This document shows, in pieces, positions 1 to 64,000 of a stretch of DNA of 64,000 nt. Both the position numbers and the translations under genes were made by a program. The notes beneath the pieces are model-generated. The model made no database searches, was not told the origin of the DNA, and saw only the letters and a list, made by a program, of their open reading frames with translations. The stretch's first letter is position 1. The number at the start of each line of letters is the position of its first letter. The stretch covers positions 3,090,689 through 3,154,688 of the forward strand of contig CM074809.1 in the NCBI GenBank assembly GCA_037447605.1, in the 5' to 3' direction. The stretch comes from Zygnema circumcarinatum SAG 698-1b (Eukaryota > Plantae > Zygnematophyceae).

Positions 1-1392
1 GCCGTATATGTACACCCTCTTCCGGGAAGCCGCAACTGAGGGAACACCATTAATGCGCCCTCTGTGGATGGAATTCCCAGCGGAAAATACCACCTTTGCT
101 AGAGAATACTGTTTCTTGCTTGGGCCTGCACTTCTCGTTCGCCCAATAACAGAACCTGTGAGTCCTTATCCTAAAGCAAGCCCCACAACGGGGGCACGGT
201 CGATCATTGTTTTTACTGTTTCACTGTCTGGTTGGCCAGTTTGGGAAACGTCAGGCATGTTCATATTGGGATGGGATTCGTTATGAAGGGCCATAATTGC
301 ATTGTTCTGGCCTCGTCTATTGACTCCAGTGAGTGAATCTCACATCTGGAGAGTTCTGTTTGTATGGGGTGGGGTACGAATTGAACTCAGGATGCAAAAT
401 CAGCAGAGGTTTACTTTCCTGGCGGTGAGCCATGGTATCACTTCAAATCAGGAGAGCAGTATGCCGGTGGCTCTGATCACACTCTTCAGATTCCAGTGAA
501 TGGGCTGGAGACAGTCCTTGCATTTCAGAGGGCAGGGACGATCATCTCTCGAAAGGATCGGACACGAAGAAGCTCAACGCAGATGGAATTAGATCCGTAC
601 ACTCTGGTGAGGGGGCTCATGGGATCATTAATATTCGATCAAAAAACTTCATCCATAATGTCAAGGGTGGAGAAGAGCAGTGATGAATGAAGGGGTAATG
701 TTGTTGTTAAAGCGGAGATCTTACGACCATTCATTCATCTTAGTGCGATGTGGTTTGGAAGCATTTTTTTTGGTTGGAGTCCCTGGTTTGATGTTTGGAG
801 AGTGGATGCAGGTGGTGGCACTCGACAGTCAATACCGGGCCGAAGGCGAGCTCTACATTGATGATGGAAAAAGCTATGAGTTTGAGAAGGGAGCATACAT
901 TCACAGGCATTTCACATTTGCTGGTGGGAAATTGGAATCCAAAGCTGTTCCCAAACCACACACGGCAACCAGTAGCTTCAAGAGCTCCTGCAAGGTGGAG
1001 CGCATTATTGTACTTGGGCTTCCTCAAGATATCCTGCAGCAGGAGAGGCGTGCTCTGGTAGAGAGCAGGGAGATTGAGGTACGTATCACTTTGACTCTGC
1101 ACAGTTCTTGAAGTTTGGCATGTCAGTTCAACTGCTTCCAATAAAGCAGGCAGACCCAAAAGGAACTAGTCTTCTCTGAGTGAATGACTTGATTGTACTG
1201 CTCTGAAAGTAGGCAGACGCACTATACATATCTCTACATGGATGTTCCCCACTCACGTCATATGTGGCTATCTGACAGGAGGAGCCGGGGCCCGCCTTCC
1301 TGCGGCAAGACGTGCCAATGGCAGCCCTCGTGGTCCGCTTACCCAATGTTCGCATCGATGAAGATTGGAGCATCACAATTTTTGACGTCTGA
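1..1392 (+). CDS. GANAB: Glucosidase II alpha subunit (GH31), 3' part; 5'-truncated by the window edge
   Basis: Exons 1-157, 391-606, 812-1078 and 1279-1392 join in frame at GT-AG sites. They give PLMRPLWMEFP...LLGPALLVRP, VYFPGGEPWY, FQRAGTIISRKDRTRRSSTQM, AEGELYIDDG and a C-terminal VVRLPNVRIDEDWSITIFDV*, all typical of the GH31 glucosidase II alpha C-terminus. Confidence 0.92.
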
Positions 1393-2352
1393 CAACAGTC
1401 AGGGTAGACCCAATTGTACATCCGCGGAGTCATCTTTAAGCCGAAAGCAGCCGATCAGATGAACCGGTGTTCCTTTCTCTTGATCCCATTTGTGGCCCTG
1501 GACATGTGGTCGCCGCTTATAAATGAATGAATTATTATGTGCAGTCATTCCTTTTGTTTGCGTTTGGCTGCTTAGCAGAAATTCCTTGGATCCCGTGTTC
1601 AATGAAATTAAACATTCAGTAACATTTTGCCAACATTAGTATGCTGACATGCGACATGCTACATTCCGCAAACAGCCTAGTGGCAGAGGAGAGGCGCATA
1701 GCTCTCGGGCCCACCCAAAGCATGCTCTCGCCATCTATCGTGCCCACTAGCCAACAACCATGTGCCCATTGGCCCCAACTTTTTCCCAGTGCCCATCTTT
1801 TGGTGGCAAATTCTCAACTCAGCCATTACGATGAGTGCAGAGGAGAGAATTTAATCTCCATAGAAACTAATGTCTTAAGTAAAAATCTGGCATTGGTTTC
1901 ACGTTGGGGAGACCATTAAAAAGGGCCATCCAAGGGCCATGTAAGGGTAAGTCGTTACCACTCGAGCGCAGCGCCGCGGATTGGCCGCGGAGGGTCTGGA
2001 AACAGGGCCGCTGCGCGCCGCTCGGATGGATTCAAACGACGCTCGCAGCCGTTAGGCGTCGCGTAGGAGAGAGGAGGAGAGGGAGAGGGGAGAGAGGGAG
2101 AAAGGGAGAGAACGGGAGAGGCGAGGGAGAGAGAGCTGAAGGGACGGCGGGAGAGAGGGAGAGCGAGAGAGAGGAGAGGGAGAGAGAGGTGAAGGGAGGG
2201 AGGCTGTGGCTGTGGCTGTTGCGAGGTTAGGCCGAATAGGCGGGGACAGGGGCGAGTAGGGGAAGTTAGGAGAAGAGGTGAGGGAGGAGATTGAACGGCA
2301 GCAAGCAGCAGCAGGAGTAGGAGTAGGAGTAGGGGCGGGAGGAGGAGCAGCC

Positions 2353-5300
2353 ATGAGCTTCGCTTTTCGAGGAGGGAGGGGAGATCTCGAGACGGGGAAC
2401 TTGTTTGCAATTCCCACGGATCGGCGGCTGGTACGATTCCTTTGCTCTGAGGGAGTGCTATGTATTCGTAAGGACGATGCGGCTTTGAAAGCAGGTGTCT
2501 GAAATGTGGGCATGTTTGTCTGCCACTGAAATATGTAGCAAAGGAGTCCTTTTTGTGGGCCCTGCCGTGGATGGACGGTTGATTCCAAAAGGTATGACAG
2601 GTGGATGCCCTTCACGCGTTATATTTCACGTGGGGGTATTTTATCTGGAGTGCTCTCGTTGCATACAGACTTCAGAATTTACAGGGACTTTAATTTGGTT
2701 ATTGGTATGCATAGGTAGTTCATCCTTTCCTTTGCACCTGTCCTCCCTTTTACTCGTTCCAGTGTGCATCCTGCAGCCTCCCCTTCCTCGAAGGTGGCTA
2801 TCAAACATTTAAGCAGCAGTTGACAATTGTTTGCGCAACAGTATAGAGGGCTGTCAGAATTGATATATGGGTGGCAACGGGGACTGGGAAGCAGCTGAGT
2901 CCTGATTATTCCTGCAGATATTTTACGCTTGACTGCACTGTCAGGAGCAGAAAAGGGTAGCTTGATTTCGAAGGAAAAGTTTGATGGACTATGGTCGGGA
3001 AACTTCATTTTGCGACTTTCTGGATTAGGTCTATCGTCAAGTCGCTTTTTGGCTCATTAGCAAGCCAAGAAAAACGATTGTTATGGGAGCAGGGTAATAT
3101 GGGGTTGTCGTCAGACAGCAGATTAACGCAGAAAATAGGCTTAAGTGTAGTGAACTCGACATCCCATTGCCGGCGGTATTTCCATGCTATTCATGCTGCA
3201 AACAGCTTTTTTCATATAGTTTTTGGCACAACGACACACGTTTTGTGGGTAGTCCACCTATCAGTGATTAGTTATTAGACATGTCTCGAAGGAAAGGCCG
3301 CTTTTGTCCACGGCGTAACCATGTCTCATGCGAAAATGCATAGAATATCATTCTGCAGGACCTAAACTACATTCAAATCCTCAAGAGCCAAATTCTTTTT
3401 CGTTTGGATGCTCTTTGTTCTCTACCATCAGAAAAAGTGTGTGATTAGATTGTTCGAGGCTTCTGATGCTACACAAATGTATGCAAGTATCGGTGTGTGG
3501 ATTCTTGCAAAATTCTTACTCTGGCTATTCATTTCGAAGCTCCTAGACTGAGCAGCGAACTTCCCATTCACTTGCAAACCGCGATCAGTGACATGCTTTA
3601 GTACTATTTGACTTTGCCACGTTTTTTAGGGTATTCAAACCACGCTGTGTTGCTCTTCTATGGGGGATAGCTTGTACACCTAAAGTGTGATGAAGGGCAG
3701 GAAGCGTTTTCGAATGGCATGAACGCGCTTCCATCGACTATGTCATTGACAGCGGTAAGCTATCGTATGGTGCATACCTTTCTCACCCAATTTCCTGCTC
3801 TGAACTTTGACTGTGTGAGCAGAGAATTCATGGAGGAGGTGGGCGAGTGGTGGCGATCAGCCCCAACCCTTTGGCTTTTCTGGCCACAAGTTAGTCACTG
3901 ACTCATGACTACTCCCCTTCCTTTCCCAGTTTGTGCTACTCCCGCAACTGTCGTAAAATTGCGATGTAGGACCGAGCAGGACATCGCACTTTTGATTCTC
4001 GGAAAGCTGCAATTCGTCATTGCAGTTTTCTGATTAGGGCTTTGAGCGCTTTCAAGTGAAGCTCATGTACCATACTTGCGCAGATTTTCTGTTGTAAGTG
4101 TCCTTGCAATTGTGTAATCCAAGCTTCCATTGCAAGGCATTGCTATCGAGGTTGACCTTTAGTGACTTTTGGATGCGTTGTACTTGACATTTGCAGTTCT
4201 TATTATCTTCATGTTGTTGAACTCCCGTCAGTCGCCAACATTTCTGGTGAGTTTAAAAGGCTTTCAAGTAATGACCAGCACCCCGGATCAAGCCTTTATG
4301 TTTGTCATTCTTTCACCTGCTTTTCTCCGAAGAGCCATCCTCCTGTCTGTATGCCAATGCCTGGGATGGAAGGTCGCATGAAGTGGGCTCACTTTAATGG
4401 ATGGCATGCTCTGTTTGGCCCGTTCCATACCATCAATATTCGTTTGCACCTACTGCTTAAAAGGGTACATCAACATCAAATGAACTTTGCTTCAGGTGCA
4501 AATTAATAATCGCTACTACGAGTGTTTGCACTGCACTCTACAACCCATCAAATCTGATACCAAAGACTAATGTCTGTTAACGAATATCGCCGGTGGGTTG
4601 GCAGCTGTGGCTGGGAATGGGAATCTTCCTGCTCGCAACTTGCCTCCGCATGGTTGCGACGTGGCAGCAGATCCACACTCAGATGCAGGTTCAAGGAGCT
4701 CTTGCAAACAGCTTTGCCTCCTCTGGGGTGCCGCCGGAAATTAGGTTTAGGGTTGGTCCGGCCTTGAGTTTGGGAGGCCCGCGAAGCCGTCTGCAGGCAC
4801 TGGGCTTGCAGCTCGCTCTGCTTGATCGTGACCTCACGGAATCTGACTACGAGGTTCTTAGAGCGTTGGATTCGGACAATCCTCCGGGAGTAGCAGGCAT
4901 GGCCCCACATGAAATCAATCGGCTGCCTACATACAAGTACAAAAGGAGTATGGGGTCACTTCAAGGGTAAGTCTGGCGAATGATTGGTACATGAATTGGA
5001 GACGGGGCGATAGACACTGTCGAATGAACTATCGGTTGGTGATTTTTAGTCGCATTGAGTTTGTTTAATGGAGAACGAATGTGAGAGAGATACTATGCGA
5101 GAATCTAAGGTTGGAGTGGGTTTGGGATGCGCGTTTTGCAGAGAGGGAAACCGGTCGCCGTCGTTGGGTTTCCAACAGAATACAAACGCAGGGGCACAGG
5201 TGGTAACGGAGCAGGTAAAGGCGTCTTTTTTTGTGGGTTGTCCTATTGATCTCTGGAAGGATATTGGATATGGCAGTCTGGGCAAGATCTGCACCTTGCG

Positions 5301-5855
5301 GTGTACACGATGCTTTTTTTAAAGTTAAACCAATTTGATGCGTGCTTTGTGTATGCGTGACGTAGGCCGATGTATTGAGCAACAACGCCATTGGAAATGC
5401 AGCTGGGTGGTCCTGTTGCTAATATTGCTCGTAAATGGGTTGCTTGCGATGCCAGGTGTCAGGAGATGATGGGTTGGGCAAAGTGTTTGAAGCTCGGAAA
5501 ACGCAAGAATGCACAGTGTGTTTGGAGCAGCTGGAGGAGGCCGACACCATGCGCATTTTGCCATGCCTGCATCAGGTGAGCTGCGCTTTGGCTTCCTAGA
5601 GGCTGTCTTGCAAACAGACTTTGAAGCATTTTGTTAGTGTTCCTGGTGTCGAGTATTAGGCAATTTTCGAAGTACAGTTTGTAAAAGCAATCTTACCTTA
5701 CTTGGGAAGCTCGCTTTGACACGTGTGTGCAGTTCCATGCAAGCTGTATAGACCAATGGCTGTCGCAACAGGCCACATGTCCAATGTGCAAGCACCGCCT
5801 CGTGACCACACTCCCAGAGAACAATGCGCCTGGGAATCCTCTAAACAGAGTATGA
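2353..5855 (+). CDS. SDIR1: SDIR1-like membrane RING-H2 E3 ubiquitin ligase
   Basis: Exon 1 (2353-2430) encodes MSFAFRGGRGDLETG. Exons 4197-4246 and 4605-4966 encode two hydrophobic segments plus LQLALLDRDLTESDYEVLRALDSDN. The RING-H2 CTVCLEQLEEADTMRILPCLHQ|FHASCIDQWLSQQATCPMCK is split by an intron near 5577-5733; stop at 5853-5855. One small internal exon was not resolved. Confidence 0.88.
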
Positions 5856-6680
5856 GGCGACACCCCGAACACGCTGTATATGGCATTGAACAAAGAAATT
5901 TGCATTGAACTGTTTCTACGTGTAGCATCTGGCTTCACATATAAAAGAAAGGGAGTAGAAAGTGCGTCCATACTTGTAGGCGCGTGATTGGAGGGGTCGA
6001 AACCTGCAAAAGATCTGAATTGAAGAATTTTTTGGGGCTTGGCCATTCGGCGGAGCCCCATAGGTGGAACGGGAGTGACTACGAGAGAGAGGATTTAGGC
6101 TTTCTGCAATTACAGGTAGAATTGAAGACTCGGCATAGTGAAGGGGCTGTACCATAGGGGTGAGGCATGGGCGATATTCTTTATTCAATCCTTTTCTACG
6201 TGGATGAAACCATTCACATTTTTTTTGCCATTTCACCACTCTTTTCAACGTGTTCCATGGATTGATTTGCTGCACTCAATCCGCATTCTGTTGCCTTGAG
6301 TCATGTGCTATTTCTATGCTATTTGTTTTGCTCGTTTTCATACCAACGAATGTAAAGACTCATCCTGAGTTCGAAGCAAAGCTCAGAGCTGCATAAAGTC
6401 AACACAGCAGTTTACCTCGAGGCATCATCTCTCTTGAAGTCAACATAGGGAGCTTTACCTCTTATGGTCAACAAATGGCACTTCACCTTCATTAGCAAGA
6501 AGGGTACTAAAGCCACGATAATTTCCAGGAACACAAGGTGAAAAACCGCCATAGAATAAGACTGCACTATAACGTTCCCATTATTCCCTTCAACCCTTAA
6601 CAGAATCCTCCAAACCGAGGCGGCAGGTCCAATTTGAACTTTTTGGCCTTATTGCGTTTTAAGTGAGGTAAGAGGAACCC

Positions 6681-9600
6681 TTACGTCGCTTTCCGAGAGT
6701 GTTTCCAGAGATGAAAAGCAGCCAGCACAATCATCCCCGTGCATAGAACGCCCCCGGAAAAGACTACTACGGCTTTCAGATTCTCTCGCCGCAATTCTGA
6801 TTTGAGTTCTATGTACGAAGTGTCACTGTCTATGTCAATCTGCTTAGGCCTGCACAGAGAGGCACTCCCAAAATCATGTTAGAAAGAATACACCACACTA
6901 AAAAGCCCTTTCTATCTCGACATGCCAACGGCAAAAACATTGGTTTCACTCGAAAACTCAGAAAAAGGGTTCACAAAACCTGCATTGTACTGTTGAGTCA
7001 AGAATAACAATGAGCCCTCTTGCAATGCAAAAAGAGGACAAGTACGAATTCACTATTGAAAAAAAATTACAAAAGAGAATCGAAAGACAAAACATAGAAA
7101 CCAAAACTACGGATCTGATAGCGAAAGTGTAGCCTTGACACAAGAACAGGAATAGATACAACAAGTAAATGCTCTGCTTTTCTTGGCCTCACGTTGATGG
7201 CAGATGCTTCGAATAGAGCACTCCTGAAAGAGTGACATTTATCAGAAAGTCATATATCCAACTTTCCCTTTCGGGCTGTCCAGGAATCCGGGCCGGCTGT
7301 GAAGATAGACCTAAATAGACGTATTCTGAAGAAAGCCTATATTATAGACCCTAGACTCATAGAATACTAGCCCTTAGCTCTGAGTGTAAACCCAACATAG
7401 GTAAGAGAAGGTCTGATTCTTCATCAACTACCGATATGTACAGCAAGTCACAAACTACATTCTACCGTTGATTACGAAACAATAAGGAAATATACTGTCG
7501 ATTAAATAGACCTAATAACTGTTCGTACTTATTCGATAACCTACACCTCTAAATTATTTGACGTCCGTAGGGAAGACCTTTGTAAATGGAGCCCTTTTTT
7601 GCCGAACCTTCAGAGAGGCCATGTTTTGGGGTATCACCAAAGAGTCGGAAGGCTCAGAATTTTTTGAAGATTTGACCATTCCAGTCACTCTTTGGCTGTA
7701 TCGAATGCTGCCCAGAGGAGGAAAATTGTTGAAAGCTGAGTTTTGTTCTCTTAATGGTGGAAGCAATCTTGAAAGCAAATAGAAAGTGCCTATAGATCCT
7801 CAAACTCCGGCTTATTTCTATCTTCAAGAAATTCTGACTACAAAACAAGTTTTTCCTAAATCCCAATAGAGGCTGCAATAGGTATTGAAGGTGCACTGTA
7901 TTACAGTAATAGTGAGGTGTATTGAAGGTGCAGGTGCAGTGTAGTTCCGTAATATTCAAAATCGAATGTCAGCTAGCTGCTTGAGGGGGTGTGCGAAGAA
8001 AAAGTGGAAGAAAGGGTGCCAAGAGAGAGAGACTGGGAAGGGAGAGGGGAAGCGAGAGGGGAAGGGAGAGGGGAAGGGAGAGGGGAAGGGAGAGGGGAAG
8101 GGAGAGGGGAAGGGAGGGGAGGAGAGGGGAAGGGGAAGGGTGGGGAGGGGAGAGGGTGTTCTATACAGAAAAGGGTAAGTGAACTCACCCCCACGAGGGT
8201 ACCACTTTTTGTGCCAACGAAAGAACTGTGAATCGGAATACCAGCTGAAGGGAGGAGGTTAGGGGTCTCAAACTCCCGGAAATGGATGCTTCCTCTAACA
8301 GCTCCCTCAATGCATCTAGTTCCGGTTTCCGCTCCACAGTGAACTGCGATAAAGCCTTTGGAATAGCAGAAGATAACTCATCTTTTCCAATAGCCACTTC
8401 TAGCACCTGTGCCCCCCTCTCTCCCGCAACCAGTCACGTGTGAACGTAAGTTAATCAACTTGTTAATGCAAGCCGATGGATTAGCAACAGCTCAACAAAG
8501 GTCCAAGGAGAAGGACCATAAATTGTAGCTAAGTCTGATGGGGTATTGACCTGGTCAAGCAAATCACAGTCTTCCAGAGCAGCATTGCATCCTTCTCCAA
8601 AGGTGCCCGGCAAGGAGTGTGCGGCATCTCCAATAAGGACCACCTTCCCCGAGTGAAAGCGAGAGCAAGTGATGCTTATTCCAGAAACCCATTTTTCTTT
8701 TGCAACAATGTCAGCAAATTGCCGATTATCTTGCGTGTACAGCTTAAGAAGCTCCGGAAACTCGCTTCTGCAAAACCAGATGAGACCGTCTTGAGACATG
8801 TTTGAGGTTCCCTGCATCGCATAAACTTGCAGATGTGCAGTTACACGAGTGATGTTTAAGGGAGAATCGCTCACTCCATGAATGCCGTCACGTCGTCGCT
8901 GTAAGTTAACATTTGCGCTCGAAGTCGTCGGGTAGTAGGAATATTCAATATTCCGTAGAAGCATCCGTCAGATTTCGGAATCCCCATAATGAGAGCTCCA
9001 GTTTTGCTAGTGAAGAGTTGAATTCCGTGAGCATTTCCAAGCATGTCAGATTTCCGAACTTGGTCCGCAGAGAGGGGAGGCAATTGCTTGTACTTGCTTG
9101 CAAGGCTCTTTTGAACAAAGGCATGTCTGCATAGCAAAGATGGAATTTGTCCAAAAGTGCGGTCAAAATCGATGCAAACCCAGTATGTTTCGAGTGCCTA
9201 ACCAAAAACCTCGGAGGGGAGGGGTAAGCTCATGGCAATGCTTTGCGAGAAACAAATTGATTCCTTTGAGTATGCAGAACAACTTGTCGAGGGGAGATTA
9301 GCGAGACATTTCAAATGGCTGGACAGACGATAACACTTGTCGGACAGAGAACAAAGATACTCTTCAGCATGAGTGCAGAATTTAACCAAGCGTTCAGTTG
9401 GAAAACCAGGGGGAAACACACGAAAAAGGGCAAGGAGCGAGCGGACGGACGTGAGAGGGGGCCGAAAAGCAGCAAAAAGGTAAGGGGAGGAGGAGAGAGC
9501 GCGTAAGCGAGAAAGAGAAAGCAAAGCCGCAACAACTGTGAGAATGTGACATTCGAAAAGTTCTTTTCCAACCACTCTCTCCCACCTTTCATGCTTAGAC

Positions 9601-10208
9601 CCGCCCTTCTCCGCATCCATCCGAACCAGTTCATCGCGCACAGTGCTGACAGTCCCATCCGCCGCCACGAGTAGGTCATAGCCCTGCAGGTCCATGCGGT
9701 CTTCAGGACCCTCCTTCAGATCTCTCATTCCAGCCACCAGCCTCTGCTCAGTCTCCTCGGTTCGACTTCTTGTTCTTCGAAACCGTGCAACCTCCCCTTC
9801 ATCCTCCAAAGCATAGAGAGTCCAGCCCATATGAACCCTAATTCTGCTCGACTTATGATTCTGCGCTTCCTGAAGCAGAAAATTTGCAAGTTCATTCCTT
9901 CCCACTGCCGACTTTGGCTGAGAGGCATCAAATGCCTGAAAATTCTTCGTTCCGCCACCATGTACGCTGAAGCCCTTGAGAGGAAGCGCCAAATCTGGAG
10001 GCAGCTCAAGGCCTGCTTGTCTGAGCGCCTTTAAAGCCCGAATATTCAGCACATATACAGGCGTTTTCTTTTCGCTGAGAATAGAAAAGTCTGGAATCCG
10101 TTCTACCAAGTCGACACGAAACCCGCGATTTGCGAGAAAGATCGACATAAGCGATCCTGCCGGACCCGCACCCACCACCACGGCTGAAGGGCTGTTCTGT
10201 TGATCCAT
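6681..10208 (-). CDS. FAD-dependent monooxygenase, kynurenine 3-monooxygenase-like, with C-terminal membrane anchor
   Basis: Contains the Rossmann motif VVVGAGPAG, YDLLVAADG, and VVLIGDAAHSLPGTFGEGCNAALEDC. The exon ending ...VPSW(gg) near 8190 splices in phase to a terminal exon at 6681-6849 (PKQIDIDSDTSY...AVVVFSGGVLCTGMIVLAAFHLWKHSRKAT*). Confidence 0.85.
8035..8150. repeat. Purine-rich 12-bp tandem repeat (GGGAGAGGGGAA)n in an intron
   Basis: About 6-8 copies read directly; it explains the GEGK/PSPL ORFs in the track. Confidence 0.8.
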
Positions 10209-11384
10209 GGATGTCAAAATATTTGAAGAAGGCCCTGCACAGACAAGTAATGCATTTCGACTGAGTTCCCGGTGAAAAAGGAAGTCTTCTGAACAACTCC
10301 TTAAAAGAAAGCTCATGACACGCAGTTTATGCAAAAAAAAATAACAAATTGAACGAGCTGCAGGGTAGCAATACTGAGGTGTGGCAAACTAACAGAGTGG
10401 GAGCAACTGCCTGGTCCGAAACAAAGAGTTGGTTTCATAACGTTAAGAAAGAAAAGGGACTGCTTGTCGAATAGTAAAGGAAAACATAGAAGAGATTTTA
10501 TGGCTCAATTTGCTCAATATACTCAAGCCCTCACGACTCACGTCATCAAGAAAAGAGCCTTTCATTATGCATCACATCACTCTCTTTCCTCTTTCCTATT
10601 CTTTTTACGTTCCTTCACTCACTCCCCTAAGCTCCCTTCCAGCACTTTTATCCCTTCAAGTAACACTTTCTTCCAAAAAGCAAGCTTACTCATACCGGCT
10701 AGCCTCTGCCTTCTCCATTATTATTCCTTCACCTCCTTACCCTCTCACTTCCCTCCCTCCCCGACCTACTCGAACACTGCCTTCCCTCACTCACACATGC
10801 CAACCCCCTCCCTCCTTTAACACCAAATTCAACGCAAAAACCTCCCCTTCGCCCTCAATCTCACCTCTCCGAGGACGTGGACGCAAATAAAACCTCAGCA
10901 CCCGTCACTCGTCCCCCTTCCTCCTCCTCCCCCTCCCCCTCCTCCTCCGTTGCCGCTCCCCTCTCCCCTTCCATGGTGCCGCCCTCTCCCTCTTCAAAGG
11001 CCTCCTCCCCTCCAAGTGGGCGCCATCCAAAGGGCCCTTCTCATCCGTACATCCATGGTCATTCCGTACACCCGTGACCATTTCTTACACTTTCCGCACT
11101 GTACCGTGTCGTACGAAATTGCGACTTCGCCGTTCGCACATAGAATCAGCTGCAGCAGTTACGGAGCTGCCCGCGGGCAGCAGGAAAATGAAATCTTTCT
11201 GCCACGTGGCGAGCGCTGCCGCTCCCTGCCACGAGGAGGACAGCGGCCGGCGGGCGGGGCAGGGCAGAGGGCAGCCATGGCCATGGCGGGGGCGGGGGTC
11301 TTCCTAAGGACGTTGCTGCGGAGGCCGAGAGGCGCCATGCCGGCGGAGAGTTAGGGTTTTCCAGGGGCGGGGAGACGACGGCTG

Positions 11385-14300
11385 ATGGCGCGGGTGCTGC
11401 GCAGCCTGTTGGGGCTGCAAAGGCGGCCGCTGCTGGCAGGAGCGCTGCTTTTTGCAGGGGCGGGAGGGACAGCTGTCGCGCTCACAGAGGCCGATCCCAG
11501 CCGGCAGCCGGATGGCCGGATCGGAGGATTTGTGGCGGGAGGACAGGGGATTCTGCGGTCCACACGAGCCATCAGAACTGTATGGCTGCTCGCTCCTGTC
11601 TGTATTGGATGCGCAAGGAATTTGAATTTGGAGCTTGGTATGTCGAGATGATTGTCGGCTGTCGGAGGTCTTTCTCTCTCTCCCTCTCCCCTCCCCCCTC
11701 TCTCTCACTCTCCCCCGCTCGCTCTCGTTCTCGCTCTCGCTCTCTCTCCCTCTCTCTCGGCTATCAGAGGTACCTGTGAAGTAGGCGAATCCGTGAACTG
11801 GATGAGCAAGAGGTGGCGGAATGAAGTTATTGGGAGATATGTTAGGCCGAATTCTGAGCACTGCAGCCTATAGTCTGCATGCCACCGGCGAATTTTGGGT
11901 TAGGAGCTATTGCTCTGCATCGACCATGTCGATTCTCACTTTCTAATTGAGCTGGCTGTTGGGATTAGCTTGACTACTTTTTGTGTTCGAAAAACGATAA
12001 ACAGTAGTGGAATTGGTACGAGAGCAGTCATAATACACAGCACGGCGCCACTCTCCAGGGTGCACCACCGCGCTCGCGGGATAAAGGGTTTCAGTTTCGG
12101 CTGCGCGATTACGCTTGAGCTGAACACAGTTTGATCTGGCACTAGTGATTGTTGGATTTTATTATTGGGCATCGTTTGATCCGGGCCGAAAAACACTTGC
12201 AAGACCGGTTCCTTAGAGATAGTACTGAGAATTCTTCCCTGACAATCTGCAGTTTGTCCGAATGAGGGAAAGTAACGCACTATTGTAGGAATTCCAGTAT
12301 TTTCAACCACTGCCAATAAACTTTTCCTTAGCTTTGCCATTTTCTCTTTCTTTTTTTTCTTTCCTTAGTTCAGAATTCTGCAATTCAAATTCAACGACGG
12401 AAACTTATGCTTTGCGTGACTTAAATTAAGAGGACTAGTAACTGGCCCATTGTTATGGGTTGTATGAGGTAGATTTTGCTATCATGCATGGAAGCAGGCT
12501 GCAGTACTTCTTCCGCTTGCATGGTATTTCACTGAACTCGTCAGAATCTCTGGAGGTACCCCACTTCAAGTAAATCTATCGGGCAACTATTTGGCAGGTC
12601 ATTGATGTATTCTTCGCTGTGTTGCTTCTTATGTTGGAGCAGTTTGCTGTGAACAGCTTCGACTATAAGTACACGCTTCTGAAGGTGACCATTAAAGGAG
12701 AAGCCAAGAAGAAGAACCCAGAATACAGCAACAAAATCAAGTCAGAGGTTGGCACACACTCACTTTTAGTTCTGGGAACCATCAGTCTCCATGACGTTTC
12801 ACGAGCTCGTTAGGCTTTGTAGTCCTATGTCTCATTTGTTAGTATATACGAAAGTTACTAGTGGTGTGGCTCCGAGCTCTTGAAAAGGAGCAACGCAACT
12901 ATTGGAGATCGCAAGCTGGGCAAGAATGGTTAGCAAGCTAAGTATTTGTAAGAATTTGAGTGACTGGTGGCTGTTCGAAGTGAGTCGCAGAAAGTCAAAC
13001 ATCATTATCCTTGGTTGTCCATTTTGCATATCTGGTGAAGATGAGGGAAATTCAAGTATCATTGCAACTGTAGCTCGGTTCTGCTTGAAGCTGTACAACG
13101 CTAGAAGTTACAGAGGCGCCTGTTGATAGCATTTGAATCGTGAATTACGATCATGCGGAAGTTCTTGTTGGTTGCTCCTCGTTCCTTCTACCGGCGAGAC
13201 TCTGCCTGCGAGAGTGAAGACTGCAATAGATATCGGCAGGCACTGATAACAGGCCGAGGGGGGTTTGCAGATTCACCAACGCTCAGCAGAGAGAGTGCTG
13301 AGACTCTGCGAATCCAACCGTGGAATTTACATTAAGGCCGGACAGTTTATGGCGTCTTTGCAACACTTGCCAAAGGAGTACACGACTACACTCGCTGTGC
13401 TGCAAGATCAGGTGGAGCCACTCAAGCTCAACGCATACATTGCTAATATTGGCACCCAATTTGTACATTTGTAAACCTTCTTGGATGCTTCACTTTGGGT
13501 TCTTGCCTTTAGCGATAAGGCTTATGTATCCCTCTAAGCCTGCATTATATAGTTCTGCCTCCACTCATGACTTACGTATCGCAACTACGGTCGTTGGAAC
13601 TCTGGCTTGTAACCTTTCACATGTTTGAATTCTGAAAAGTGTCTCTTTGGAGAGCGTTTTCAGGCACGTGGCCGGCCATTCAAGACCGTTGATAAGTTGC
13701 TGCAAGAGGAGTTTGGCATGCACGCACATGAAATGTGAGGATCGCTCCACTGCCCTTCACTGGGTGGAATGGCTAAGCTAAATATTTTCACCACCATTCT
13801 GTTCTCTGGAAAGCTTACAGATTTGACATAGTTCTCAGAGCGATAAACTCCTTGTGTATGTACTCCGGTGCGTTCCATTTGCTTATAATGCATTCTTTAG
13901 TGGTTCATTTGGCTGCATTTACTTGTTAAGCTCCAACTTTACCAGGACTTCTCCTAGAAGAGGAGCAAATTTATTAAGGTGTAGCTGAGCATGTATTTGG
14001 AGATATAGACGGAATGCCGAGACATAAGAAGTGTTCAATATCTTGAAATTAGTTGTTCCAAGTGAAAGTAACCATACTCCTTAGCCCTTGCAGATTTGCT
14101 GAGTTTGAGGAGGTTCCGATCGCCGCTGCCTCGCTGGCACAGGTCCATCGCGCAAAGCTGAAAGATGGGAGGGAGGTGGCGGTGAAGGTACACTCCAACT
14201 CGATTCCTTTCTCCGGAATTGCTTGATTGTCATAGTATTCATCCAAAGGATCAAACTCAAATGGGACTCTTTGTGGTTGCTGGTTGACTAGAGGTGTTGC

Positions 14301-17300
14301 TTAAGGTATTTTGAGGTCTTTACAAACTGCGTATTGTCAAGTAGTAGTTGTAACACGACAGATAGATGGGGCCCTTTGGCCGTTTTAATTCCTCCCACGT
14401 TGCCGCTCCCACAGAAACACAATAGGCTTTTAGTATTTTTCGATGTTATGCAGTTTTTGCATAACTGTGTTTTCTACAGAACTGTTTGGTAAAGCAGTTT
14501 AAGATGTCCTGATCGGCAATTTTATTGATGGATACAGATTCAGTATCCCGGTCTGGAGAAGCAGGTAGAAATGGATCTCAGGACGATGGCTGTTCTGTCG
14601 AAGGCTGTAACCTGGGTATGTTCTGAACCTAACATTTGAATTCCTTTGTACGAACGGCTTTTTTCCATGAGCGACATGAAAATTAAATGTTGATGAAAGG
14701 ATAGTAGTTTTTGATTAGTTTAGGAACATGAAAATACTTGTTTTTTAAGGCCCCTTTAGTTCGGCGAAAGGAGAAGTTTTTCTGGCTTTTCTTAACTGGG
14801 CAAAGAAAATTTTATGATTCAATAACTCCTTCACATAGAAAGGGGATTCCTGTTCCTGACTGCACTTCACATTGACTTGCAACTCTTAGCCGCAGTATCA
14901 GCTGAATGAGGAAACTGATGTTTTGTGTCCCTTGTACTATGGTTTGATTTGAATTTTCTGCAGCTATTCCCGGACTACAAATTCGAGTGGATCGTGCCAC
15001 AGTTTGAGGAGAATCTTGCGCAACAGCTAGGTTTGTACCTTACTTCAGAGAGTATGAGAGATGGGAGAGGACCTTTTTCCCTTCTTTATCCTCGTCCCTT
15101 TCCCTTTCAGTGTTTGGTTGAGAGAGAGAGAGTGAAGGGAACGAGTAGGAAAGAGTTGGTAAAGTCATGCCTCTAAATTTTTAATGAATGAAAGCAATAT
15201 CTCTTCCGAGGCTTATTTTTATGACACCGTTTGGAATAGCAAGTGGATATCACGATTACCTAAAGAAATATGTGTTTAGGATAGGGGTGTTTGGTATTTG
15301 GCAAAATCATTGAGATATGGGTTTGTCGTCTTCACAGATTTTCAACTCGAAGGCGCGAATGCAGAACGTACAGCCAAAAACTTTGAGCACAAGAAGGCTC
15401 TGAAGATTCCGAAGATTTTTTGGGTGAGTTGTTGTGATATTGTGTTGTGATAGTTGTGATATGCCGGTCACTGAAAGGTGTAAATGTTAGTCTTGGACAG
15501 TCAAGCATTGTTAAGGCCAAGCAATCATGATCTCGATTGTGGCTTAATGAAGCATAGGCACAATTTGGGTTGCAGGGTTTGACATCTAAGCGGGTCCTTA
15601 CTATGGAGTTCATGCATGGCTGCAAGGTAAGGGCTGCTTTCTACTTGTAGTCACTTCTTGCCGACCTACTGCTGGGCTCTATAGTACGGCGATAACTCAA
15701 AGTAGCTTCTGCTTTCGGTGGAGGCTTTATTGGAGCCAATCAAAGGATTCAGGGAATCGAAAAGCATGTCATTTGGGATTAGGGCAATTTTCTTCTTGTT
15801 GTTAACTGACTTAGATTGTGAAAATTGATGCCTCATGTGCTACTTTCTGGAGAGTCAGGCACCACTTCTCACTTGCAATTGACACTTCTCTCTCCCTTCT
15901 CACTTGCATTCTTTTAATGTCTCAGGTGGATGATGTTGAAGGAATTAGAGCGCAGGGCTTGGATCCAAATCAGGTATGTGATCAATGTGGTTACCAGCTG
16001 GTAGTCATTCTGTTCCTTCAGCTGCTAAAGGCAATTCAGGGGACAACTGTAGCCAACTTTAGTTTCAATTACTAATTGCTTTATAGCCAGTTCCATTGTA
16101 TTTGCAAAGCTTCAAACGATTGAACTCTCTAGCTTAGCTATGTATAGCCAAACTAACAGGTGTGAAACGAGACACAAGCGCCTTTTAGTTCGGCATAAAC
16201 TCATGTGATGATGGACACATGTCTCGACTCGGTGATGTTAATTGTGTTGTTGAGTCTCTAAAACGGAAGACTTTGTCAAATCCCTTACCTTTCCAATATG
16301 CACAATGACTCTATAGAGTAGACCTGATTGCGCCTGAACTCTTTCCCAGTTATAGGCTTTTCCCTTCGTGTTGATTCAATGTTTCAATATGTATGGTGGG
16401 TTCTGCAGGTAGCAGATATGCTTGTGGAGGTATTTGCAGAGATGGTTTTCTGCCATGGATATGTGCATGGGGACCCACACCCAGGGAATGTGTTGGTGAA
16501 GGCCACCAATCATGAAAGACACAATTTTGATCTTGGTAGGCTAACATTCTCGTCTCTGTCTGACACCTATCGGATGCATGCATTGCAATGCTACTTTTTC
16601 AGAAACTGCATTTTTTGGAGATCCTGTTCGAGAAGATTCTCAGACCTCACGCAGTTAATCGATCTTTTTCCTTCTCTCCAGGACAGACATTGCGATCTCT
16701 GGAATTTTCTCTTCTCCAAATTGATTAAGAAAGTAGGTCTTGACAGTATTTCAGTTGTGGTGGGGCTCTCTGTGTGATGAAACGATGCAGTTCTACTCGA
16801 CCATGGTCTGTACAGGGAACTGGAAGACAGTTTCCGGAGAGATTTTTGTCGTTTATGGAGAGCCCTCATCTTAATGGACTCTGCGGGAGTGCGAACAATG
16901 GGAGAGAAGTTGGGAGCAGGTCATTACTACCGCTACCTGCCTGTCCTATTCACGGGAAGGCCGGCAAACAGGTGCAAAACTAAGGTTCCTTTTGCAACTG
17001 TTAGCTGCGCATATTGTTTTTGTGTGTTGTTGGTTTTCTTAGGATTACGGTTTCACGGTTTCCATGTGCGAAACAAACTTAACAGCGTTCTGTTGGTTGG
17101 CACTGAGCAGCAAGGCGGCCTTTGGCCAGGGGATGACTCCTGACGAAGTGCGAGTACTGCGGGCAGAAGTGAAGCAGTTTTCGGTGGGAGATTTGAGTGC
17201 AGTCATTGGGGGCTTGCCCAAAGATTTGTTCATTGTGATGCGGACAGAGTGAGTAGATCCATAATGTCAAGTCTACAATGGCAGGCAGCCAATGACAAGA

Positions 17301-18787
17301 CATCACACCTGCCTGTGCATGGCCGGTCTCTAGTCCTGCATCTAGTTTTTGCCAGAGTAGTCTTGAAAGGGGGAAATAGATACAGTTGTAACACTGAATA
17401 TCACAGGCATAATGGAGCTGTATACAATGTTAGGAACTAATATGCTTTCATGGAGGCTCCATGGGGCAGATGACCAGTATCTTGTCCACTACACGTTACA
17501 AGAAAGTTAAAAGTACTGTACCTTATCCGTGATTGTGAAAGCTGTTTCCTGACGTTATCGGTTGCTTGCTTCTTTCTTCTGTTGTCTGTGCAGTAGTTTA
17601 GTGCGGCAAATAATCGCAAAGCTCGGGGCCGCCCCCCGGCAGCGACTCGTCACGAATGCGAAGTATGCCGTCACCGGATTGGCCCTCCGACATCGCGGCG
17701 AGCCGGGTGGGTAGGGGGAGCATGCCAAGGGTTGGTTTAAGGGTTGGTTTAAGGGTTGGTTTAATGGCTGGTTTAAGGGTTGGTTTAAGGATTGGTTTAA
17801 GGGTTGGTTTAAGGGTTGGTTTAAGGGTTGGTTTAAGGGTTGGTTTAAGGATTGGTTTAAGGGTTGGTTTAAGGGTTGGTTTAAGGGTTGGTTTAAGGGT
17901 TGGTTTAAGGGTTGGTTTAAGGGTTGGTTTAAAGAAAAGGAGCGGCAGAAGCAGGGGGGGGGGGAGTCATGCAACACATTGGAGGAGGGAGGGGAAAAGG
18001 CACCTTGAAGTCCGCACAGTTTATTCTTCACAAGTGGTGCACTATGAGAGACAAGTTTGATTGCGCCAGCTTCTGACTGTCTCTTTTCTAGAGTCTGATC
18101 ATATTGCTATTCAAGCACTTGTTGTAGGAGTTGCATGGTTTCAGGTTCGACATATCAACACGAAAGTTCCTTGACGAACAAGCTAGAGACTAGAACCTCT
18201 ACGCAGAAGGAGACCAATGCCACTGGGAGTTGTTTAGAACTGTGTCTGGAAACTGTGTTGATACTTCGAATCGCATTTGTTGAACAAAGCGTTTGGTCGC
18301 TATGAGGGCTGCAGACTTGTGGAGACAAGGAGTGGTGGCGATGGTGCGGGCCAACTTTGATTGCATGCACCTCTTGCTCCGCCTTGGTGAGTTTCCTTTT
18401 GGAGTCACAATAGTTCTGCTCACACCGGACACAGAGATAGGGGAAAGTCATCAAGCAAGGGCTGTCGGATCACCTCATTGTGAGCTGCAAGGGTGTTCAA
18501 AGTCCACGTGCTGCAGCTGTTCAGCCCATTGGTCACCTTCCCGCTCTTCTCTTCTTCTTCTTCTTCCTTCCTGCTCTTTCTTCTTCCCTCTCCTTCTCTC
18601 TTCATCTTTGTAATGTGTGCATGCACCATGTGATGCAGAGGTGTGGAAGCTGATGTATCAGCTGCGACTAGCATGGGAAGCAGTCACAGAAACAGTGCTG
18701 TCCACCGGCAGGATACTTCTGTTTTGGTGGGCGCCTGCAGGCAGCTCCTCTAGTAAACCGGGCAAGCCCGCTTTGGCCGGCCTATGA
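11385..18787 (+). CDS. ABC1/UbiB (AarF/ADCK1-like) atypical kinase, probably organelle-targeted
   Basis: Exons encode GIYIKAGQF...[22 protein letters not shown]...VAVK|[37 protein letters not shown] and VLLDHGLY. The last exon ends ...GKPALAGL* at 18787. The N-terminus is Arg/Ala/Leu-rich like a presequence. Confidence 0.92.
17727..17932. repeat. Intronic minisatellite (AAGGGTTGGTTT)n, about 17 copies
   Basis: Near-perfect 12-bp tandem array starting about 20 nt after a splice donor (near 17707) of the ABC1 kinase gene. Confidence 0.92.
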
Positions 18788-19156
18788 CAACGGCTGCAGA
18801 ATGTAGGACACGCGTGAATTGCGAATAAGGCGAGCTGTAGTGCTTGGCTGAGCTTGGAGATGCCACGGCAAGATAGATAGATCCATCCGCAGCATGTGGC
18901 AGTCTTGGGTCTTGTAGGGGTCCCTCATTTCAGTTGCGCGGTATTGCTAGGTTGGTCCTTTTGGGACCTACTTTGTATGGGTTGGTTGCCAGTGAATCCT
19001 TTGTATATGAGGCTTTATCTTGTCTATTGGAAGCTCGTCTCCTTTTGAAATATGGTACCGTATGGACCTGTTTATCTTTAAGAAGTGGCGGATTGGAAGT
19101 AGTGCTGAAAAAAATGGACTGAAAGTGGAGAGATTTGTCACAAAAGTGAAACATGA

Positions 19157-19640
19157 CATGTACGGAACTATACGGATATCCGTTTATTTTCGTACAATGT
19201 GTACGGTTCCGTATATCGGCATGTAACTGTCAGTAACTGTCATAACGACGACGTCCCAGGGTCGGTAAGTTCCAACCGCCGACGAGGGGAGATCTTTGTC
19301 TTATCTGTTCGTTTTTTGTTTTTAATTCTGCACAGATTTTCTAACGGCCAAAATGGATGGATGCTTCAGGACAACCAAAAAAAAAAATGCCTTCAAATAT
19401 TAAAATAGTTTTTTAATGGCCTATATCTGCAGTTTTTTATACGCATTCAGAAACGTAAAAGGAAGCGCTTCGAGCGACGACGAAAAAACGTTTTGCTTTT
19501 TAGCCTCAACGACGCTTACAAATATGGTCCGTACGGCAGCTTCCATCCGTACCAACCCGAAAAAAGTACGGTACGATTCTGTACAGTACGGTAGGGATAC
19601 GCTGTACGGATTTGGTCCTACCGTACATGACGGCCGTACA
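19157..19640. other. Intergenic CGTAC/GTAC-rich segment (decayed mobile element or SBP-site cluster)
   Basis: 12 GTAC cores counted in about 480 bp, 11 in CGTAC/GTACG context; bounded by a 9-bp inverted repeat CATGTACGG/CCGTACATG; no TSD found. Confidence 0.45.
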
Positions 19641-20119
19641 ACACACGTCCCGCCGGCGGTCCCTGGCTATGCCGCGCATTGCCACGTGGCGGACAGTTGG
19701 CCGACTTTAAGGTCTGGCAGCCATGGCCGCTGTCAAGGAAGCTGCTGCTCGATCCTTCCTTTGTCCGTGAGGGGAGAGTGTATGTGTATGGATATACTTT
19801 AATTTCACAGATATTTGAGCTGTTTCCTTGTTGGAAAGAATGAAGGGACGAAGGTGAAGGGGTGCGGTGGTCGTGTGAGTGGAAATGTCCGGGATGGCCC
19901 ACATTGAGGCGGAGAAGAGATCATGAAGTCTGCTTCTTTTGGGAGCAGAGAGAGAGTATGGAATGTGATGTGTAGCACGATCTTCAGGGATTAGCCGCTG
20001 TGGAGTAAGTAAGCAGCGGCAGGTAAAAAGTGAGGTGGAGAGAGAGAGAAGAGGGGAGGGGGAAGGGGAGGGGGTGAACCCCTGAGTGTAACTCTGGTGA
20101 CAGGAGAGAAAGAAGGAAA

Positions 20120-23100
20120 ATGGATGCCCGGGGAAATCGCCGACCAGTGCCACAGCGGCCGCTACTGTTCCCCGTGCTCTTCGTCTCAGCAGGAGCGCTT
20201 CTGATAACAGTGAGTAGCTTATTTTAACTTGCTTGTGTATTTAATGCATGCATGGCATAGGATAACAGCATTGCATTGTTCACTTGACAATTCTAAGCAG
20301 AGCGTGTCCGTTGCCAGCTGGAGGAGCTGGTAACAAAGGATCAATATCAATAGACCTAGTTGCTGAGATGATCTATATCTCTGCTTTGGCAGCAGGCGCG
20401 GACGGAAGTTAATTGGGACCTATCATTGAAAATGTGAACCAGTTTCCTCGTGCAGACAGTAAATATGCACTGCAGATGAAGGCTTTAGTGATGAAGACTC
20501 AGTATTAAGGAGTGTTTTCAACTGCAAACAAATTTTCAAGAGGAAAAAATTCGCGTCAGCCTCAGTTCGAATGCATGCCCATAGTCACACTATCTTTTAC
20601 AAAACAGCTTCTTGGTTTCAGTTGAACTTCCTGGGAAAATGGCTTGTCCGTTTCACCTCGCACTATGAAGCAACGACAGTCACAATCGGGAGCGCCATAA
20701 ATTTTCCTTTTGTAATGCACTGGAGTTTATTCAGGAGATCCAATTCTAAAGAAGAATCAGGGGAAGAAATTAATGTTAGGGCTCTTTGAACTTTATAATC
20801 CTACTCATGCCAAACCTCTGTCAGGACAAAGTGTTCAACACATTTATTTTGAACTATGGCAGCGGTTCATACTCAATCGCATGCCGTTAAACTACAATAA
20901 TCAGAGAACTCGAGATCCATCTCTCTGCCTTTCTTCAATTCTCCAAATATTTCTCTTTTTCCTCAACTCTCTCTTCCTCTAGCATTTGCGCTGTTTCAAA
21001 GAAAATTGAGAAATTAAATCTCCGGAAGCACAAAAAGTAATTGTCGAGTGAATAAAACTAATTAATCAAGTTAAAAATGAGCTAGTAGAAAAGCGAGAAA
21101 GCTTAATATCCTTGCACTTCCTAACCCTGTCTCTTTTCCCTGCCCTCCTCACTTTGTCTCCCCCTCCTTATCCTGCCCGCACCTCCCCAAGAATCTCCTC
21201 AACAATCTGACTGTATTTCGCCCTAATAAATCCACTTCTGTTATCGTAAGGAATCAGGAATGTGGATAATGATGCAGGGCTTTTTGTGTCGCGTTTTATG
21301 GGGCAGTATGTTTTGCTGGGTAGACACCTCCGCAGCTTCGACAAAGTGGCAGATACTTTGGCACAAAGGTGAGAACTGCATTCACAAATGCAAAGTAACT
21401 TGTTCTATTTAAGGCTCCTGGCATTGCTTCTCATAGTGACTGCCCGGAGGTTGTCCAGTTGTCCACTTGTCCAGTTTTAGAAAAACTACAATCCAAGTCC
21501 AAGTTTTAGAAATGGCTTTATAAGAGCTTCAATTGTCAACCCATGAAGCAGTCCAGGACGTTGACTTCCTCTGTTGCTGAAGCTCGAATTGGTAAAGAAG
21601 AGCCTCTTGTACGTGGCAGCATATGGTATTGATGAATTTAGCGGGTTTAAAGCAGTCAAGTCTCATTCAAGGAAGACATATTTCTTTGAGTGAGACATTG
21701 CTTTTTTAAAGGGGGGTTCGTTACTGTGACGTTTCGAAAGTGGGCGCTCTCATCAGTTGTCCCTTTCAAGTCCGGGATCTCCTTTGCTTAACCTCTTCTT
21801 CAATGATTGTGCAATGTCTGCCAGAACGATTTTCCATCAATAAATTTCTCTACCTCCAGAAGCTAGGACGTCGTTTTTTGTAATGAAAGCCTGCTGTGCA
21901 ATCAGAACAGCTTCGACGAAACCGTTAAGCACGATAGAATTTGCTGTTGTCTTGAAAAGTTAAACTACATGAAATTTTGATCAGAGGGATCAGTTGTCTG
22001 TACGAAACTGTCATGTTTTACCATAGTGTCAGTCTTCCCGTGTGGCCAACGACGAGAGAAAACAATACTTCAATGTAAACAATTCAAATTGTACACTATC
22101 TGTGGCTTCAATTGTGGCTAATCAAAAGCTCGAGTTGAAGAGGTTCACGGGAATTATGTCCTGTAGTGGTAATGGAAGTCAGCGGTCGACACATTACGAT
22201 ATGCCCTCCTTGTTTTTTCCTTGTTTCCTTTACGGGCGTAGGGGTTCTTGTTCATAGGAAGCTCAATCTATAGTGCATTGTTCATTCCATCTCGCCTGTT
22301 CTTAAAGACAACCTGCAATGCGCCCAAGGGCCCCCCCTTCTGTAGTTCTGTATCAGCAGACTTCTTGTTTTTGCAATTTTTTCTCTCAGCTCTCCAACTT
22401 CAGCCCAACTTTGCCCCTCTCCCACACAACCCAAACACAGCTCAGCTCTCATCCATGTGCGGCCTTCTGTTCTCCCGCAACTCTAGCTCCCTCTTTCGTC
22501 TCAACCTCCACTCCTCACATTGACCCCACTCTCCCTCCCTACCTCCCTCCCTCCCTCCCTCCCTCCCCCTCCGCCCTCCTCCCCTTTTACAGAATGGAGG
22601 CAGAAGCAGTAGCCCGAGCGGCCAGCATGCAGGCTGTTCTGTCTGCCATCAGGAACCAATCAGAGAGCTTCACCAGCAGTTTCGAGGAGAGGTCAGAGAT
22701 GCAGATTTTGCAGATAAGTAGGCTTTCAAGGGAGCTCCGAAACCACTCCCGATTGGTGGCGGCAGCAATGGAGGCACAGGGCGACCTGCGCAGCGCAGAG
22801 ATCAGATCGCTGGCGAGGGATGTGCGCTTAGCGCTGCAGGCACAACCGCAGGATGGACAAGCCATGGGAAAGATCATGGAGCTTTTTGATAATCAAACTC
22901 GCTATTCCGTAGCTTCTTTACGGGCTGGGGTGAGTAAGGGGGGGAACTGTGGTAGGTTTCTGGTGGAAAACTGGGAGGGAGGGTAGTGCGGGTTGAGGTC
23001 TGTTGGACAGAGCATTTTTTGTTAGTTTTTTGTTTCTTTTTCCTTGCTGATTTTGCTCGGTAATTCTGTCCCTGCAGAGGAGGTTGGAAAAAAGCATTGT

Positions 23101-24159
23101 GGAGGTCCTGACGATGATGCGAGACATATCGGACTCAAGAACTGAATCGCAGGTGGGCACCCTCCCAATAAGAGACGACGGCTATATATAGGCTGTGGAA
23201 AAACATTCACTTACGGAATACCTGAATCCACCCGTCTTCACCTTGGGGGCAGGACGAAAGGAACATCTGACAGTCACTCTAAGATGATCATCCTCTTATG
23301 TTGGTCACATTATGACAAATTTCCGTTCTCTGGCTGAGCTTGTACCTCTCTCGCTGTTGCCCGCCCTCTTGCAGTCCTCCGTGGATAAGACTCTGCAGGA
23401 GATGCTCTCCGCCATGAGGAAGCACACTCAGATTCAAGAGGCTGCCCAGGTCCATTTCCTCCCCTCTTTTTTATCGTCCTTTCTTCCTTTCCTCAACTTA
23501 CCTAGCTTCTTCTCTCTCTTTCCTCCGCTCTCGCTCGTTTTTTCTCCTTCTTCACACCCCTTCCACTCTCACAATTTCTCTCCTCTCGATTCCCTTTCTC
23601 TCCTCCTTACGTCTTCTGTCTCTCCCCTCCACCCTTCTCTCGTCTACTTTCCCTTCTTTCTTTCTCTTCCCCCTCTCTTCCCTCCCATTCTCCTTTTCTG
23701 CCACTTCATTTCTTTTTCTTTTCTCTTTCTCGCTTCTCCTCTATTCCCCTCTTGATCTCGTCTACCTTCTCTCTCTTCTCCTCTCTCCTCATTCAGGCTG
23801 CATTTCCCCTTTACTATACCTCCATTTGACTTCGATCGCTGGTTGGTTCAGGAAACACTCGATGCCCTGTCTGCCCTTTTGACAAATCAGCAAGCAGGCA
23901 GTGGATCGACTTCGACTTCTACTGAGGAGCAGGTATTTTCCTTCGTTCAGCACTTCAAACCCTTTTCCTGGTCGATAGTGTAAGGAAGAGAGTAAACTCC
24001 CTTCGCCATCTCCTATTCTCTCTATCGTTTTGAGGCTTTCACTGCAACCATTAGTTTCGGCCAGTCACATTCGAGCAGTTTTGTCCCCTTGCTGGAAGAA
24101 AGCAGCATGCAGAGAGTGAGAGAGAGAGGGGGGGGGGGGAGAGCGAGAGAGAGAGAGAG

Positions 24160-24195
<36 letters not shown>

Positions 24196-27100
24196 CTAAA
24201 CCGATGGGCTGTGGGCCTGCAGGAGAAGATCCACGCTGTGCTGAAGGCTCTCGTCGCGCATTTGCGGAACCAAGATCGAGGAGGGGAGGGAGGCTCGGCT
24301 CCGCAGGTAGAGGCACTCACATGTTTCGTTTTAAAGAAATGGAACTCTAAACGAGAGATTGTTGTCTTCGTGACTTCTTAAGGCGTCAAGGTTCCAAGAG
24401 AATGTCATTTGCCTTCCTTTCATCGAAAGGAGCAAATTTCAGCTTGATGGCATGTCCATCCTCTGCTCTCTGCTGGAGGCACAGCAGCATACTGCGCAAG
24501 ATAACCCTAAACTTCGTAGAACAGCTCAGATGAACTCTAACCCTAACCCTAACCTTAACCCTAACTGACCCTAATCCTAACACTAACACTACCCTAACCC
24601 TAATTGTAACCGTAACTATACCCCTAACCCTAACCCTAATCCTTTCCTAACCCTAACCCTAACACTAACCTAACACTAACCTAACCTAACCTTAACCCTA
24701 ACCCTGGCCTAATCCTAATCCTAACCCTAGCCTTAACTCTAACCCTGACCCTAACTCTAACCCTAACTTTAACCCTCCCCAACCCCAACCCCAACCTGAC
24801 CTAACCCTAACCCTAATCCTACCTCTTAACCCTAACCATAACTCTGGCTCTAAACCTAACTCTGACTCTAACCCTAACCCTGTCCCTAACCTTAAACCTA
24901 ACCCTAACTCTAAGCATAACCCTAACCCTAACCCTGACCTAACCCTAACCCGAACCCGAACCCTAATCCTGACCTAACCCTGACCCTAACTCTCCTCTAA
25001 CCTTAACTCTAACCCCAACCTTAACCCTAACACTGACCCTAACCCTGACCCTAACTCCGACACCAACCCAAACCCTAACCATAACCATAACCCTGAAATG
25101 AAGAGATGCGAAAGCGGGGACGAGGAAGTCGGTTTCCGGAATGGTTTCTGACATTCGGATGGGTTTCAGCTGGAGGCGGTCATCACTCTGCTGCGCAACC
25201 AAACCTCCATGGACAGCGTGGCGAGGGAACTGCGCTTTCAATCGGACAGCATCAGCAGGTTGCGGGAGAGGCTTCTCAACATGGAAGCGAAGCTCCCTAC
25301 ACTCACTGACCTTGCCAACCTGAAGAGGGCAGAGAGAGGAGCGGGAGAGGGAGAGGGAGAGGAGGGAGTAGGAGGGCAGGAGAATGGATTAACCCCAGAG
25401 CTCCAAGGAGCGATCATAGGCCTTCTCCAGGAGGTGCGCAAGTTGACGGTGCAGATGGCAGAGGTGCGTGAGAAAGTAACAGCCATGGAGGGGGAGACAC
25501 GTGGAGATTTTCAGGCGAGTGGAGGGCAAGGGTCCGGCTCGGTGCTTCAGACGCTTCTGCTCGTGCTAAGGAATCAGACACGTCTGCTTTCCTCTCTTGA
25601 CTTGAGGGTGAATGCGCTGGAAAAGAAGCTCGGAGGAAGTAGTGGAGAAGGAGAGGCACTGAGTGTTAACCAGGTTGAGGAAGGGAAGAAAATGGACGGG
25701 GATGGGGAGAATGTGGGAGAGAAGGACGGAGCGGGGGAGAAGGAGGGGGAGACGGAGGTGGAGAAAGTGGGCCAGAAGGACGCGGAGGAAAAGAGAGAGA
25801 AAGAGGGAGAGGTGGGGCAGGAAAAAGGGGAGAACGAAGCAGGAACGGAGCGGGAGAAAGAGGTGAAGGTGGCTGCTGCTTTGTCGGGCATGACGGGTGA
25901 TGATCCCAGGATGACTGACGTTTCAGGTGGGCTGAAGAATGACGGCACCAGCTTGGGCACTTCTTGGATGAACTCAGGAGAAAGAAAGCGAGAACGAGAG
26001 AGAAAAAGAGAGCGTAAGAGCGAGAGTGAGAGAGAGAGAAAACGTATATGAAAACGTTCATGTTTTGAACATTTTCATATTCCTGAGGCGAGGGTGGAGG
26101 GAGAGGGTGGAGCAGATGCCGGGTCGTGGAGGCAGCGGCAGCTGGCGGGAGGCCCTCCGTACATGCGGTTCAGGTGAGGGGCGGGGGAGACTGCCCAGTC
26201 CCAGCTTTCGGACGGAGGGCAACCTGCAACAGCTGCTCTCTCTCTCTCTCCCTCTCCCTCTCCCCCTCCCTCTCCCTCTCCCTCTCCCTCTCCCTCTCCC
26301 ACTTTTTTTTCCTTTCTCTCTCTTTCTCTCTTCCCCCCTCCCCTCCTCTCCCCTGCCCCCTCTCCCTTTCTCTTTCGTCCTCCCCCCCTTCCTCCCCTCC
26401 GTCCCTCCCCCCTCTCTGTCTCTCTCTCTCTCTCCCCTCGCTCTTGCTCCCTAGGCATGCGTGCTACCAGGCTGACAAGAAGAACAGGCGGCTCGTCCCT
26501 TCTGCCTTGCAGCGGCTACCGCGTGAACGCAGCGACCATGGCGTCCGTCGGCGTCATCGTAACGGGGGAGGCCTTCGCAGTGGAGAGCTGCCAGTGAGTC
26601 TTCGCAAGGCTTGGGTGCAGGAGAGACTGTGAGAGTGATGGGAGAGAACTTGCTCTCCTGAAAGCATTTTTCCTCTGTAAGCCATGACAATTGAAGGAAG
26701 GACATGAACTGTATGAGTCGTTTTATCGAAGTTGTTTCGTCTTGGGCGCAGTTGGGTGGGCCGTGGGAGTACAATGGCAGGGACTCCGGAGACTTTTCTG
26801 GCTGGGAAGGAGGAAAATAATAACTTCGTAGTGGTGGTTATTCACTGTACCCTTCCTGCCGACGTGCCTTCAGAAGGGGGGTACCTAGTGGCATCCATTG
26901 GCAGCAAGGAATTCACGCTCTACAGGCGAGTTGTTTCTTTCTTCTTCTTTAGACACTCTCACAGCATAGTACTCTGAAAAGTCTGCGTTTGTCTTGAGAA
27001 TATCCAAAGGAACATTTTGTGGTTGACATGTCCTGAGCTCTCATGTTTGTCCTTCTGCCACGGCTGCCTCTGCAGAGAAGAAATTGGAGAGTTTGTACCT

Positions 27101-28871
27101 GCAAAGGTGGACGAGCCTCTGCCCTACTTTATGACAGTGTGTGTGGCCCCTCTCTCCCGTCCCGTGAGAGTGGAACTTCTGCGTGAGTTTGTGGAATTCC
27201 ACCGTCTGCAAGGCATCGACCACTTCGTGTTCTACAACGGGGGCGGCTTGGGAGATGAGTTCAAGGAGAAGTTTGCAGGGGACATCCGGCGGCGCTTCGT
27301 GGAAGTCGCTCCTTTTGACGGAGTGGCCAAATACGAGCAGCGTCGAGGGGGGGAGGTAAGACAAGGCAGAGCAGTTGTGACTTCTATGTGGTCCAAACGT
27401 CTGACAGTTTGCTGCTGAGTGACTGAGAATCACACACCTAGCTGGGACCCTTGTTCGCTTTCGCAACTTTTTGCGGAAACATACTCTCTGGTTTCTGAGA
27501 GATCTTCCGAGTTCTTGCCCGCGCAGCCATTGTCACACCTCACGCTCCCTCCCTCCCTCCCTCCTTCCCTCCCTCCCTCCCTCCCTCCCTCGGATGTTCT
27601 CTGCAGCTCTTGGCCTTCCATGATTGCATGTATTCCGCGAGATTCTCCTCCCAGTGGGTGGCCTCCTTGGAAGCTAGCGAATACCTCTACGCTGTCCCCC
27701 CCTCCCCCCTTAGAGCCGTTCTGGAGAGGCACAGAGAGCAGGGTTGGCTTAGCCATGGCAGCATCTGGTGGAGCTCTCAAAAGTGCGACCCGCCATTCGG
27801 CGAGGAAGAGAAGGGGGGTGGGGAAAGATTCTCCATTGAGAGGATGGTGTTCAGATGGCCCTATGTGCTCTGCCATGACACGGGCACCTTTCCGAATCGA
27901 AAACTCTGCCTTGGAGGGATAGGTGACAGGAAGCTCATTGTCAACCCTCGCAAGGTGGGTGTGTTTGTTCCTATCCCTACATTTGCGAATTTCTCCAGCA
28001 AGAGCTGGGAGATGAACTTCCAGTCTTCTTTTCAAATGCTACTGCGTCGCAATCTCCAGAATGCATTGAGTTCAGGGAGATGAAGCAGCAGGGCAATCCA
28101 TGAGTCTGACGGTTCTCATGGAGATGGATGGCAGGTCATGCGTGTGGAGGCATATGCCGCACATGCAAGTGATGAGAAGATGGGTCTTGACCTCAGCACG
28201 GATGTCCTCATGCACCTCCATTACCAAAAGCTTCTGGAAGGATCGGGAGTCCTCTGCAATGAGGTCATTCCGAACGGCAAGGAAATCGTCTTTTGGTGGC
28301 GGAATTACGACGTTCAATCTTATGCGAAGAGCCTACGTGGAATGCTCCGCTGCAACTTTACTGATAACGGAGTGAGTGCCTTAGGCTATCTATCAAGCAT
28401 ATGACACATGCATGCATACCTTCAAGGAGTGCAGGAGCAAGAGCACCTGCTTGTCTCTGAGCGTGCGTCACGCTTTCAGATAGAATGTAGAACGACGATA
28501 TTTTCTCCGTTTTGAGTTGTTTTCTTGTTATGGGGTTGCAGTGTGTGGCGGAGTCAGGTACCACGATGCCAACGAAAGAAAGTACTTCGGAATTCGGAAC
28601 GAGGAGAGAGGAGGGGGGAGGGCTGTCAGCTCAATCTGAATCTCAATCTTCCTCCAACACGGAAGCCAAAGTTGAGGGCGATCCTGCGAGAGAGTGGAAA
28701 CAAATGGGGGGTTCTGCAGAGGCCCAAACACAGCAAGAAACGAATAAACAACAAGAAGCCAACACTTCACAAACAGTGGTCTCGCAAGAATCGCAAAGGC
28801 AGCAACAGCACCAGCAAGGAGTTGACGAACAAAACGAGGAGATAGAAGACGAGGACGAGCCTAAGAATTAG
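20120..28871 (+). CDS. GT92/DUF23 (GALS-like) type II membrane glycosyltransferase with a very long coiled-coil stem
   Basis: Exon 1 (20120-20209) encodes MDARGNRRPVPQRPLLFPVLFVSAGALLIT, a basic tail plus TM segment. Helical stem exons run 22593-about 25900. Catalytic exons give VVVVIHCT, TVCVAPL...LREFVEFHRLQGIDHFVFYN, AFHDCMYSARF, DRKLIVNPRK and LMHLHY, collinear with GT92 motifs. An acidic tail ends at 28871. Junctions at 20210-21250 and 25900-26460 are tentative. Confidence 0.75.
24533..25093. repeat. Degenerate interstitial telomere-like (CCCTAA)n array in an intron
   Basis: About 560 bp of CTAACC hexamers with many variants, between GT92 exons 24223-24306 and 25170 onward. Confidence 0.9.
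26235..26450. repeat. CT-rich low-complexity intron; similar tracts near 2060-2200, 10500-11000, 23450-23800, 24110-24190, 27540-27590 and 53450-53680
   Basis: (CT)n, (CCCTCT)n and (CCCT)n microsatellites read directly. Confidence 0.85.
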
Positions 28872-29597
28872 AAAGCACAGGTCTCAACAGCTTTGACTCA
28901 GCGCTGCTTGAAATGTGGAGAGGTGGCGATGAGAGCTATCTATTGCGTCTTTAGTTCATAAGGTTTAATCAGATTTTTTACATTTTTTTTTTCCTTTTTT
29001 TTTAAAGATGAAATGATGTACGGTGCGGTGCAGCAATGAATGACTTAATTTATTGTCGGAAGGAGGTTGAGCCAAATGAGAGCTCTTGATTGCGCCTGTT
29101 CTGACAGTATGCGCGTTGCAATGTTTGGAAACAAAGCAAAGTTTACAAAGTGATAGTGTTTTTGGTTTAAATATCTAGATTAAAACGATTTACATGAATA
29201 ATACAGGAAACAAAACGAGTGAAAGGGAATGAGCGAGTTTGGAATGGGGTCCGACCATTGAAAGTTGAAACTCGACTTCTATGCGGAAAAAAAATTGGGG
29301 CGTGGCCTCCGCTCTTTACAAATTAAACACCGTCTTATAAAAAAGAGTGGCAGAAGAAGTCGAAACTGTATGGCGGTTATGCAGCAGGAAACGACATCTC
29401 ATTTGCGATAAAAAAACGCTCACGTGTGTTTGCAAGGCAAAGTTTTACGACCGGTGTGCTCACCTCATTTCAAAAGCCTAGCAAGTTATATGCTACGGAA
29501 AGCAGTACGCGCTCGCTACTGGAGAGGATTGTTGTGAGGAAACGACTGTTTTTTAGGACTTAATTTCCTATGCTTTCTTAATTCTGCAAGTGTAGGC

Positions 29598-32500
29598 ATG
29601 ATCAAGGCATCTCCTGCACCTCTCTCGGAGTATGAGCGCCAGCGTGCTCTCAATATTGCACGAAATGAGCACATATTGAACGCCTTGGGAGTGATAGATG
29701 CAGCCAAGGAGGTGAAAGCAGCCTTGCCTGCCGCGAGAAAGAGGGAACAGTGAGTGTGCTGATCAACCTCTACTCTTAAATGAGGAAACATATACATCGT
29801 TAACTGCACCTTTGCTGTCAGGATGTATATCAGGCTTTAGAACGTTTAAGGTGTTCCAGCACTTCAAAAGTAAACAAATTATATCAGAGTATATAGAATG
29901 AGTTGCACTGTGTTGTTCTTTTTTTAACGTTGGAGCACATTGAAGTATTTGGGTCAGTAGGAGGTTGTATAATTTAAAAATGTTCCTAATTGGAACGAAT
30001 AGTCTCTGGTTTTCATTGGAATTCGCGGGTTTTGCATGCAGTGCGCTTCCGAAACAGCCTCGTCTGAAGAAGCAAAAGGGGCTCGAACCTGTTCGTCGAT
30101 CTTTGAGAGTTCGGGGTTTGTCTCCGAGCGGTGAACAAGCAGAATCTGAGAGCAGGACAGGGACGAGCAGCGGAAGTGGAGCAGGTGATGCAAAAAAGCA
30201 GAAGAGAGACCCAAGCATTCACAATGATGAGCTTCTCAAATTGCTTGAGAGGCTTCGGGACATCCAGCGAATGAAAGATCGTAGAAGACGAAGTGTCACC
30301 AAAAATATCGGCACTGATACAGAAACGGCGACTGGAGGAGATAACAATTTAAGCGTCGTCTGTGACTTTAAGGCTCTACAACTTGACGAAGAGCACGTGG
30401 CCAAGGTGCTGAAAGAGCGCATTTTCTCTGTCACATTCCTGCCTCTACGGTAAGCTGAATGCTTACATTGCATGCTCGCTATGGTGCAAATAGGGCAAAG
30501 CGAGTATGAATGATCCCTGCACTTTCAGTGTACCTTCGTCGTATCCGCTATGAGGATTGTTCAGGATCCTTCAGGCAGGAGAATAAGGAATTGGCATTGA
30601 ACTCACGATGGCATCAAATATATATGGATAAGAACAACATGGAGAATAGTGACATTGAGAATCAGACATTCTCCGTTCTTGACTATTGACAGCCAGGTTT
30701 TGGATCACTTTTACTCCTTGTCAAGCCAAGTCAATCTCATGCTTATAATACAAAACTTTAACTACCTTTCCAAAAGGGCATGTAATGTGCCTTTCAGACA
30801 AACTGGAGTAAGGTCCTATTTCCCACTCTTTTTTCTGTCTCTTCCTTTTTTTTTTATTCTTTTCCCTTTTAGAATCGTCTTTGGGCAGATATCGAAAGAT
30901 CGTCGCAGCTGGGGATAAAGCTGGCCACATCTGCTTGTGGGATGTCGCTCAAGAAGAAGGCAAGACAGAGCAGCCGAGCGGTGGAACCTATGACTTTGCG
31001 GTGCACGAGAAGCCTGTCTCGGGACTCGCCTGTGGACCCAACGACGCCACAAAGGTATGCGGCACAGCTGAAGAGTGCAGCCACGGGTATGAATAAATAA
31101 TAATAAAATAATATTAATAATAATAATGATAGTAATAATGGGTATGAATAGCTATCTCTGCTTGTGATAAAAACCCTATTTTAAACAGCATGCAGACATA
31201 GGAAGATGGTTGGACATGGTTAAAGCAAGGAAGTGGGCAAGGCGAAGTATGTGGAGAGCGAGCAGCGCTCAGGGCCCTTGCTATATTAGTCACGTTGTAT
31301 TGCGAGATTTTAGAATGGTCGAAAGGAGCTTATTGGTACGTCCAGGTTTGTCAACCAGTAAATGTGGCTGTCCCTGCCTCGAGATGTGTTTAGGGCTTCG
31401 AAAGCAAGCATTGGCAGCCAATAGTTGAACAGATTCACTGTGATCTAACAGCAAGCAGGCAGCGCTTCAGTGATTGAATTTCTTGTCCTTCTCACATTCA
31501 TTCATGGATGCATGTTCCTCAATCACTTTTGTCTCGTTTGTCTCAAACCTGAAATTTGCTATCTCCTTGGCAAGTAGTTACGGTTTGGTGATCATTTGCT
31601 CAAAATGCTTTTAAGCACAGTTCCGTTGGTCAGCTTTTTGAAGAGTGTAGGAGAAGGTCTTTCATATTGTAGCAGGCTTTCCTCTTTATCCGAGTTCGGT
31701 TGACTGATGTGCCCTTCATCCTCGCTCATGGTTAAGAAGCGTGCTTTGACTGGATTAGGGCTGCCTTTGTGCTTCTTGCAGCTTTACTCCTGTTCATATG
31801 ATGGAAGCCTCTACGTATTGGACATTGATCGCTCCATTTTCGACAATATCCATAGCGACAAAGACGTCAAATACACGGCCTGTGCATTGGCTCCTTCCAA
31901 CTTCAACGCTCTTTACTTGGCAGATGCCGAAGGGGGTCTGGCTATAGTTGACATAAAAAGCAAGAAGACTATTGGGCGACATGACATTCATGGAACGAAG
32001 GTCACAAGCATCGATTTTCATCCATACAATGATCGGCTTGTAGCTACGAGTTCCATTGATACCACGGTCTGTCTATGGGACACAAGGAAATTAGGGACTC
32101 AGAGAGGCAGGAAACATTCGGTGAGTGAATTGGCGACCTTGAACCATGCAAGGGGAGTACATTCCGCGTACTTTTCCCCAGATGGAAACCAGCTTGCATC
32201 GACAAGGTGGGCATTCACATTCACTGTTGTGTCAGACACCGGATTTGAGCATTGCCATTGATATTCGTTGGTTTTGAGTCAATTCCTCCTTGATTGGAAA
32301 GGAAAATCTTCAAGATTCTGGTTGTGGTTGGTGCCTAGGTGATAGCTTTCCTTCAGAGCAATTTCCTTTTCAGCCTCTAGTTTTTGCCTGCCAGATAATA
32401 TGCAGGGACGAGGTTTTTAGCCGTGTAAGTTAATGCTCGTTTACTTTCGTGAACTGCAGCTACGATGGCTTTATCAGAGTCTGGAAAGGTGTGACTTCGA

Positions 32501-32979
32501 TCACCTCTAGTCGGAATAAAGAACGTTTGTCGCAGATGGATAACGAACTGATAAAAATTCCTCACAATAATCGCTCCGAATGGTGGATGTCGCCTTTCAG
32601 GTGAGGAAAGAGAGCAAAGAGCTTCACAAGCATGTAAGGCTGCTCATCAGGAGACCAACTTTCTGACCAATTCTTAGAAAATCAGAGTCCATAGCATTGA
32701 CAGAAAAAGTATTGCCCTTCACCTTCTTCCCCAAACACCTAACTCTTGACGTGGCTATTGTGGTCGCCTTGCAGGGCTGTCTGGGCTTGGGACAGCTCTC
32801 ACTTGCTCATTGCTGGATGGGAGAAAACAGTGGATGTCATATCGGTCTCAACGCAGAAAACGGTCCTACAGCTGCGCAGTCCTCTCATGAATGCTGTGCC
32901 CGCCCGGCTGGCGGTACATCCCATGTACCCGGCCTTGGCGGGGGGGAGCAACAGCGGGCGAGTCTACGTCTGGGAGTGA
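29598..32979 (+). CDS. WDR76: WD40-repeat protein, WDR76/CMR1 family
   Basis: N-terminal LSEYERQRALNIARNEHILNALG and PVRRSLRVRG. WD blades: IVAAGDKAGHICLWD, LYSCSYDGS, VTSIDFHPYNDRLVATSSIDTTVCLWDTRK, HSAYFSPDG. C-terminus RLAVHPMYPALAGGSNSGRVYVWE*. Confidence 0.88.
31085..31150. mobile_element. (AAT)n tract flanked by an 11-bp direct repeat; possible 5'-truncated retroposon tail
   Basis: GGGTATGAATA at 31085-31095 and 31140-31150 flanks 44 bp of AAT-rich sequence in a WDR76 intron. Confidence 0.45.
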
Positions 32980-33554
32980 CTGTCTGTGTGTGTCTGTGAA
33001 GGGGGTGGCGGCACCGAGATTCTATGGTGGACAGTAAAGGTTCAGTGCTCCCATTAATAATAGGCACAGAGGTAGATTGCTGGTCGTGTATCCACTGGAT
33101 GGCATTTAAAGTTGAAAGGAAAGGAAAGAAAAGGACAGGAAAGGAAAGGAAAGATAAGCTCTAGCGCCATGGTGCCTGACACATTCCTCTTCCCTCATGA
33201 CCCATGTTCATTTTCATCAACAGCAGTGTAAAAAACATTTCCAATCTCCTTCGAGAAAGAACCGCTGGTTTCAACCTGAATTGTCATGTGAGCCACATTG
33301 CTCCCAACGCCTTTACCGCCCTGATATTGGGTAATTGGCCTACATTCCCCCTTTTGTCAAGCCTACCAAGTTCCACAAACGCAATAAGCCCCACTAGCTC
33401 ACCATTGCCTATCCAGCAGTCTCCCTTATTCTACTCACGACCTGCTCTCAATGCCCTGCATTTAGTCCAATTCGGCGTATAGGAAAGCAACAATAATGCG
33501 CGTATTCACAGCAGGCTAAAAACGTTGTGTAAGGGTAAAGAAAAAAACATAATT

Positions 33555-36500
33555 TCAGGAATGAGCCTTGTCAGTTTTGCTGCTGACTTTTCCAAACTTC
33601 TGTGCGAAATCGTTCAGCATGAGTGAGTGCCGGAATACCTGGTACTCCTCAACGGAGCATCGGACCATCTTACAGAATCCGTCATCACTTTGAGTCAAGA
33701 ACTTCATAGGAAACGGCCCGTCCCGAAGCATTTCGCGGGCCTTCAAAAATTTGTGCCGTGGCTTTATCCTCTGCTCAAGGGAGAGGCTAAAGAAGGCGGG
33801 GAAGCTTTGAATGGTCGAAGCATCTCCTTGGAGATGCTCCACAAGATATTCATACTTTGGGATAAGGTTTCCTTCCACCGACAGACACAGAATCTGCCAA
33901 AGACAAAAAAAACAGGCATTTAACCTCTGCTCGCTTTCTACATTCATTCAACACTCTCATCAACTCATGAATCACACTCACGCATAAATCATATAACCAT
34001 TGCAGCTTTCACAAAATCTGCAGACATTACCAATCCACACAAAAACCAACAACAATACAACCACACAAATTCCAACACCGCGTTATCATTTGGGATCAAG
34101 AAGGTTGTTCTCCATACGATCTCTCTAATCTCAAGCTTTTCTCTGCAAAGTGGAGCAAGCTGCTTACCTGTGAAAGCCTCACAAGAATTCGAGCAACTTC
34201 AGGCTTTGAAAGGCCGATCTTCCGAAGGAAATCCACTCGGGGCTGCATGCTCTCCTGGACACTGTAATGCAGCAGCTGCGGATGTCTGTTGCGTCCAGCC
34301 CAAGGAAAGCAATGGACTGTACTGTTAAGAACCGAAAGGGAGTTCGTCCAGTTTGATGACTATTCTCACATAATGAGTGTTCATGACGAACAGCATGCAG
34401 AAGATGGTTAACTGAAAAACTCTAGTGATTACCAAAACAGAAAGGAAGTGAAAAAAAGGATCTTGACAGACTCTTTCATGTTCTATCACGGTGAAATGAT
34501 CAAAATCATATGGCATATCTTATGGCTATTCCTATATTCACAAAGTACAATGGGTCGTTCGTAAATATTTACTCCCATCCATTCTCTTCCTTATCTTTAA
34601 CAGTCTGTAATACACCAATTTTCATCATTACCACCGGAACAGCTTCTCAAAACCTACAGGCAATGGGCATGACCTCACACCTGGTAATCATCCGGGAGAT
34701 TCCTTGAAAATCAATACCCAAAGACTGCAAATACTTCAGCTTTGGCTCCAATGATTTGTCGATACTTTGAGTTAAAATCTGCGGGCTTCGACACACTACA
34801 GCTGGAAGATCATGCGCTGAGATGCCGACCACCTCCTGCAAAGTGGCACAACAGAAGAATATCAAAATCCAGAAGCTTCTCACACGCATACATGCGCAAA
34901 GCGCACAGCAGACGAGGCAAAAAATCCGCATTGAACCATCCAGTCAAAACGTAGGCTTCAGACGTGCCTTTAATAGGAGAAAAAACGCTTTAGTTACCAT
35001 ATTTTTAGTCATCACGTATACTTCCCACCATTACTTTCGAAATAAAACAAACAACGACCATATAGAGAAGATCGAATGCACTAGTCACAAACTTCAGTAG
35101 CTTGCACACGAGCCGGAGGGCTCAAGCTGTCAGGTGCACCATGATCCAGTGAACAGATGCATGTACCGAAAAAACGTTTAAGATAGTGACATTGAGAGTT
35201 TACTAAGCATTTCAACTCATTTGACTCTGTGCATGGAAAATCGAAAAGACGCTGCAAGAAAGCACAAATCGTGAGATCTCCATAACCACTCTCAGGCAAT
35301 GTCCTACCTGTAAGAACCTGACTCTTGGTTTGATGGCTGTCTCCACGCTGTGCTGGAGAAGCGTCGGGCAAAGAGTGACTATCCGTCCCAAACGTTCCTC
35401 TGGAATTCCTAGTTGCATAAGGTAGGCAACACGTTGCTGCATGGTGCGTTCTATGCTGTATTCCAGCAACTGAGGGTGGCGGACAAGAAGCTTTGGAATG
35501 TCCTCATTACGCACACCTATTGATTGCAAGTAGTTCACTCGAGCTGCAGCAGCATGTGGATTCGTCTGCACAGGCCAAGTGGGATGCACGTTAGGTGAAG
35601 CCTATCAAACATAAGGGCGATATACTCAATATACACGATCAAGGACTACAAGAAATTCAGTCGGACGTACACGAGTTTCCAACTAGTGGGTTCGTGAGCA
35701 TCGCCTGGAGAGACGAAGAAAAATACTTCCCTTCACTAATTGTAGCTCATGCCTACAAACGTTTGTGCATCAGAACTGAGTTGCACTTAATTGTAATGTG
35801 CTGCTAATCAACAAACTCAGCAGAAGTTTAGCAACCGAACTCACACCTCAAATGCCATTCTCCGTTTGTCAGCAAACCGCATCAAGTCTCGCATATTAAG
35901 CCCCAACGAAAGCAAGTAAACGGCCAAAGGACGCTCCCTCTCTGAAAGCCCCAATTCCACCATCACTTCTCCCACCTCAACTGTCGCAGCATGGGCAGTC
36001 CCTGGCCTCTGTAAATGACACCATACAATCAAACAAATTCCAGCAAATTCCCAGATTAGAAGGATGATGTGAAATAATATTTTCTGCGATTCACAAGGCA
36101 AGGCTTTGGTCTTATATCATGTTCGGTCAGCTTATTGAACTAAGACAGATAAAATAGAATTCGTTCCGTGAAGGACCCTTTCCCATAATTTCCATCTGGA
36201 TGTGAGAGAAAAGTTCAAGCATTGACACATGGGACTTGCGACTGGTGAAAAGGGACTTAACAACCCTTTCTACGGAAATTGGTGTAAGGACGTCTTTAAG
36301 TCAGACGTAAACAGGGTACTTGCATTTACACAATTTCTTGGCTGTAACTGGATAAATGCGTGAGGATGTACAGCAAAGCTGCAGGCAGGCGAGAGGCACC
36401 TCTAAGCCTGACTGTGCCTGTCCTTCAGCCGCTTCGAATATCTTTTCGGAGCTAGATTTGAAAACCTTTTCCAGTGGTGGCGTATTCACTCGACGGACCT

Positions 36501-37589
36501 TCAGCTTCGTCCAATTCCCTGAAGAATCCTTCTCCGGAAGTGCGACAATTGCTTCCTCTGTGACAAATCCTCCAATTGCCCTTGCCTTTGCCTCTTGCAC
36601 CACTGCCTTTTCCTTTGCAAGTGCAATCTGACGCAATCTCCGTTGCCGCAGCTTTGTCATTGCCATGGCTTCCCATTCTTGCCTGTTCAGCTTCCCAACT
36701 GGTTCATTCCCCGAAGGAATTCTTTCTTGGCCGTCACTCATAGGTTCAGGAGTCACCAGAGATGGCTGACTGGGTTCAATTTCGTTTCTGCCGTCCTCAG
36801 CTCTGAAAGGCTGTCGCTGCTGTGCTGCAAGCAATAAATTCATCCTAGATTTCCGAGATCCGCTCCGTTTTTTGGAAGAAACCAACAATTCCTGACCTTC
36901 TCTGCCCTCCTTTGACAGAGGCGGCCGCCCTTTACCTGCCTTGAAAGCAATTCCGTTACTTGCAGGTTCAGAGCGATCATACCCTCCTCGAATGTGTTCA
37001 ACCTCTGCTATCTTAGGCTCTCCACGGCGACCTTCAGCAGCAAATTCATCGCTCAACAGCAAAGCCTGCATTAGAGAGCCCCCGGGCTTGAGAGTCATTC
37101 CACAATCCTAGCATTCGAGCCACAATCCATTACACAATCAATCAGAAGGAGAAGGCAAGGCCGAATCAAAGCAAGCCAAGGACATGAAGTCCCGAATTCA
37201 TCAAAACACTGTCGTCGATATACGGCAATTCCCAATTGCTACATTTGGACTCATGAACAGGATTTGCGAACAGTGATTAAGCAGAACAACTCCACTGTCA
37301 CAAAAGTAAAAGCACTCGTGCGAATTCCAGAAAATGTAGCTTCAAGCATGCCGCTCACCATCGTATCTTCTTCATCATAGTCATACACCTTCATTGTCTC
37401 GCTACTGCGAGACGGCCTGGAGCTCATCTTCTCAACAATCTGCGAATACTGATTGGACGCCAGCAACTTCACTCCCCTCGGAGGTCGAATTTCTCCGACC
37501 CCCCCAATTTTTCCCACAAAACTCCCCCTTGCCAATGCCTGCCCTTGCAGAAACGCCCAACACTGCTCCGCTCCAATCCCCAAAGCCAT
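33555..37589 (-). CDS. mTERF family protein, probably organelle-targeted
   Basis: Multiple mTERF repeats: RVNYLQSIGV...LVRHPQLLEYSIE, CPTLLQHSVETAIKPRVRFL, RSPQILTQSIDKSLEPKLKYLQSLG and FPAFFSLSLEQRIKPRHKFL. The first in-frame ATG is at 37589 and stop at 33555. Confidence 0.88.
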
Positions 37590-38549
37590 TGTGCAGCCTC
37601 CAACGACCGCCCCGAATGTGAATTACGGCATGCAAGCACACCCTCCCCTCGAGGTGCGGCCAAGCCACTGCCGCTTCTTCGCAATTCTCACCTTCCTCTC
37701 CCCCTCCCTCACTCCCTACCCCTCTCCCTCCCTCCCCCGTCTCCCTCCCCCGTCTCCCTCCCTCCAGACCAGGCAGAGTTCCCCTCCCCCCAGACCAGGC
37801 CGAGTTCCCCTTCCCCTTCAGGCCTCAGGGTTTTGGAGGGTATTGGAGGGTTTTGGAGGGTTTTGGAGCAGAGCGTCCAAGGGGGCCGCACCCGTGGCCG
37901 CCTGCTGGCCCTCCAAAGGACGCCACGTCGATTTTTCGGCTCGCCCACATTTATCTCTTGCTGCAAACAGGAACGCGTAAACTGCAATGGCAGGGGCCCT
38001 ATGAGGACATTATTGAGACAAATTTTGCAAAATATCGAGTTGTTTTTTGGTTTCCTGAAAAAAGGGCCACATTTGGAACGGAAACGCTCCTAGGAGGCGG
38101 GAAGCCAGTTGAACCAGGTTGAACCGAGTCGTGCCGTGGCGGCGGCAGGCTCAACACGGCTGGATCCCTGGATCTACACTTGAGCTGCTAGAATTGGCGT
38201 GGACTCTCACTCCACGTTTTCCAACAATTCCGGGTCAACTGTTGTCGATCCTGACGTGGGGTGCACTCGTGGATCATCGGTGGACCCAAGATTAAAAGAA
38301 GGTGCCGGAAGCCTTGACCGTCCTCAGCTTCGTGTCCTTTCTGCCATTTGCGCTTCCAGGAAAAGCGAAGTTGGTGAGGAAAGGGCGCCACATTCAAGGG
38401 ATTTAGAGGACGTTTGAGCTTCTGGTTTTGTGTGGTACAAGATGTGTTGAATTTCGTTCATAGGGATTCAGATTTGAAGGTCCTTACTGAGGGAATTGCT
38501 CGGGTGCAAGCGGAGTTTGCAGCAGGAGGCTATTCTGGAAGAGAGGGCC

Positions 38550-41500
38550 ATGGGTGGATCTGACGGAGCAGGCCTGGAGTTAACGCTTCGAGGAGCTGAG
38601 TGTACGCCGCGGGAGAAAGAGAAGGAGCCGCAGGGAGTTGATCCGTTTGCGGTCCTGCACTATGGGTCGCAGCACTGGACGGCAAAGCTTATTAAAGGTG
38701 GGAGGCTCAGTTGTAAGATTCTGTTGGGAGAAAAACGTAGTATATGCTACCTATATGCACGACTTGCTTGTAGACGAAAATACCCTTTTGACTGTATCCT
38801 TCTTTTTTGTTTGTGCAGACCTGAAATTTGGATACCGTTTAGAGCCCAATGTCAACGAGATTATTATTAAAGTTTATGATGGGAACAAGCCCGAGCCCCG
38901 AGAAGTGATTGCAACAATAAAGTGATTGCTCGTTCCTTGCTTGCCCCGGTTCTTGCATACTTGGTAGCATGACAAGTGCGTGCGAATTAGATGACTGTCT
39001 TTCTGGTGCGTTCCTAATAGGACCGTGTTTGGAGAAAGGGCAAGTTTTAGCAACATACTACAATTTCTGAATTGTTTGAACCGGTATATTTTGGACTCGT
39101 AGCTTTTTCAAAAGTCACTGGTGAAGCGTTACAATTGGTTTTATAAAACTGTCATCTTCCTTCGAGTTGCTTTTTACTTTCTCAGAATGAGAACTGGACA
39201 AGAGGTGGTGATCGTTGCGATTGCAATGGTCCGAATTTACGGTTGTTAGTAGAGATGAAACAGTGCATGACCCGGGGGATTTGCGTTGCTTCAGAGTGCC
39301 TGCCTACAAAGCCATGTTGGAGGGGTCTGATTCTCTCTCATGTCCCATTATCAAGTCTACTGGAGACACGCTGGGGCAGCTGAATGTCTCTTTGAAAATG
39401 ATTTCTGAGGTAAGTCGGCGTGTGCACTGCGTCCTTGTCAAGTTTTAGTTGGTTCCTTTGTGTTTTGGGGAGTTTCTCAACGTCTCTACTGAATAAAAGT
39501 TGGAAACCAGTACTTTTGTGATGCGCTGATATGGTATACAGCTGCAACAATTCTCAGGTTTCAGGTAGTTCAGGCATGCGAAGACATTGCTTCCAAAGTT
39601 TTGTGAATCCTGTGTCCACTTTACAAATCTGCTTTACAGTGTCTGAGGGATGACAAGTTTCGTTTCTTACCATTTAGTGCGTTCTATAAAAGTGCTCTAC
39701 TGTTCGTTTGGGCATTCTATAGTTTCTTGTCATCTATTGCAATAGGATATGCCGGTATTGAGCTTCAGATTTTGCCGTTCGTTAAGTTCATGACATATTC
39801 AAATATTGGTTGTGTTTGGGCTTCGTCATTCAAAGTGGTTGTATGTTAGTTTTGCTGCAGATTCCTCGTTTCAATTGCCAAGCCTCGTTTTATGCTTTGA
39901 AATCTTTCTGGAGCCATGGAATACGGATGGCTTTCTCACATTTCACTTAACTAGATATCCGAGCCAGTGTAGGATAGTCCTCTCCTTCCACTTTGTCCCG
40001 TTTATGGTATTCTCGTATCATATGTCGAATTCTTTTCGATCTGGAATTGGTCTCTTGTTGACATTTGTCAATGGTTCAATCTGTTTCTCTTGCGTTTCTT
40101 CAGAAGGAACTCCCGACGGCTCCCCAGTCCTTTCTCGGAACTGCTGCTCCTGCACCCGGAGTGAATGGACCCCCGCCTCCCAATTCCTTCATCTCGACTC
40201 CGCAACCATACGGTGCCAGCAGCAGCTCTGGTGGAGGGCCATATCAGCAGCAGGGCCCACACTCTGAGGCTATAGCTGCAGCAGCGGCCGCAGGTGCTAT
40301 CACTTAAACTTCTGTTAATGAATAGCAGCTGTCCCCGTCCCCCCTCTATTGCAGCATCCCAGATTAATTTGGAATGGATGTGAAGATGTGAACATCGTAT
40401 TTTTGTCTGGTTACACCATAGGTGATCCAAACACGGAATGTTAACTGATCTCAGATTTAGAAGCTCCTGCTATAGCTTAGCCTTTTATTAGTTGAATCTT
40501 CCCTATTGTTGAAATTGTTGAGTAGTTTGACTGAGGATGGATTTGTCTATGGGTCTCAATTCTGATGCAGGTGCTGCAGCAGCTAACGCCATAGTTTCTA
40601 GGAGAAATGAATCTTCAAAAGAAGACCATCCTCCGTCTGGTGAGAATACACTGCCTGGACTGTTCAGAGGAAGTTTCCTGTTTTGGGTTGCGTTGAAGAG
40701 TGACTCTGTCCCTTTCCTTGACTCGTACTGCTGATGCAAGAAAAGTCTGCTGACTCCTTTTTTCTAGATCTCTCTAGCTCTTCCCAATACGCTGAACATA
40801 ATTTTGCTGCCTTTGTCCTGAACCTGACTGACAGTGCCTTTTATCGAAGGGTTGAAAAAAAAAAAAAAAAGCCTTGATAAGTGAAATCAGAAGAAGGGAC
40901 AAGTATCAAGAGACCCTTCGACTTTCAATGTGCAGAGATGCATATTGTTTTTTTTCTTTTTTGACATGCGTGGATCCTTTTTTGTGGTGAATGCTTGCCA
41001 TAACTGAGGTTTTCCTCGATCTATTATTGCAGGCCATCAAGTGGGCTATCCTGCATCATCTACCCAACCGCCAGCATACGCCCAACCCCCAGCATACGCT
41101 CAACCTCCAGCGTACCCTCCTTCCTACCCCCCTGCAGCCTACCCCGCCCCATCCTATCCTGGGTACTATCCTCCGCCGGCTTACTATCCCACTTACCCCA
41201 GCTACGGTAAGCCCACTATTTGGATATGATTCTTTGGTCTGGCAGCGTGGAGGAATAATGGTTAGTTGGGTCAGACGTGAATGGGCTGGCTAGATGTCCA
41301 AGTGATCTTGATTAAGTCAAGGTATGGTGGAGTGCAGGTCAAGTGTAATCAACTGCAGCTTTCATGTCAGCTTGCTTCTCAGCTGTTTGAGCTCATAGTA
41401 GTCCTTTCATGAGATTCAACAGATACGTATTTGGATGCATGTCTTTTGCAGGTTATAATTATCCGTACGGATATGGATACTACCCACCCGCTCCCACCAC

Positions 41501-41648
41501 TGTCATTGTGGACAATGGCTATGGATACGGGGGCTATGGATATGGTGGGTATGGTTATGGTGGCGGCGGTTTCGGTGGGGGTGGTTTTGGCACAGGGCTC
41601 GTAGCGGGTGGATTGGGCGGATTACTCCTTGGCGATATTCTTTTTTAA
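38550..41648 (+). CDS. SRC2-like protein: N-terminal C2 domain, Pro/Tyr-rich middle, Gly-rich tail
   Basis: C2-like exons LELTLRGAE...DPFAVLHYG, IIIKVYD and GQLNVSLKM; PPAY repeats; terminal GLVAGGLGGLLLGDILF* typical of SRC2/BAP-like proteins. Later exons join in phase. Confidence 0.72.
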
Positions 41649-42746
41649 AAGGGAAATCGACGGTGCGTTTGTTGAGCGAAGCGGGGTCAAGCTGAAGATA
41701 GTTCATTATGAAACCAAATCAGTGATCTGTGTACAGAAAGTGAGCTCATCGTGATAAGGGCTGAGGAGCTCTGGAAACAGTGACTCTCTAAGTTCAGTGA
41801 AGTCTGTTGGAGACAATGTATGATAGTTAGGGGTAATCATTTTATAATGCAGGCGCCGCACTGTACAACAGGCGTGTCTAGTATTTGTTCCTTAACTGAT
41901 GAGAATGGCTGTAAAGCTTTCAGGAGGGTGACTGGTGTTCAAAGACGTGTCTCATTTTCTGTACAGTGTTGACAACTATTGAGCTCTAGACTCGTAATTG
42001 GAACCATATGATATGTGATCTGTGATATGCCTGCAGCAATTGTGCAGGTCGAGTGACATCTTAAGTGGTTTGCAAATTCTTCACTCAAACCCTTCCTAGA
42101 AAGTTTGCATCTGAGGTCGGTTGTTTTGGGGAGATGCGAGAGGCTGTGAGAGGGTGGCTGCGTTGGCTTCGTGAGTGGCCTAAAGGGAATCTGTGCCCCG
42201 TCACAACAGAAGTGAGAATGGGCACAGACTCTGTCCGATCACTTAATGGTGCTTTTGACAAAGGTAGTTTGTACGTTTTGAAAGATGAATCTTGTGATTT
42301 GGGATTTGCAGTCTGACAATTTGAGATCAGCGCTTGCCATTGCGCATTGATTTGTGCTCCATAATCCATGATTTCAGATGCGAGTACGTGCAATAGGTGC
42401 CTGATCTGCCATTGGCACTGATCCCCAATGTTCCTTAAGTTGAAACCAGCTGTGTGTTGTGTTGGCAATACAACACAGTAAGCAAATCTGAGTCGCTACA
42501 CACGCAAATGAAAATTCCCCAAAAAGAAAAAAGAGTGGTCACTAGCACTCTGTTTAACTGAGAATCCATGCCATGGAGCCCTCCGCCTCAACGCGCCACA
42601 GTTCAGTAGCAACATATATCCGCGTTACATAACTCCAGCGTTTCCCAGTACTGGACGCGCAGTTTCCATGTCCAACGTTCGTGTGGAACTGCCACCTCGG
42701 CTCCATGTGCAGACACGCAAGATGAAGCTTTGCAGAAGCTGCCGAA

Positions 42747-43182
42747 AGTCAAAAGCAGCCTTTGACCCCTTCGCGCCTTCTTGAGCGAAGCAGAAGACGT
42801 GGCTCTCGCCAGTGCGCACCCTCCGAAGCAGGCCATGCCGGGGAGAGGGAGGGAGGGGACGCGGCATGGCGGGGCATGGCGGAGGCTCCTGCCGTGGCTC
42901 GCTGTATATCCCTTCTGAGGAATCTCGAGCGAGGAACCGTGGGAAAGCAGAAGCTTAGAGCAGTTGCAAGCAAGATGTTTGCACGCGCAGACTCGCAGGG
43001 CTTTTCGAGGTTAAGCACGCTTTGCATTTCGCATACGAGTGGTTGGATGACTAGCTGGACATTTCATCGGGGAAACGTGTCAGGTGCAACGTTCAGCATG
43101 CAGGAATGCCGCTGCACCCTGGGAAGCCTATGCAGTCAGGCTTTGACCCCTGCGTTGACCTTCCCGTTGGAGGAAATTATAA
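42747..43182 (+). promoter_or_regulatory. Promoter of poly-Arg precursor gene: four W-boxes, ABRE-like cores and a TATA box
   Basis: AGTCAA at 42747, TTGACC at 42762, 43143 and 43155; GACGTGGC near 42796; AACGTGTC near 43073; TATAA at 43178-43182, about 119 nt before the ATG. Confidence 0.55.
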
Positions 43183-43296
43183 GACGGGGGGGGTGGGAGA
43201 GAGGACGGTGGAGGGGGGCGCCTTGGGAGGCCAATCCCTGTCCCTTTCCTTGGAAGGCGGGTTTGGTTCTGAAGGGAGAGAGGAACGGACTCGAAA

Positions 43297-43732
43297 ATGG
43301 CGAAGGGGAGGAGGTCCACAACTCTGAGAGGGCTTGCAGTGTTAGGGTTTTTGTTTGTATGGGGCGGATGGCTGGCTTCTGCACGTGTGAATCCTGATGC
43401 TGACAACAGCGGCCATGTGGCTGTGCTTGATGCGAAGCCGAGTGACGGCCACGGCGGGGTCGATGCTGCTGTGAGCAAAGCTGATGCCAAGGAGCGGCGA
43501 GATGAAGGCCATGGACTGAACGAGGCCAGCGATCAGCCACAAGGCGAGCAAGTGGACACATTATTTGGAGGTCGCGATCGCGGTTTCAGTCATGGTTACG
43601 GCGCTTACGGTCCTTGGCGCAGTCGTTTTGGGCGCAGTCCCCATAATGATGTGCAGGAAGTTGATGGGAGCATGCATTTGGATGACGACAGCAACATGTT
43701 AGATGACGTCGACATGGACCAAACTGAGCCTG

Positions 43733-43764
<32 letters not shown>

Positions 43765-44769
43765 TTCCGTCGCCGCCGTCGTCGTGATGCTGTGGAGGAT
43801 GATAAGGGTAAAGAGCTGGTGGACGAGAGCAGAGAAGAAAGTGATGTTGCCGGTGAGTTGGATGACGTTGCGAGTGACTGGGATGGAGTGGGGGACGCTG
43901 AGGATGAGCACATGGACCAAGAGGGAGGTGGGGGTCGCCGCCGCCGCCGTCGTCGTCGCCGCCGCCGCCGCCGCCGTGATGCTGTGGAAGATGGTGGGGG
44001 TAAGGAGCTGGTGGATGAGAGCAGAGAAGAAAGTGATGCTGCTAGTGAGTTGGATGATGTTGCGAGTGGATTTGATGGAGTGGGAGACGCTGAGGATGAG
44101 CACATGGACCAAGAGGGAGGTGGGGGTCGCCGCCGCCGCCGTCGTCGTCGCCGCCGCCGCCGCCGTGATGCTGTGGAGGATGGTGAGGGTAAGGAGCTGG
44201 TGGATGAGAGCAGAGAAGAAAGTGATGCTGCTAGTGAGTTGGATGATGTTGCGAGTGGATTTGATGGAGTGGGAGACGCTGAGGATGAGCACATGGACCA
44301 AGAGGGAGGTGGGGGTCGCCGCCGCCGCCGTCGTCGTCGCCGCCGCCGCCGCCGTGATGCTGTGGAGGATGGTGAGGGTAAAGAGCTGGTGGATGAGAGC
44401 AGAGAAGAAAGTGATGTTGCCGGTGAGTTGGATGACGTTGCGAGTGACTGGGATGGAGTGGGGGACGCTGAGGATGAGCACATGGACCAAGAGGGAGGTG
44501 GGGGTCGCCGCCGCAGCCGTCGTCGTCGCCGCCGCCGCCGCCGTGATGCTGTGGAGGATGGTGAGGGTAAGGAGCTGGTGGATGAGAGCAGAGAAGAAAG
44601 TGATGCTGCTAGTGAGTTGGATGATGTTGCGAGTGGATTTGATGGAGTGGGAGACGCTGAGGATGAGCACATGGACCAAGAGGGAGGTGGGGGTCGCCGC
44701 CGCCGCCGTCGTCGTCGCCGCCGCCGTCGCCGTGATGGAGTCGAGAGTGTGGATGGACGGAAGGACTAG
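43297..44769 (+). CDS. Secreted tandem-repeat precursor A: acidic spacers plus six poly-arginine cores; intronless
   Basis: 490-aa ORF with signal peptide MAKGRRSTTLRGLAVLGFLFVWGGWLASA. Five 63-64 aa units (189-192 bp) start at 43786, 43978, 44167, 44356 and 44545. Cores in order: R10FR6, R14, R13, R13, R3SR9, R13. The N-terminus is homologous to the gene at 51000-52553. Confidence 0.85.
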
Positions 44770-46416
44770 TCCTCTCCGCTCATCGGTTCTTGAGATCACA
44801 GGTTCGTTCTCTGGTTTTTGTAGTTTTGAGACAGGCAAATGAAGTCGTTTTAAAGTGGTCATTTTCAGAGTTCTTCTGTTATTCCTTTTTTGCCTCATCT
44901 AAATGACTTTCACCGAGTATGCATTGCACCGTCGATGGGAATTCTTTAGAGTTGTTCATAACGAGCTTCTGGCCTTAGGAGGGAAAGAGCAGGTGCTGTC
45001 GTACTGAGCATTCCCTCGTTTTGCTTTTGCAGGAGTTCAATGGCTTGTTCGAAAGGATTGGTGCATACAGCTCGATACCTGAAATCATCTGTACATAGGA
45101 GTTCATGATTTCTTAGGATTCCGTAGAAATGAGTTCCTACTTGCAGCAAACGGCAATCTCGGTAGGCATAGTTTTTTGTTTCTAGTTTTCTTTTGTTCGA
45201 GTTCCAGTGGTCTTGAAAGCAAGATGATAGACCTTTTTGTTCGCAGTAGCAGAAGTTTTGCAAGGGCTTTCGTTCATGGGGTCAATAGCTTTTGTTGTCC
45301 ACTGTTTCTATCTCGAATAAAGCCTACATTCTGCTGCTCTAAATTTCGTTCCGTTGTTGAAATCACTGTTTCTGCTTGCTGGAGTGTCCTTGTCAAGAGT
45401 GTGTAGAGACATTTTTATTGCTTTGGTTGTTGTACTGGCTTGAATTCGGATCAAGCGTTAGATTTTCTTTTTTTAGTACAGCTGGAAGCTTCTTGCATCA
45501 TTTCATAGCCCGTACACTATGTGTTAACAGACTCTTTGTGGTGGTGTTCTCCGTCATTTCATGCCTGCATTTCATCAACAGATCGCCCTTTCGTGCCTAG
45601 ATTTCCTCGACTGCAGGGATGTAGTCTAATGCCTTTTGATATCAAATGCAGTTTCCATGTTTGGCCAATTGGTCGAAGTAAACCGGCCGTTCAGAGCTCA
45701 GAAGTTGCGCTCCCCTCGAGTTTGCGTGATCCTTGTTGCACTCCCACGGATAAAAACCGTGGACGGGCAAAAAGGCAGAGGCTTCTTGGAAATTGGTTAA
45801 AAGAGCCATGCCCCACGCCAAAATATGACTTGATGAAAGAGGCCCTCCAATGGCAGTGACGCGCTTTCTTGACAGCCCTCCTTGTAATGCTCAAGCGCAC
45901 ATGGAGCTGACCCAATTTTTTGGGGACTGCTTAAAAGGGAAAGGAAATGTTGAGCAGGAAAGGGCCATCGGACACCTTCACAGCGCACGGGCTGAGCATT
46001 GCACTCAAAAATGCCACTGCGCGCCATTTTCATTCCGCTCGCTGCTAGGCCGGCGGGGCGATGGCAGGGGGGCGATTGATGGACGGCCCAAATCGCACAT
46101 GGCAACGCTGTGCGACCTCTGCCGTTCGATCCATCTTAGTATCGTGCACTATCGTGGAGGTACTCTGTTGGAGCGTCCGCTCGCGTCCGCTGAGATGGCG
46201 AACGGATGAGTACAACAACCCGCGATGGTGTACGATATCGCATCGATATTGTACCAATATTGTATTGGTGTGCTTAACCGGAACTGCTATTATTAGATTG
46301 TACGTATCGTATCGTATCGGAAAAGGCTCCCGATCATCCCCATCATTAGACACCCGTTTGACCAATTCCTCGTCATGCTCATTGTGTCCATGTACATGTG
46401 ATGGTATCACTTCCAT

Positions 46417-46472
46417 CGTGAGATCAGTGCCACTTCCATTCTTCAAAGGAGGGAAATGGCATTGATCTCACG
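46417..46472. repeat. 16-bp inverted repeat (hairpin), one mismatch
   Basis: CGTGAGATCAGTGCCA (46417-46432) versus TGGCATTGATCTCACG (46457-46472). Confidence 0.7.
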
Positions 46473-47265
46473 CATGGCGAGGCCATCAAATGTACATGGC
46501 CAAAAGTAGCATGGGGAACCACGACGAACTGGTCGCAAGGGACTTCAGCACACAAAAAAAAGCTATGAGCGGACTTGCATTCTTCCCGTTTGGTGATGGA
46601 AATGTTTGAAAAACCAAGCTCGCAAAACAAACAAGCCGTCGTCCAATAGAAGGTAAGCAAGCGAACAAGGAGGCAAAAGGCAAGGAGGGAGAGAGGGGGA
46701 GAGGGAGGAAGGGAGGCAGGCGCCAAACAGGAAGCAAGCGGCTAGTATTACAATTCGTCCGTACGTGTACGGTTTCGTTCGTACATGTCATATTTAGGGG
46801 GCAACCCGTTAAGGCGAAATCCCTTATTTGAAGAGGCCTGCTAATAGGCAACTAAAAAATCAGCTCCATTTGCTTCAAAAGAAGCTATGCATATCAATGA
46901 AGAGCAAGGACGCAAAAACATGAATTGCTTCCTTTTAAGCCCTTCTAGTTCTGAACCACTCTGCATTCAAACATGTACCAAGAAGCGTCCAACAATGACT
47001 CAGACGGATTCTAGTCGAACCAACTGCTTGAAAGATGGGGCTGAAATCCAATCAGGTTCTTAACACGGCATTCCAACTGCATGGGTGGGTAGCTGTGAGC
47101 AGTGAAAAATGCACTGTTACTCGCTCCCTGACATCGAAGATTCTTTCTAGTTCCCGGGAAGAATGTTCTGAAAGCTGAGCCTCAAAGCTGTTCAAGCAGG
47201 TCGTATTCTGTTAGAATTTATTTCTTTGCAAAAGTTTCCTTTCTGTACAAAACAAGTGCAGCCGC

Positions 47266-48039
47266 CTAGACACTGGCTTGGTAGCCCTTCTCCTCGAACC
47301 TTTCTTCACCGGACTTCTCCATTGTGGAATGACCACCCTTGCTCCGACCTGCAAGAGGTCTCCCATCTCCCACCCAAGCAATGAAGTCAAACTGACTTTT
47401 ATTGGAAAATGAAGCGAGGCAAATCTAGAACTCTTGACGATCTAGATTCAAATAAAGTATAACAGCAGCAGAACAACCGAAACGTTTCAATTTGTTTGCT
47501 TATTTTGTACGTGTTCCAAGTAGGGGAAGAAGCTAAACAAGAAGACGATAGCCTTTTCCACTCGCCAAAGAGTTGAAGTTATTGAACTGCACCTTCTGCA
47601 AGATGGATTTGGGCCTCGAGTGACTTGCCACCAGTGCCGCCCTTTACCACTGTTTCTCCGGACGCCACACGCTCCTCTAGCTCCTGCGGAAAACAAAAGG
47701 CAAAGAACTTCTAATGTTGCGTTTAGCGGACCTGTTTTATAGGTTGTTAGCACTCGTGCAGCCGGAGTTTACACGGTTTCGAGGCAATAACCAAAAAATT
47801 GAATCCCAGATCGTTATCACTGAAAAGACTCCCAATATATTAAAGCTGCTTCACCATGCTTGTAATATTATACTGAAAGAAATGAAAAGACGAAATAAGC
47901 ATACGGTATCAGACTCGAGCATCAACATAGTACTGCATGCCAGTATGTGGGAAAACCTTCACACCTTGCGCTTCTCTGGGTCCTTTGCCTGCTCCTTCAC
48001 CTCCTCAACAGACTGCAGAGTTTCTGTCATCTCAGCCAT
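47266..48039 (-). CDS. Em-like LEA group 1 (LEA_5) protein lacking the 20-mer repeat
   Basis: Exons 48039-47965 (75 nt), 47683-47593 (91 nt) and 47348-47266 give [82 protein letters not shown]. Confidence 0.88.
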
Positions 48040-48661
48040 GGCGTTCCTTCAACCAGAGAAAGCTATCTCCAACAACTGGCTGGTTTCTTTCTATTTTTCT
48101 TGCTAGCAGCTCTCTACTCCAACCTGCAAAGACCGAAACTGGAAAGCCTCAAAACTGGACATATCGCACTTCCAGTTACCCTTATTAACCTTCTGGCAGC
48201 TGTGAGGAAGCAGCTCTCGTCAGGCGCATGGCATGCAAGCGCAATCGAATGACGAAGCTTTCGCTCTTGCAGGAAGCAATTGGTTTAGGCGCTGCATGGG
48301 ATTGCTGACATGTCCATGCGCTACGCGGCCTCTGGGAAGTGCTTCTTTTCTTGCCACCTGGCCGGAGTCCCTATGGATGTACTGTATGCAAACAGGTTTG
48401 AACAGTTATAAGCATAGCGTACATGTCGAGGCGGGTTTTTAAAAAGCCTGGGCTTTCAAGAGCGTGGCAGATGTGCGAAGCTTTTAGCAACCTAATTGCT
48501 TACTGGGATGCGTCATCTTGGTCAAAAGTGAAGGCTACCAATCGTAAAGGCGAAGTGGATATCTTTCTGTTCACATTGCTGTTCTTCACCGGGTGAAGAT
48601 AACCCAACAGTATTCCTTTGCGGAGATAATGACAAGAGGCATTCTTGAAGCGAGTTTATCG
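48040..48661. promoter_or_regulatory. Divergent promoter between two Em genes, with RY motifs
   Basis: CATGCA at 48232, TGCATG at 48293, GCGTGGC near 48462, and GCCACCTGGC near 48352 (also present near 55845 upstream of another Em gene). Confidence 0.4.
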
Positions 48662-49782
48662 ATGGCTGCAGCTTTGAATGCCTGTAGCTATTTCACTAAC
48701 ACCGCTCGTTCAATAATTCCAAGAATAAATGCGTTTGTCTGCCCCCAAGTTGAACCTGCAGGAGTTCTCACCAGGTTTGCCTCAAAGAAAACCGATACCA
48801 CGGCCTTCCAGCATTCTGTGAATGAGGTGAAGGAGATGATGCAGGACCCGAAAGAGCTGAAGGTATGGGAATTCAGTGTTGCAACCAAGTTCAGACATAG
48901 TAACATAGAAAATCATGGACCATAGATACAAGCGCATGGCTTCGATAGTAAGAACAGCGACAAAATTTGAAGTATGTGAGAGTATGGCGGGGAGTAGCAC
49001 TTGATCAAATCAAGTAACGATTGAAATTTTGATTATGGCTGTAATTCAATCTAACACAATACTCGTTCGTCAATAAATCTTCGCTTATCCATTGACATTG
49101 TGTTACCGGCCCACTTTGGATTCTGCAGAACCTTGAGAAACTTGTGCAGGAAGGAAAGACGGTGGTGAAGGGTGGCACTGGCGGAAAGACGCTCGATGCA
49201 CAAATACGGCTGGCTGAAGGTGCTCCGCCTGCCCCTCACTCTCTGGTGTGTTTAACTTCGTGTGCACGAGTCTGGCTTTAAGTGACCTTGGGCTGATTAC
49301 CTTTCGCAATGGTTCCACAAACGAGTTATATCGTTTTGCAGCTGCAACCATTACTCATGCACGTCGGAATTTGAAGAGCAGCTCTGGACGTTCTTGTAAT
49401 CTTGACCTAGCGATACACAAGAATCACATTGCTTGATCAATGATTTTGCGACTGGGGAGTCTACTCTTGCCAGTGCAGCCAAGTCGTGTACGTTTGGTAA
49501 ATCGCAATTGTGTTTATCGAAACAACAAACAAAATTGTACATTTTAAAGTCCGTTGTGTTGAGCTGAGTTTGCTGAACATCAGAGAAGCGCTTCGATTGT
49601 GGGTAGGAAGAAGCCGGGGAGGCCATGCCCACTCGGAGTCTGGGTCTAAAGATTCAGAGGTTGGAAAGAAGGGAGGTGAGGCCCGTACAAAGGAGCTGGG
49701 GCCCGAAGGTTATGCAGACCTGGGGAAGAAGGGGGGGAAGGCTCGGGCGGACGAGCTCAATCCAGAAGATATTCAGAAATAG
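48662..49782 (+). CDS. Em-like LEA group 1 protein with N-terminal transit-peptide-like extension
   Basis: Exons 48662-48862, 49129-49219 (91 nt) and 49607-49782 give [103 protein letters not shown]...KKGGEARTKELGPEGYADLGKKGGKARADELNPEDIQK*. An alternative start exists at 48629. Confidence 0.82.
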
Positions 49783-50999
49783 GGAAGAAGAGAGGCTGCG
49801 CTAGAGGAGTTGGATCCGAATAATATTCGGGAACGGGGAAGGAATGAGGACATCCAGGCACAGGATCGTCGTGTGCTTGGACGAAAGAGAAAGAGGAGAG
49901 GCAGGAAGTGACAGATCTTAGGCACACAGAGGGGCAGAGATTACAATGCAGGTCTGATAAGGCAACGCAGACCAAGAATTGAAATACTGCTCGAGGGCTT
50001 CCGAGTGGTTGAAGGCGTCATTCGTTCGTTAGAAATTTCAAACAGCAAATGCAGGTTTACGACAGTACAATGTCTCCAATTCCAAACCAAAGCATTTGGT
50101 AAGAAAATGGAAGAAAGACAAGGTTTCAAAGTGGACAGTTTGAAAAAAAGAAAAGGTTGATGGAAAGGACGATGTCTCCCTCACTGCGCTGCTCCATTGT
50201 CAGCGGCACATGCTGATTGAAAAGACTGGAAAAAAATTCTACTTCCTTGCAATGCACCAAAATCACGATAATGATCTGCTATGTCTGACCAATTGAAAAG
50301 ACAGCATCTATATGGCAATGAGTGAAGAGTATGGTGCTGAGTGGATTTTAACAAAGAGTTGGCATAAATATTCATGCGACAATCTTCTGACTAACTTTCG
50401 TTCTTTCAGAAAAAAAAGTGTGATTTTGAGTGATGAGCAGTGTACATTAGGGGAGGAGAAAGGGAACATTTTATTTCGAGTAGCCAACAGATAGACAAAT
50501 TCTTGTTCCAAAAACTAATATCCGGCATAGACTAATATGTCTGCATGCTAGCCCCCACATCAAAATGGCTAGAGCAGAAATTAGGAATGAGGAAATCCTA
50601 TCGATTAAAAAGGTTACAGCCACAAAAAAGCTTCACTACTACTGACTTTTATCCACTTAAACGACGCTCACCTAAAGCCTAAACTCTTTCAACTTCGAGC
50701 ATCCATTCCTGCAAGCAGAATTACAAGCTCAACTCAGTAAGGCAAGAAACACCGGAATGGACGGACCTCAATATGACAACATGAGTAATTGACTATAGTA
50801 GATTATGGGAGCATTTCAACTCCTACAAACTTCAGGTCAGCTTTGGCAAGAACTGAAGTGCCTGCAAATAGAGGAATCACAACACAAGGTTTCACCTACA
50901 CCTATCAGAATATTCGACTCAACCATACTCAGGATAGGCATGTCTGGAACTTACCGTATTTCTTTACTGCTTAGGAAATCCCTTCTCAATCTTCTCCAG

Positions 51000-52553
51000 T
51001 CAAGGCAGACTTGTGTTTCGAACACTATCCTCTATGTCATTACGGGAATACTTTCCCTTCTTGTACTTCTTCGACTTCTTGCCATCATCCAGCTCCTGGC
51101 TCTCATCTTCCAGCCCTTCGCTGTCCTCGCCTTCTACGCTATTCTCCACCTCCGTATTGTCACGAGGGTACTTCTTTCCCTTCTTGTGCTTCTTCGACTT
51201 CTTGCCATCATCCAGCTCCTGGCTCTCATCTTCCAGCCCTTCGCTGTCCTCGCCTTCTACGCTATTCTCCACCTCCGTATTGTCACGAGGGTACTTCTTT
51301 CCCTTCTTGGACTTCTTCCACTTCTTGCCATCATCCAGCTCCTGGCTCTCATCTTCCAGCCCTTCGCTGTCCTCGCCTTCTACGCTATTCTCCACCTCCG
51401 TATTGTCACGAGGGTACTTCTTTCCCTTCTTGTGCTTCTTCGACTTCTTGCCATCATCCAGCTCCTGGCTCTCATCTTCCAGCCCTTCGCTGTCCTCGCC
51501 TTCTACGCTATTCTCCACCTCCGTATTGTCACGAGGGTACTTCTTTCCCTTCTTGGACTTCTTCCACTTCTTGCCATCATCCAGCTCCTGGCTCTCATCT
51601 TCCAGCCCTTCGCTGTCCTCGCCTTCTACGCTATTCTCCACCTCCGTATTGTCACGAGGGTACTTCTTTCCCTTCTTGGACTTCTTCCACTTCTTGCCAT
51701 CATCCAGCTCCTGGCTCTCATCTTCCAGCCCTTCGCTGTCCTCGCCTTCTACGCTATTCTCCACCTCCGTATTGTCACGAGGGTACTTCTTTCCCTTCTT
51801 GTGCTTCTTCGACTTCTTGCCATCATCCAGCTCCTGGCTCTCATCTTCCAGCCCTTCGCTGTCCTCGCCTTCTACGCTATTCTCCACCTCCGTATTGTCA
51901 CGAGGGTACTTCTTTCCCTTCTTGGACTTCTTCCACTTCTTGCCATCATCCAGCTCCTGGCTCTCATCTTCCAGCCCTTCGCTGTCCTCGCCTTCTACGC
52001 TATTCTCCACCTCCGTATTGTCACGAGGGTACTTCTTTCCCTTCTTGGACTTCTTCCACTTCTTGCCATCATCCAGCTCCTGGCTCTCATCTTCCAGCCC
52101 TTCGCTGTCCTCGCCTTCTACGCTATTCTCCACCTCCGTATTGTCACGAGGGTACTTCTTTCCCTTCTTGGACTTCTTCCACTTCTTGCCATCATCCAGC
52201 TCCTGGCTCTCATTTTCCAGCCCTTCGCTGTCCTCGCCTTCTACGCTATTCTCCACCTCCGTATTGTCACGAGGGTACTTCTTTCCCTTCTTGTACTTCT
52301 TCCACTTCTTGCCATCATCCAGCTCCTGGCTCTCATCTCCCAAGCCCTTCTGGTCGACCTCCGCAACGTCCAAAGTGCTCTTGCCAGCATCCGCAGCAAC
52401 ATCGAGCCCAACCGTTGCATCCAGGACAGCCGCGTGACCGCTGCCATCATCCGCGGGAGCCATGCGTGCGGAAGCCAGCCATGTTCCCCACACTAGCGCA
52501 AACCCTAGTACTGCAAGCGCTCGTACAGCTGAGAAACTATTCACCTTTCCCAT
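51000..52553 (-). CDS. Secreted tandem-repeat precursor B: acidic spacers plus eleven Lys-rich cores; intronless
   Basis: Likely start MGKVNSFSAVRALAVLGFALVWGTWLASA at 52553. The 41-aa (123-bp) unit is GKKxKKxKKGKKYPR plus DNTEVENSVEGEDSEGLEDESQELDD. There are 11 cores, the last being GKKSKKYKKGKYSR. It is a paralogue of 43297-44769. Confidence 0.87.
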   Translation of the reverse strand: MGKVNSFSAVRALAVLGFALVWGTWLASARMAPADDGSGHAAVLDATVGLDVAADAGKSTLDVAEVDQKGLGDESQELDDGKKWKKYKKGKKYPRDNTEVENSVEGEDSEGLENESQELDDGKKWKKSKKGKKYPRDNTEVENSVEGEDSEGLEDESQELDDGKKWKKSKKGKKYPRDNTEVENSVEGEDSEGLEDESQELDDGKKWKKSKKGKKYPRDNTEVENSVEGEDSEGLEDESQELDDGKKSKKHKKGKKYPRDNTEVENSVEGEDSEGLEDESQELDDGKKWKKSKKGKKYPRDNTEVENSVEGEDSEGLEDESQELDDGKKWKKSKKGKKYPRDNTEVENSVEGEDSEGLEDESQELDDGKKSKKHKKGKKYPRDNTEVENSVEGEDSEGLEDESQELDDGKKWKKSKKGKKYPRDNTEVENSVEGEDSEGLEDESQELDDGKKSKKHKKGKKYPRDNTEVENSVEGEDSEGLEDESQELDDGKKSKKYKKGKYSRNDIEDSVRNTSLP

Positions 52554-52635
52554 TTGCACAGCTCCACTCTGTTGCTCCCAAACCTCTTGCAATCTCTGTG
52601 CCTGCTCTCTGGTTCACCGCTTTCCTCCCACGCAC

Positions 52636-52681
52636 TTTATACCTCGCCTTCCTCTCCATTGCCACAGTCAAAGTTTGACTG
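52636..52681 (-). promoter_or_regulatory. Promoter of Lys-rich precursor gene: TATA box plus palindromic double W-box
   Basis: TATAAA on the minus strand at 52641-52636. Perfect palindrome CAGTCAAA-G-TTTGACTG at 52665-52681 contains two TTGACT. A further TTGACC lies at 52983 and GACGTGGC near 53050. Confidence 0.58.
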
Positions 52682-54654
52682 CCATTTCCCAGACTTCCCC
52701 TCGCTTCCAGCTCCTCTCGTGTCCTCCAAACTCCGAGACCGTGTATGGCATTGCAGCTCTCCTGCCTGGCTTCCGAGGCCCTCCACATCATCAGTGTCCC
52801 TGTCGCCATGGATGTCATGCCGCTTATTTCGAGTGGGAATCACCAACGTTGGAAGGAATGGTCACCATCAGGCCGACCCTCCTGCCGCCATGTCGGGCCT
52901 TCCCCTCCCCTCCCTTGCCGCCATATGCCACCATAGAAGTTCTCAAAGTTTGGCAAGAGCTCAGACCGAGGGCGGGACGCCGTTGACCAGATTTAAAAAA
53001 AAAAAAAAAGACGGACCCAATCACAGATTGCCACGTAAGAACGTATGGCGACGTGGCATGCCGTGGTTGGTTCCGCTTCACAGGGCACCTTTGAATGGAA
53101 GAGTCTGAAGGCGCAGTATCATTGCACCGGATTTGCCCAGCTTCTCCCTCAGGCCAGAAATTGCTCTATCTATGAGCAACTATCTATCTATCTATTCTGT
53201 GCTTATGCTCCGCTTCTGACATACGGGTAATAGGCCTAGCCAATTTTGAGGATAGACAGCGTTTTTCATGTTATGCGACGACGAAAATGACAGCACATTC
53301 AATAACAACTCGCAGCTCGTTTTTTCTCCTTCCTTTCTCCCGCACACCTCTCTCTTTTCCTCTTTCTTTTCTATATCGCCATCCTCTCTTTCTCTCAACC
53401 AGCCTCGGCTCTCTGCCTTGGCAATAGAGAGACAGTAAGGAGAGGGAAGGGAGGGAGAAAATCATGAAAGGGGATAAAGGAAAGGGGAGAGAGAGGGCTA
53501 CTTTGGCGATAGACGGCAAGGAGAGCGGGGGATGAAACCATGAAGAGAGAGGAGAGAGATACAGATCAAGGAGACAGAAAGGGAGAGATGATTTGGTGAT
53601 AGAGAAACCACATAGATATAATGAGAGAAGACGAGAGAGAAAGGGGGAGGGGAAGGAAGAGAAAGAGAAAACGAGAGCTGAAAGGCAAATATTGCCTTGC
53701 TCGCTCTTCGAAAGGAGGTAACTTGTACTAGTCCCTGGTATTGTACTCGATGAAAAATGTACTCGCGGGTGCAAAGAAGTGCAGCCATTGGACTAATTAA
53801 GCTTGTAAGCAAGGTAGTACCCCCGTTTCACTTCCACAGAACAAAGAGAACACAAGGAACTGCAAAAGTTTATTGATTGAGAAACGCACGAGTCTACATC
53901 ACGTGCACTGCTGAGAGACCTTCCAACGACGGTCAACAGATTTGCTCTCTCGTTTATCAAGGTATCTGATTCGTTTCAAAACTACACGTGGGGCGGTGGA
54001 ATCCCCTGGATGGTGGACTGAAGATTTTCAGTATTATACACGTGGCATTACTTCGGAACGTGGTTCGGCGGCTGCTTGTCAAGTGCACTAATTTTTTATA
54101 ATGCAATCAAAACCTCACAGCGATGTCTCCATCCGGACTCCCTTTTCAGTTGCCGAACATGTTGGGAAGGCACATGGCCTCCCTTTTGTGCTCCGCGTTC
54201 TCAGAATGTGAAGCTTCTCAACTTCGAAGGCGCGGTTTGGCTCTCAATGATGGTCGCATAGACATTGCCAAACAGAGCTTCAAGTTGAAAGAAGATTAAG
54301 AGAGAAAGATAGGGAACTAGAAGCCACACAGGCAAAAACCAGAGGAACATGCTTGTACCTCAAATAGTCCAAACCAACCTGCATACTAAAAGGTGCCACC
54401 CAACGTGGTCAAGGCCTTGCAAAATCGAATACTCTCACACCGAAACAAAAAAATCCACACAGCACGGGAGAAGCGAAAATCCCGGTTATCCAAGTGAATT
54501 AAAGGTCTATCTTCATTCCCCTCGAGGGTGAAAAAAAAAAAATCTCAAAAACACTTCCTCTTCACAGCTTTGTACACAATGATACCGAAAGGCAGCTTCG
54601 CTACGCTCCTCGCGATACCAAGGCAAGCGCATGCAGGGCGCTACAATGCTCAGA

Positions 54655-55584
54655 TTAGGTATTCCTATATTTGGACTCGTCGATCTCAATGCCCTTCTCT
54701 GCAGCTGCTTCTCCGCCGGACTTATCGAGAGTGGAGAGGCCGCCCTTCCTCCCCATTTCCGCATACCCTTCCGAGCCCAACTCTTCAGCACGAGATTGGC
54801 CGCCTTTGCTTCGTCCTGCTAAGTACAAACGGGAAACAACACAGACAGTGGATCAAAGAACCGTCAAACAGATGAAAGAGTTGGAAATACTTTTCCAGCT
54901 TTAAGTGCCTACGGCAAAGTATAAACTGCGAATTATCTTTACGAGCGATGTTTTCGCAGTATGGCAGGATTAGCACGAAAGGACTAGCACATACAAGGCA
55001 AGAAGAGAAAACTAAATTGAAATCTTGACACTTGTGACTATTTCCCTATCATACCTTCGGCCAGGTGAACTTGAGCCTCGAGCGACTTTCCTCCAGTGCC
55101 ACCTTTCACGACCGTCTCACCCTCTTTTACCTTCTGCTCCAGTTCCTGGATAGCCACCAGACCATTTGAACGCAGAAAACGTAAGCACATACTTCCATAA
55201 TGGTTCACTCGGAAAAGTCACGGGGGTGAAAATACGCTTCAAACATAAGTAAGAAAAAGGACATTCGCAACACCGGGAAAGTGCCACAGACACGAAAAGG
55301 GTGCACACATGAGTCACTGCTTCTATCAAGAAGAAAGAAACATTAAAGACAGAAAAACTCGACCACACATACTTGAACACTAAAAAAAGCCCGTACATCG
55401 CAGAGTCTCACAAGGAACTGACAGTGCTCCCACACATAATTCTAGTAGTACACACGGTCCATGCAATTTGAAAAAAATCAGGCTGCATATCGCAAGATTC
55501 GTGCCAAACCTCGCGCTGCTCCTCATCCTTCATTTTCTCTTTGACCTCCTGCACAGCCTGCTCAGTTGCAGTCTTCTGCGCCAT
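54655..55584 (-). CDS. Em-like LEA group 1 (LEA_5) protein
   Basis: Exons 55584-55510, 55145-55055 and 54815-54655 give [108 protein letters not shown]. Confidence 0.93.
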
Positions 55585-55814
55585 CTCTCCCAAACCTCCT
55601 TGCAATTTCACCTCTTGCTCTAGCGGCTGAACGGACCTCTGAAAGAGAGAAGCGGAAAATATGACCTAAAACAAAGGAAAAAAACTACCAGGCTCTCCTT
55701 CCTTTTCCCTCCCCTTCTTTCTCTTCCTTCTTCCCCTTCCCTTCCCTTCCAGTAGTGGCCGAAACAGGACTGCATTCTGGAAACGGGTCTCAACAAAGAA
55801 AAAAAACGAGGCGC

Positions 55815-56033
55815 CATGCATTCCTGAGGTGCTGCCACGAGTCAGCCACCTGGCGCAATACAAGCACGTCGTGTCACCCGCTCTTGTCTGCACTCCGCGG
55901 CGCGGAGCCTGGCGGCCATGGCTGGAGGCTGCCAGAACAGAGCCTGCATGGCCCTTGCCACGCCTTGTGCCACGTGACCCAAGCCACACACCCTTACAAG
56001 CCTCCGACCGCCATGCCGCCTTGAGGACGTGGC
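55815..56033. promoter_or_regulatory. ABRE/G-box and RY motifs upstream of an Em gene
   Basis: CATGCA at 55815, TGCATG at 55945, CACGTG at 55971 and GACGTGGC near 56026. Confidence 0.5.
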
Positions 56034-57606
56034 GGGAAAGCAGTGGCCGACAGAGCTTCGCCGCCATGGCCGCCTCCACTGCTGCCAGGCGCCGCCGCGT
56101 AGCTTTACTGTTCTATGAGCTGCTGTAATACGAAACCGTACGGTATTACGGGATACATGCTCCCCGCAGTTTACACGGTAAAGACGATTTTTGCTGTGGG
56201 ATTCAACGGTTCTCAGTTGGTTCAACCGTTGGCTGCACCCAACCATTGGACTACCAATCATTGGAAAACAGTGGTCTGCCCAACGGTTGGTAATTTGTGC
56301 AATTTCCGTCCAGAGTGCCCAACTGCCCATCCCATTCTGTCCGTACAGCTACAACTCGCCGCCTCCTAACATTCCCAAACCCCAAACCCCATGTTTTAGT
56401 TTCCACTAGGAGCTGTGGGATCAATGTAGTCGACGATACCCTGCACATGGCAATGCATCAAAGGGAGCAATGTTTCGTTAAGTGGGTTAGAGAGGTAGGG
56501 AGCAGGGAAGGTTTGAGAAGAATGCCTCACCCCCATTGGACCGTCAAAGTGTGGCTCTTTGCTAGTGAAAAACCAAGTTTTATTCCACCAGGCTCTGTTT
56601 CAACCCAAAGTGAGTCGAAATTTTCTTAGTGTTTGAAGGGGTACTTGGCAGAAATAAAATTAGAAAAGACCCTCCTGCCTTCTCGTCTGAAACGATGTAA
56701 AGGGTCCTTCCATCTGGAATGTTTTTTGTATGCAATACCTCCAGTATGCTACAGAAGCTTGAAAGGATTGGGGTCAGGAGTTGGGAGGGAAGGGCAGAGT
56801 GGTAAGGGAGACGAAACAAGGGGAGACGAAACAAGGGTGCAGCAGGAGAGGGATGGAGCCGGAGGCCATTGGAGGAGGCTTGTAAGAAAAACGAAAGCGA
56901 GTTAAAAGAGGACAGAGAAAAGCAAGAAGAAGAAGAAGAGTCGCAGAGAATTCGATATCGCTCACGATTCGCTTTGGTTAGATCAAATCATCAGATTATT
57001 TTTGGAAAAGTTTACAAGTTTACAAGTTTCAGGATTCAATCTTCGCACTTTTGTCTGAATTCTTCGTTACTGAAAGCGACGGTCCTCGATCAGCAAGTCC
57101 ATTTGCTCAAAATGTCTCAATGAATGGACACATAATTCACGGTTAAAATTTGAGTGACTTCTTGAGAATAACAGTACGTAGTTGCACAAAAAAAGGCAAG
57201 GGACTGCCATCACAACTGAAGAGCAACTGAAGAACAACAGCATCTAACGCCTCAAAACACATTCACAACAAAACCAACTTAAAGAGGCATTTACGTAAAC
57301 GCAACCACTCTAAAAATGAGTATGTCCAAATATAGCATGAAGCAGCACAGCATGCTAAGTCTTTACGTTCTTAAAGCATCCAAACTCACATTATTATGTC
57401 GTTATGCACTTGAATTTTACAACATAAGAATCTCAAACTGGTTTCACGAGAAACAGACATGCCGTTCATATACGACTCTTATACCCCAAAATTGTGCCTG
57501 GAGAGACTGGACACATCTTGTCAATGTCCACTGGTGTCGCATAAAAATTCCTTTACTCTGTCACAACTTGCAAAGTGAAAGAAAGCAAAGCTCTACGCTG
57601 CCCATA

Positions 57607-58584
57607 TTAGACGTTCTTGTATTTGGACTCGTCGATTTCAATGCCCTTCTCTGCAGCAGCTTCAACACCTGACTTGTCCAGGGTCGAAAGGCCTCCCTTC
57701 ATCCCCATTTCAGAGTATCCTTCGTGGCCCAATTCTTCAGCACGAGCATGCCCACCCTTGGTACCGCCTTTGCTTCTTCCTGCAAGTTCATGTTTTACAC
57801 TGCAGTCAAGAACTTCCATTCATAATGCTTACGTTTTCTCATAGAAACCCAATTTTGAGAAAAGGTCCATACAATGCACTGCACTGCATTGCACTGGTCA
57901 TGCTTTCCCTCTCTGCAGCCATTCCCGACTCATCATGTAAAGTCAATTGAAGCCTGCTTTTCTGCAAGTGATCCAAAATTTTCCCGACAGTATTCAAATA
58001 GCTATCTCTGATGTTACTACGCACTTGACAGATGGAATTTCACAAAAACATATCTATCCTCTATGCGGCACATACCTTCTGCCAAGTGAACCTGAGCCTC
58101 TAAAGACTTTCCACCGGTGCCGCCCTTCACCACAGTTTCACCCTCGCGAACACGTTCCTCCAATTCCTATTTTCAGACAAAGCAACTTAGCTAACAAACG
58201 AAGCCTCCAAAATTGCAATTCCAAAAAACGGGAAAGGACATGCTACTTTACATCCGCAGTCTAAGCAATTGAATCCTATAGTTCTCAGACTCCTTTTGTA
58301 TGCAAGCCAGACCGTTCCTTTGCTACGCAAAATAAATTCATATCAAAAAACAGCTCTACATCAGAGGCAGACCGTAGTAGACCGTTTTGATCATAACAAG
58401 CGGTGAATGGAAAGCAATCATATTTTTATTGCAAATAATACCCTTCAGACGACATCGTCGCCAAAGGCAGCACTGCCATCAAAGGATCTCACATCTCATT
58501 GATAGGTACCTTTCGCTCCTCAGGGTCCTTCATAGCCTCTTTCACTTCCTCGACAGACTCCTGAGTCGCAGAGTTCTGAGACAT
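57607..58584 (-). CDS. Em-like LEA group 1 (LEA_5) protein
   Basis: Exons 58584-58510, 58166-58076 and 57779-57607 give [112 protein letters not shown]. Confidence 0.93.
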
Positions 58585-58820
58585 GTTGCCTTTACCCGCA
58601 AAATTGCACTTGAATTTGAAGGCCTCTTGAAACCTCAGCTAGTAGTGTCGCTGAAAGTGAGCCTTTAATGGCTTTCAAAACAACGAGAGTTAAACACTTC
58701 TGGATGCTCCGTTATAAAAACATCAAACACACCGTTGCGGCTTGACGATTATGCCATCATTTCCAGTCTATTTCAATCGATCTTTGCGCTACCTCGCAGC
58801 TGAGAAAGCAGACAAGCGCA

Positions 58821-58948
58821 CACGTGTCAAAAATAAGCCATGGAAGGAAGCCATGGTCGCAGGCCCCACGTGGAGGGGAAGCTTCCAGATTTCTGCCATC
58901 AAGATTTCTGCCCCAATATGAAGCTTTATGCGTGGCAGGCAGCATGCA
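58821..58948. promoter_or_regulatory. ABRE/G-box and RY motifs upstream of an Em gene
   Basis: CACGTGTC at 58821, CACGTG at 58867 and CATGCA at 58943. Confidence 0.5.
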
Positions 58949-59201
58949 GCTGCCTTGCAAGAGCATGCGCAGGATTCGCCGGTTGGGCAGCTCAGCCAGC
59001 ACCTGCACCGCTCTCCCTCCGCTCAAATGTATTATACATAGATGTCTCAATACTGTGCAACATTGAAACTGAGCAATATTTAGAGTGAGGGAGGGGGTGG
59101 CAAGAAATCGCTGCGGGGCATTTCTCCCTCGCATTCTCAAATGGCATCAAAACCTGTTTTGAAGTTTTAAGTTTTGAATTAGAACTGAAAAATCTGTTGT
59201 G

Positions 59202-60343
59202 TTAGCGAACCTCGATGTCGCTCAAGTCTTTGTTTGGTATTTTATCCGTGTAACGTTTCTGGCACGCCTTCGTCTCCTTCGTCCATGCGGTCTTGGCCTC
59301 CGCAGGAGCATTGGCGGCGAATTGCACAAGGGCCTTCTTCATGCCACGAACTATGGACCAAAGGTTCTCCTCCTCAAAAAGTTGCTGACATTGAAACTTG
59401 TAGTCATGCCAATTCGTCCCACCAAACTTTTCCATTAGGGGGAGTCAGACCTTGACCATCGCCCGCGGAATTGAAAGATTCCGCCGGCGGAAAGGTATTG
59501 ATTTCGATTGCAGAATTCGGGTCGGAAACCGCGGCTCCCCCCGAACCTGTCTGTCCCGTCCGTACTTCGAAATAGGTTACAAAAATGAGATAGGGTGGGT
59601 GTCCATCAGCGTTTTTTCGCCGACGTGGAGGTACAGGCGTAGTTTTGGAGGATGCTGTGGCGCCGTCGTGGCGCCGACTAGGACCGACGTGGAGGTACAG
59701 GCGTAGTTCCCCAAAACATACCCCCTGAAGTGAGTTTTGGGGAACTACGCCTGAGTTTTCCAATCGTGCGCCGCCGCGTGGCGTTGAAGATCCGTTCGAG
59801 ATGCCACGGGGGTACGGCGGCCACGCTGGCGCACAGCCGCCAACGCGCGGTGACCGTAGGTCGGGGTGGCGGCACGCGACTGCCTGCCTGCCTGAACCCT
59901 AACCCTAACCCTAATCGCACGTACGGTAACCGCGGTGGGTCACGGTGGACGAGTAAGTGTGTCCACGTGGCGTCCGATGATTGGCTCGCGCGACCTTTGA
60001 TGGAACCCGCAATTCTCCCTTCATGACTCTAATCCGATGTGGCGTTACAGGCAAACGCTGATGGACACCCACCCATACAGGCTCGGCGCTCGCCGCGCCT
60101 TTTCCACTTTTGGCGAAAAAGGCCTGCCGTACAAAGCAGAATTGGCCCGACGGGCTGGCGAAATTGATTTGGCGCTGGTCAAGGTCTGACTCCCCCTATT
60201 GCATTAGATGCATGCCGTGGCCATAACCTGCTGAGATTGATGGCGTGAACATTGCAAGCGCAGGCTGAGGGAGGAAGAACAATGCCACAAGAAGAAAAGT
60301 GAATACAAGTCTAATCAAGGATAACGCAAACTTTCATTGAACT
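59202..60343 (-). mobile_element. Ty1/copia relic: possible LTR end, PBS-like motif and gag N-terminus, interrupted by a TIR element
   Basis: MEKFGGTNWHDYKFQCQQLFEEENLWSIVRG (59435 downward) resembles the copia gag N-terminal motif. On the minus strand, CA|GGTTATGG at 60230-60221 lies just upstream once the 59438-60196 insertion is removed. Confidence 0.65.
59438..60196. mobile_element. Non-autonomous DNA transposon (759 bp) with TIRs and TA target-site duplication
   Basis: TIR GGGGGAGTCAGACCTTGACCA(T/G)CGCC at both ends; TA at 59436-59437 and 60197-60198; internal 20-bp perfect hairpin at 59698-59753; internal direct repeat CCGACGTGGAGGTACAGGCGTAGTT occurs twice. Confidence 0.85.
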
Positions 60344-60826
60344 CAGTCTGATCACGTTATAGTGACTGTGTCGGTCCCCACATATTTGTGTCACTATATC
60401 GGTAATGACCCGTTTGTCATTTCACATTTATAGTAACAATGTTATTAGATATGTTTTTCCGTGTATCCGTACGCCTTAGATACCGTACACTGTACTTTTT
60501 GGGCAGTCGTCACGTGGGTAGGTGTGTACGAACCCTAGTTAGCATGTGTACGGACAAGTTGATATGTACGGTCAAGTCGATATCTGACGGTATTAGTCGA
60601 TAATGTGTACGGTCGTAATATATTTGTAACGCATATTCCAATACGTGGGTGGATAATATCGACATTTTGAATATATAGTACCAATCAGGGTTTTTCAACG
60701 TCATTATTTCCGTAATGGCGTCACTACTGGCGCAGGATCTGCAGTGGTGCAATTCCGTTCCCGGAAAAAAAGTCAGTATATACATGCTGTTCTTATAAAC
60801 AGTGTCACTATAACGTGATTAGACTG
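60344..60826. mobile_element. MITE (483 bp) with CAGT-starting TIRs, Tc1/mariner-like
   Basis: TIR CAGTCT(G/A)ATCACGTTATAGTGAC, 22 of 23 matching. TA follows the right end; the left TSD is imperfect. The interior is AT-rich with about 8 GTAC motifs. Confidence 0.8.
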
Positions 60827-60954
60827 TACAATGTCTCATGCTTCTATAGCTACAGTACTTACATACATTGTGGCTAGCGCTACGCGACAAAACTTAGTGA
60901 CAACAAATTTGGGCCTGCTAGTGGTTTCTCCGCTCGTCGCCGGCCGACTTTTAT

Positions 60955-61071
60955 CCACGTGGCAGCAGCGCATCCGGCCATGTGGACCTTACAGATTCCA
61001 CGTGGAGCTCTATCGCGTCGCCACGTGGCACACGTATTAAAAACGGACGAGCGTCCTCTGCGCGACACGTG
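60955..61071 (+). promoter_or_regulatory. Cluster of four G-box/ABRE elements
   Basis: CACGTG at 60956, 60999, 61022 and 61066, three of them in CACGTGGC context; AT-rich TTTAAA near 61078; ATG at 61168. Confidence 0.65.
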
Positions 61072-61167
61072 GCAACATTTAAATGACGCGTCGCTCCAGT
61101 TTCAGGAGGGAGTGAGGGAGGGAGCAGAGAGAGAAGTGGGGGAAGGAAGTGAGCAGGAGGAGCAGCA

Positions 61168-62244
61168 ATGGCTGCTTTGGCGAGGCAGGCGCTGAGCAGG
61201 GTTACGAGGCAGCCATGTCTCCGCGGCAGGTGAGGATGACGCTGGAGACTTTGCAGCTATTGGTTGTTCTTTGTCCGCTTTGTATTTGAGGAACTAGATG
61301 GATGGCCCATGTAGTGAGCCATATACAGCGGATGTGTTATTGTATTACGAATCTACTATAGGAGTGTCGTCATGAAGGACGTAAGAGCACCCTTAAGGAA
61401 CACTGCATGGGAGGAAATTTTACTGGGCTGCATCAAAGGCATGATATGTTTCAAACTTACAAGAGACTTGAACTCAATTGCACGTCTCCTGCATGCATTT
61501 GGATGCGATGAAACTATGTCAATTTTTTGTAATGAAGGTGACCAAGTTATTGAACTCACTTCAGGCATCGGCCATCACTGCTTTCCTTCCACTTTCAGGT
61601 GTCTGCTTGGCAGCAAACGCTGCACTACTATTAGTCATTTTTTTCTTACACCAATCTGGCCGTGTCATGTTATGTGCGCAGGAATGTGAGAGAAATACAT
61701 CATACGTACATAATGAAGCATGCGAGTGAAAGGGTGGATGAGAATTATGATCCAGTTCTAGCAGAAGTGAAGGATCCAAGCCATCCATATCCCGGAGTGG
61801 GGCCGGTAAAGGGACCTCAGCTTGATCCTGCGGTGAAGGGAGACACGCCAGACGACTCACGCGGCGGCGAGCTTCACTGGGCGGAGCCAAAGGAGCACAC
61901 GATGCAGAAGGCTGAAGAGATAACGAGGCAGACCTGGGAAACAGGAGCGCTGAAGGTATTCTTTCAAGCTGTTTCCACGTGATGCCTATTTGGGGACGAG
62001 GGAGTTCAATATTTTATGCTTTCGAGCATTATATATATTGAAATGTTAGCATCTGACAAATGTCTCGGTTACGCCTGCCGGCTTTAATGGCTCCAGACTG
62101 CTTCATTAGTGCGGCTCTGCATAGACCATTTCCTCCCTTGGTTGGCAATGCAGGACTTGTTTCTGATTGCAAAGTGCTGACCTTTTTCTTCCTTCTGATT
62201 ATTGGCTTTCTCAGGATGCAAGACCGCTGGAACCCGAAAATTAA
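61168..62244 (+). CDS. Small hydrophilic protein of unknown function with mitochondrial-presequence-like N-terminus (about 121 aa)
   Basis: Exons 61168-61229, 61682-61955 and 62215-62244 join in phase at GT-AG sites: MAALARQALSRVTRQPCLRGRNVREIHHTYIMKHASERVDENYDPVLAEVKDPSHPYPGVGPVKGPQLDPAVKGDTPDDSRGGELHWAEPKEHTMQKAEEITRQTWETGALKDARPLEPEN*. Confidence 0.6.
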
Positions 62245-64000
62245 GCAGTCAGGCCAATAAGAAAATGAAGAGCTTGGCTCGTGCAGCTTTTTCAGTAGTG
62301 CTCAGAGCTTCTATTCGGTGTCAAGATAGATAGAAAGTGTCTTTTGCCGTGCCATATGCGTGTGCAGTATCCACCATATATGGAATTGTTTAGCTTTTGT
62401 TCGCCTGCGTTTTGATGGAAGTTCGGCAGATTGAGGGTCGGAGGGCTTTGATACATAAGAATGTTTGTACTTTACACTATGTACGTTATTCTGTATACTT
62501 CTGGCATAAACCATTCCAGCCGTGTTGACGCCAGTCATCATGTTGTAAACATTTTTCAGTTTCGTAAATTGGTAGTGATTTCCCATCATGAAACGCTTAA
62601 GTGCATGTTCATGAGATCACCCGCCCTGACATATGGTAATGCAAATCATTTGGGTGTAGGATCTCAGCAAGAGATTTAACTACGGCGTTACTTCAAGCAG
62701 CTCCTTTCAAAGAGAGCCAATCACAAAACTTAGCTCTCTGTTTCTGCAATCTTTTGGAAGTGTATCGACGAGTTCGGCCCTTTCCTCAGAAGAGAATTCT
62801 GACAGAGAGGTGCTGTATCCCCCGTCAGCAGAGGAGGATATTGGCTTTGTCGATGAGGAGATTTGGTCGGGGGAGCATATCGGATCCGAGGCCAGCGGAA
62901 AGGCTAACCCTAACCCTCCTCCCTGTGAAATAAACGTTTCTGAGGAGGGAGATTGGGTGTGGTGGCATCAAAATCGTTGCGGTTTCCCTAACCATTTTGG
63001 CATCTACTCGAAGAAAGGCCTTTTCGGCAGGAAACCAACAACTTGGAGTGAAGCAACAAGAGAAGACTTTCCTTGAGGAAAGCTTCTGCAATTTGTCGCC
63101 AAGCATATTGTCAGACTTGGAACCTGGCTTCGCTAACCATTTGGAAAAGGTATCCTGGTCGAGCTTAAACTTGCTGCTAAAGAAGCATGAGCTGGAATAA
63201 AACATGTTATGTCTCATTTTTAGGGTATTTTGTTGAACAGAGGGCAGGTCTCGGGTACGTTTAGCGTTTCATCATACTTTTACATCAGCAATGCATGATG
63301 TGTGTGAAGCATTTGCTGCAATTCCTGCTTTGCTTTACTTTTGTACTGCTCGTCCCTGAACAGGTTGGGTCCGCGTTGACTCCTCATATCATCGATAGTT
63401 TTCTTTCTTCCAGAAGCTGAAGAGTCAAAACGCTTTGTTAATTTGCACTGCTTGACACAGTAGCTCGTAAGTCAATAAAGGCATCCCTTCTCAACAGAGT
63501 GCTATGGAGAAAACTACAGAACACCATATTCGATTGATGCACTTGATTTTGTTAGTGCGAAATTTATAAACTTCGTTTTCAATTTGAGGGCGCGTTTCAA
63601 TCCTTCACGAGTAATCCAAGCGCTTGTACAAGCTACATATAAGTTACGCTGGGCCTTCAAACGTTTTAGTTGTCTGCCTGATGTTTACTCGGTGAAGGTG
63701 CGTTCCAAGCAGTTAAATAGGAAGAGACATTTTTCCGAGCTTTTGCAGCGCTTGTATAAAGACGGGTAACTCATGGTACCAAGCTGCCATGTTGGACTTG
63801 AGAGTGGAGACGAAAGCTAGGAGCCTTTAATCCGATCGCATTTTCATCTTTGTGTGTGCCCATTCAATTATAACAAAGGTAACACTCAATTCTTGAAAGC
63901 TTAATTAGTACAGAAATCTCATTTGAATTCCTGTGAGTGCATTTTACAGAAAATGCCGCCAACGATTGTTTGTTTTTTTTTACAAACTTGGCATGTCCAC

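What the first reader, a model, noticed from the sequence alone, without database searches (positions are those of the whole stretch)
43297..52553. Candidate new family of secreted multi-core polycationic peptide precursors (poly-Arg and Lys-rich paralogues)
Seen: two intronless, convergent genes share a signal/pro leader (LAVLGF..VWG.WLASAR...D..SGH.AVLDA). Their acidic spacers are related (EDGEGKELVDES...ELDD versus EGEDSEGLEDESQELDD), but their cationic cores are completely different: G4-R13/14 in A and GKKxKKxKKGKKYPR in B. In both, the spacer slightly over-neutralises the core (net about -4 to -5 per unit by count), and nearly every core ends at R-D. Established: a signal peptide plus repeated acidic spacer and cationic core is the architecture of processed peptide precursors such as magainin, apidaecin and fungal kexin-processed repeat proteins. 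Inference: the genes release many copies of a polycation. Possible roles are antimicrobial or cell-penetrating peptide, cross-linker of de-esterified pectin/mucilage, coacervate adhesive, or silaffin-like mineral template. I recognise no plant or algal family with this design.
Basis: partly seen in the sequence, partly recalled or inferred. Interest (0 to 1): 0.92.

Follow-up and report, generated by a model that had tools for sequence, protein, structure and literature searches.

The report
Secreted acid/base block-repeat protein pair
Two neighbouring, transcribed genes of a streptophyte alga encode export-tagged, unfolded proteins built of alternating strongly acidic and strongly basic blocks (one has six runs of 13-17 arginines), but nothing yet shows that they are cut into free polycations.

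Summary
The core observation holds. ORF A (43297-44769, +, 490 aa) and ORF B (52553-51000, -, 517 aa) share a 47-residue leader: 28/47 identical, E 7e-16, dS about 0.8-0.9, dN/dS 0.23-0.35. Each continues into near-identical tandem units of an acidic block and a polycationic block (R13-R17 x6 in A; GKKWKKSKKGKKYPR x11 in B), with net charge about -3 to -6 per unit.

RNA-derived contigs from four studies hold the genes; three runs of a fifth study hold neither. Two sub-claims fail. B is not intronless: it has a spliced GT-AG intron 45 nt after the stop. The spacer similarity between A and B is not above chance at protein level.

No Pfam family, sequence homologue or confident fold was found. 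This genome's own proteome is absent from the protein databases, so "orphan" is only weakly shown.

Both promoters carry a paired W-box next to a TATA-like box, and the genes sit among LEA_5 genes.

Best reading (about 0.4): charge-shielded pro-proteins that deliver polycations to the wall or medium. This design is already known from Ib-AMP, apidaecin and silaffin precursors. Main rival (about 0.3): the proteins act intact as secreted polyampholytes. Processing, secretion and translation are all untested. Other readers of this scan noted the same stretch.

The parts
43143..43160 (+). Gene A promoter: two direct W-box hexamers (TTGACC)
   Evidence: Only 4 close W-box pairs occur in the 64-kb window; two of them sit directly upstream of the TATA-like boxes of A and B.
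43179..43184 (+). Gene A TATA-like box (TATAAG), about 115 nt before the ATG
   Evidence: Sequence read. There is no ATG between it and the start codon.
43297..44769 (+). Gene A coding sequence, 490 aa plus stop
   Evidence: ATG is in a strong context (A at -3, G at +4). The stretch 43150-43760 is held completely by runs X1-X6.
43297..43386 (+). A: predicted signal peptide (aa 1-30: basic n-region, 15-residue hydrophobic core, A-S-A then R)
   Evidence: Kyte-Doolittle maximum 1.99 here against at most 0.27 elsewhere. AF2 helix at residues 9-27. SignalP was not available.
43387..43437 (+). A: conserved post-signal motif (R-x-x-P-x-x-D-x-SGH-x-AVLDA), shared with B
   Evidence: dN/dS is 0.23 over codons 11-46 with dS 0.94.
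43438..43734 (+). A: unique acidic N-terminal region containing a Gly/Tyr/Arg-rich island (aa 91-118)
   Evidence: No counterpart in B.
43735..44733 (+). A: array of six poly-Arg cores separated by five 50-aa acidic spacers
   Evidence: The CGC/CGT codon pattern is shared by units 2-6, so whole 189-bp units were duplicated.
44802..45032 (+). A: possible 3'UTR intron (AG|GTTCGT ... TTGCAG|G), 32 nt after the stop. Unverified.
   Evidence: Sequence only. Proposed by analogy with the verified intron of B; no reads were laid here.
51000..52553 (-). Gene B coding sequence, 517 aa plus stop
   Evidence: RNA contigs identical to the genome cover 51001-51095 and 52309-52600 and parts of the array.
52464..52553 (-). 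B: predicted signal peptide (aa 1-30, ending A-S-A then R)
   Evidence: Kyte-Doolittle maximum 2.07 here against at most -0.58 elsewhere. Aligned with A.
52413..52463 (-). B: conserved post-signal motif
51042..52313 (-). B: array of eleven Lys-rich cores separated by ten 26-aa acidic spacers
   Evidence: All Lys codons are AAG.
50709..50954 (-). B: verified 3'UTR intron (GT..AG on the minus strand), 45 nt after the stop
   Evidence: The joint is seen in X1, X12 and X10 at depths 35.6, 45 and 7.3. Splice sites were read.
50142..50708 (-). B: non-coding 3' exon (at least this far)
   Evidence: X1 contig 4 spans 50142-50707 joined to 50954-51095.
52636..52641 (-). Gene B TATA box (TATAAA), about 85 nt before the ATG
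   Evidence: Sequence read. There is no ATG between it and the start codon.
52666..52680 (.). Gene B promoter: inverted pair of W-box hexamers (AGTCAA...TTGACT)
47001..49779 (.). Context: two spliced genes lie between A and B. One is on the minus strand at 47001-48353 with three introns. One is on the plus strand from 48498, whose likely last exon at 49501-49779 is LEA_5-like.
   Evidence: Joints. Pfam LEA_5 E 2.4e-9 for 49501-49779, and a weak hit (E 0.009) for 47269-47424.
54658..57819 (-). Context: two further LEA_5 (Em-type) last exons, at 54658-54852 and 57610-57819
   Evidence: Pfam PF00477, 76.2 and 71.7 bits against a cut-off of 40.

Best explanation
A and B are old paralogues that encode secretory-pathway, cysteine-free, intrinsically disordered block polyampholytes. 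Each has a cleavable signal peptide, a conserved 17-residue pro-motif and tandem units. In each unit an acidic block of 26-50 residues slightly over-neutralises a basic block of 13-17 residues.

Most likely mechanism (inferred, not shown): the acidic blocks act as built-in charge shields. They let an otherwise sticky and toxic polycation be made, translocated and carried through ER and Golgi. Outside the cell, or in a vacuole, proteases that cut in the acidic blocks unmask or release the polycations. The cut sites would be after Asp or Asn, because enzymes that cut after Arg or Lys would shred the cores. The polycations then act by charge on polyanionic targets, either microbial envelopes or de-esterified pectin and mucilage.

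Only charge pattern, not core sequence, is conserved between the paralogues, which fits an electrostatic mode of action. Expression is conditional and probably stress- or defence-regulated.
For: Shown:
- The leaders are homologous and under purifying selection.
- Signal-peptide features are present.
- Both proteins have a fraction of charged residues of 0.51, net charge per residue of -0.06 and -0.09, and charge segregation kappa of 0.45-0.47 against 0.16 for shuffles. Neither has a cysteine.
- No fold is predicted: mean pLDDT 47.
- A is held by runs of studies P1, P2 and P3; B by runs of P1, P2 and P5. X1 (P1), X12 (P2) and X10 (P5) are shown to be RNA by their spliced joints, and X1 and X10 have zero depth over 48601-50000; the P3 runs that hold only A have no such check.
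- Runs X7-X9 hold neither gene, so expression is conditional.
- Each gene has a paired W-box within about 20-35 bp upstream of its TATA-like box. My arithmetic puts the chance of this in both promoters at about 4e-6.
- ABRE-like sites lie upstream of both genes, and the window holds 29 against 7.5 expected.
- The genes sit inside a LEA_5 cluster.

From the literature:
- Acidic propeptides separating basic mature peptides are established for Ib-AMP, and an acidic prodomain that neutralises toxicity is established for thionins (PMC10136942).
- Silaffin Sil1p is a processed Lys-rich repeat precursor (PMC4557024).
- Arg-dependent condensation of de-esterified pectin by cationic RALF peptides is established (PMC11240277).
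- The Atlas feature search put apidaecin precursors among its nearest look-alikes, but below threshold (0.69-0.74).
Against: - There is no peptide or protein evidence of any kind.
- No recognised processing motif (dibasic flanks outside the core, RXL, or a known subtilase site) bounds the cores.
- Variation among B units falls in the core (W/S, S/H/Y) as much as in the spacer. This differs from precursors whose mature peptide is the constrained part.
- Thirteen to seventeen consecutive Arg codons resemble the R12 reporter that stalls ribosomes, although a natural yeast protein with 14 Arg exists and natural polybasic proteins were not quality-control targets (PMC8102910, PMC5534433).
- RNA contigs run 230-400 nt upstream of B's ATG, past the TATA box, through several upstream ATGs. 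Part of the RNA may therefore be poorly translatable.
- No homologues are known, so conservation cannot argue for function.
Confidence: 0.4

Rival explanations
1. The proteins are not cleaved. They act intact as secreted, strongly charge-segregated polyampholytes. That would make them an extracellular counterpart of the neighbouring LEA hydrophilins, or a self-coacervating wall or mucilage matrix protein. Intra- and intermolecular block pairing would change with water content, pH or salt.
For: - Kappa is 0.45-0.47, the fraction of charged residues is 0.51, the proteins are nearly neutral, Gly is 10-14%, there is no Cys and no fold is predicted.
- The genes lie inside a LEA_5 cluster with abundant ABRE-like sites.
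- The whole 47-53 kb stretch is silent in X7 and active in the other runs.
- There are no recognisable cleavage motifs.
Against: - There is no match to any LEA or other Pfam family.
- The slight excess of acid over base per unit and the strict block order are what pro-peptide shielding predicts.
- Gene clustering is not evidence of shared function.
Confidence: 0.3
2. The acidic blocks are the products and the basic blocks are oversized convertase sites. Cleavage in the basic run, carboxypeptidase trimming and amidation of the exposed Gly would yield amidated acidic peptides.
For: - In both genes the acidic block ends in Gly directly followed by basic residues...QEGGGG-R13 in A and ...ELDD-G-KK in B.
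- A chlorophyte alga has prohormone-convertase-like subtilisins, carboxypeptidases and active PAM (PMC6313938, PMC6919629).
Against: - Two basic residues would suffice, so 13-17 are unexplained.
- By my own recollection, polyarginines inhibit furin-type convertases rather than serve as substrates.
- Whether this genome encodes PAM could not be tested from one window (one search found no note).
- The spacer similarity between paralogues is not significant.
Confidence: 0.08
3. They are nitrogen-rich storage proteins (20% Arg in A, 18% Lys in B). They would be routed through the ER to a vacuole during a dormancy programme together with the LEA genes, as seed storage proteins are.
For: Composition, a secretory leader with a conserved pro-motif that could be a sorting signal, and the LEA_5 neighbourhood.
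Against: - No known vacuolar sorting motif is shared by both proteins. A has VNPD where B has MAPA.
- Half of the residues are Asp, Glu and Gly, which makes a poor nitrogen store.
- No storage-protein fold is predicted.
Confidence: 0.07
4. They are young, fast-evolving repeat genes that are transcribed but yield little or no stable protein and have no selected function.
For: - No homologues were found.
- The arrays are 93-98% identical, so they are recent.
- All six frames are open across the arrays.
- Polybasic runs can stall ribosomes (PMC5534433).
- B has an intron 45 nt after its stop.
Against: - The leader has been kept by purifying selection across a duplication old enough for dS of about 0.8-0.9.
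- Both paralogues independently keep the same acid/base block pattern and the same promoter layout.
- Both have clean 5'UTRs downstream of the TATA boxes and strong ATG contexts.
- Codon choice avoids AAA, CGA and AGA.
Confidence: 0.1

Closest known systems
Ib-AMP polyprotein precursor of Impatiens balsamina (Tailor et al. 1997, as summarised in PMC10136942)
   Same: A signal peptide followed by several copies of a short, highly basic peptide, separated by acidic propeptides of 16-35 residues. It is a streptophyte protein.
   Different: Ib-AMPs are 20-residue peptides with four cysteines and two disulfides. A and B have no cysteine, their cores are near-homopolymeric, and there is no sequence similarity. 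Processing is proven for Ib-AMP and unknown here.
Silaffin precursor Sil1p of the diatom Cylindrotheca fusiformis (PMC4557024)
   Same: An algal protein with a signal peptide, an acidic region and tandem Lys-cluster units that are released as polycationic peptides acting by charge.
   Different: In Sil1p one acidic domain precedes a purely basic array, and units end in RRIL/RRNL (RXL) cleavage motifs. Here acid and base alternate in every unit and no RXL motif is present. Silaffins are Ser-rich and heavily modified. This alga is not known to silicify.
Apidaecin, magainin and yeast alpha-factor type multi-copy precursors, and fungal kexin-processed repeat proteins (own knowledge; apidaecin also appeared as a sub-threshold Atlas look-alike)
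   Same: A signal peptide plus tandem units of spacer and active peptide. Anionic spacers offset cationic peptides.
   Different: Those units are bounded by dibasic or dipeptidyl-peptidase sites, and the mature peptide has a specific conserved sequence. Here the basic residues are the core itself and its sequence is not conserved between paralogues.
LEA proteins and hydrophilins (the neighbouring LEA_5 genes)
   Same: Gly-rich, highly charged, disordered proteins with conditional expression at the same locus.
   Different: There is no LEA Pfam match. A and B carry a signal peptide. The block charge segregation and poly-Arg runs are not LEA features.
Cationic RALF peptides that condense de-esterified pectin (PMC11240277)
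   Same: Secreted and processed from a pro-protein; Arg-dependent electrostatic binding to wall polyanions.
   Different: RALFs are single-copy, Cys-containing folded peptides with receptors. There is no sequence relation.

Membership tests
Multi-copy cationic peptide precursor with acidic spacers (Ib-AMP type) | N-terminal signal peptide | tested here: met
   The N-terminus has a basic n-region, a 15-residue hydrophobic core and A-S-A before the predicted cut. It is the only hydrophobic segment and AF2 models a helix at residues 9-27. This is a rule-based reading; SignalP was not run.
Multi-copy cationic peptide precursor with acidic spacers (Ib-AMP type) | Tandem basic peptides separated by acidic propeptides | tested here: met
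   Six cores in A and eleven in B. Spacers are -12 to -19 and cores +8 to +16.
Multi-copy cationic peptide precursor with acidic spacers (Ib-AMP type) | Cysteine-stabilised mature peptides, or sequence homology to Ib-AMP | tested here: not met
   There are zero cysteines. No family or homologue hit was found.
Multi-copy cationic peptide precursor with acidic spacers (Ib-AMP type) | Proteolytic release of the peptides | not testable with these tools
   This needs peptidomics or tagged expression.
Silaffin precursors | RXL cleavage motif at the end of each repeat unit | tested here: not met
   Units end in R-D-A (A) or P-R-D-N (B). No R-x-L is present at unit ends.
Silaffin precursors | Lys clusters embedded in Ser-rich, phosphorylatable sequence | tested here: inconclusive
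   The B core has eight Lys in eleven residues but at most one Ser. A has Arg instead of Lys.
LEA / hydrophilin | Match to a LEA Pfam family | tested here: not met
   There is no LEA hit for A or B at E up to 1, while the neighbouring exons hit LEA_5.
LEA / hydrophilin | Gly above 6% and high hydrophilicity | tested here: met
   Gly is 13.7% and 9.9%. After the leader the maximum 15-residue Kyte-Doolittle mean is 0.27 in A and -0.58 in B.
Prohormone-type amidated peptide precursors (Chlamydomonas type) | Peptide-Gly followed by basic cleavage residues | tested here: met
   The sequences are ...EGGGG-R13 in A and ...ELDD-G-KK in B.
Prohormone-type amidated peptide precursors (Chlamydomonas type) | PAM, convertase and carboxypeptidase encoded in the genome | not testable with these tools
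   Only one 64-kb window is available, and the scan holds no note on it.
Extensins / HRGPs | Ser-Pro(3-5) repeats in the translated frame | tested here: not met
   The (CGC)n runs would read as Ser/Pro repeats only in another plus frame. That frame is not open and is not joined to the leader.

The most novel reading that the evidence does not exclude
A streptophyte alga makes natural oligo-arginine (G4R13) and oligo-lysine peptides. They would be released from charge-shielded secreted precursors under WRKY/ABA-type stress control, together with a LEA island. They would act either as broad polyanion binders that gel de-esterified pectin and mucilage during drying, or as cell-penetrating antimicrobials. 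This would be the first genetically encoded homopolymeric polyarginine effector. It might also be a substrate class for the ER-luminal lysine methyltransferase noted elsewhere in this genome.
Probability: 0.25. Interest if true: 0.85.

Novelty: new variant of a known kind. Interest (0 to 1): 0.6.

Why it matters
If the cores are released, this would be a natural, genetically encoded source of oligo-arginine, a molecule so far known mainly as a synthetic cell-penetrating and antimicrobial reagent. It would also show how a cell can translate, translocate and export such a polycation, using a slightly over-neutralising acidic partner block.

If the proteins stay intact, they would be a clean natural example of a secreted block polyampholyte encoded beside desiccation genes. 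That bears on how the closest algal relatives of land plants manage wall and mucilage hydration.

Either way the pair is a simple test system: two paralogues with the same charge pattern but different chemistry (Arg against Lys).

Tried and rejected
- Pfam on both proteins gave only sub-threshold noise.
- Rfam on the window found nothing.
- A word-indexed protein search with A residues 1-160 and with B residues 1-80 found nothing.
- An exact look-up found neither protein in the 15-billion collection.
- An exhaustive HMM search with the leader profile gave one hit, P0001. I rejected it because it is a 9-fold repeat protein whose score is summed over weak repeats, with no signal peptide and no basic blocks.
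- Two metagenome scans found nothing.
- A control showed that these blanks are weak. A conserved FAD-enzyme exon of this window finds no self hit, and its best relative is only 65% identical. The organism's proteome is therefore not in the databases.
- ESM Atlas scores were all below 0.8, so they are leads only.
- AF2 on A gave no fold.
- A full-text search for the core, spacer and leader strings found no papers.
- Homology of the 5' and 3' flanks between A and B is absent beyond the leader.
- A bacterial-type promoter and terminator scan was irrelevant and empty.
- I rejected the antisense and alternative-frame ORFs over the arrays, including a minus-strand ORF that also reads poly-Arg. They lack the conserved leader, and B's strand is fixed by its splice sites.
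- I rejected an extensin reading because the Ser/Pro frame is closed.
- Not done: SignalP (not available); laying reads on gene A (the single read-laying run went to 47001-53000); identifying the conditions of the expressing runs (metadata are coded).


Full report
**What is in the sequence**

The window is eukaryotic, with about 48% GC and few long ORFs. Earlier notes of this scan place it in a streptophyte alga.

Two long ORFs lie at the reported place. A is 43297-44769 on the plus strand, 490 aa. B is 52553-51000 on the minus strand, 517 aa from its first ATG; the TTG start listed by the ORF tool is an artefact.

Tandem Repeats Finder gives a 189-bp unit x5.2 at 93% identity in A and a 123-bp unit x10.6 at 98% identity in B.

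After about 145 unique residues, A has six Arg cores (R10FR6, R14, R13, R13, R3SR9, R13) separated by five 50-residue acidic spacers. After about 80 residues, B has eleven cores of the type GKKWKKSKKGKKYPR, or the variant GKKSKKHKKGKKYPR, separated by ten 26-residue acidic spacers.

The R-D junction follows 6/6 cores in A and 10/11 in B.

**The shared leader**

BLASTP aligns residues 1-47 of the two proteins with 28 identities, E 7e-16. tblastn finds no third copy in the window. DNA similarity begins at the ATG and ends near codon 47, and the flanks are unrelated.

Over codons 1-46, dS is 0.78 and dN/dS is 0.35. Over codons 11-46, dS is 0.94 and dN/dS is 0.23. The duplication is therefore old and the leader has been kept by selection. 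The arrays, at 93-98% identity, were expanded or homogenised much later.

The leader has the anatomy of a cleaved signal peptide. It has a basic n-region, a 15-residue hydrophobic core and A-S-A before the predicted cut. It is the only hydrophobic segment of either protein: Kyte-Doolittle about 2.0 against at most 0.27 elsewhere. AF2 models it as a helix at residues 9-27.

The motif that follows it (P-x-x-D-x-SGH-x-AVLDA) is equally conserved and unexplained. SignalP could not be run, so the signal peptide is a rule-based reading.

**Two sub-claims that do not hold**

First, the spacers are not demonstrably related. The best local protein alignment scores 37, and 908 of 5000 composition-preserving shuffles reach that score. 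At DNA level 45 of 2000 shuffles do.

Second, B is not intronless. Three runs show a joint that removes 50709-50954. Its ends read GT..AG on the minus strand and the sites are consensus, G|GTAAGT and TGCAG|G. The intron lies 45 nt after the stop, so the coding sequence is uninterrupted. The gene has a second, non-coding exon reaching at least 50142.

A has a similar-looking candidate intron at 44802-45032, 32 nt after its stop. I could not test it.

**Expression**

The 5' part of A is held completely by six runs, X1-X6, from studies P1, P2 and P3. The 5' part of B is held by seven runs, X1 and X10-X15, from studies P1, P2 and P5. Three runs of a 2017 study (X7-X9) hold neither.

X1, X12 and X10 were laid, and they are RNA-derived. 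They carry GT-AG joints of several genes, and X1 and X10 have zero depth over 48601-50000. X7 laid no contig at all on 47001-53000. Expression is therefore real and conditional.

Contigs match the genome without differences. No joint falls inside B's array, although array coverage is fragmentary, as expected for 31-mer assemblies of a 98% repeat.

One open point remains. Contigs run upstream of B's ATG to 52780-52955, beyond the TATA box at 52636-52641, through about ten upstream ATGs. Downstream of the TATA boxes both 5'UTRs are free of ATGs, and both start codons have A at -3 and G at +4. Contigs cannot say which start site dominates.

**Regulatory and genomic context**

Each gene has two W-box hexamers within about 20-35 bp upstream of its TATA-like box. 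They lie at 43143 and 43155 for A, and at 52666 and 52675 as an inverted pair for B. The window holds 68 such hexamers and only four close pairs. By my arithmetic the chance of such a pair in both 60-bp promoter segments is about 4e-6.

ABRE-like ACGTG[GT]C sites occur 29 times against 7.5 expected. They include 43075 and 42797 upstream of A, and 53030 and 53051 upstream of B.

LEA_5 (Em-type) exons lie at 49501-49779 (+), 54658-54852 (-) and 57610-57819 (-). A weak one lies at 47269-47424 (-).

**What the proteins are like**

After the leader both proteins have a fraction of charged residues of 0.51. Net charge per residue is -0.06 in A and -0.09 in B. The charge-segregation parameter kappa is 0.45-0.47, against 0.16 for shuffles with a maximum of 0.23. 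Gly is 10-14% and neither protein has a cysteine. AF2 gives mean pLDDT 47 with no domain.

Arg codons are only CGC and CGT, in a pattern shared by units 2-6. Lys codons are only AAG. Whole units were therefore duplicated, rather than triplets slipping, and the codons best known for stalling (CGA, and runs of AAA) are absent.

Among A's spacers, 6 of 12 variable codons are synonymous. In B the few differences fall mostly in the core. These numbers are too small to tell which part is constrained.

**Relatives**

None was found by Pfam, two word-indexed searches, an exact look-up, two metagenome scans or full-text search of the motifs.

The exhaustive profile search of 1.84 billion representatives gave one hit, P0001. 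It is a spurious repeat protein.

A control limits what this means. A conserved FAD-enzyme exon of the same window finds no self hit, and its best relative is 65% identical. This genome's proteins, and most proteins of its close relatives, are therefore not in the databases. "Orphan" is unproven. Atlas look-alikes are all below threshold.

**How it most likely works**

The following is shown: two transcribed, conditionally expressed paralogues; a signal-like leader under selection; a disordered block-polyampholyte body; and a common promoter layout.

The following is inferred. The acidic block shields the polycation during synthesis and transport. That role is documented for the acidic prodomain of thionins, and acidic propeptides separate the basic Ib-AMP peptides (PMC10136942). 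The shield is then removed outside the cell.

Arg- and Lys-specific enzymes would destroy the cores, so release would need enzymes that cut in the acidic part. That is a testable prediction, not a result.

The targets would be polyanions. Charge-dependent condensation of de-esterified pectin by cationic peptides is established for RALFs (PMC11240277). Polycationic repeat peptides released from an algal precursor are established for silaffins (PMC4557024).

I put this reading at about 0.4. The intact-polyampholyte reading is about 0.3. Amidated acidic peptides are about 0.08. These are suggested by Gly followed by basic residues at the end of both spacers, and by the convertase, carboxypeptidase and PAM system of Chlamydomonas (PMC6313938, PMC6919629). 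Nitrogen storage is about 0.07 and non-functional young genes about 0.1.

Runs of 13-17 Arg are at the extreme of natural proteins. Yeast's longest run is 14, and an R12 reporter stalls ribosomes, though natural polybasic proteins were not quality-control targets (PMC8102910, PMC5534433).

**Comparison and novelty**

The design of signal peptide plus alternating acidic spacer and cationic peptide is a known kind in plants (Ib-AMP), insects (apidaecin) and diatoms (silaffin). The claim that no plant or algal family has it is overstated.

Membership in any of those families fails on the tested features: no cysteines, no RXL motifs, no dibasic flanks outside the core, and no sequence similarity.

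Three things are unusual. The cores are near-homopolymeric Arg. One leader serves two chemically different polycations. The pair sits in a LEA_5 island with matched W-box promoters.

I rate it a new variant of a known kind, with interest 0.6.

Noticed in passing
window 24533-25094: A degenerate interstitial telomere-like array, (AACCCT)n, about 96 copies at 73% matches.
   Followed up: no
window 17727-17932: A clean 12-bp tandem array, AAGGGTTGGTTT x17 at 95% matches.
   Followed up: no
whole window, e.g. 60957-61073, 55969-56033, 53030-53057: ABRE-like ACGTG[GT]C occurs 29 times against 7.5 expected, and 0 of 100 shuffles reach this count. Tight clusters lie near the LEA_5 genes, including palindromic GCCACGTGGC sites.
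   Followed up: partly
window 47001-48353 (-) and 48498-49779 (+): Two spliced genes lie between A and B. The minus-strand gene has introns at about 47347-47590, 47683-47963 and 48122-48307 and a weak LEA_5-like last exon. The plus-strand gene has an intron at about 48861-49126 and probably ends in the LEA_5 exon at 49501-49779, which had zero depth in all four runs.
   Followed up: partly
window 52600-52955: RNA contigs extend 230-400 nt upstream of B's ATG, past its TATA box, through about ten upstream ATGs and a 93-aa overlapping ORF (52818-52537, -). This may be an alternative start site, read-through or an overlapping transcript.
   Followed up: partly
window 43605-44898 and 50805-52678: All six frames are open across both arrays. 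A minus-strand ORF over A's array also reads poly-Arg, and a plus frame reads Ala/Val runs. These are by-products of the repeats, not genes.
   Followed up: yes
window 9198-10334 (-) and 31707-32261 (+): A FAD-dependent monooxygenase-type exon (PF01494) and a WD40 exon lie here. The first was used as a database control; its best relative is 65% identical and comes from Logan assemblies of runs SRR8128905, SRR8128906 and SRR8128908.
   Followed up: partly
window 43567-43650 (A residues 91-118): A Gly/Tyr/Arg/Phe-rich basic island lies within the otherwise acidic unique region of A. It is absent from B and could be a separate peptide.
   Followed up: no
another piece of the same genome (notes s1-332352 and s1-343942): The scan notes an ER-luminal SET-domain lysine methyltransferase in this genome. 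The Lys clusters of protein B would be an obvious candidate substrate, by analogy with silaffin lysine methylation. This is pure conjecture.
   Followed up: no

What the first reader, a model, noticed from the sequence alone, without database searches (positions are those of the whole stretch)
43567..44769. Poly-arginine cores (R13-R16) in a secreted protein, plus a distinct Gly/Tyr/Arg lead peptide
Seen: six near-pure Arg runs, encoded only by CGC/CGT. Before them is a separate basic, aromatic segment, GGRDRGFSHGYGAYGPWRSRFGRSPHN (43567-43647), between acidic stretches. Established: oligoarginines of 8 or more residues are potent cell-penetrating and membrane-active peptides; natural poly-Arg is mainly known from nuclear protamines, not secreted proteins. 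Inference: one precursor may yield two product types, an AMP-like lead peptide and natural oligoarginines.
Basis: partly seen in the sequence, partly recalled or inferred. Interest (0 to 1): 0.75.

Follow-up and report, generated by a model that had tools for sequence, protein, structure and literature searches.

The report
Secreted protein with poly-arginine blocks
A green alga close to land plants carries an intact gene for an export-tagged, floppy protein in which six runs of 13-16 arginines alternate with long acidic stretches; runs this long are not known from exported proteins, but whether the protein is cut into free arginine peptides is untested.

Summary
Window 43297-44769 (+) is one 490-codon ORF. 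It has a signal peptide, an acidic N-region holding the Gly/Tyr/Arg segment (43567-43647), and six Arg tracts: R10-F-R6, R14, R13, R13, R3-S-R9, R13. All 81 tract Arg codons are CGC or CGT. Each tract (+12 to +16) is followed by a 50-residue acidic spacer (-17 to -19).

This frame is the one under constraint. A convergent paralogue 6 kb away (51000-52553, -) shares the signal peptide and the first 18 mature residues. Its array is different: a Lys-rich core (+9) with an acidic spacer (-13). Both genes have paired W-boxes just upstream of a TATA box and are interleaved with four Em/LEA genes.

No relatives appeared in Pfam, PDB, the word search, a 1.84-billion-protein phmmer scan or metagenomes. 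No fold is predicted.

Best reading (0.4): a self-masked polycation precursor of defence or dormancy type. The main rival (0.3) is that it works uncut as a charge-block polyampholyte. The "lead peptide" as a second product is unsupported, because the paralogue lacks it. No expression or cleavage data could be obtained.

The scan already holds first-reader notes on this window and a follow-up on an acidic/His-Arg repeat orphan 431 kb away in the same genome.

The parts
43143..43160 (+). Pair of W-boxes (TTGACC at 43143-43148 and 43155-43160), 17-34 bp upstream of a TATA-like box
   Evidence: Only 4 close W-box pairs occur in the 64 kb, and 3 of them lie upstream of P1 or P2.
43177..43183 (+). 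TATA-like box (TTATAAG), about 115 bp upstream of the ATG
   Evidence: read from the sequence.
43297..44769 (+). P1 coding sequence: 490 codons plus stop, with no interruption
   Evidence: It is the only frame open through the N-terminal region. dN/dS is 0.375 against the paralogue and 0.29 between spacer types.
43297..43383 (+). Signal peptide, residues 1-29, with predicted cleavage after A-S-A
   Evidence: Read from the sequence. It is conserved in P2 and modelled as a helix at residues 9-27.
43384..43437 (+). Conserved start of the mature protein (R-x-x-P ... S-G-H-x-A-V-L-D-A), shared with P2
   Evidence: Over the first 47 residues, signal peptide included, 28 are identical.
43567..43647 (+).
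   Evidence: It is absent from P2.
43735..43785 (+). Arg tract 1: R10-F-R6 (12 CGT, 4 CGC)
43786..43935 (+). Acidic spacer 1 (50 aa, net -18, type A), ending in G4
43936..43977 (+). Arg tract 2: R14
43978..44127 (+). Acidic spacer 2 (type B, net -17)
44128..44166 (+). Arg tract 3: R13
44167..44316 (+). Acidic spacer 3 (type B, net -18), identical in DNA to spacer 5
44317..44355 (+). Arg tract 4: R13
44356..44505 (+). Acidic spacer 4 (type A, net -19)
44506..44544 (+). Arg tract 5: R3-S-R9 (the Ser codon is AGC)
44545..44694 (+). Acidic spacer 5 (type B, net -18)
44695..44733 (+). Arg tract 6: R13, followed by an 11-residue tail and the stop codon
51000..52553 (-). P2 paralogue, 517 aa: same signal peptide and mature N-terminus, then 10.6 copies of a 41-aa unit with a Lys-rich core (+9) and an acidic spacer (-13). 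All 90 Lys codons are AAG.
52636..52680 (-). P2 promoter: TATA box (52636-52641) and an inverted W-box pair (52666-52671, 52675-52680)
47585..49752 (.). Two Em/LEA group-1-like genes between P1 and P2: exon matches at 47585-47686 (-) and at 49114-49221 plus 49669-49752 (+)
   Evidence: tblastn with the Em exons of the window
54658..58166 (-). Two further Em/LEA group-1-like genes beyond P2 (54658-55208 and 57610-58166), each with one intron

Best explanation
P1 is a real, intronless gene of a streptophyte alga. It encodes an export-tagged, cysteine-free, intrinsically disordered repeat protein. Each oligo-arginine core (+12 to +16) sits next to a longer acidic spacer (-17 to -19), so the polycation is electrostatically masked and each unit has a net charge of about -2 to -6. 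P1 and its neighbour P2 form a small, fast-evolving family with a conserved leader and interchangeable cationic cores. I infer that the protein is a pro-form. It would travel the secretory pathway harmlessly and be stored or released outside the cytosol (wall, mucilage or vacuole). Proteolysis at the core/spacer borders would then free the polycationic cores, which bind polyanionic surfaces such as microbial envelopes, nucleic acids or acidic polysaccharides. The paired W-boxes and the position among Em/LEA genes suggest expression in a stress, defence or dormancy programme, much as seeds store antimicrobial peptides alongside LEA proteins. Shown: the gene structure, reading frame, leader, charge architecture, paralogy, promoter motifs and neighbourhood. 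Inferred: secretion, masking, cleavage, the activity of the cores and the timing of expression.
For: The ORF and tracts are. Frame: only frame 1 is open through the N-terminus of both paralogues. dN/dS is 0.375 for the N-termini; between spacer types it is 0.29 in frame 1 against 1.17 in frame 2. The leader and mature N-terminus are conserved (28/47 identical, E 7e-16), while the repeat arrays are unrelated in sequence (spacer similarity p=0.11). Both arrays keep the same design: fraction of charged residues 0.51 in both, and charge segregation kappa 0.47 and 0.45 against 0.16 +/- 0.02 for shuffles. A conserved signal peptide and acidic propiece with a hypervariable cationic part and balanced charges is the described pattern of frog antimicrobial-peptide genes (PMC7106915). 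Several basic peptides from one transcript are known in plants, as with Ib-AMPs (PMC4695807). A polyanion masking an oligo-arginine until a linker is cut is the working principle of synthetic activatable cell-penetrating peptides (PMC3694763). Three of the four close W-box pairs in the 64 kb lie upstream of these two genes. The codon choice in the cores departs from local usage: 81/81 CGY and 90/90 AAG, against 10/35 and 24/38 in reference exons. This fits a sequence that must be translated through tracts known to stall ribosomes at about 10 residues (bioRxiv 10.64898/2025.12.19.695406). There is no fold: pLDDT 47, pTM 0.22.
Against: No transcript, peptide or localisation data could be obtained. 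The species is barely represented in the protein collections: a conserved neighbouring exon finds nothing above 65% identity. No known processing motif flanks the cores. They are simply preceded by Gly and followed by Asp, which composition alone would often give. A dibasic-specific protease would shred a poly-Arg core rather than release it. Pure R13 is not amphipathic and resembles no natural antimicrobial peptide. The spacers over-compensate the cores by 2-6 charges per unit, more than masking requires. The units are recent copies, so the constraint estimates rest on few substitutions. The W-box and LEA-neighbourhood arguments are circumstantial and fit abiotic stress equally well.
Confidence: 0.4

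Rival explanations
1. The protein works uncut, as a block polyampholyte. Alternating positive and negative blocks make the chain bind itself and its neighbours into a coacervate or gel. Alternatively, the blocks cross-link acidic wall or mucilage polysaccharides directly through the Arg/Lys blocks and through Ca2+ at the acidic blocks. This would form a hydrated protective or structural matrix outside the plasma membrane during drying or dormancy, an extracellular counterpart of the cytosolic Em/LEA proteins encoded around it.
For: The charge blockiness is extreme and is the only property of the arrays that the two paralogues share (kappa 0.47 and 0.45 against 0.16 for shuffles; fraction of charged residues 0.51 in both). 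Their repeat sequences are not demonstrably related. Alternating charge blocks are sufficient to drive phase separation of disordered repeat domains (PMC9106583). The genes are interleaved with four Em/LEA genes. No fold is predicted and there is no processing motif.
Against: Net charges of -25 (P1) and -43 (P2) work against self-coacervation unless counter-ions neutralise them. A conserved leader with freely exchangeable cationic cores is more typical of peptide precursors. LEA neighbours are cytosolic proteins, and sharing a neighbourhood does not mean sharing a mechanism.
Confidence: 0.3
2. The basic tracts are not the products. They are oversized cleavage or linker sites, or counter-ions, and the acidic 50-residue segments are the functional parts: high-capacity Ca2+/Ba2+/Sr2+ binders in the secretory pathway or vacuole, as in luminal histidine-rich Ca-binding proteins or acidic biomineral matrix proteins.
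For: The only lead from the protein-language-model atlas was a plant cluster auto-named 'sarcoplasmic reticulum histidine-rich calcium-binding protein-like' (score 0.78). The spacers are the longer part and are under purifying selection (dN/dS 0.29). They carry S-x-E motifs that could be phosphorylated (read from the sequence). From my own knowledge, runs of basic residues are classical prohormone cleavage sites.
Against: An atlas score of 0.78 is within the range that shuffled proteins reach. P2 gave no atlas hit. The P2 core contains W, Y, P, S and G and looks like a peptide, not a cleavage site. Thirteen arginines are far more than any site needs, and they would neutralise much of the cation-binding capacity.
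Confidence: 0.1
3. It is a young, rapidly expanding repeat ORF with little or no function. It might be untranslated, translated at trace level, or translated in another frame. The poly-Arg tracts would then be a by-product of (CGY)n slippage and unit duplication.
For: All six frames are open across the array (ORFs of 355, 399 and 379 aa). The units are up to 100% identical. No homologue exists anywhere searched. No expression evidence was found. Tracts of about 10 or more Arg are reported to stall ribosomes (bioRxiv 10.64898/2025.12.19.695406).
Against: Only frame 1 continues 435 nt upstream of the repeats, into unique sequence with an ATG and a signal peptide that is conserved in a second gene with dN/dS 0.375. 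The other frames have stops there. Both paralogues keep long open arrays with the same charge design. All tract-length changes preserve the frame. The synonymous variation within tracts is confined to CGC/CGT. Both genes have TATA boxes with paired W-boxes.
Confidence: 0.1
4. It is a nitrogen-rich reserve protein of resting cells. It would be deposited through the secretory pathway like seed storage proteins and degraded at germination.
For: Arg makes up 20% of residues (98 of 490). The protein has a secretory leader, lies among Em/LEA genes typical of maturation programmes, and has rapidly evolving repeats as in many storage proteins (own knowledge).
Against: The paralogue replaces Arg with the less nitrogen-rich Lys while keeping the charge pattern, so charge rather than nitrogen is the conserved property. 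Acidic residues outnumber Arg.
Confidence: 0.05

Closest known systems
Multi-copy cationic antimicrobial-peptide precursors (plant Ib-AMP polyprotein; frog skin peptide precursors)
   Same: A signal peptide is followed by cationic segments separated from or preceded by acidic pro-segments that balance their charge. Several basic peptides come from one transcript (PMC4695807). The leader is conserved while the cationic part is hypervariable between paralogues (PMC7106915).
   Different: There is no sequence similarity. P1 has no cysteines, whereas Ib-AMPs have four. The cores are near-pure homopolymers, not amphipathic peptides. No known processing site is present. Neither cleavage nor activity has been shown.
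Activatable cell-penetrating peptides (synthetic polyglutamate-linker-oligoarginine hairpins)
   Same: An oligo-arginine of CPP length is placed next to a polyanionic segment that neutralises it until the two are separated (PMC3694763).
   Different: Those are man-made single hairpins with a designed protease linker. Here six masked units are genetically encoded in tandem and no linker site is evident.
Charge-block disordered repeat domains (for example the Ki-67 repeat domain)
   Same: Tandem repeats act as diblock ampholytes. Function resides in the blockiness, not in exact sequence (PMC9106583).
   Different: Those are nuclear, phosphorylation-tuned and use mixed K/R blocks of 30-40 residues. 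P1 is export-tagged, its positive block is a 13-17-residue homopolymer, and no phase behaviour has been measured.
Protamines
   Same: They carry very Arg-rich tracts that bind polyanions.
   Different: Protamine tracts are about 6 residues long (bioRxiv 10.64898/2025.12.19.695406). Protamines are small, nuclear, net basic and lack a signal peptide. P1 is 490 aa, net acidic (pI 5.1) and has a leader.
Diatom silaffin precursor Sil1p
   Same: The layout is a signal peptide, an acidic N-terminal domain and a repetitive basic C-terminal part cut into peptides. Its Lys clusters resemble the P2 core (PMC4557024).
   Different: Sil1p repeats are not separated by acidic spacers and end in RXL-type motifs, which are absent here. 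There is no homology, and silica formation is not expected in this lineage.
Em / LEA group 1 proteins (the neighbours)
   Same: They are hydrophilic and disordered, and they lie in the same 19-kb cluster.
   Different: P1 has no LEA motif and no Pfam LEA match. Em proteins have no signal peptide and no charge blocks.

Membership tests
Multi-copy cationic AMP polyprotein precursors (Ib-AMP type) | N-terminal signal peptide | tested here: met
   By inspection: basic n-region, 15-residue hydrophobic core and A-S-A site. It is conserved in P2 and modelled as a helix at residues 9-27. No dedicated predictor was available.
Multi-copy cationic AMP polyprotein precursors (Ib-AMP type) | Repeated basic peptides separated by acidic propeptides | tested here: met
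   There are six cores of +12 to +16. The first five are each followed by a spacer of -17 to -19, and the sixth by an 11-residue tail. P2 has a core of +9 and a spacer of -13.
Multi-copy cationic AMP polyprotein precursors (Ib-AMP type) | Sequence homology or the Cys motif of the mature peptides | tested here: not met
   P1 has no Cys at all. There was no hit in Pfam, PDB or the protein searches.
Multi-copy cationic AMP polyprotein precursors (Ib-AMP type) | Proteolytic release of the peptides and antimicrobial activity | not testable with these tools
   This needs peptidomics and assays. No conserved processing motif is visible at the core borders.
Protamines / protamine-like proteins | Small, net-basic nuclear protein without a secretory leader | tested here: not met
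   P1 is 490 aa, its mature pI is 5.1 with net charge -25, and it has a signal peptide.
LEA proteins (Em, LEA_5 and other Pfam LEA families) | Match to a LEA family profile or motif | tested here: not met
   Pfam gave only sub-threshold chance hits (FLAD1_M, SPT6_acidic). The Em motifs are found in the neighbours, not in P1.
Histidine-rich Ca-binding protein (HRC)-like luminal proteins | His-rich/acidic repeats and detectable similarity | tested here: inconclusive
   The atlas feature score was 0.78 to a plant 'HRC-like' cluster, within chance range. P1 has only 11 His. P2 gave no hit.
Silaffin-type precursors | RXL-type processing motif at the end of each basic repeat | tested here: not met
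   The repeat units contain no R-x-L (translations). The only R-x-L lies inside the signal peptide.
Charge-block polyampholyte disordered proteins (a physical class, not a homology family) | High fraction of charged residues with strong segregation of opposite charges, and no fold | tested here: met
   The fraction of charged residues is 0.51 and kappa is 0.47, against 0.16 +/- 0.02 for shuffles. AlphaFold2 gave pLDDT 47 and pTM 0.22 (single sequence).

The most novel reading that the evidence does not exclude
This alga makes natural free oligo-arginines (about G4-R13) and Lys/Trp-rich peptides from tandem, self-masked precursors. That would be a genetically encoded, protease-activated polycation system: the natural counterpart of synthetic activatable cell-penetrating peptides. 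It would be deployed outside the cell under WRKY-type control during stress or dormancy.
Probability: 0.2. Interest if true: 0.85.

Novelty: new variant of a known kind. Interest (0 to 1): 0.6.

Why it matters
Homopolymeric arginine of 8 or more residues is used widely as a laboratory tool for cell entry, and tracts of about 10 are used as ribosome-stalling reporters. Natural tracts cited in the literature are about 6 residues long and nuclear. An intact gene under constraint that places six R13-R16 tracts behind a secretory leader raises three concrete questions. How does this alga translate and translocate such tracts? Does nature use charge masking to store a polycation? What is the polycation for? 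With its Lys-rich paralogue and a similar His/Arg gene noted 431 kb away, it may mark a lineage-specific class of secreted charge-block proteins in the closest algal relatives of land plants. These sit among desiccation (LEA) genes, which bears on how these algae survive drying and microbes. If it is only an uncut matrix protein or a young repeat ORF, it remains a curiosity.

Tried and rejected
- **Homology searches, all blank.**
  - Pfam on P1, its N-terminus and P2.
  - PDB sequences.
  - Word-indexed search of 5.8 billion proteins with the whole protein and with residues 1-140.
  - phmmer of residues 1-145 against 1.84 billion representatives. This gave two hits, both multi-stretch matches to unrelated repeat proteins (a 2849-aa Asp/Thr-rich repeat protein and a 1318-aa acidic repeat protein), which I rejected as compositional.
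  - Metagenome scan with the P1/P2 N-terminal alignment, and with an exact 26-mer from the spacer.
  - Exact-sequence look-ups of P1, P2 and two other ORFs of the window.
  - Rfam.
- **Coverage caveat.** A conserved neighbouring exon finds nothing closer than 65% identity. The species is therefore not covered, and the blanks say nothing about expression.
- **Protein atlas.** One weak lead for P1 and none for P2.
- **Are the P1 and P2 spacers homologous?** Not significant (p=0.11).
- **Is the 'lead' segment plus the acidic stretch after it a degenerate zeroth repeat unit?** Not significant (p=0.12). Only an 11-nt identity lies just before tract 1.
- **Twin-arginine (Tat) leader.** Rejected: the RR lies at residues 5-6 with no preceding transit peptide, and P2 lacks it.
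- **Protamine or nuclear reading.** Rejected because of the leader and the acidic net charge.
- **Bacterial promoter/terminator scan.** Irrelevant for a eukaryotic gene.
- **Organism.** I could not confirm it beyond 'plant-lineage genome with Em/LEA genes'. 'Closterium-like' comes from an earlier unchecked note.
Full report
**What is there**

Window 43297-44769 (+) is a single uninterrupted ORF of 490 codons.
- It starts with a basic n-region, a 15-residue hydrophobic core and an A-S-A site. I read this as a 29-residue signal peptide. AlphaFold2 models residues 9-27 as the only moderately confident helix.
- The mature part begins with about 115 mostly acidic residues (net -14).
It sits exactly at 43567-43647, has net charge +4, and lies between stretches of -7 and -11.
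- Six arginine tracts follow: R10-F-R6, R14, R13, R13, R3-S-R9 and R13 (coordinates under Parts).
- The first five tracts are each followed by a 50-residue spacer of net -17 to -19 that ends in four glycines. The last tract is followed by an 11-residue tail.
- Tandem Repeats Finder sees a 189-bp unit in 5.2 copies at 93% identity.
- The spacers come in two types arranged A-B-B-A-B, and spacers 3 and 5 are identical in DNA.
- The protein has no Cys and no Ile. It is 20% Arg and 27% Asp+Glu, and the mature pI is 5.1.

**Is the observation right, and is it more than chance?**

Yes. All 81 tract Arg codons are CGC (48) or CGT (33). Outside the tracts the gene uses all six Arg codons. In conserved exons of the same window only 10 of 35 Arg codons are CGY. 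(CGY)n tracts of five or more units occur nowhere else in the 64 kb.

The six tracts are not independent events. They arose by triplet expansion and then by duplication of whole units. All length differences between tracts are multiples of three.

**Which frame is real?**

The repeats leave all six frames open (ORFs of 355, 399 and 379 aa). These include an antisense frame that also reads poly-Arg. Three observations single out frame 1.
- It alone continues 435 nt upstream into unique sequence with an ATG and a leader. The other two forward frames have stops there in both paralogues.
- That N-terminus is conserved at protein level in a second gene (28 of 47 residues identical, E 7e-16), with dN/dS 0.375.
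- Between the two spacer types, dN/dS is 0.29 in frame 1 and 1.17 in frame 2.

The counts behind these ratios are small.

**The paralogue**

P2 lies on the minus strand at 51000-52553, convergent with P1 and 6.2 kb away. It encodes 517 residues. The signal peptide and the first 18 mature residues match P1. The array is different: a 123-bp unit in 10.6 copies at 98% identity. Each unit has a 15-residue Lys-rich core containing Trp, Tyr, Pro and Ser (+9) and a 26-residue acidic spacer (-13). All 90 Lys codons are AAG, against 24 of 38 in reference exons.

DNA similarity between the two genes is confined to the first 139 nt of the coding sequence. The spacers are no more alike than composition predicts (p=0.11).

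The physical parameters, however, coincide.

| Property | P1 | P2 | Shuffled sequences |
|---|---|---|---|
| Fraction of charged residues | 0.51 | 0.51 | n/a |
| Net charge per residue | -0.05 | -0.09 | n/a |
| Charge segregation (kappa) | 0.47 | 0.45 | 0.16 +/- 0.02 |

What the family conserves is the leader and the charge-block design, not the repeat sequence.

**Surroundings**

Four Em/LEA group-1-like genes are interleaved with the pair, at about 47.6 kb (-), 49.1-49.75 kb (+), 54.66-55.2 kb (-) and 57.6-58.2 kb (-).

Both P1 and P2 have a pair of W-boxes 17-40 bp upstream of a TATA or TATA-like box (43143-43160 with 43177-43183; 52666-52680 with 52636-52641). Only four such close pairs occur in the 64 kb, and three of them lie upstream of these two genes.

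These points confirm two first-reader notes on this window (s1-350977, s1-351001). From established plant biology, W-boxes are the binding sites of WRKY factors, which act in defence and abiotic-stress genes. That they act here is inference.

**Relatives**

None were found.
- Pfam gives only sub-threshold chance hits, and PDB sequences give nothing.
- The word-indexed search gives nothing for the whole protein or for residues 1-140.
- A full phmmer scan of 1.84 billion representatives with residues 1-145 returned two unrelated repeat proteins matched in many short stretches.
- Two metagenome scans were blank.
- The protein atlas gave one weak lead for P1 (score 0.78, a plant cluster auto-named histidine-rich Ca-binding-protein-like) and nothing for P2.

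An important caveat applies. A well-conserved FAD-monooxygenase exon of this window finds nothing closer than 65% identity, in Logan assemblies of runs SRR8128905, SRR8128906 and SRR8128908. This species is therefore essentially absent from the collections. The blanks show neither that the family is unique nor that it is unexpressed.

Earlier notes call the genome a streptophyte, 'Closterium-like' alga. I verified only that it is a plant-lineage genome with Em genes.

**Structure**

Single-sequence AlphaFold2 gives mean pLDDT 47 and pTM 0.22, with no domain. This agrees with intrinsic disorder, but a single-sequence model is weak evidence.

**How it most likely works**

The safest statement is physical. 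Each polycationic core is flanked by a longer polyanion, so the chain is self-neutralised and each unit has a net charge of about -2 to -6. Two mechanisms fit.

*(a) Masked precursor (0.4).* The acidic spacers keep the polycation harmless during synthesis and transport, and proteolysis frees the cores.
- Precedents:
  - the conserved leader, acidic propiece and hypervariable cationic peptide of frog antimicrobial genes, which keep their charges balanced (PMC7106915);
  - several basic peptides from one plant transcript (Ib-AMPs, PMC4695807);
  - the acidic N-domain and basic repeats of Sil1p, which are cut into peptides (PMC4557024);
  - the synthetic polyanion-linker-oligoarginine probes that become adhesive only after cleavage (PMC3694763).
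- The W-boxes and the LEA neighbourhood would place it in a defence or dormancy programme.
- Against it:
  - there is no processing motif;
  - a dibasic protease would shred R13;
  - R13 is unlike natural antimicrobial peptides;
  - there are no expression or peptide data.

*(b) Uncut block polyampholyte (0.3).* Alternating charge blocks suffice for phase separation of disordered repeat domains (PMC9106583). The only conserved array property is blockiness, and the neighbours are desiccation proteins. Against it, the sizeable net negative charge would hinder self-association.

Minor rivals are the acidic segments as the functional, metal-binding parts (0.1), a young non-functional repeat ORF (0.1) and a nitrogen reserve (0.05).

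**The 'lead peptide'**

It is real as sequence. It is single-copy, absent from P2 and unlike anything known. I tested whether it plus the following acidic stretch is a degenerate zeroth unit. The similarity is not significant (p=0.12). I see no support for a second product type.

**Translation**

Tracts of about 10 Arg or Lys are reported to stall ribosomes, natural protamine tracts are about 6 residues, and about 8 Arg suffice for membrane penetration (introduction of bioRxiv 10.64898/2025.12.19.695406). Six tracts of 13-16 Arg in one ORF are therefore unusual in themselves.

The exclusive use of CGC/CGT, and of AAG in P2, may reflect selection for smooth decoding or merely the slippage origin of the tracts. 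Within the tracts, the only synonymous variation is C/T at the third position.

**Novelty and verdict**

The design class (cationic cores with acidic spacers behind a leader) is known. Near-pure R13-R16 cores in an export-tagged protein, and the two-gene family among LEA genes, are new as far as my searches reach. The last literature search returned no paper from Zygnematophyceae.

The scan has already noted the same window (s1-350928, s1-350977, s1-351001) and followed up a like-designed acidic/His-Arg orphan 431 kb away (s1-372239). That report also found no proof of cleavage.

I rate this a new variant of a known kind, with interest 0.6.

Noticed in passing
window 51000-52553 (-): This is the Lys-rich paralogue P2. 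It has 10.6 copies of a 41-aa unit at 98% DNA identity, and all 90 Lys codons are AAG. Three other long ORFs on the opposite strand (563, 555 and 474 aa) are by-products of the stop-free repeat.
   Followed up: partly
window 47585-47686 (-), 49114-49752 (+), 54658-55208 (-), 57610-58166 (-): Four Em/LEA group-1-like genes, at least two of them with one intron, are interleaved with P1 and P2 over about 15 kb. The copy at 49.1-49.75 kb is the most divergent (57-67% identity to the reference exons).
   Followed up: partly
window 43143-43160, 52666-52680 and 42747-42767: These are closely spaced W-box pairs. Three of the four such pairs in the 64 kb lie upstream of P1 or P2, and the P2 pair is an inverted repeat (AGTCAA...TTGACT).
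   Followed up: partly
window 43605-44672 (-): An antisense ORF of 355 aa across the P1 array also reads poly-Arg (CGG/CGA-type codons), followed by Pro4 and Ser-rich stretches. Its start lies inside the repeat and it has no conserved N-terminus, so I take it for a by-product.
   Followed up: partly
window 43786-44694 and the P2 spacers: The spacers of both genes carry S-x-E motifs (S-R-E in P1; S-V-E and S-Q-E in P2). This is the consensus of secretory-pathway casein-type kinases in animals. Phosphorylation would make the spacers still more acidic.
   Followed up: no
window 8455-10334 (-): Exons of an FAD-dependent monooxygenase (Pfam FAD_binding_3) lie here. The best database hit is only 65% identical, from RNA assemblies of runs SRR8128905, SRR8128906 and SRR8128908, so this species is nearly absent from the protein collections.
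   Followed up: partly
window about 22560, 26400 and 27580: Purine-rich simple repeats of the GGGAGG type translate as G-R-E-G-G runs on the minus strand. They were seen while scanning for LEA motifs.
   Followed up: no
window 31707-32261 (+): An ORF with WD40 repeats (Pfam WD40, E 3e-12) is probably one exon of a larger beta-propeller gene.
   Followed up: no
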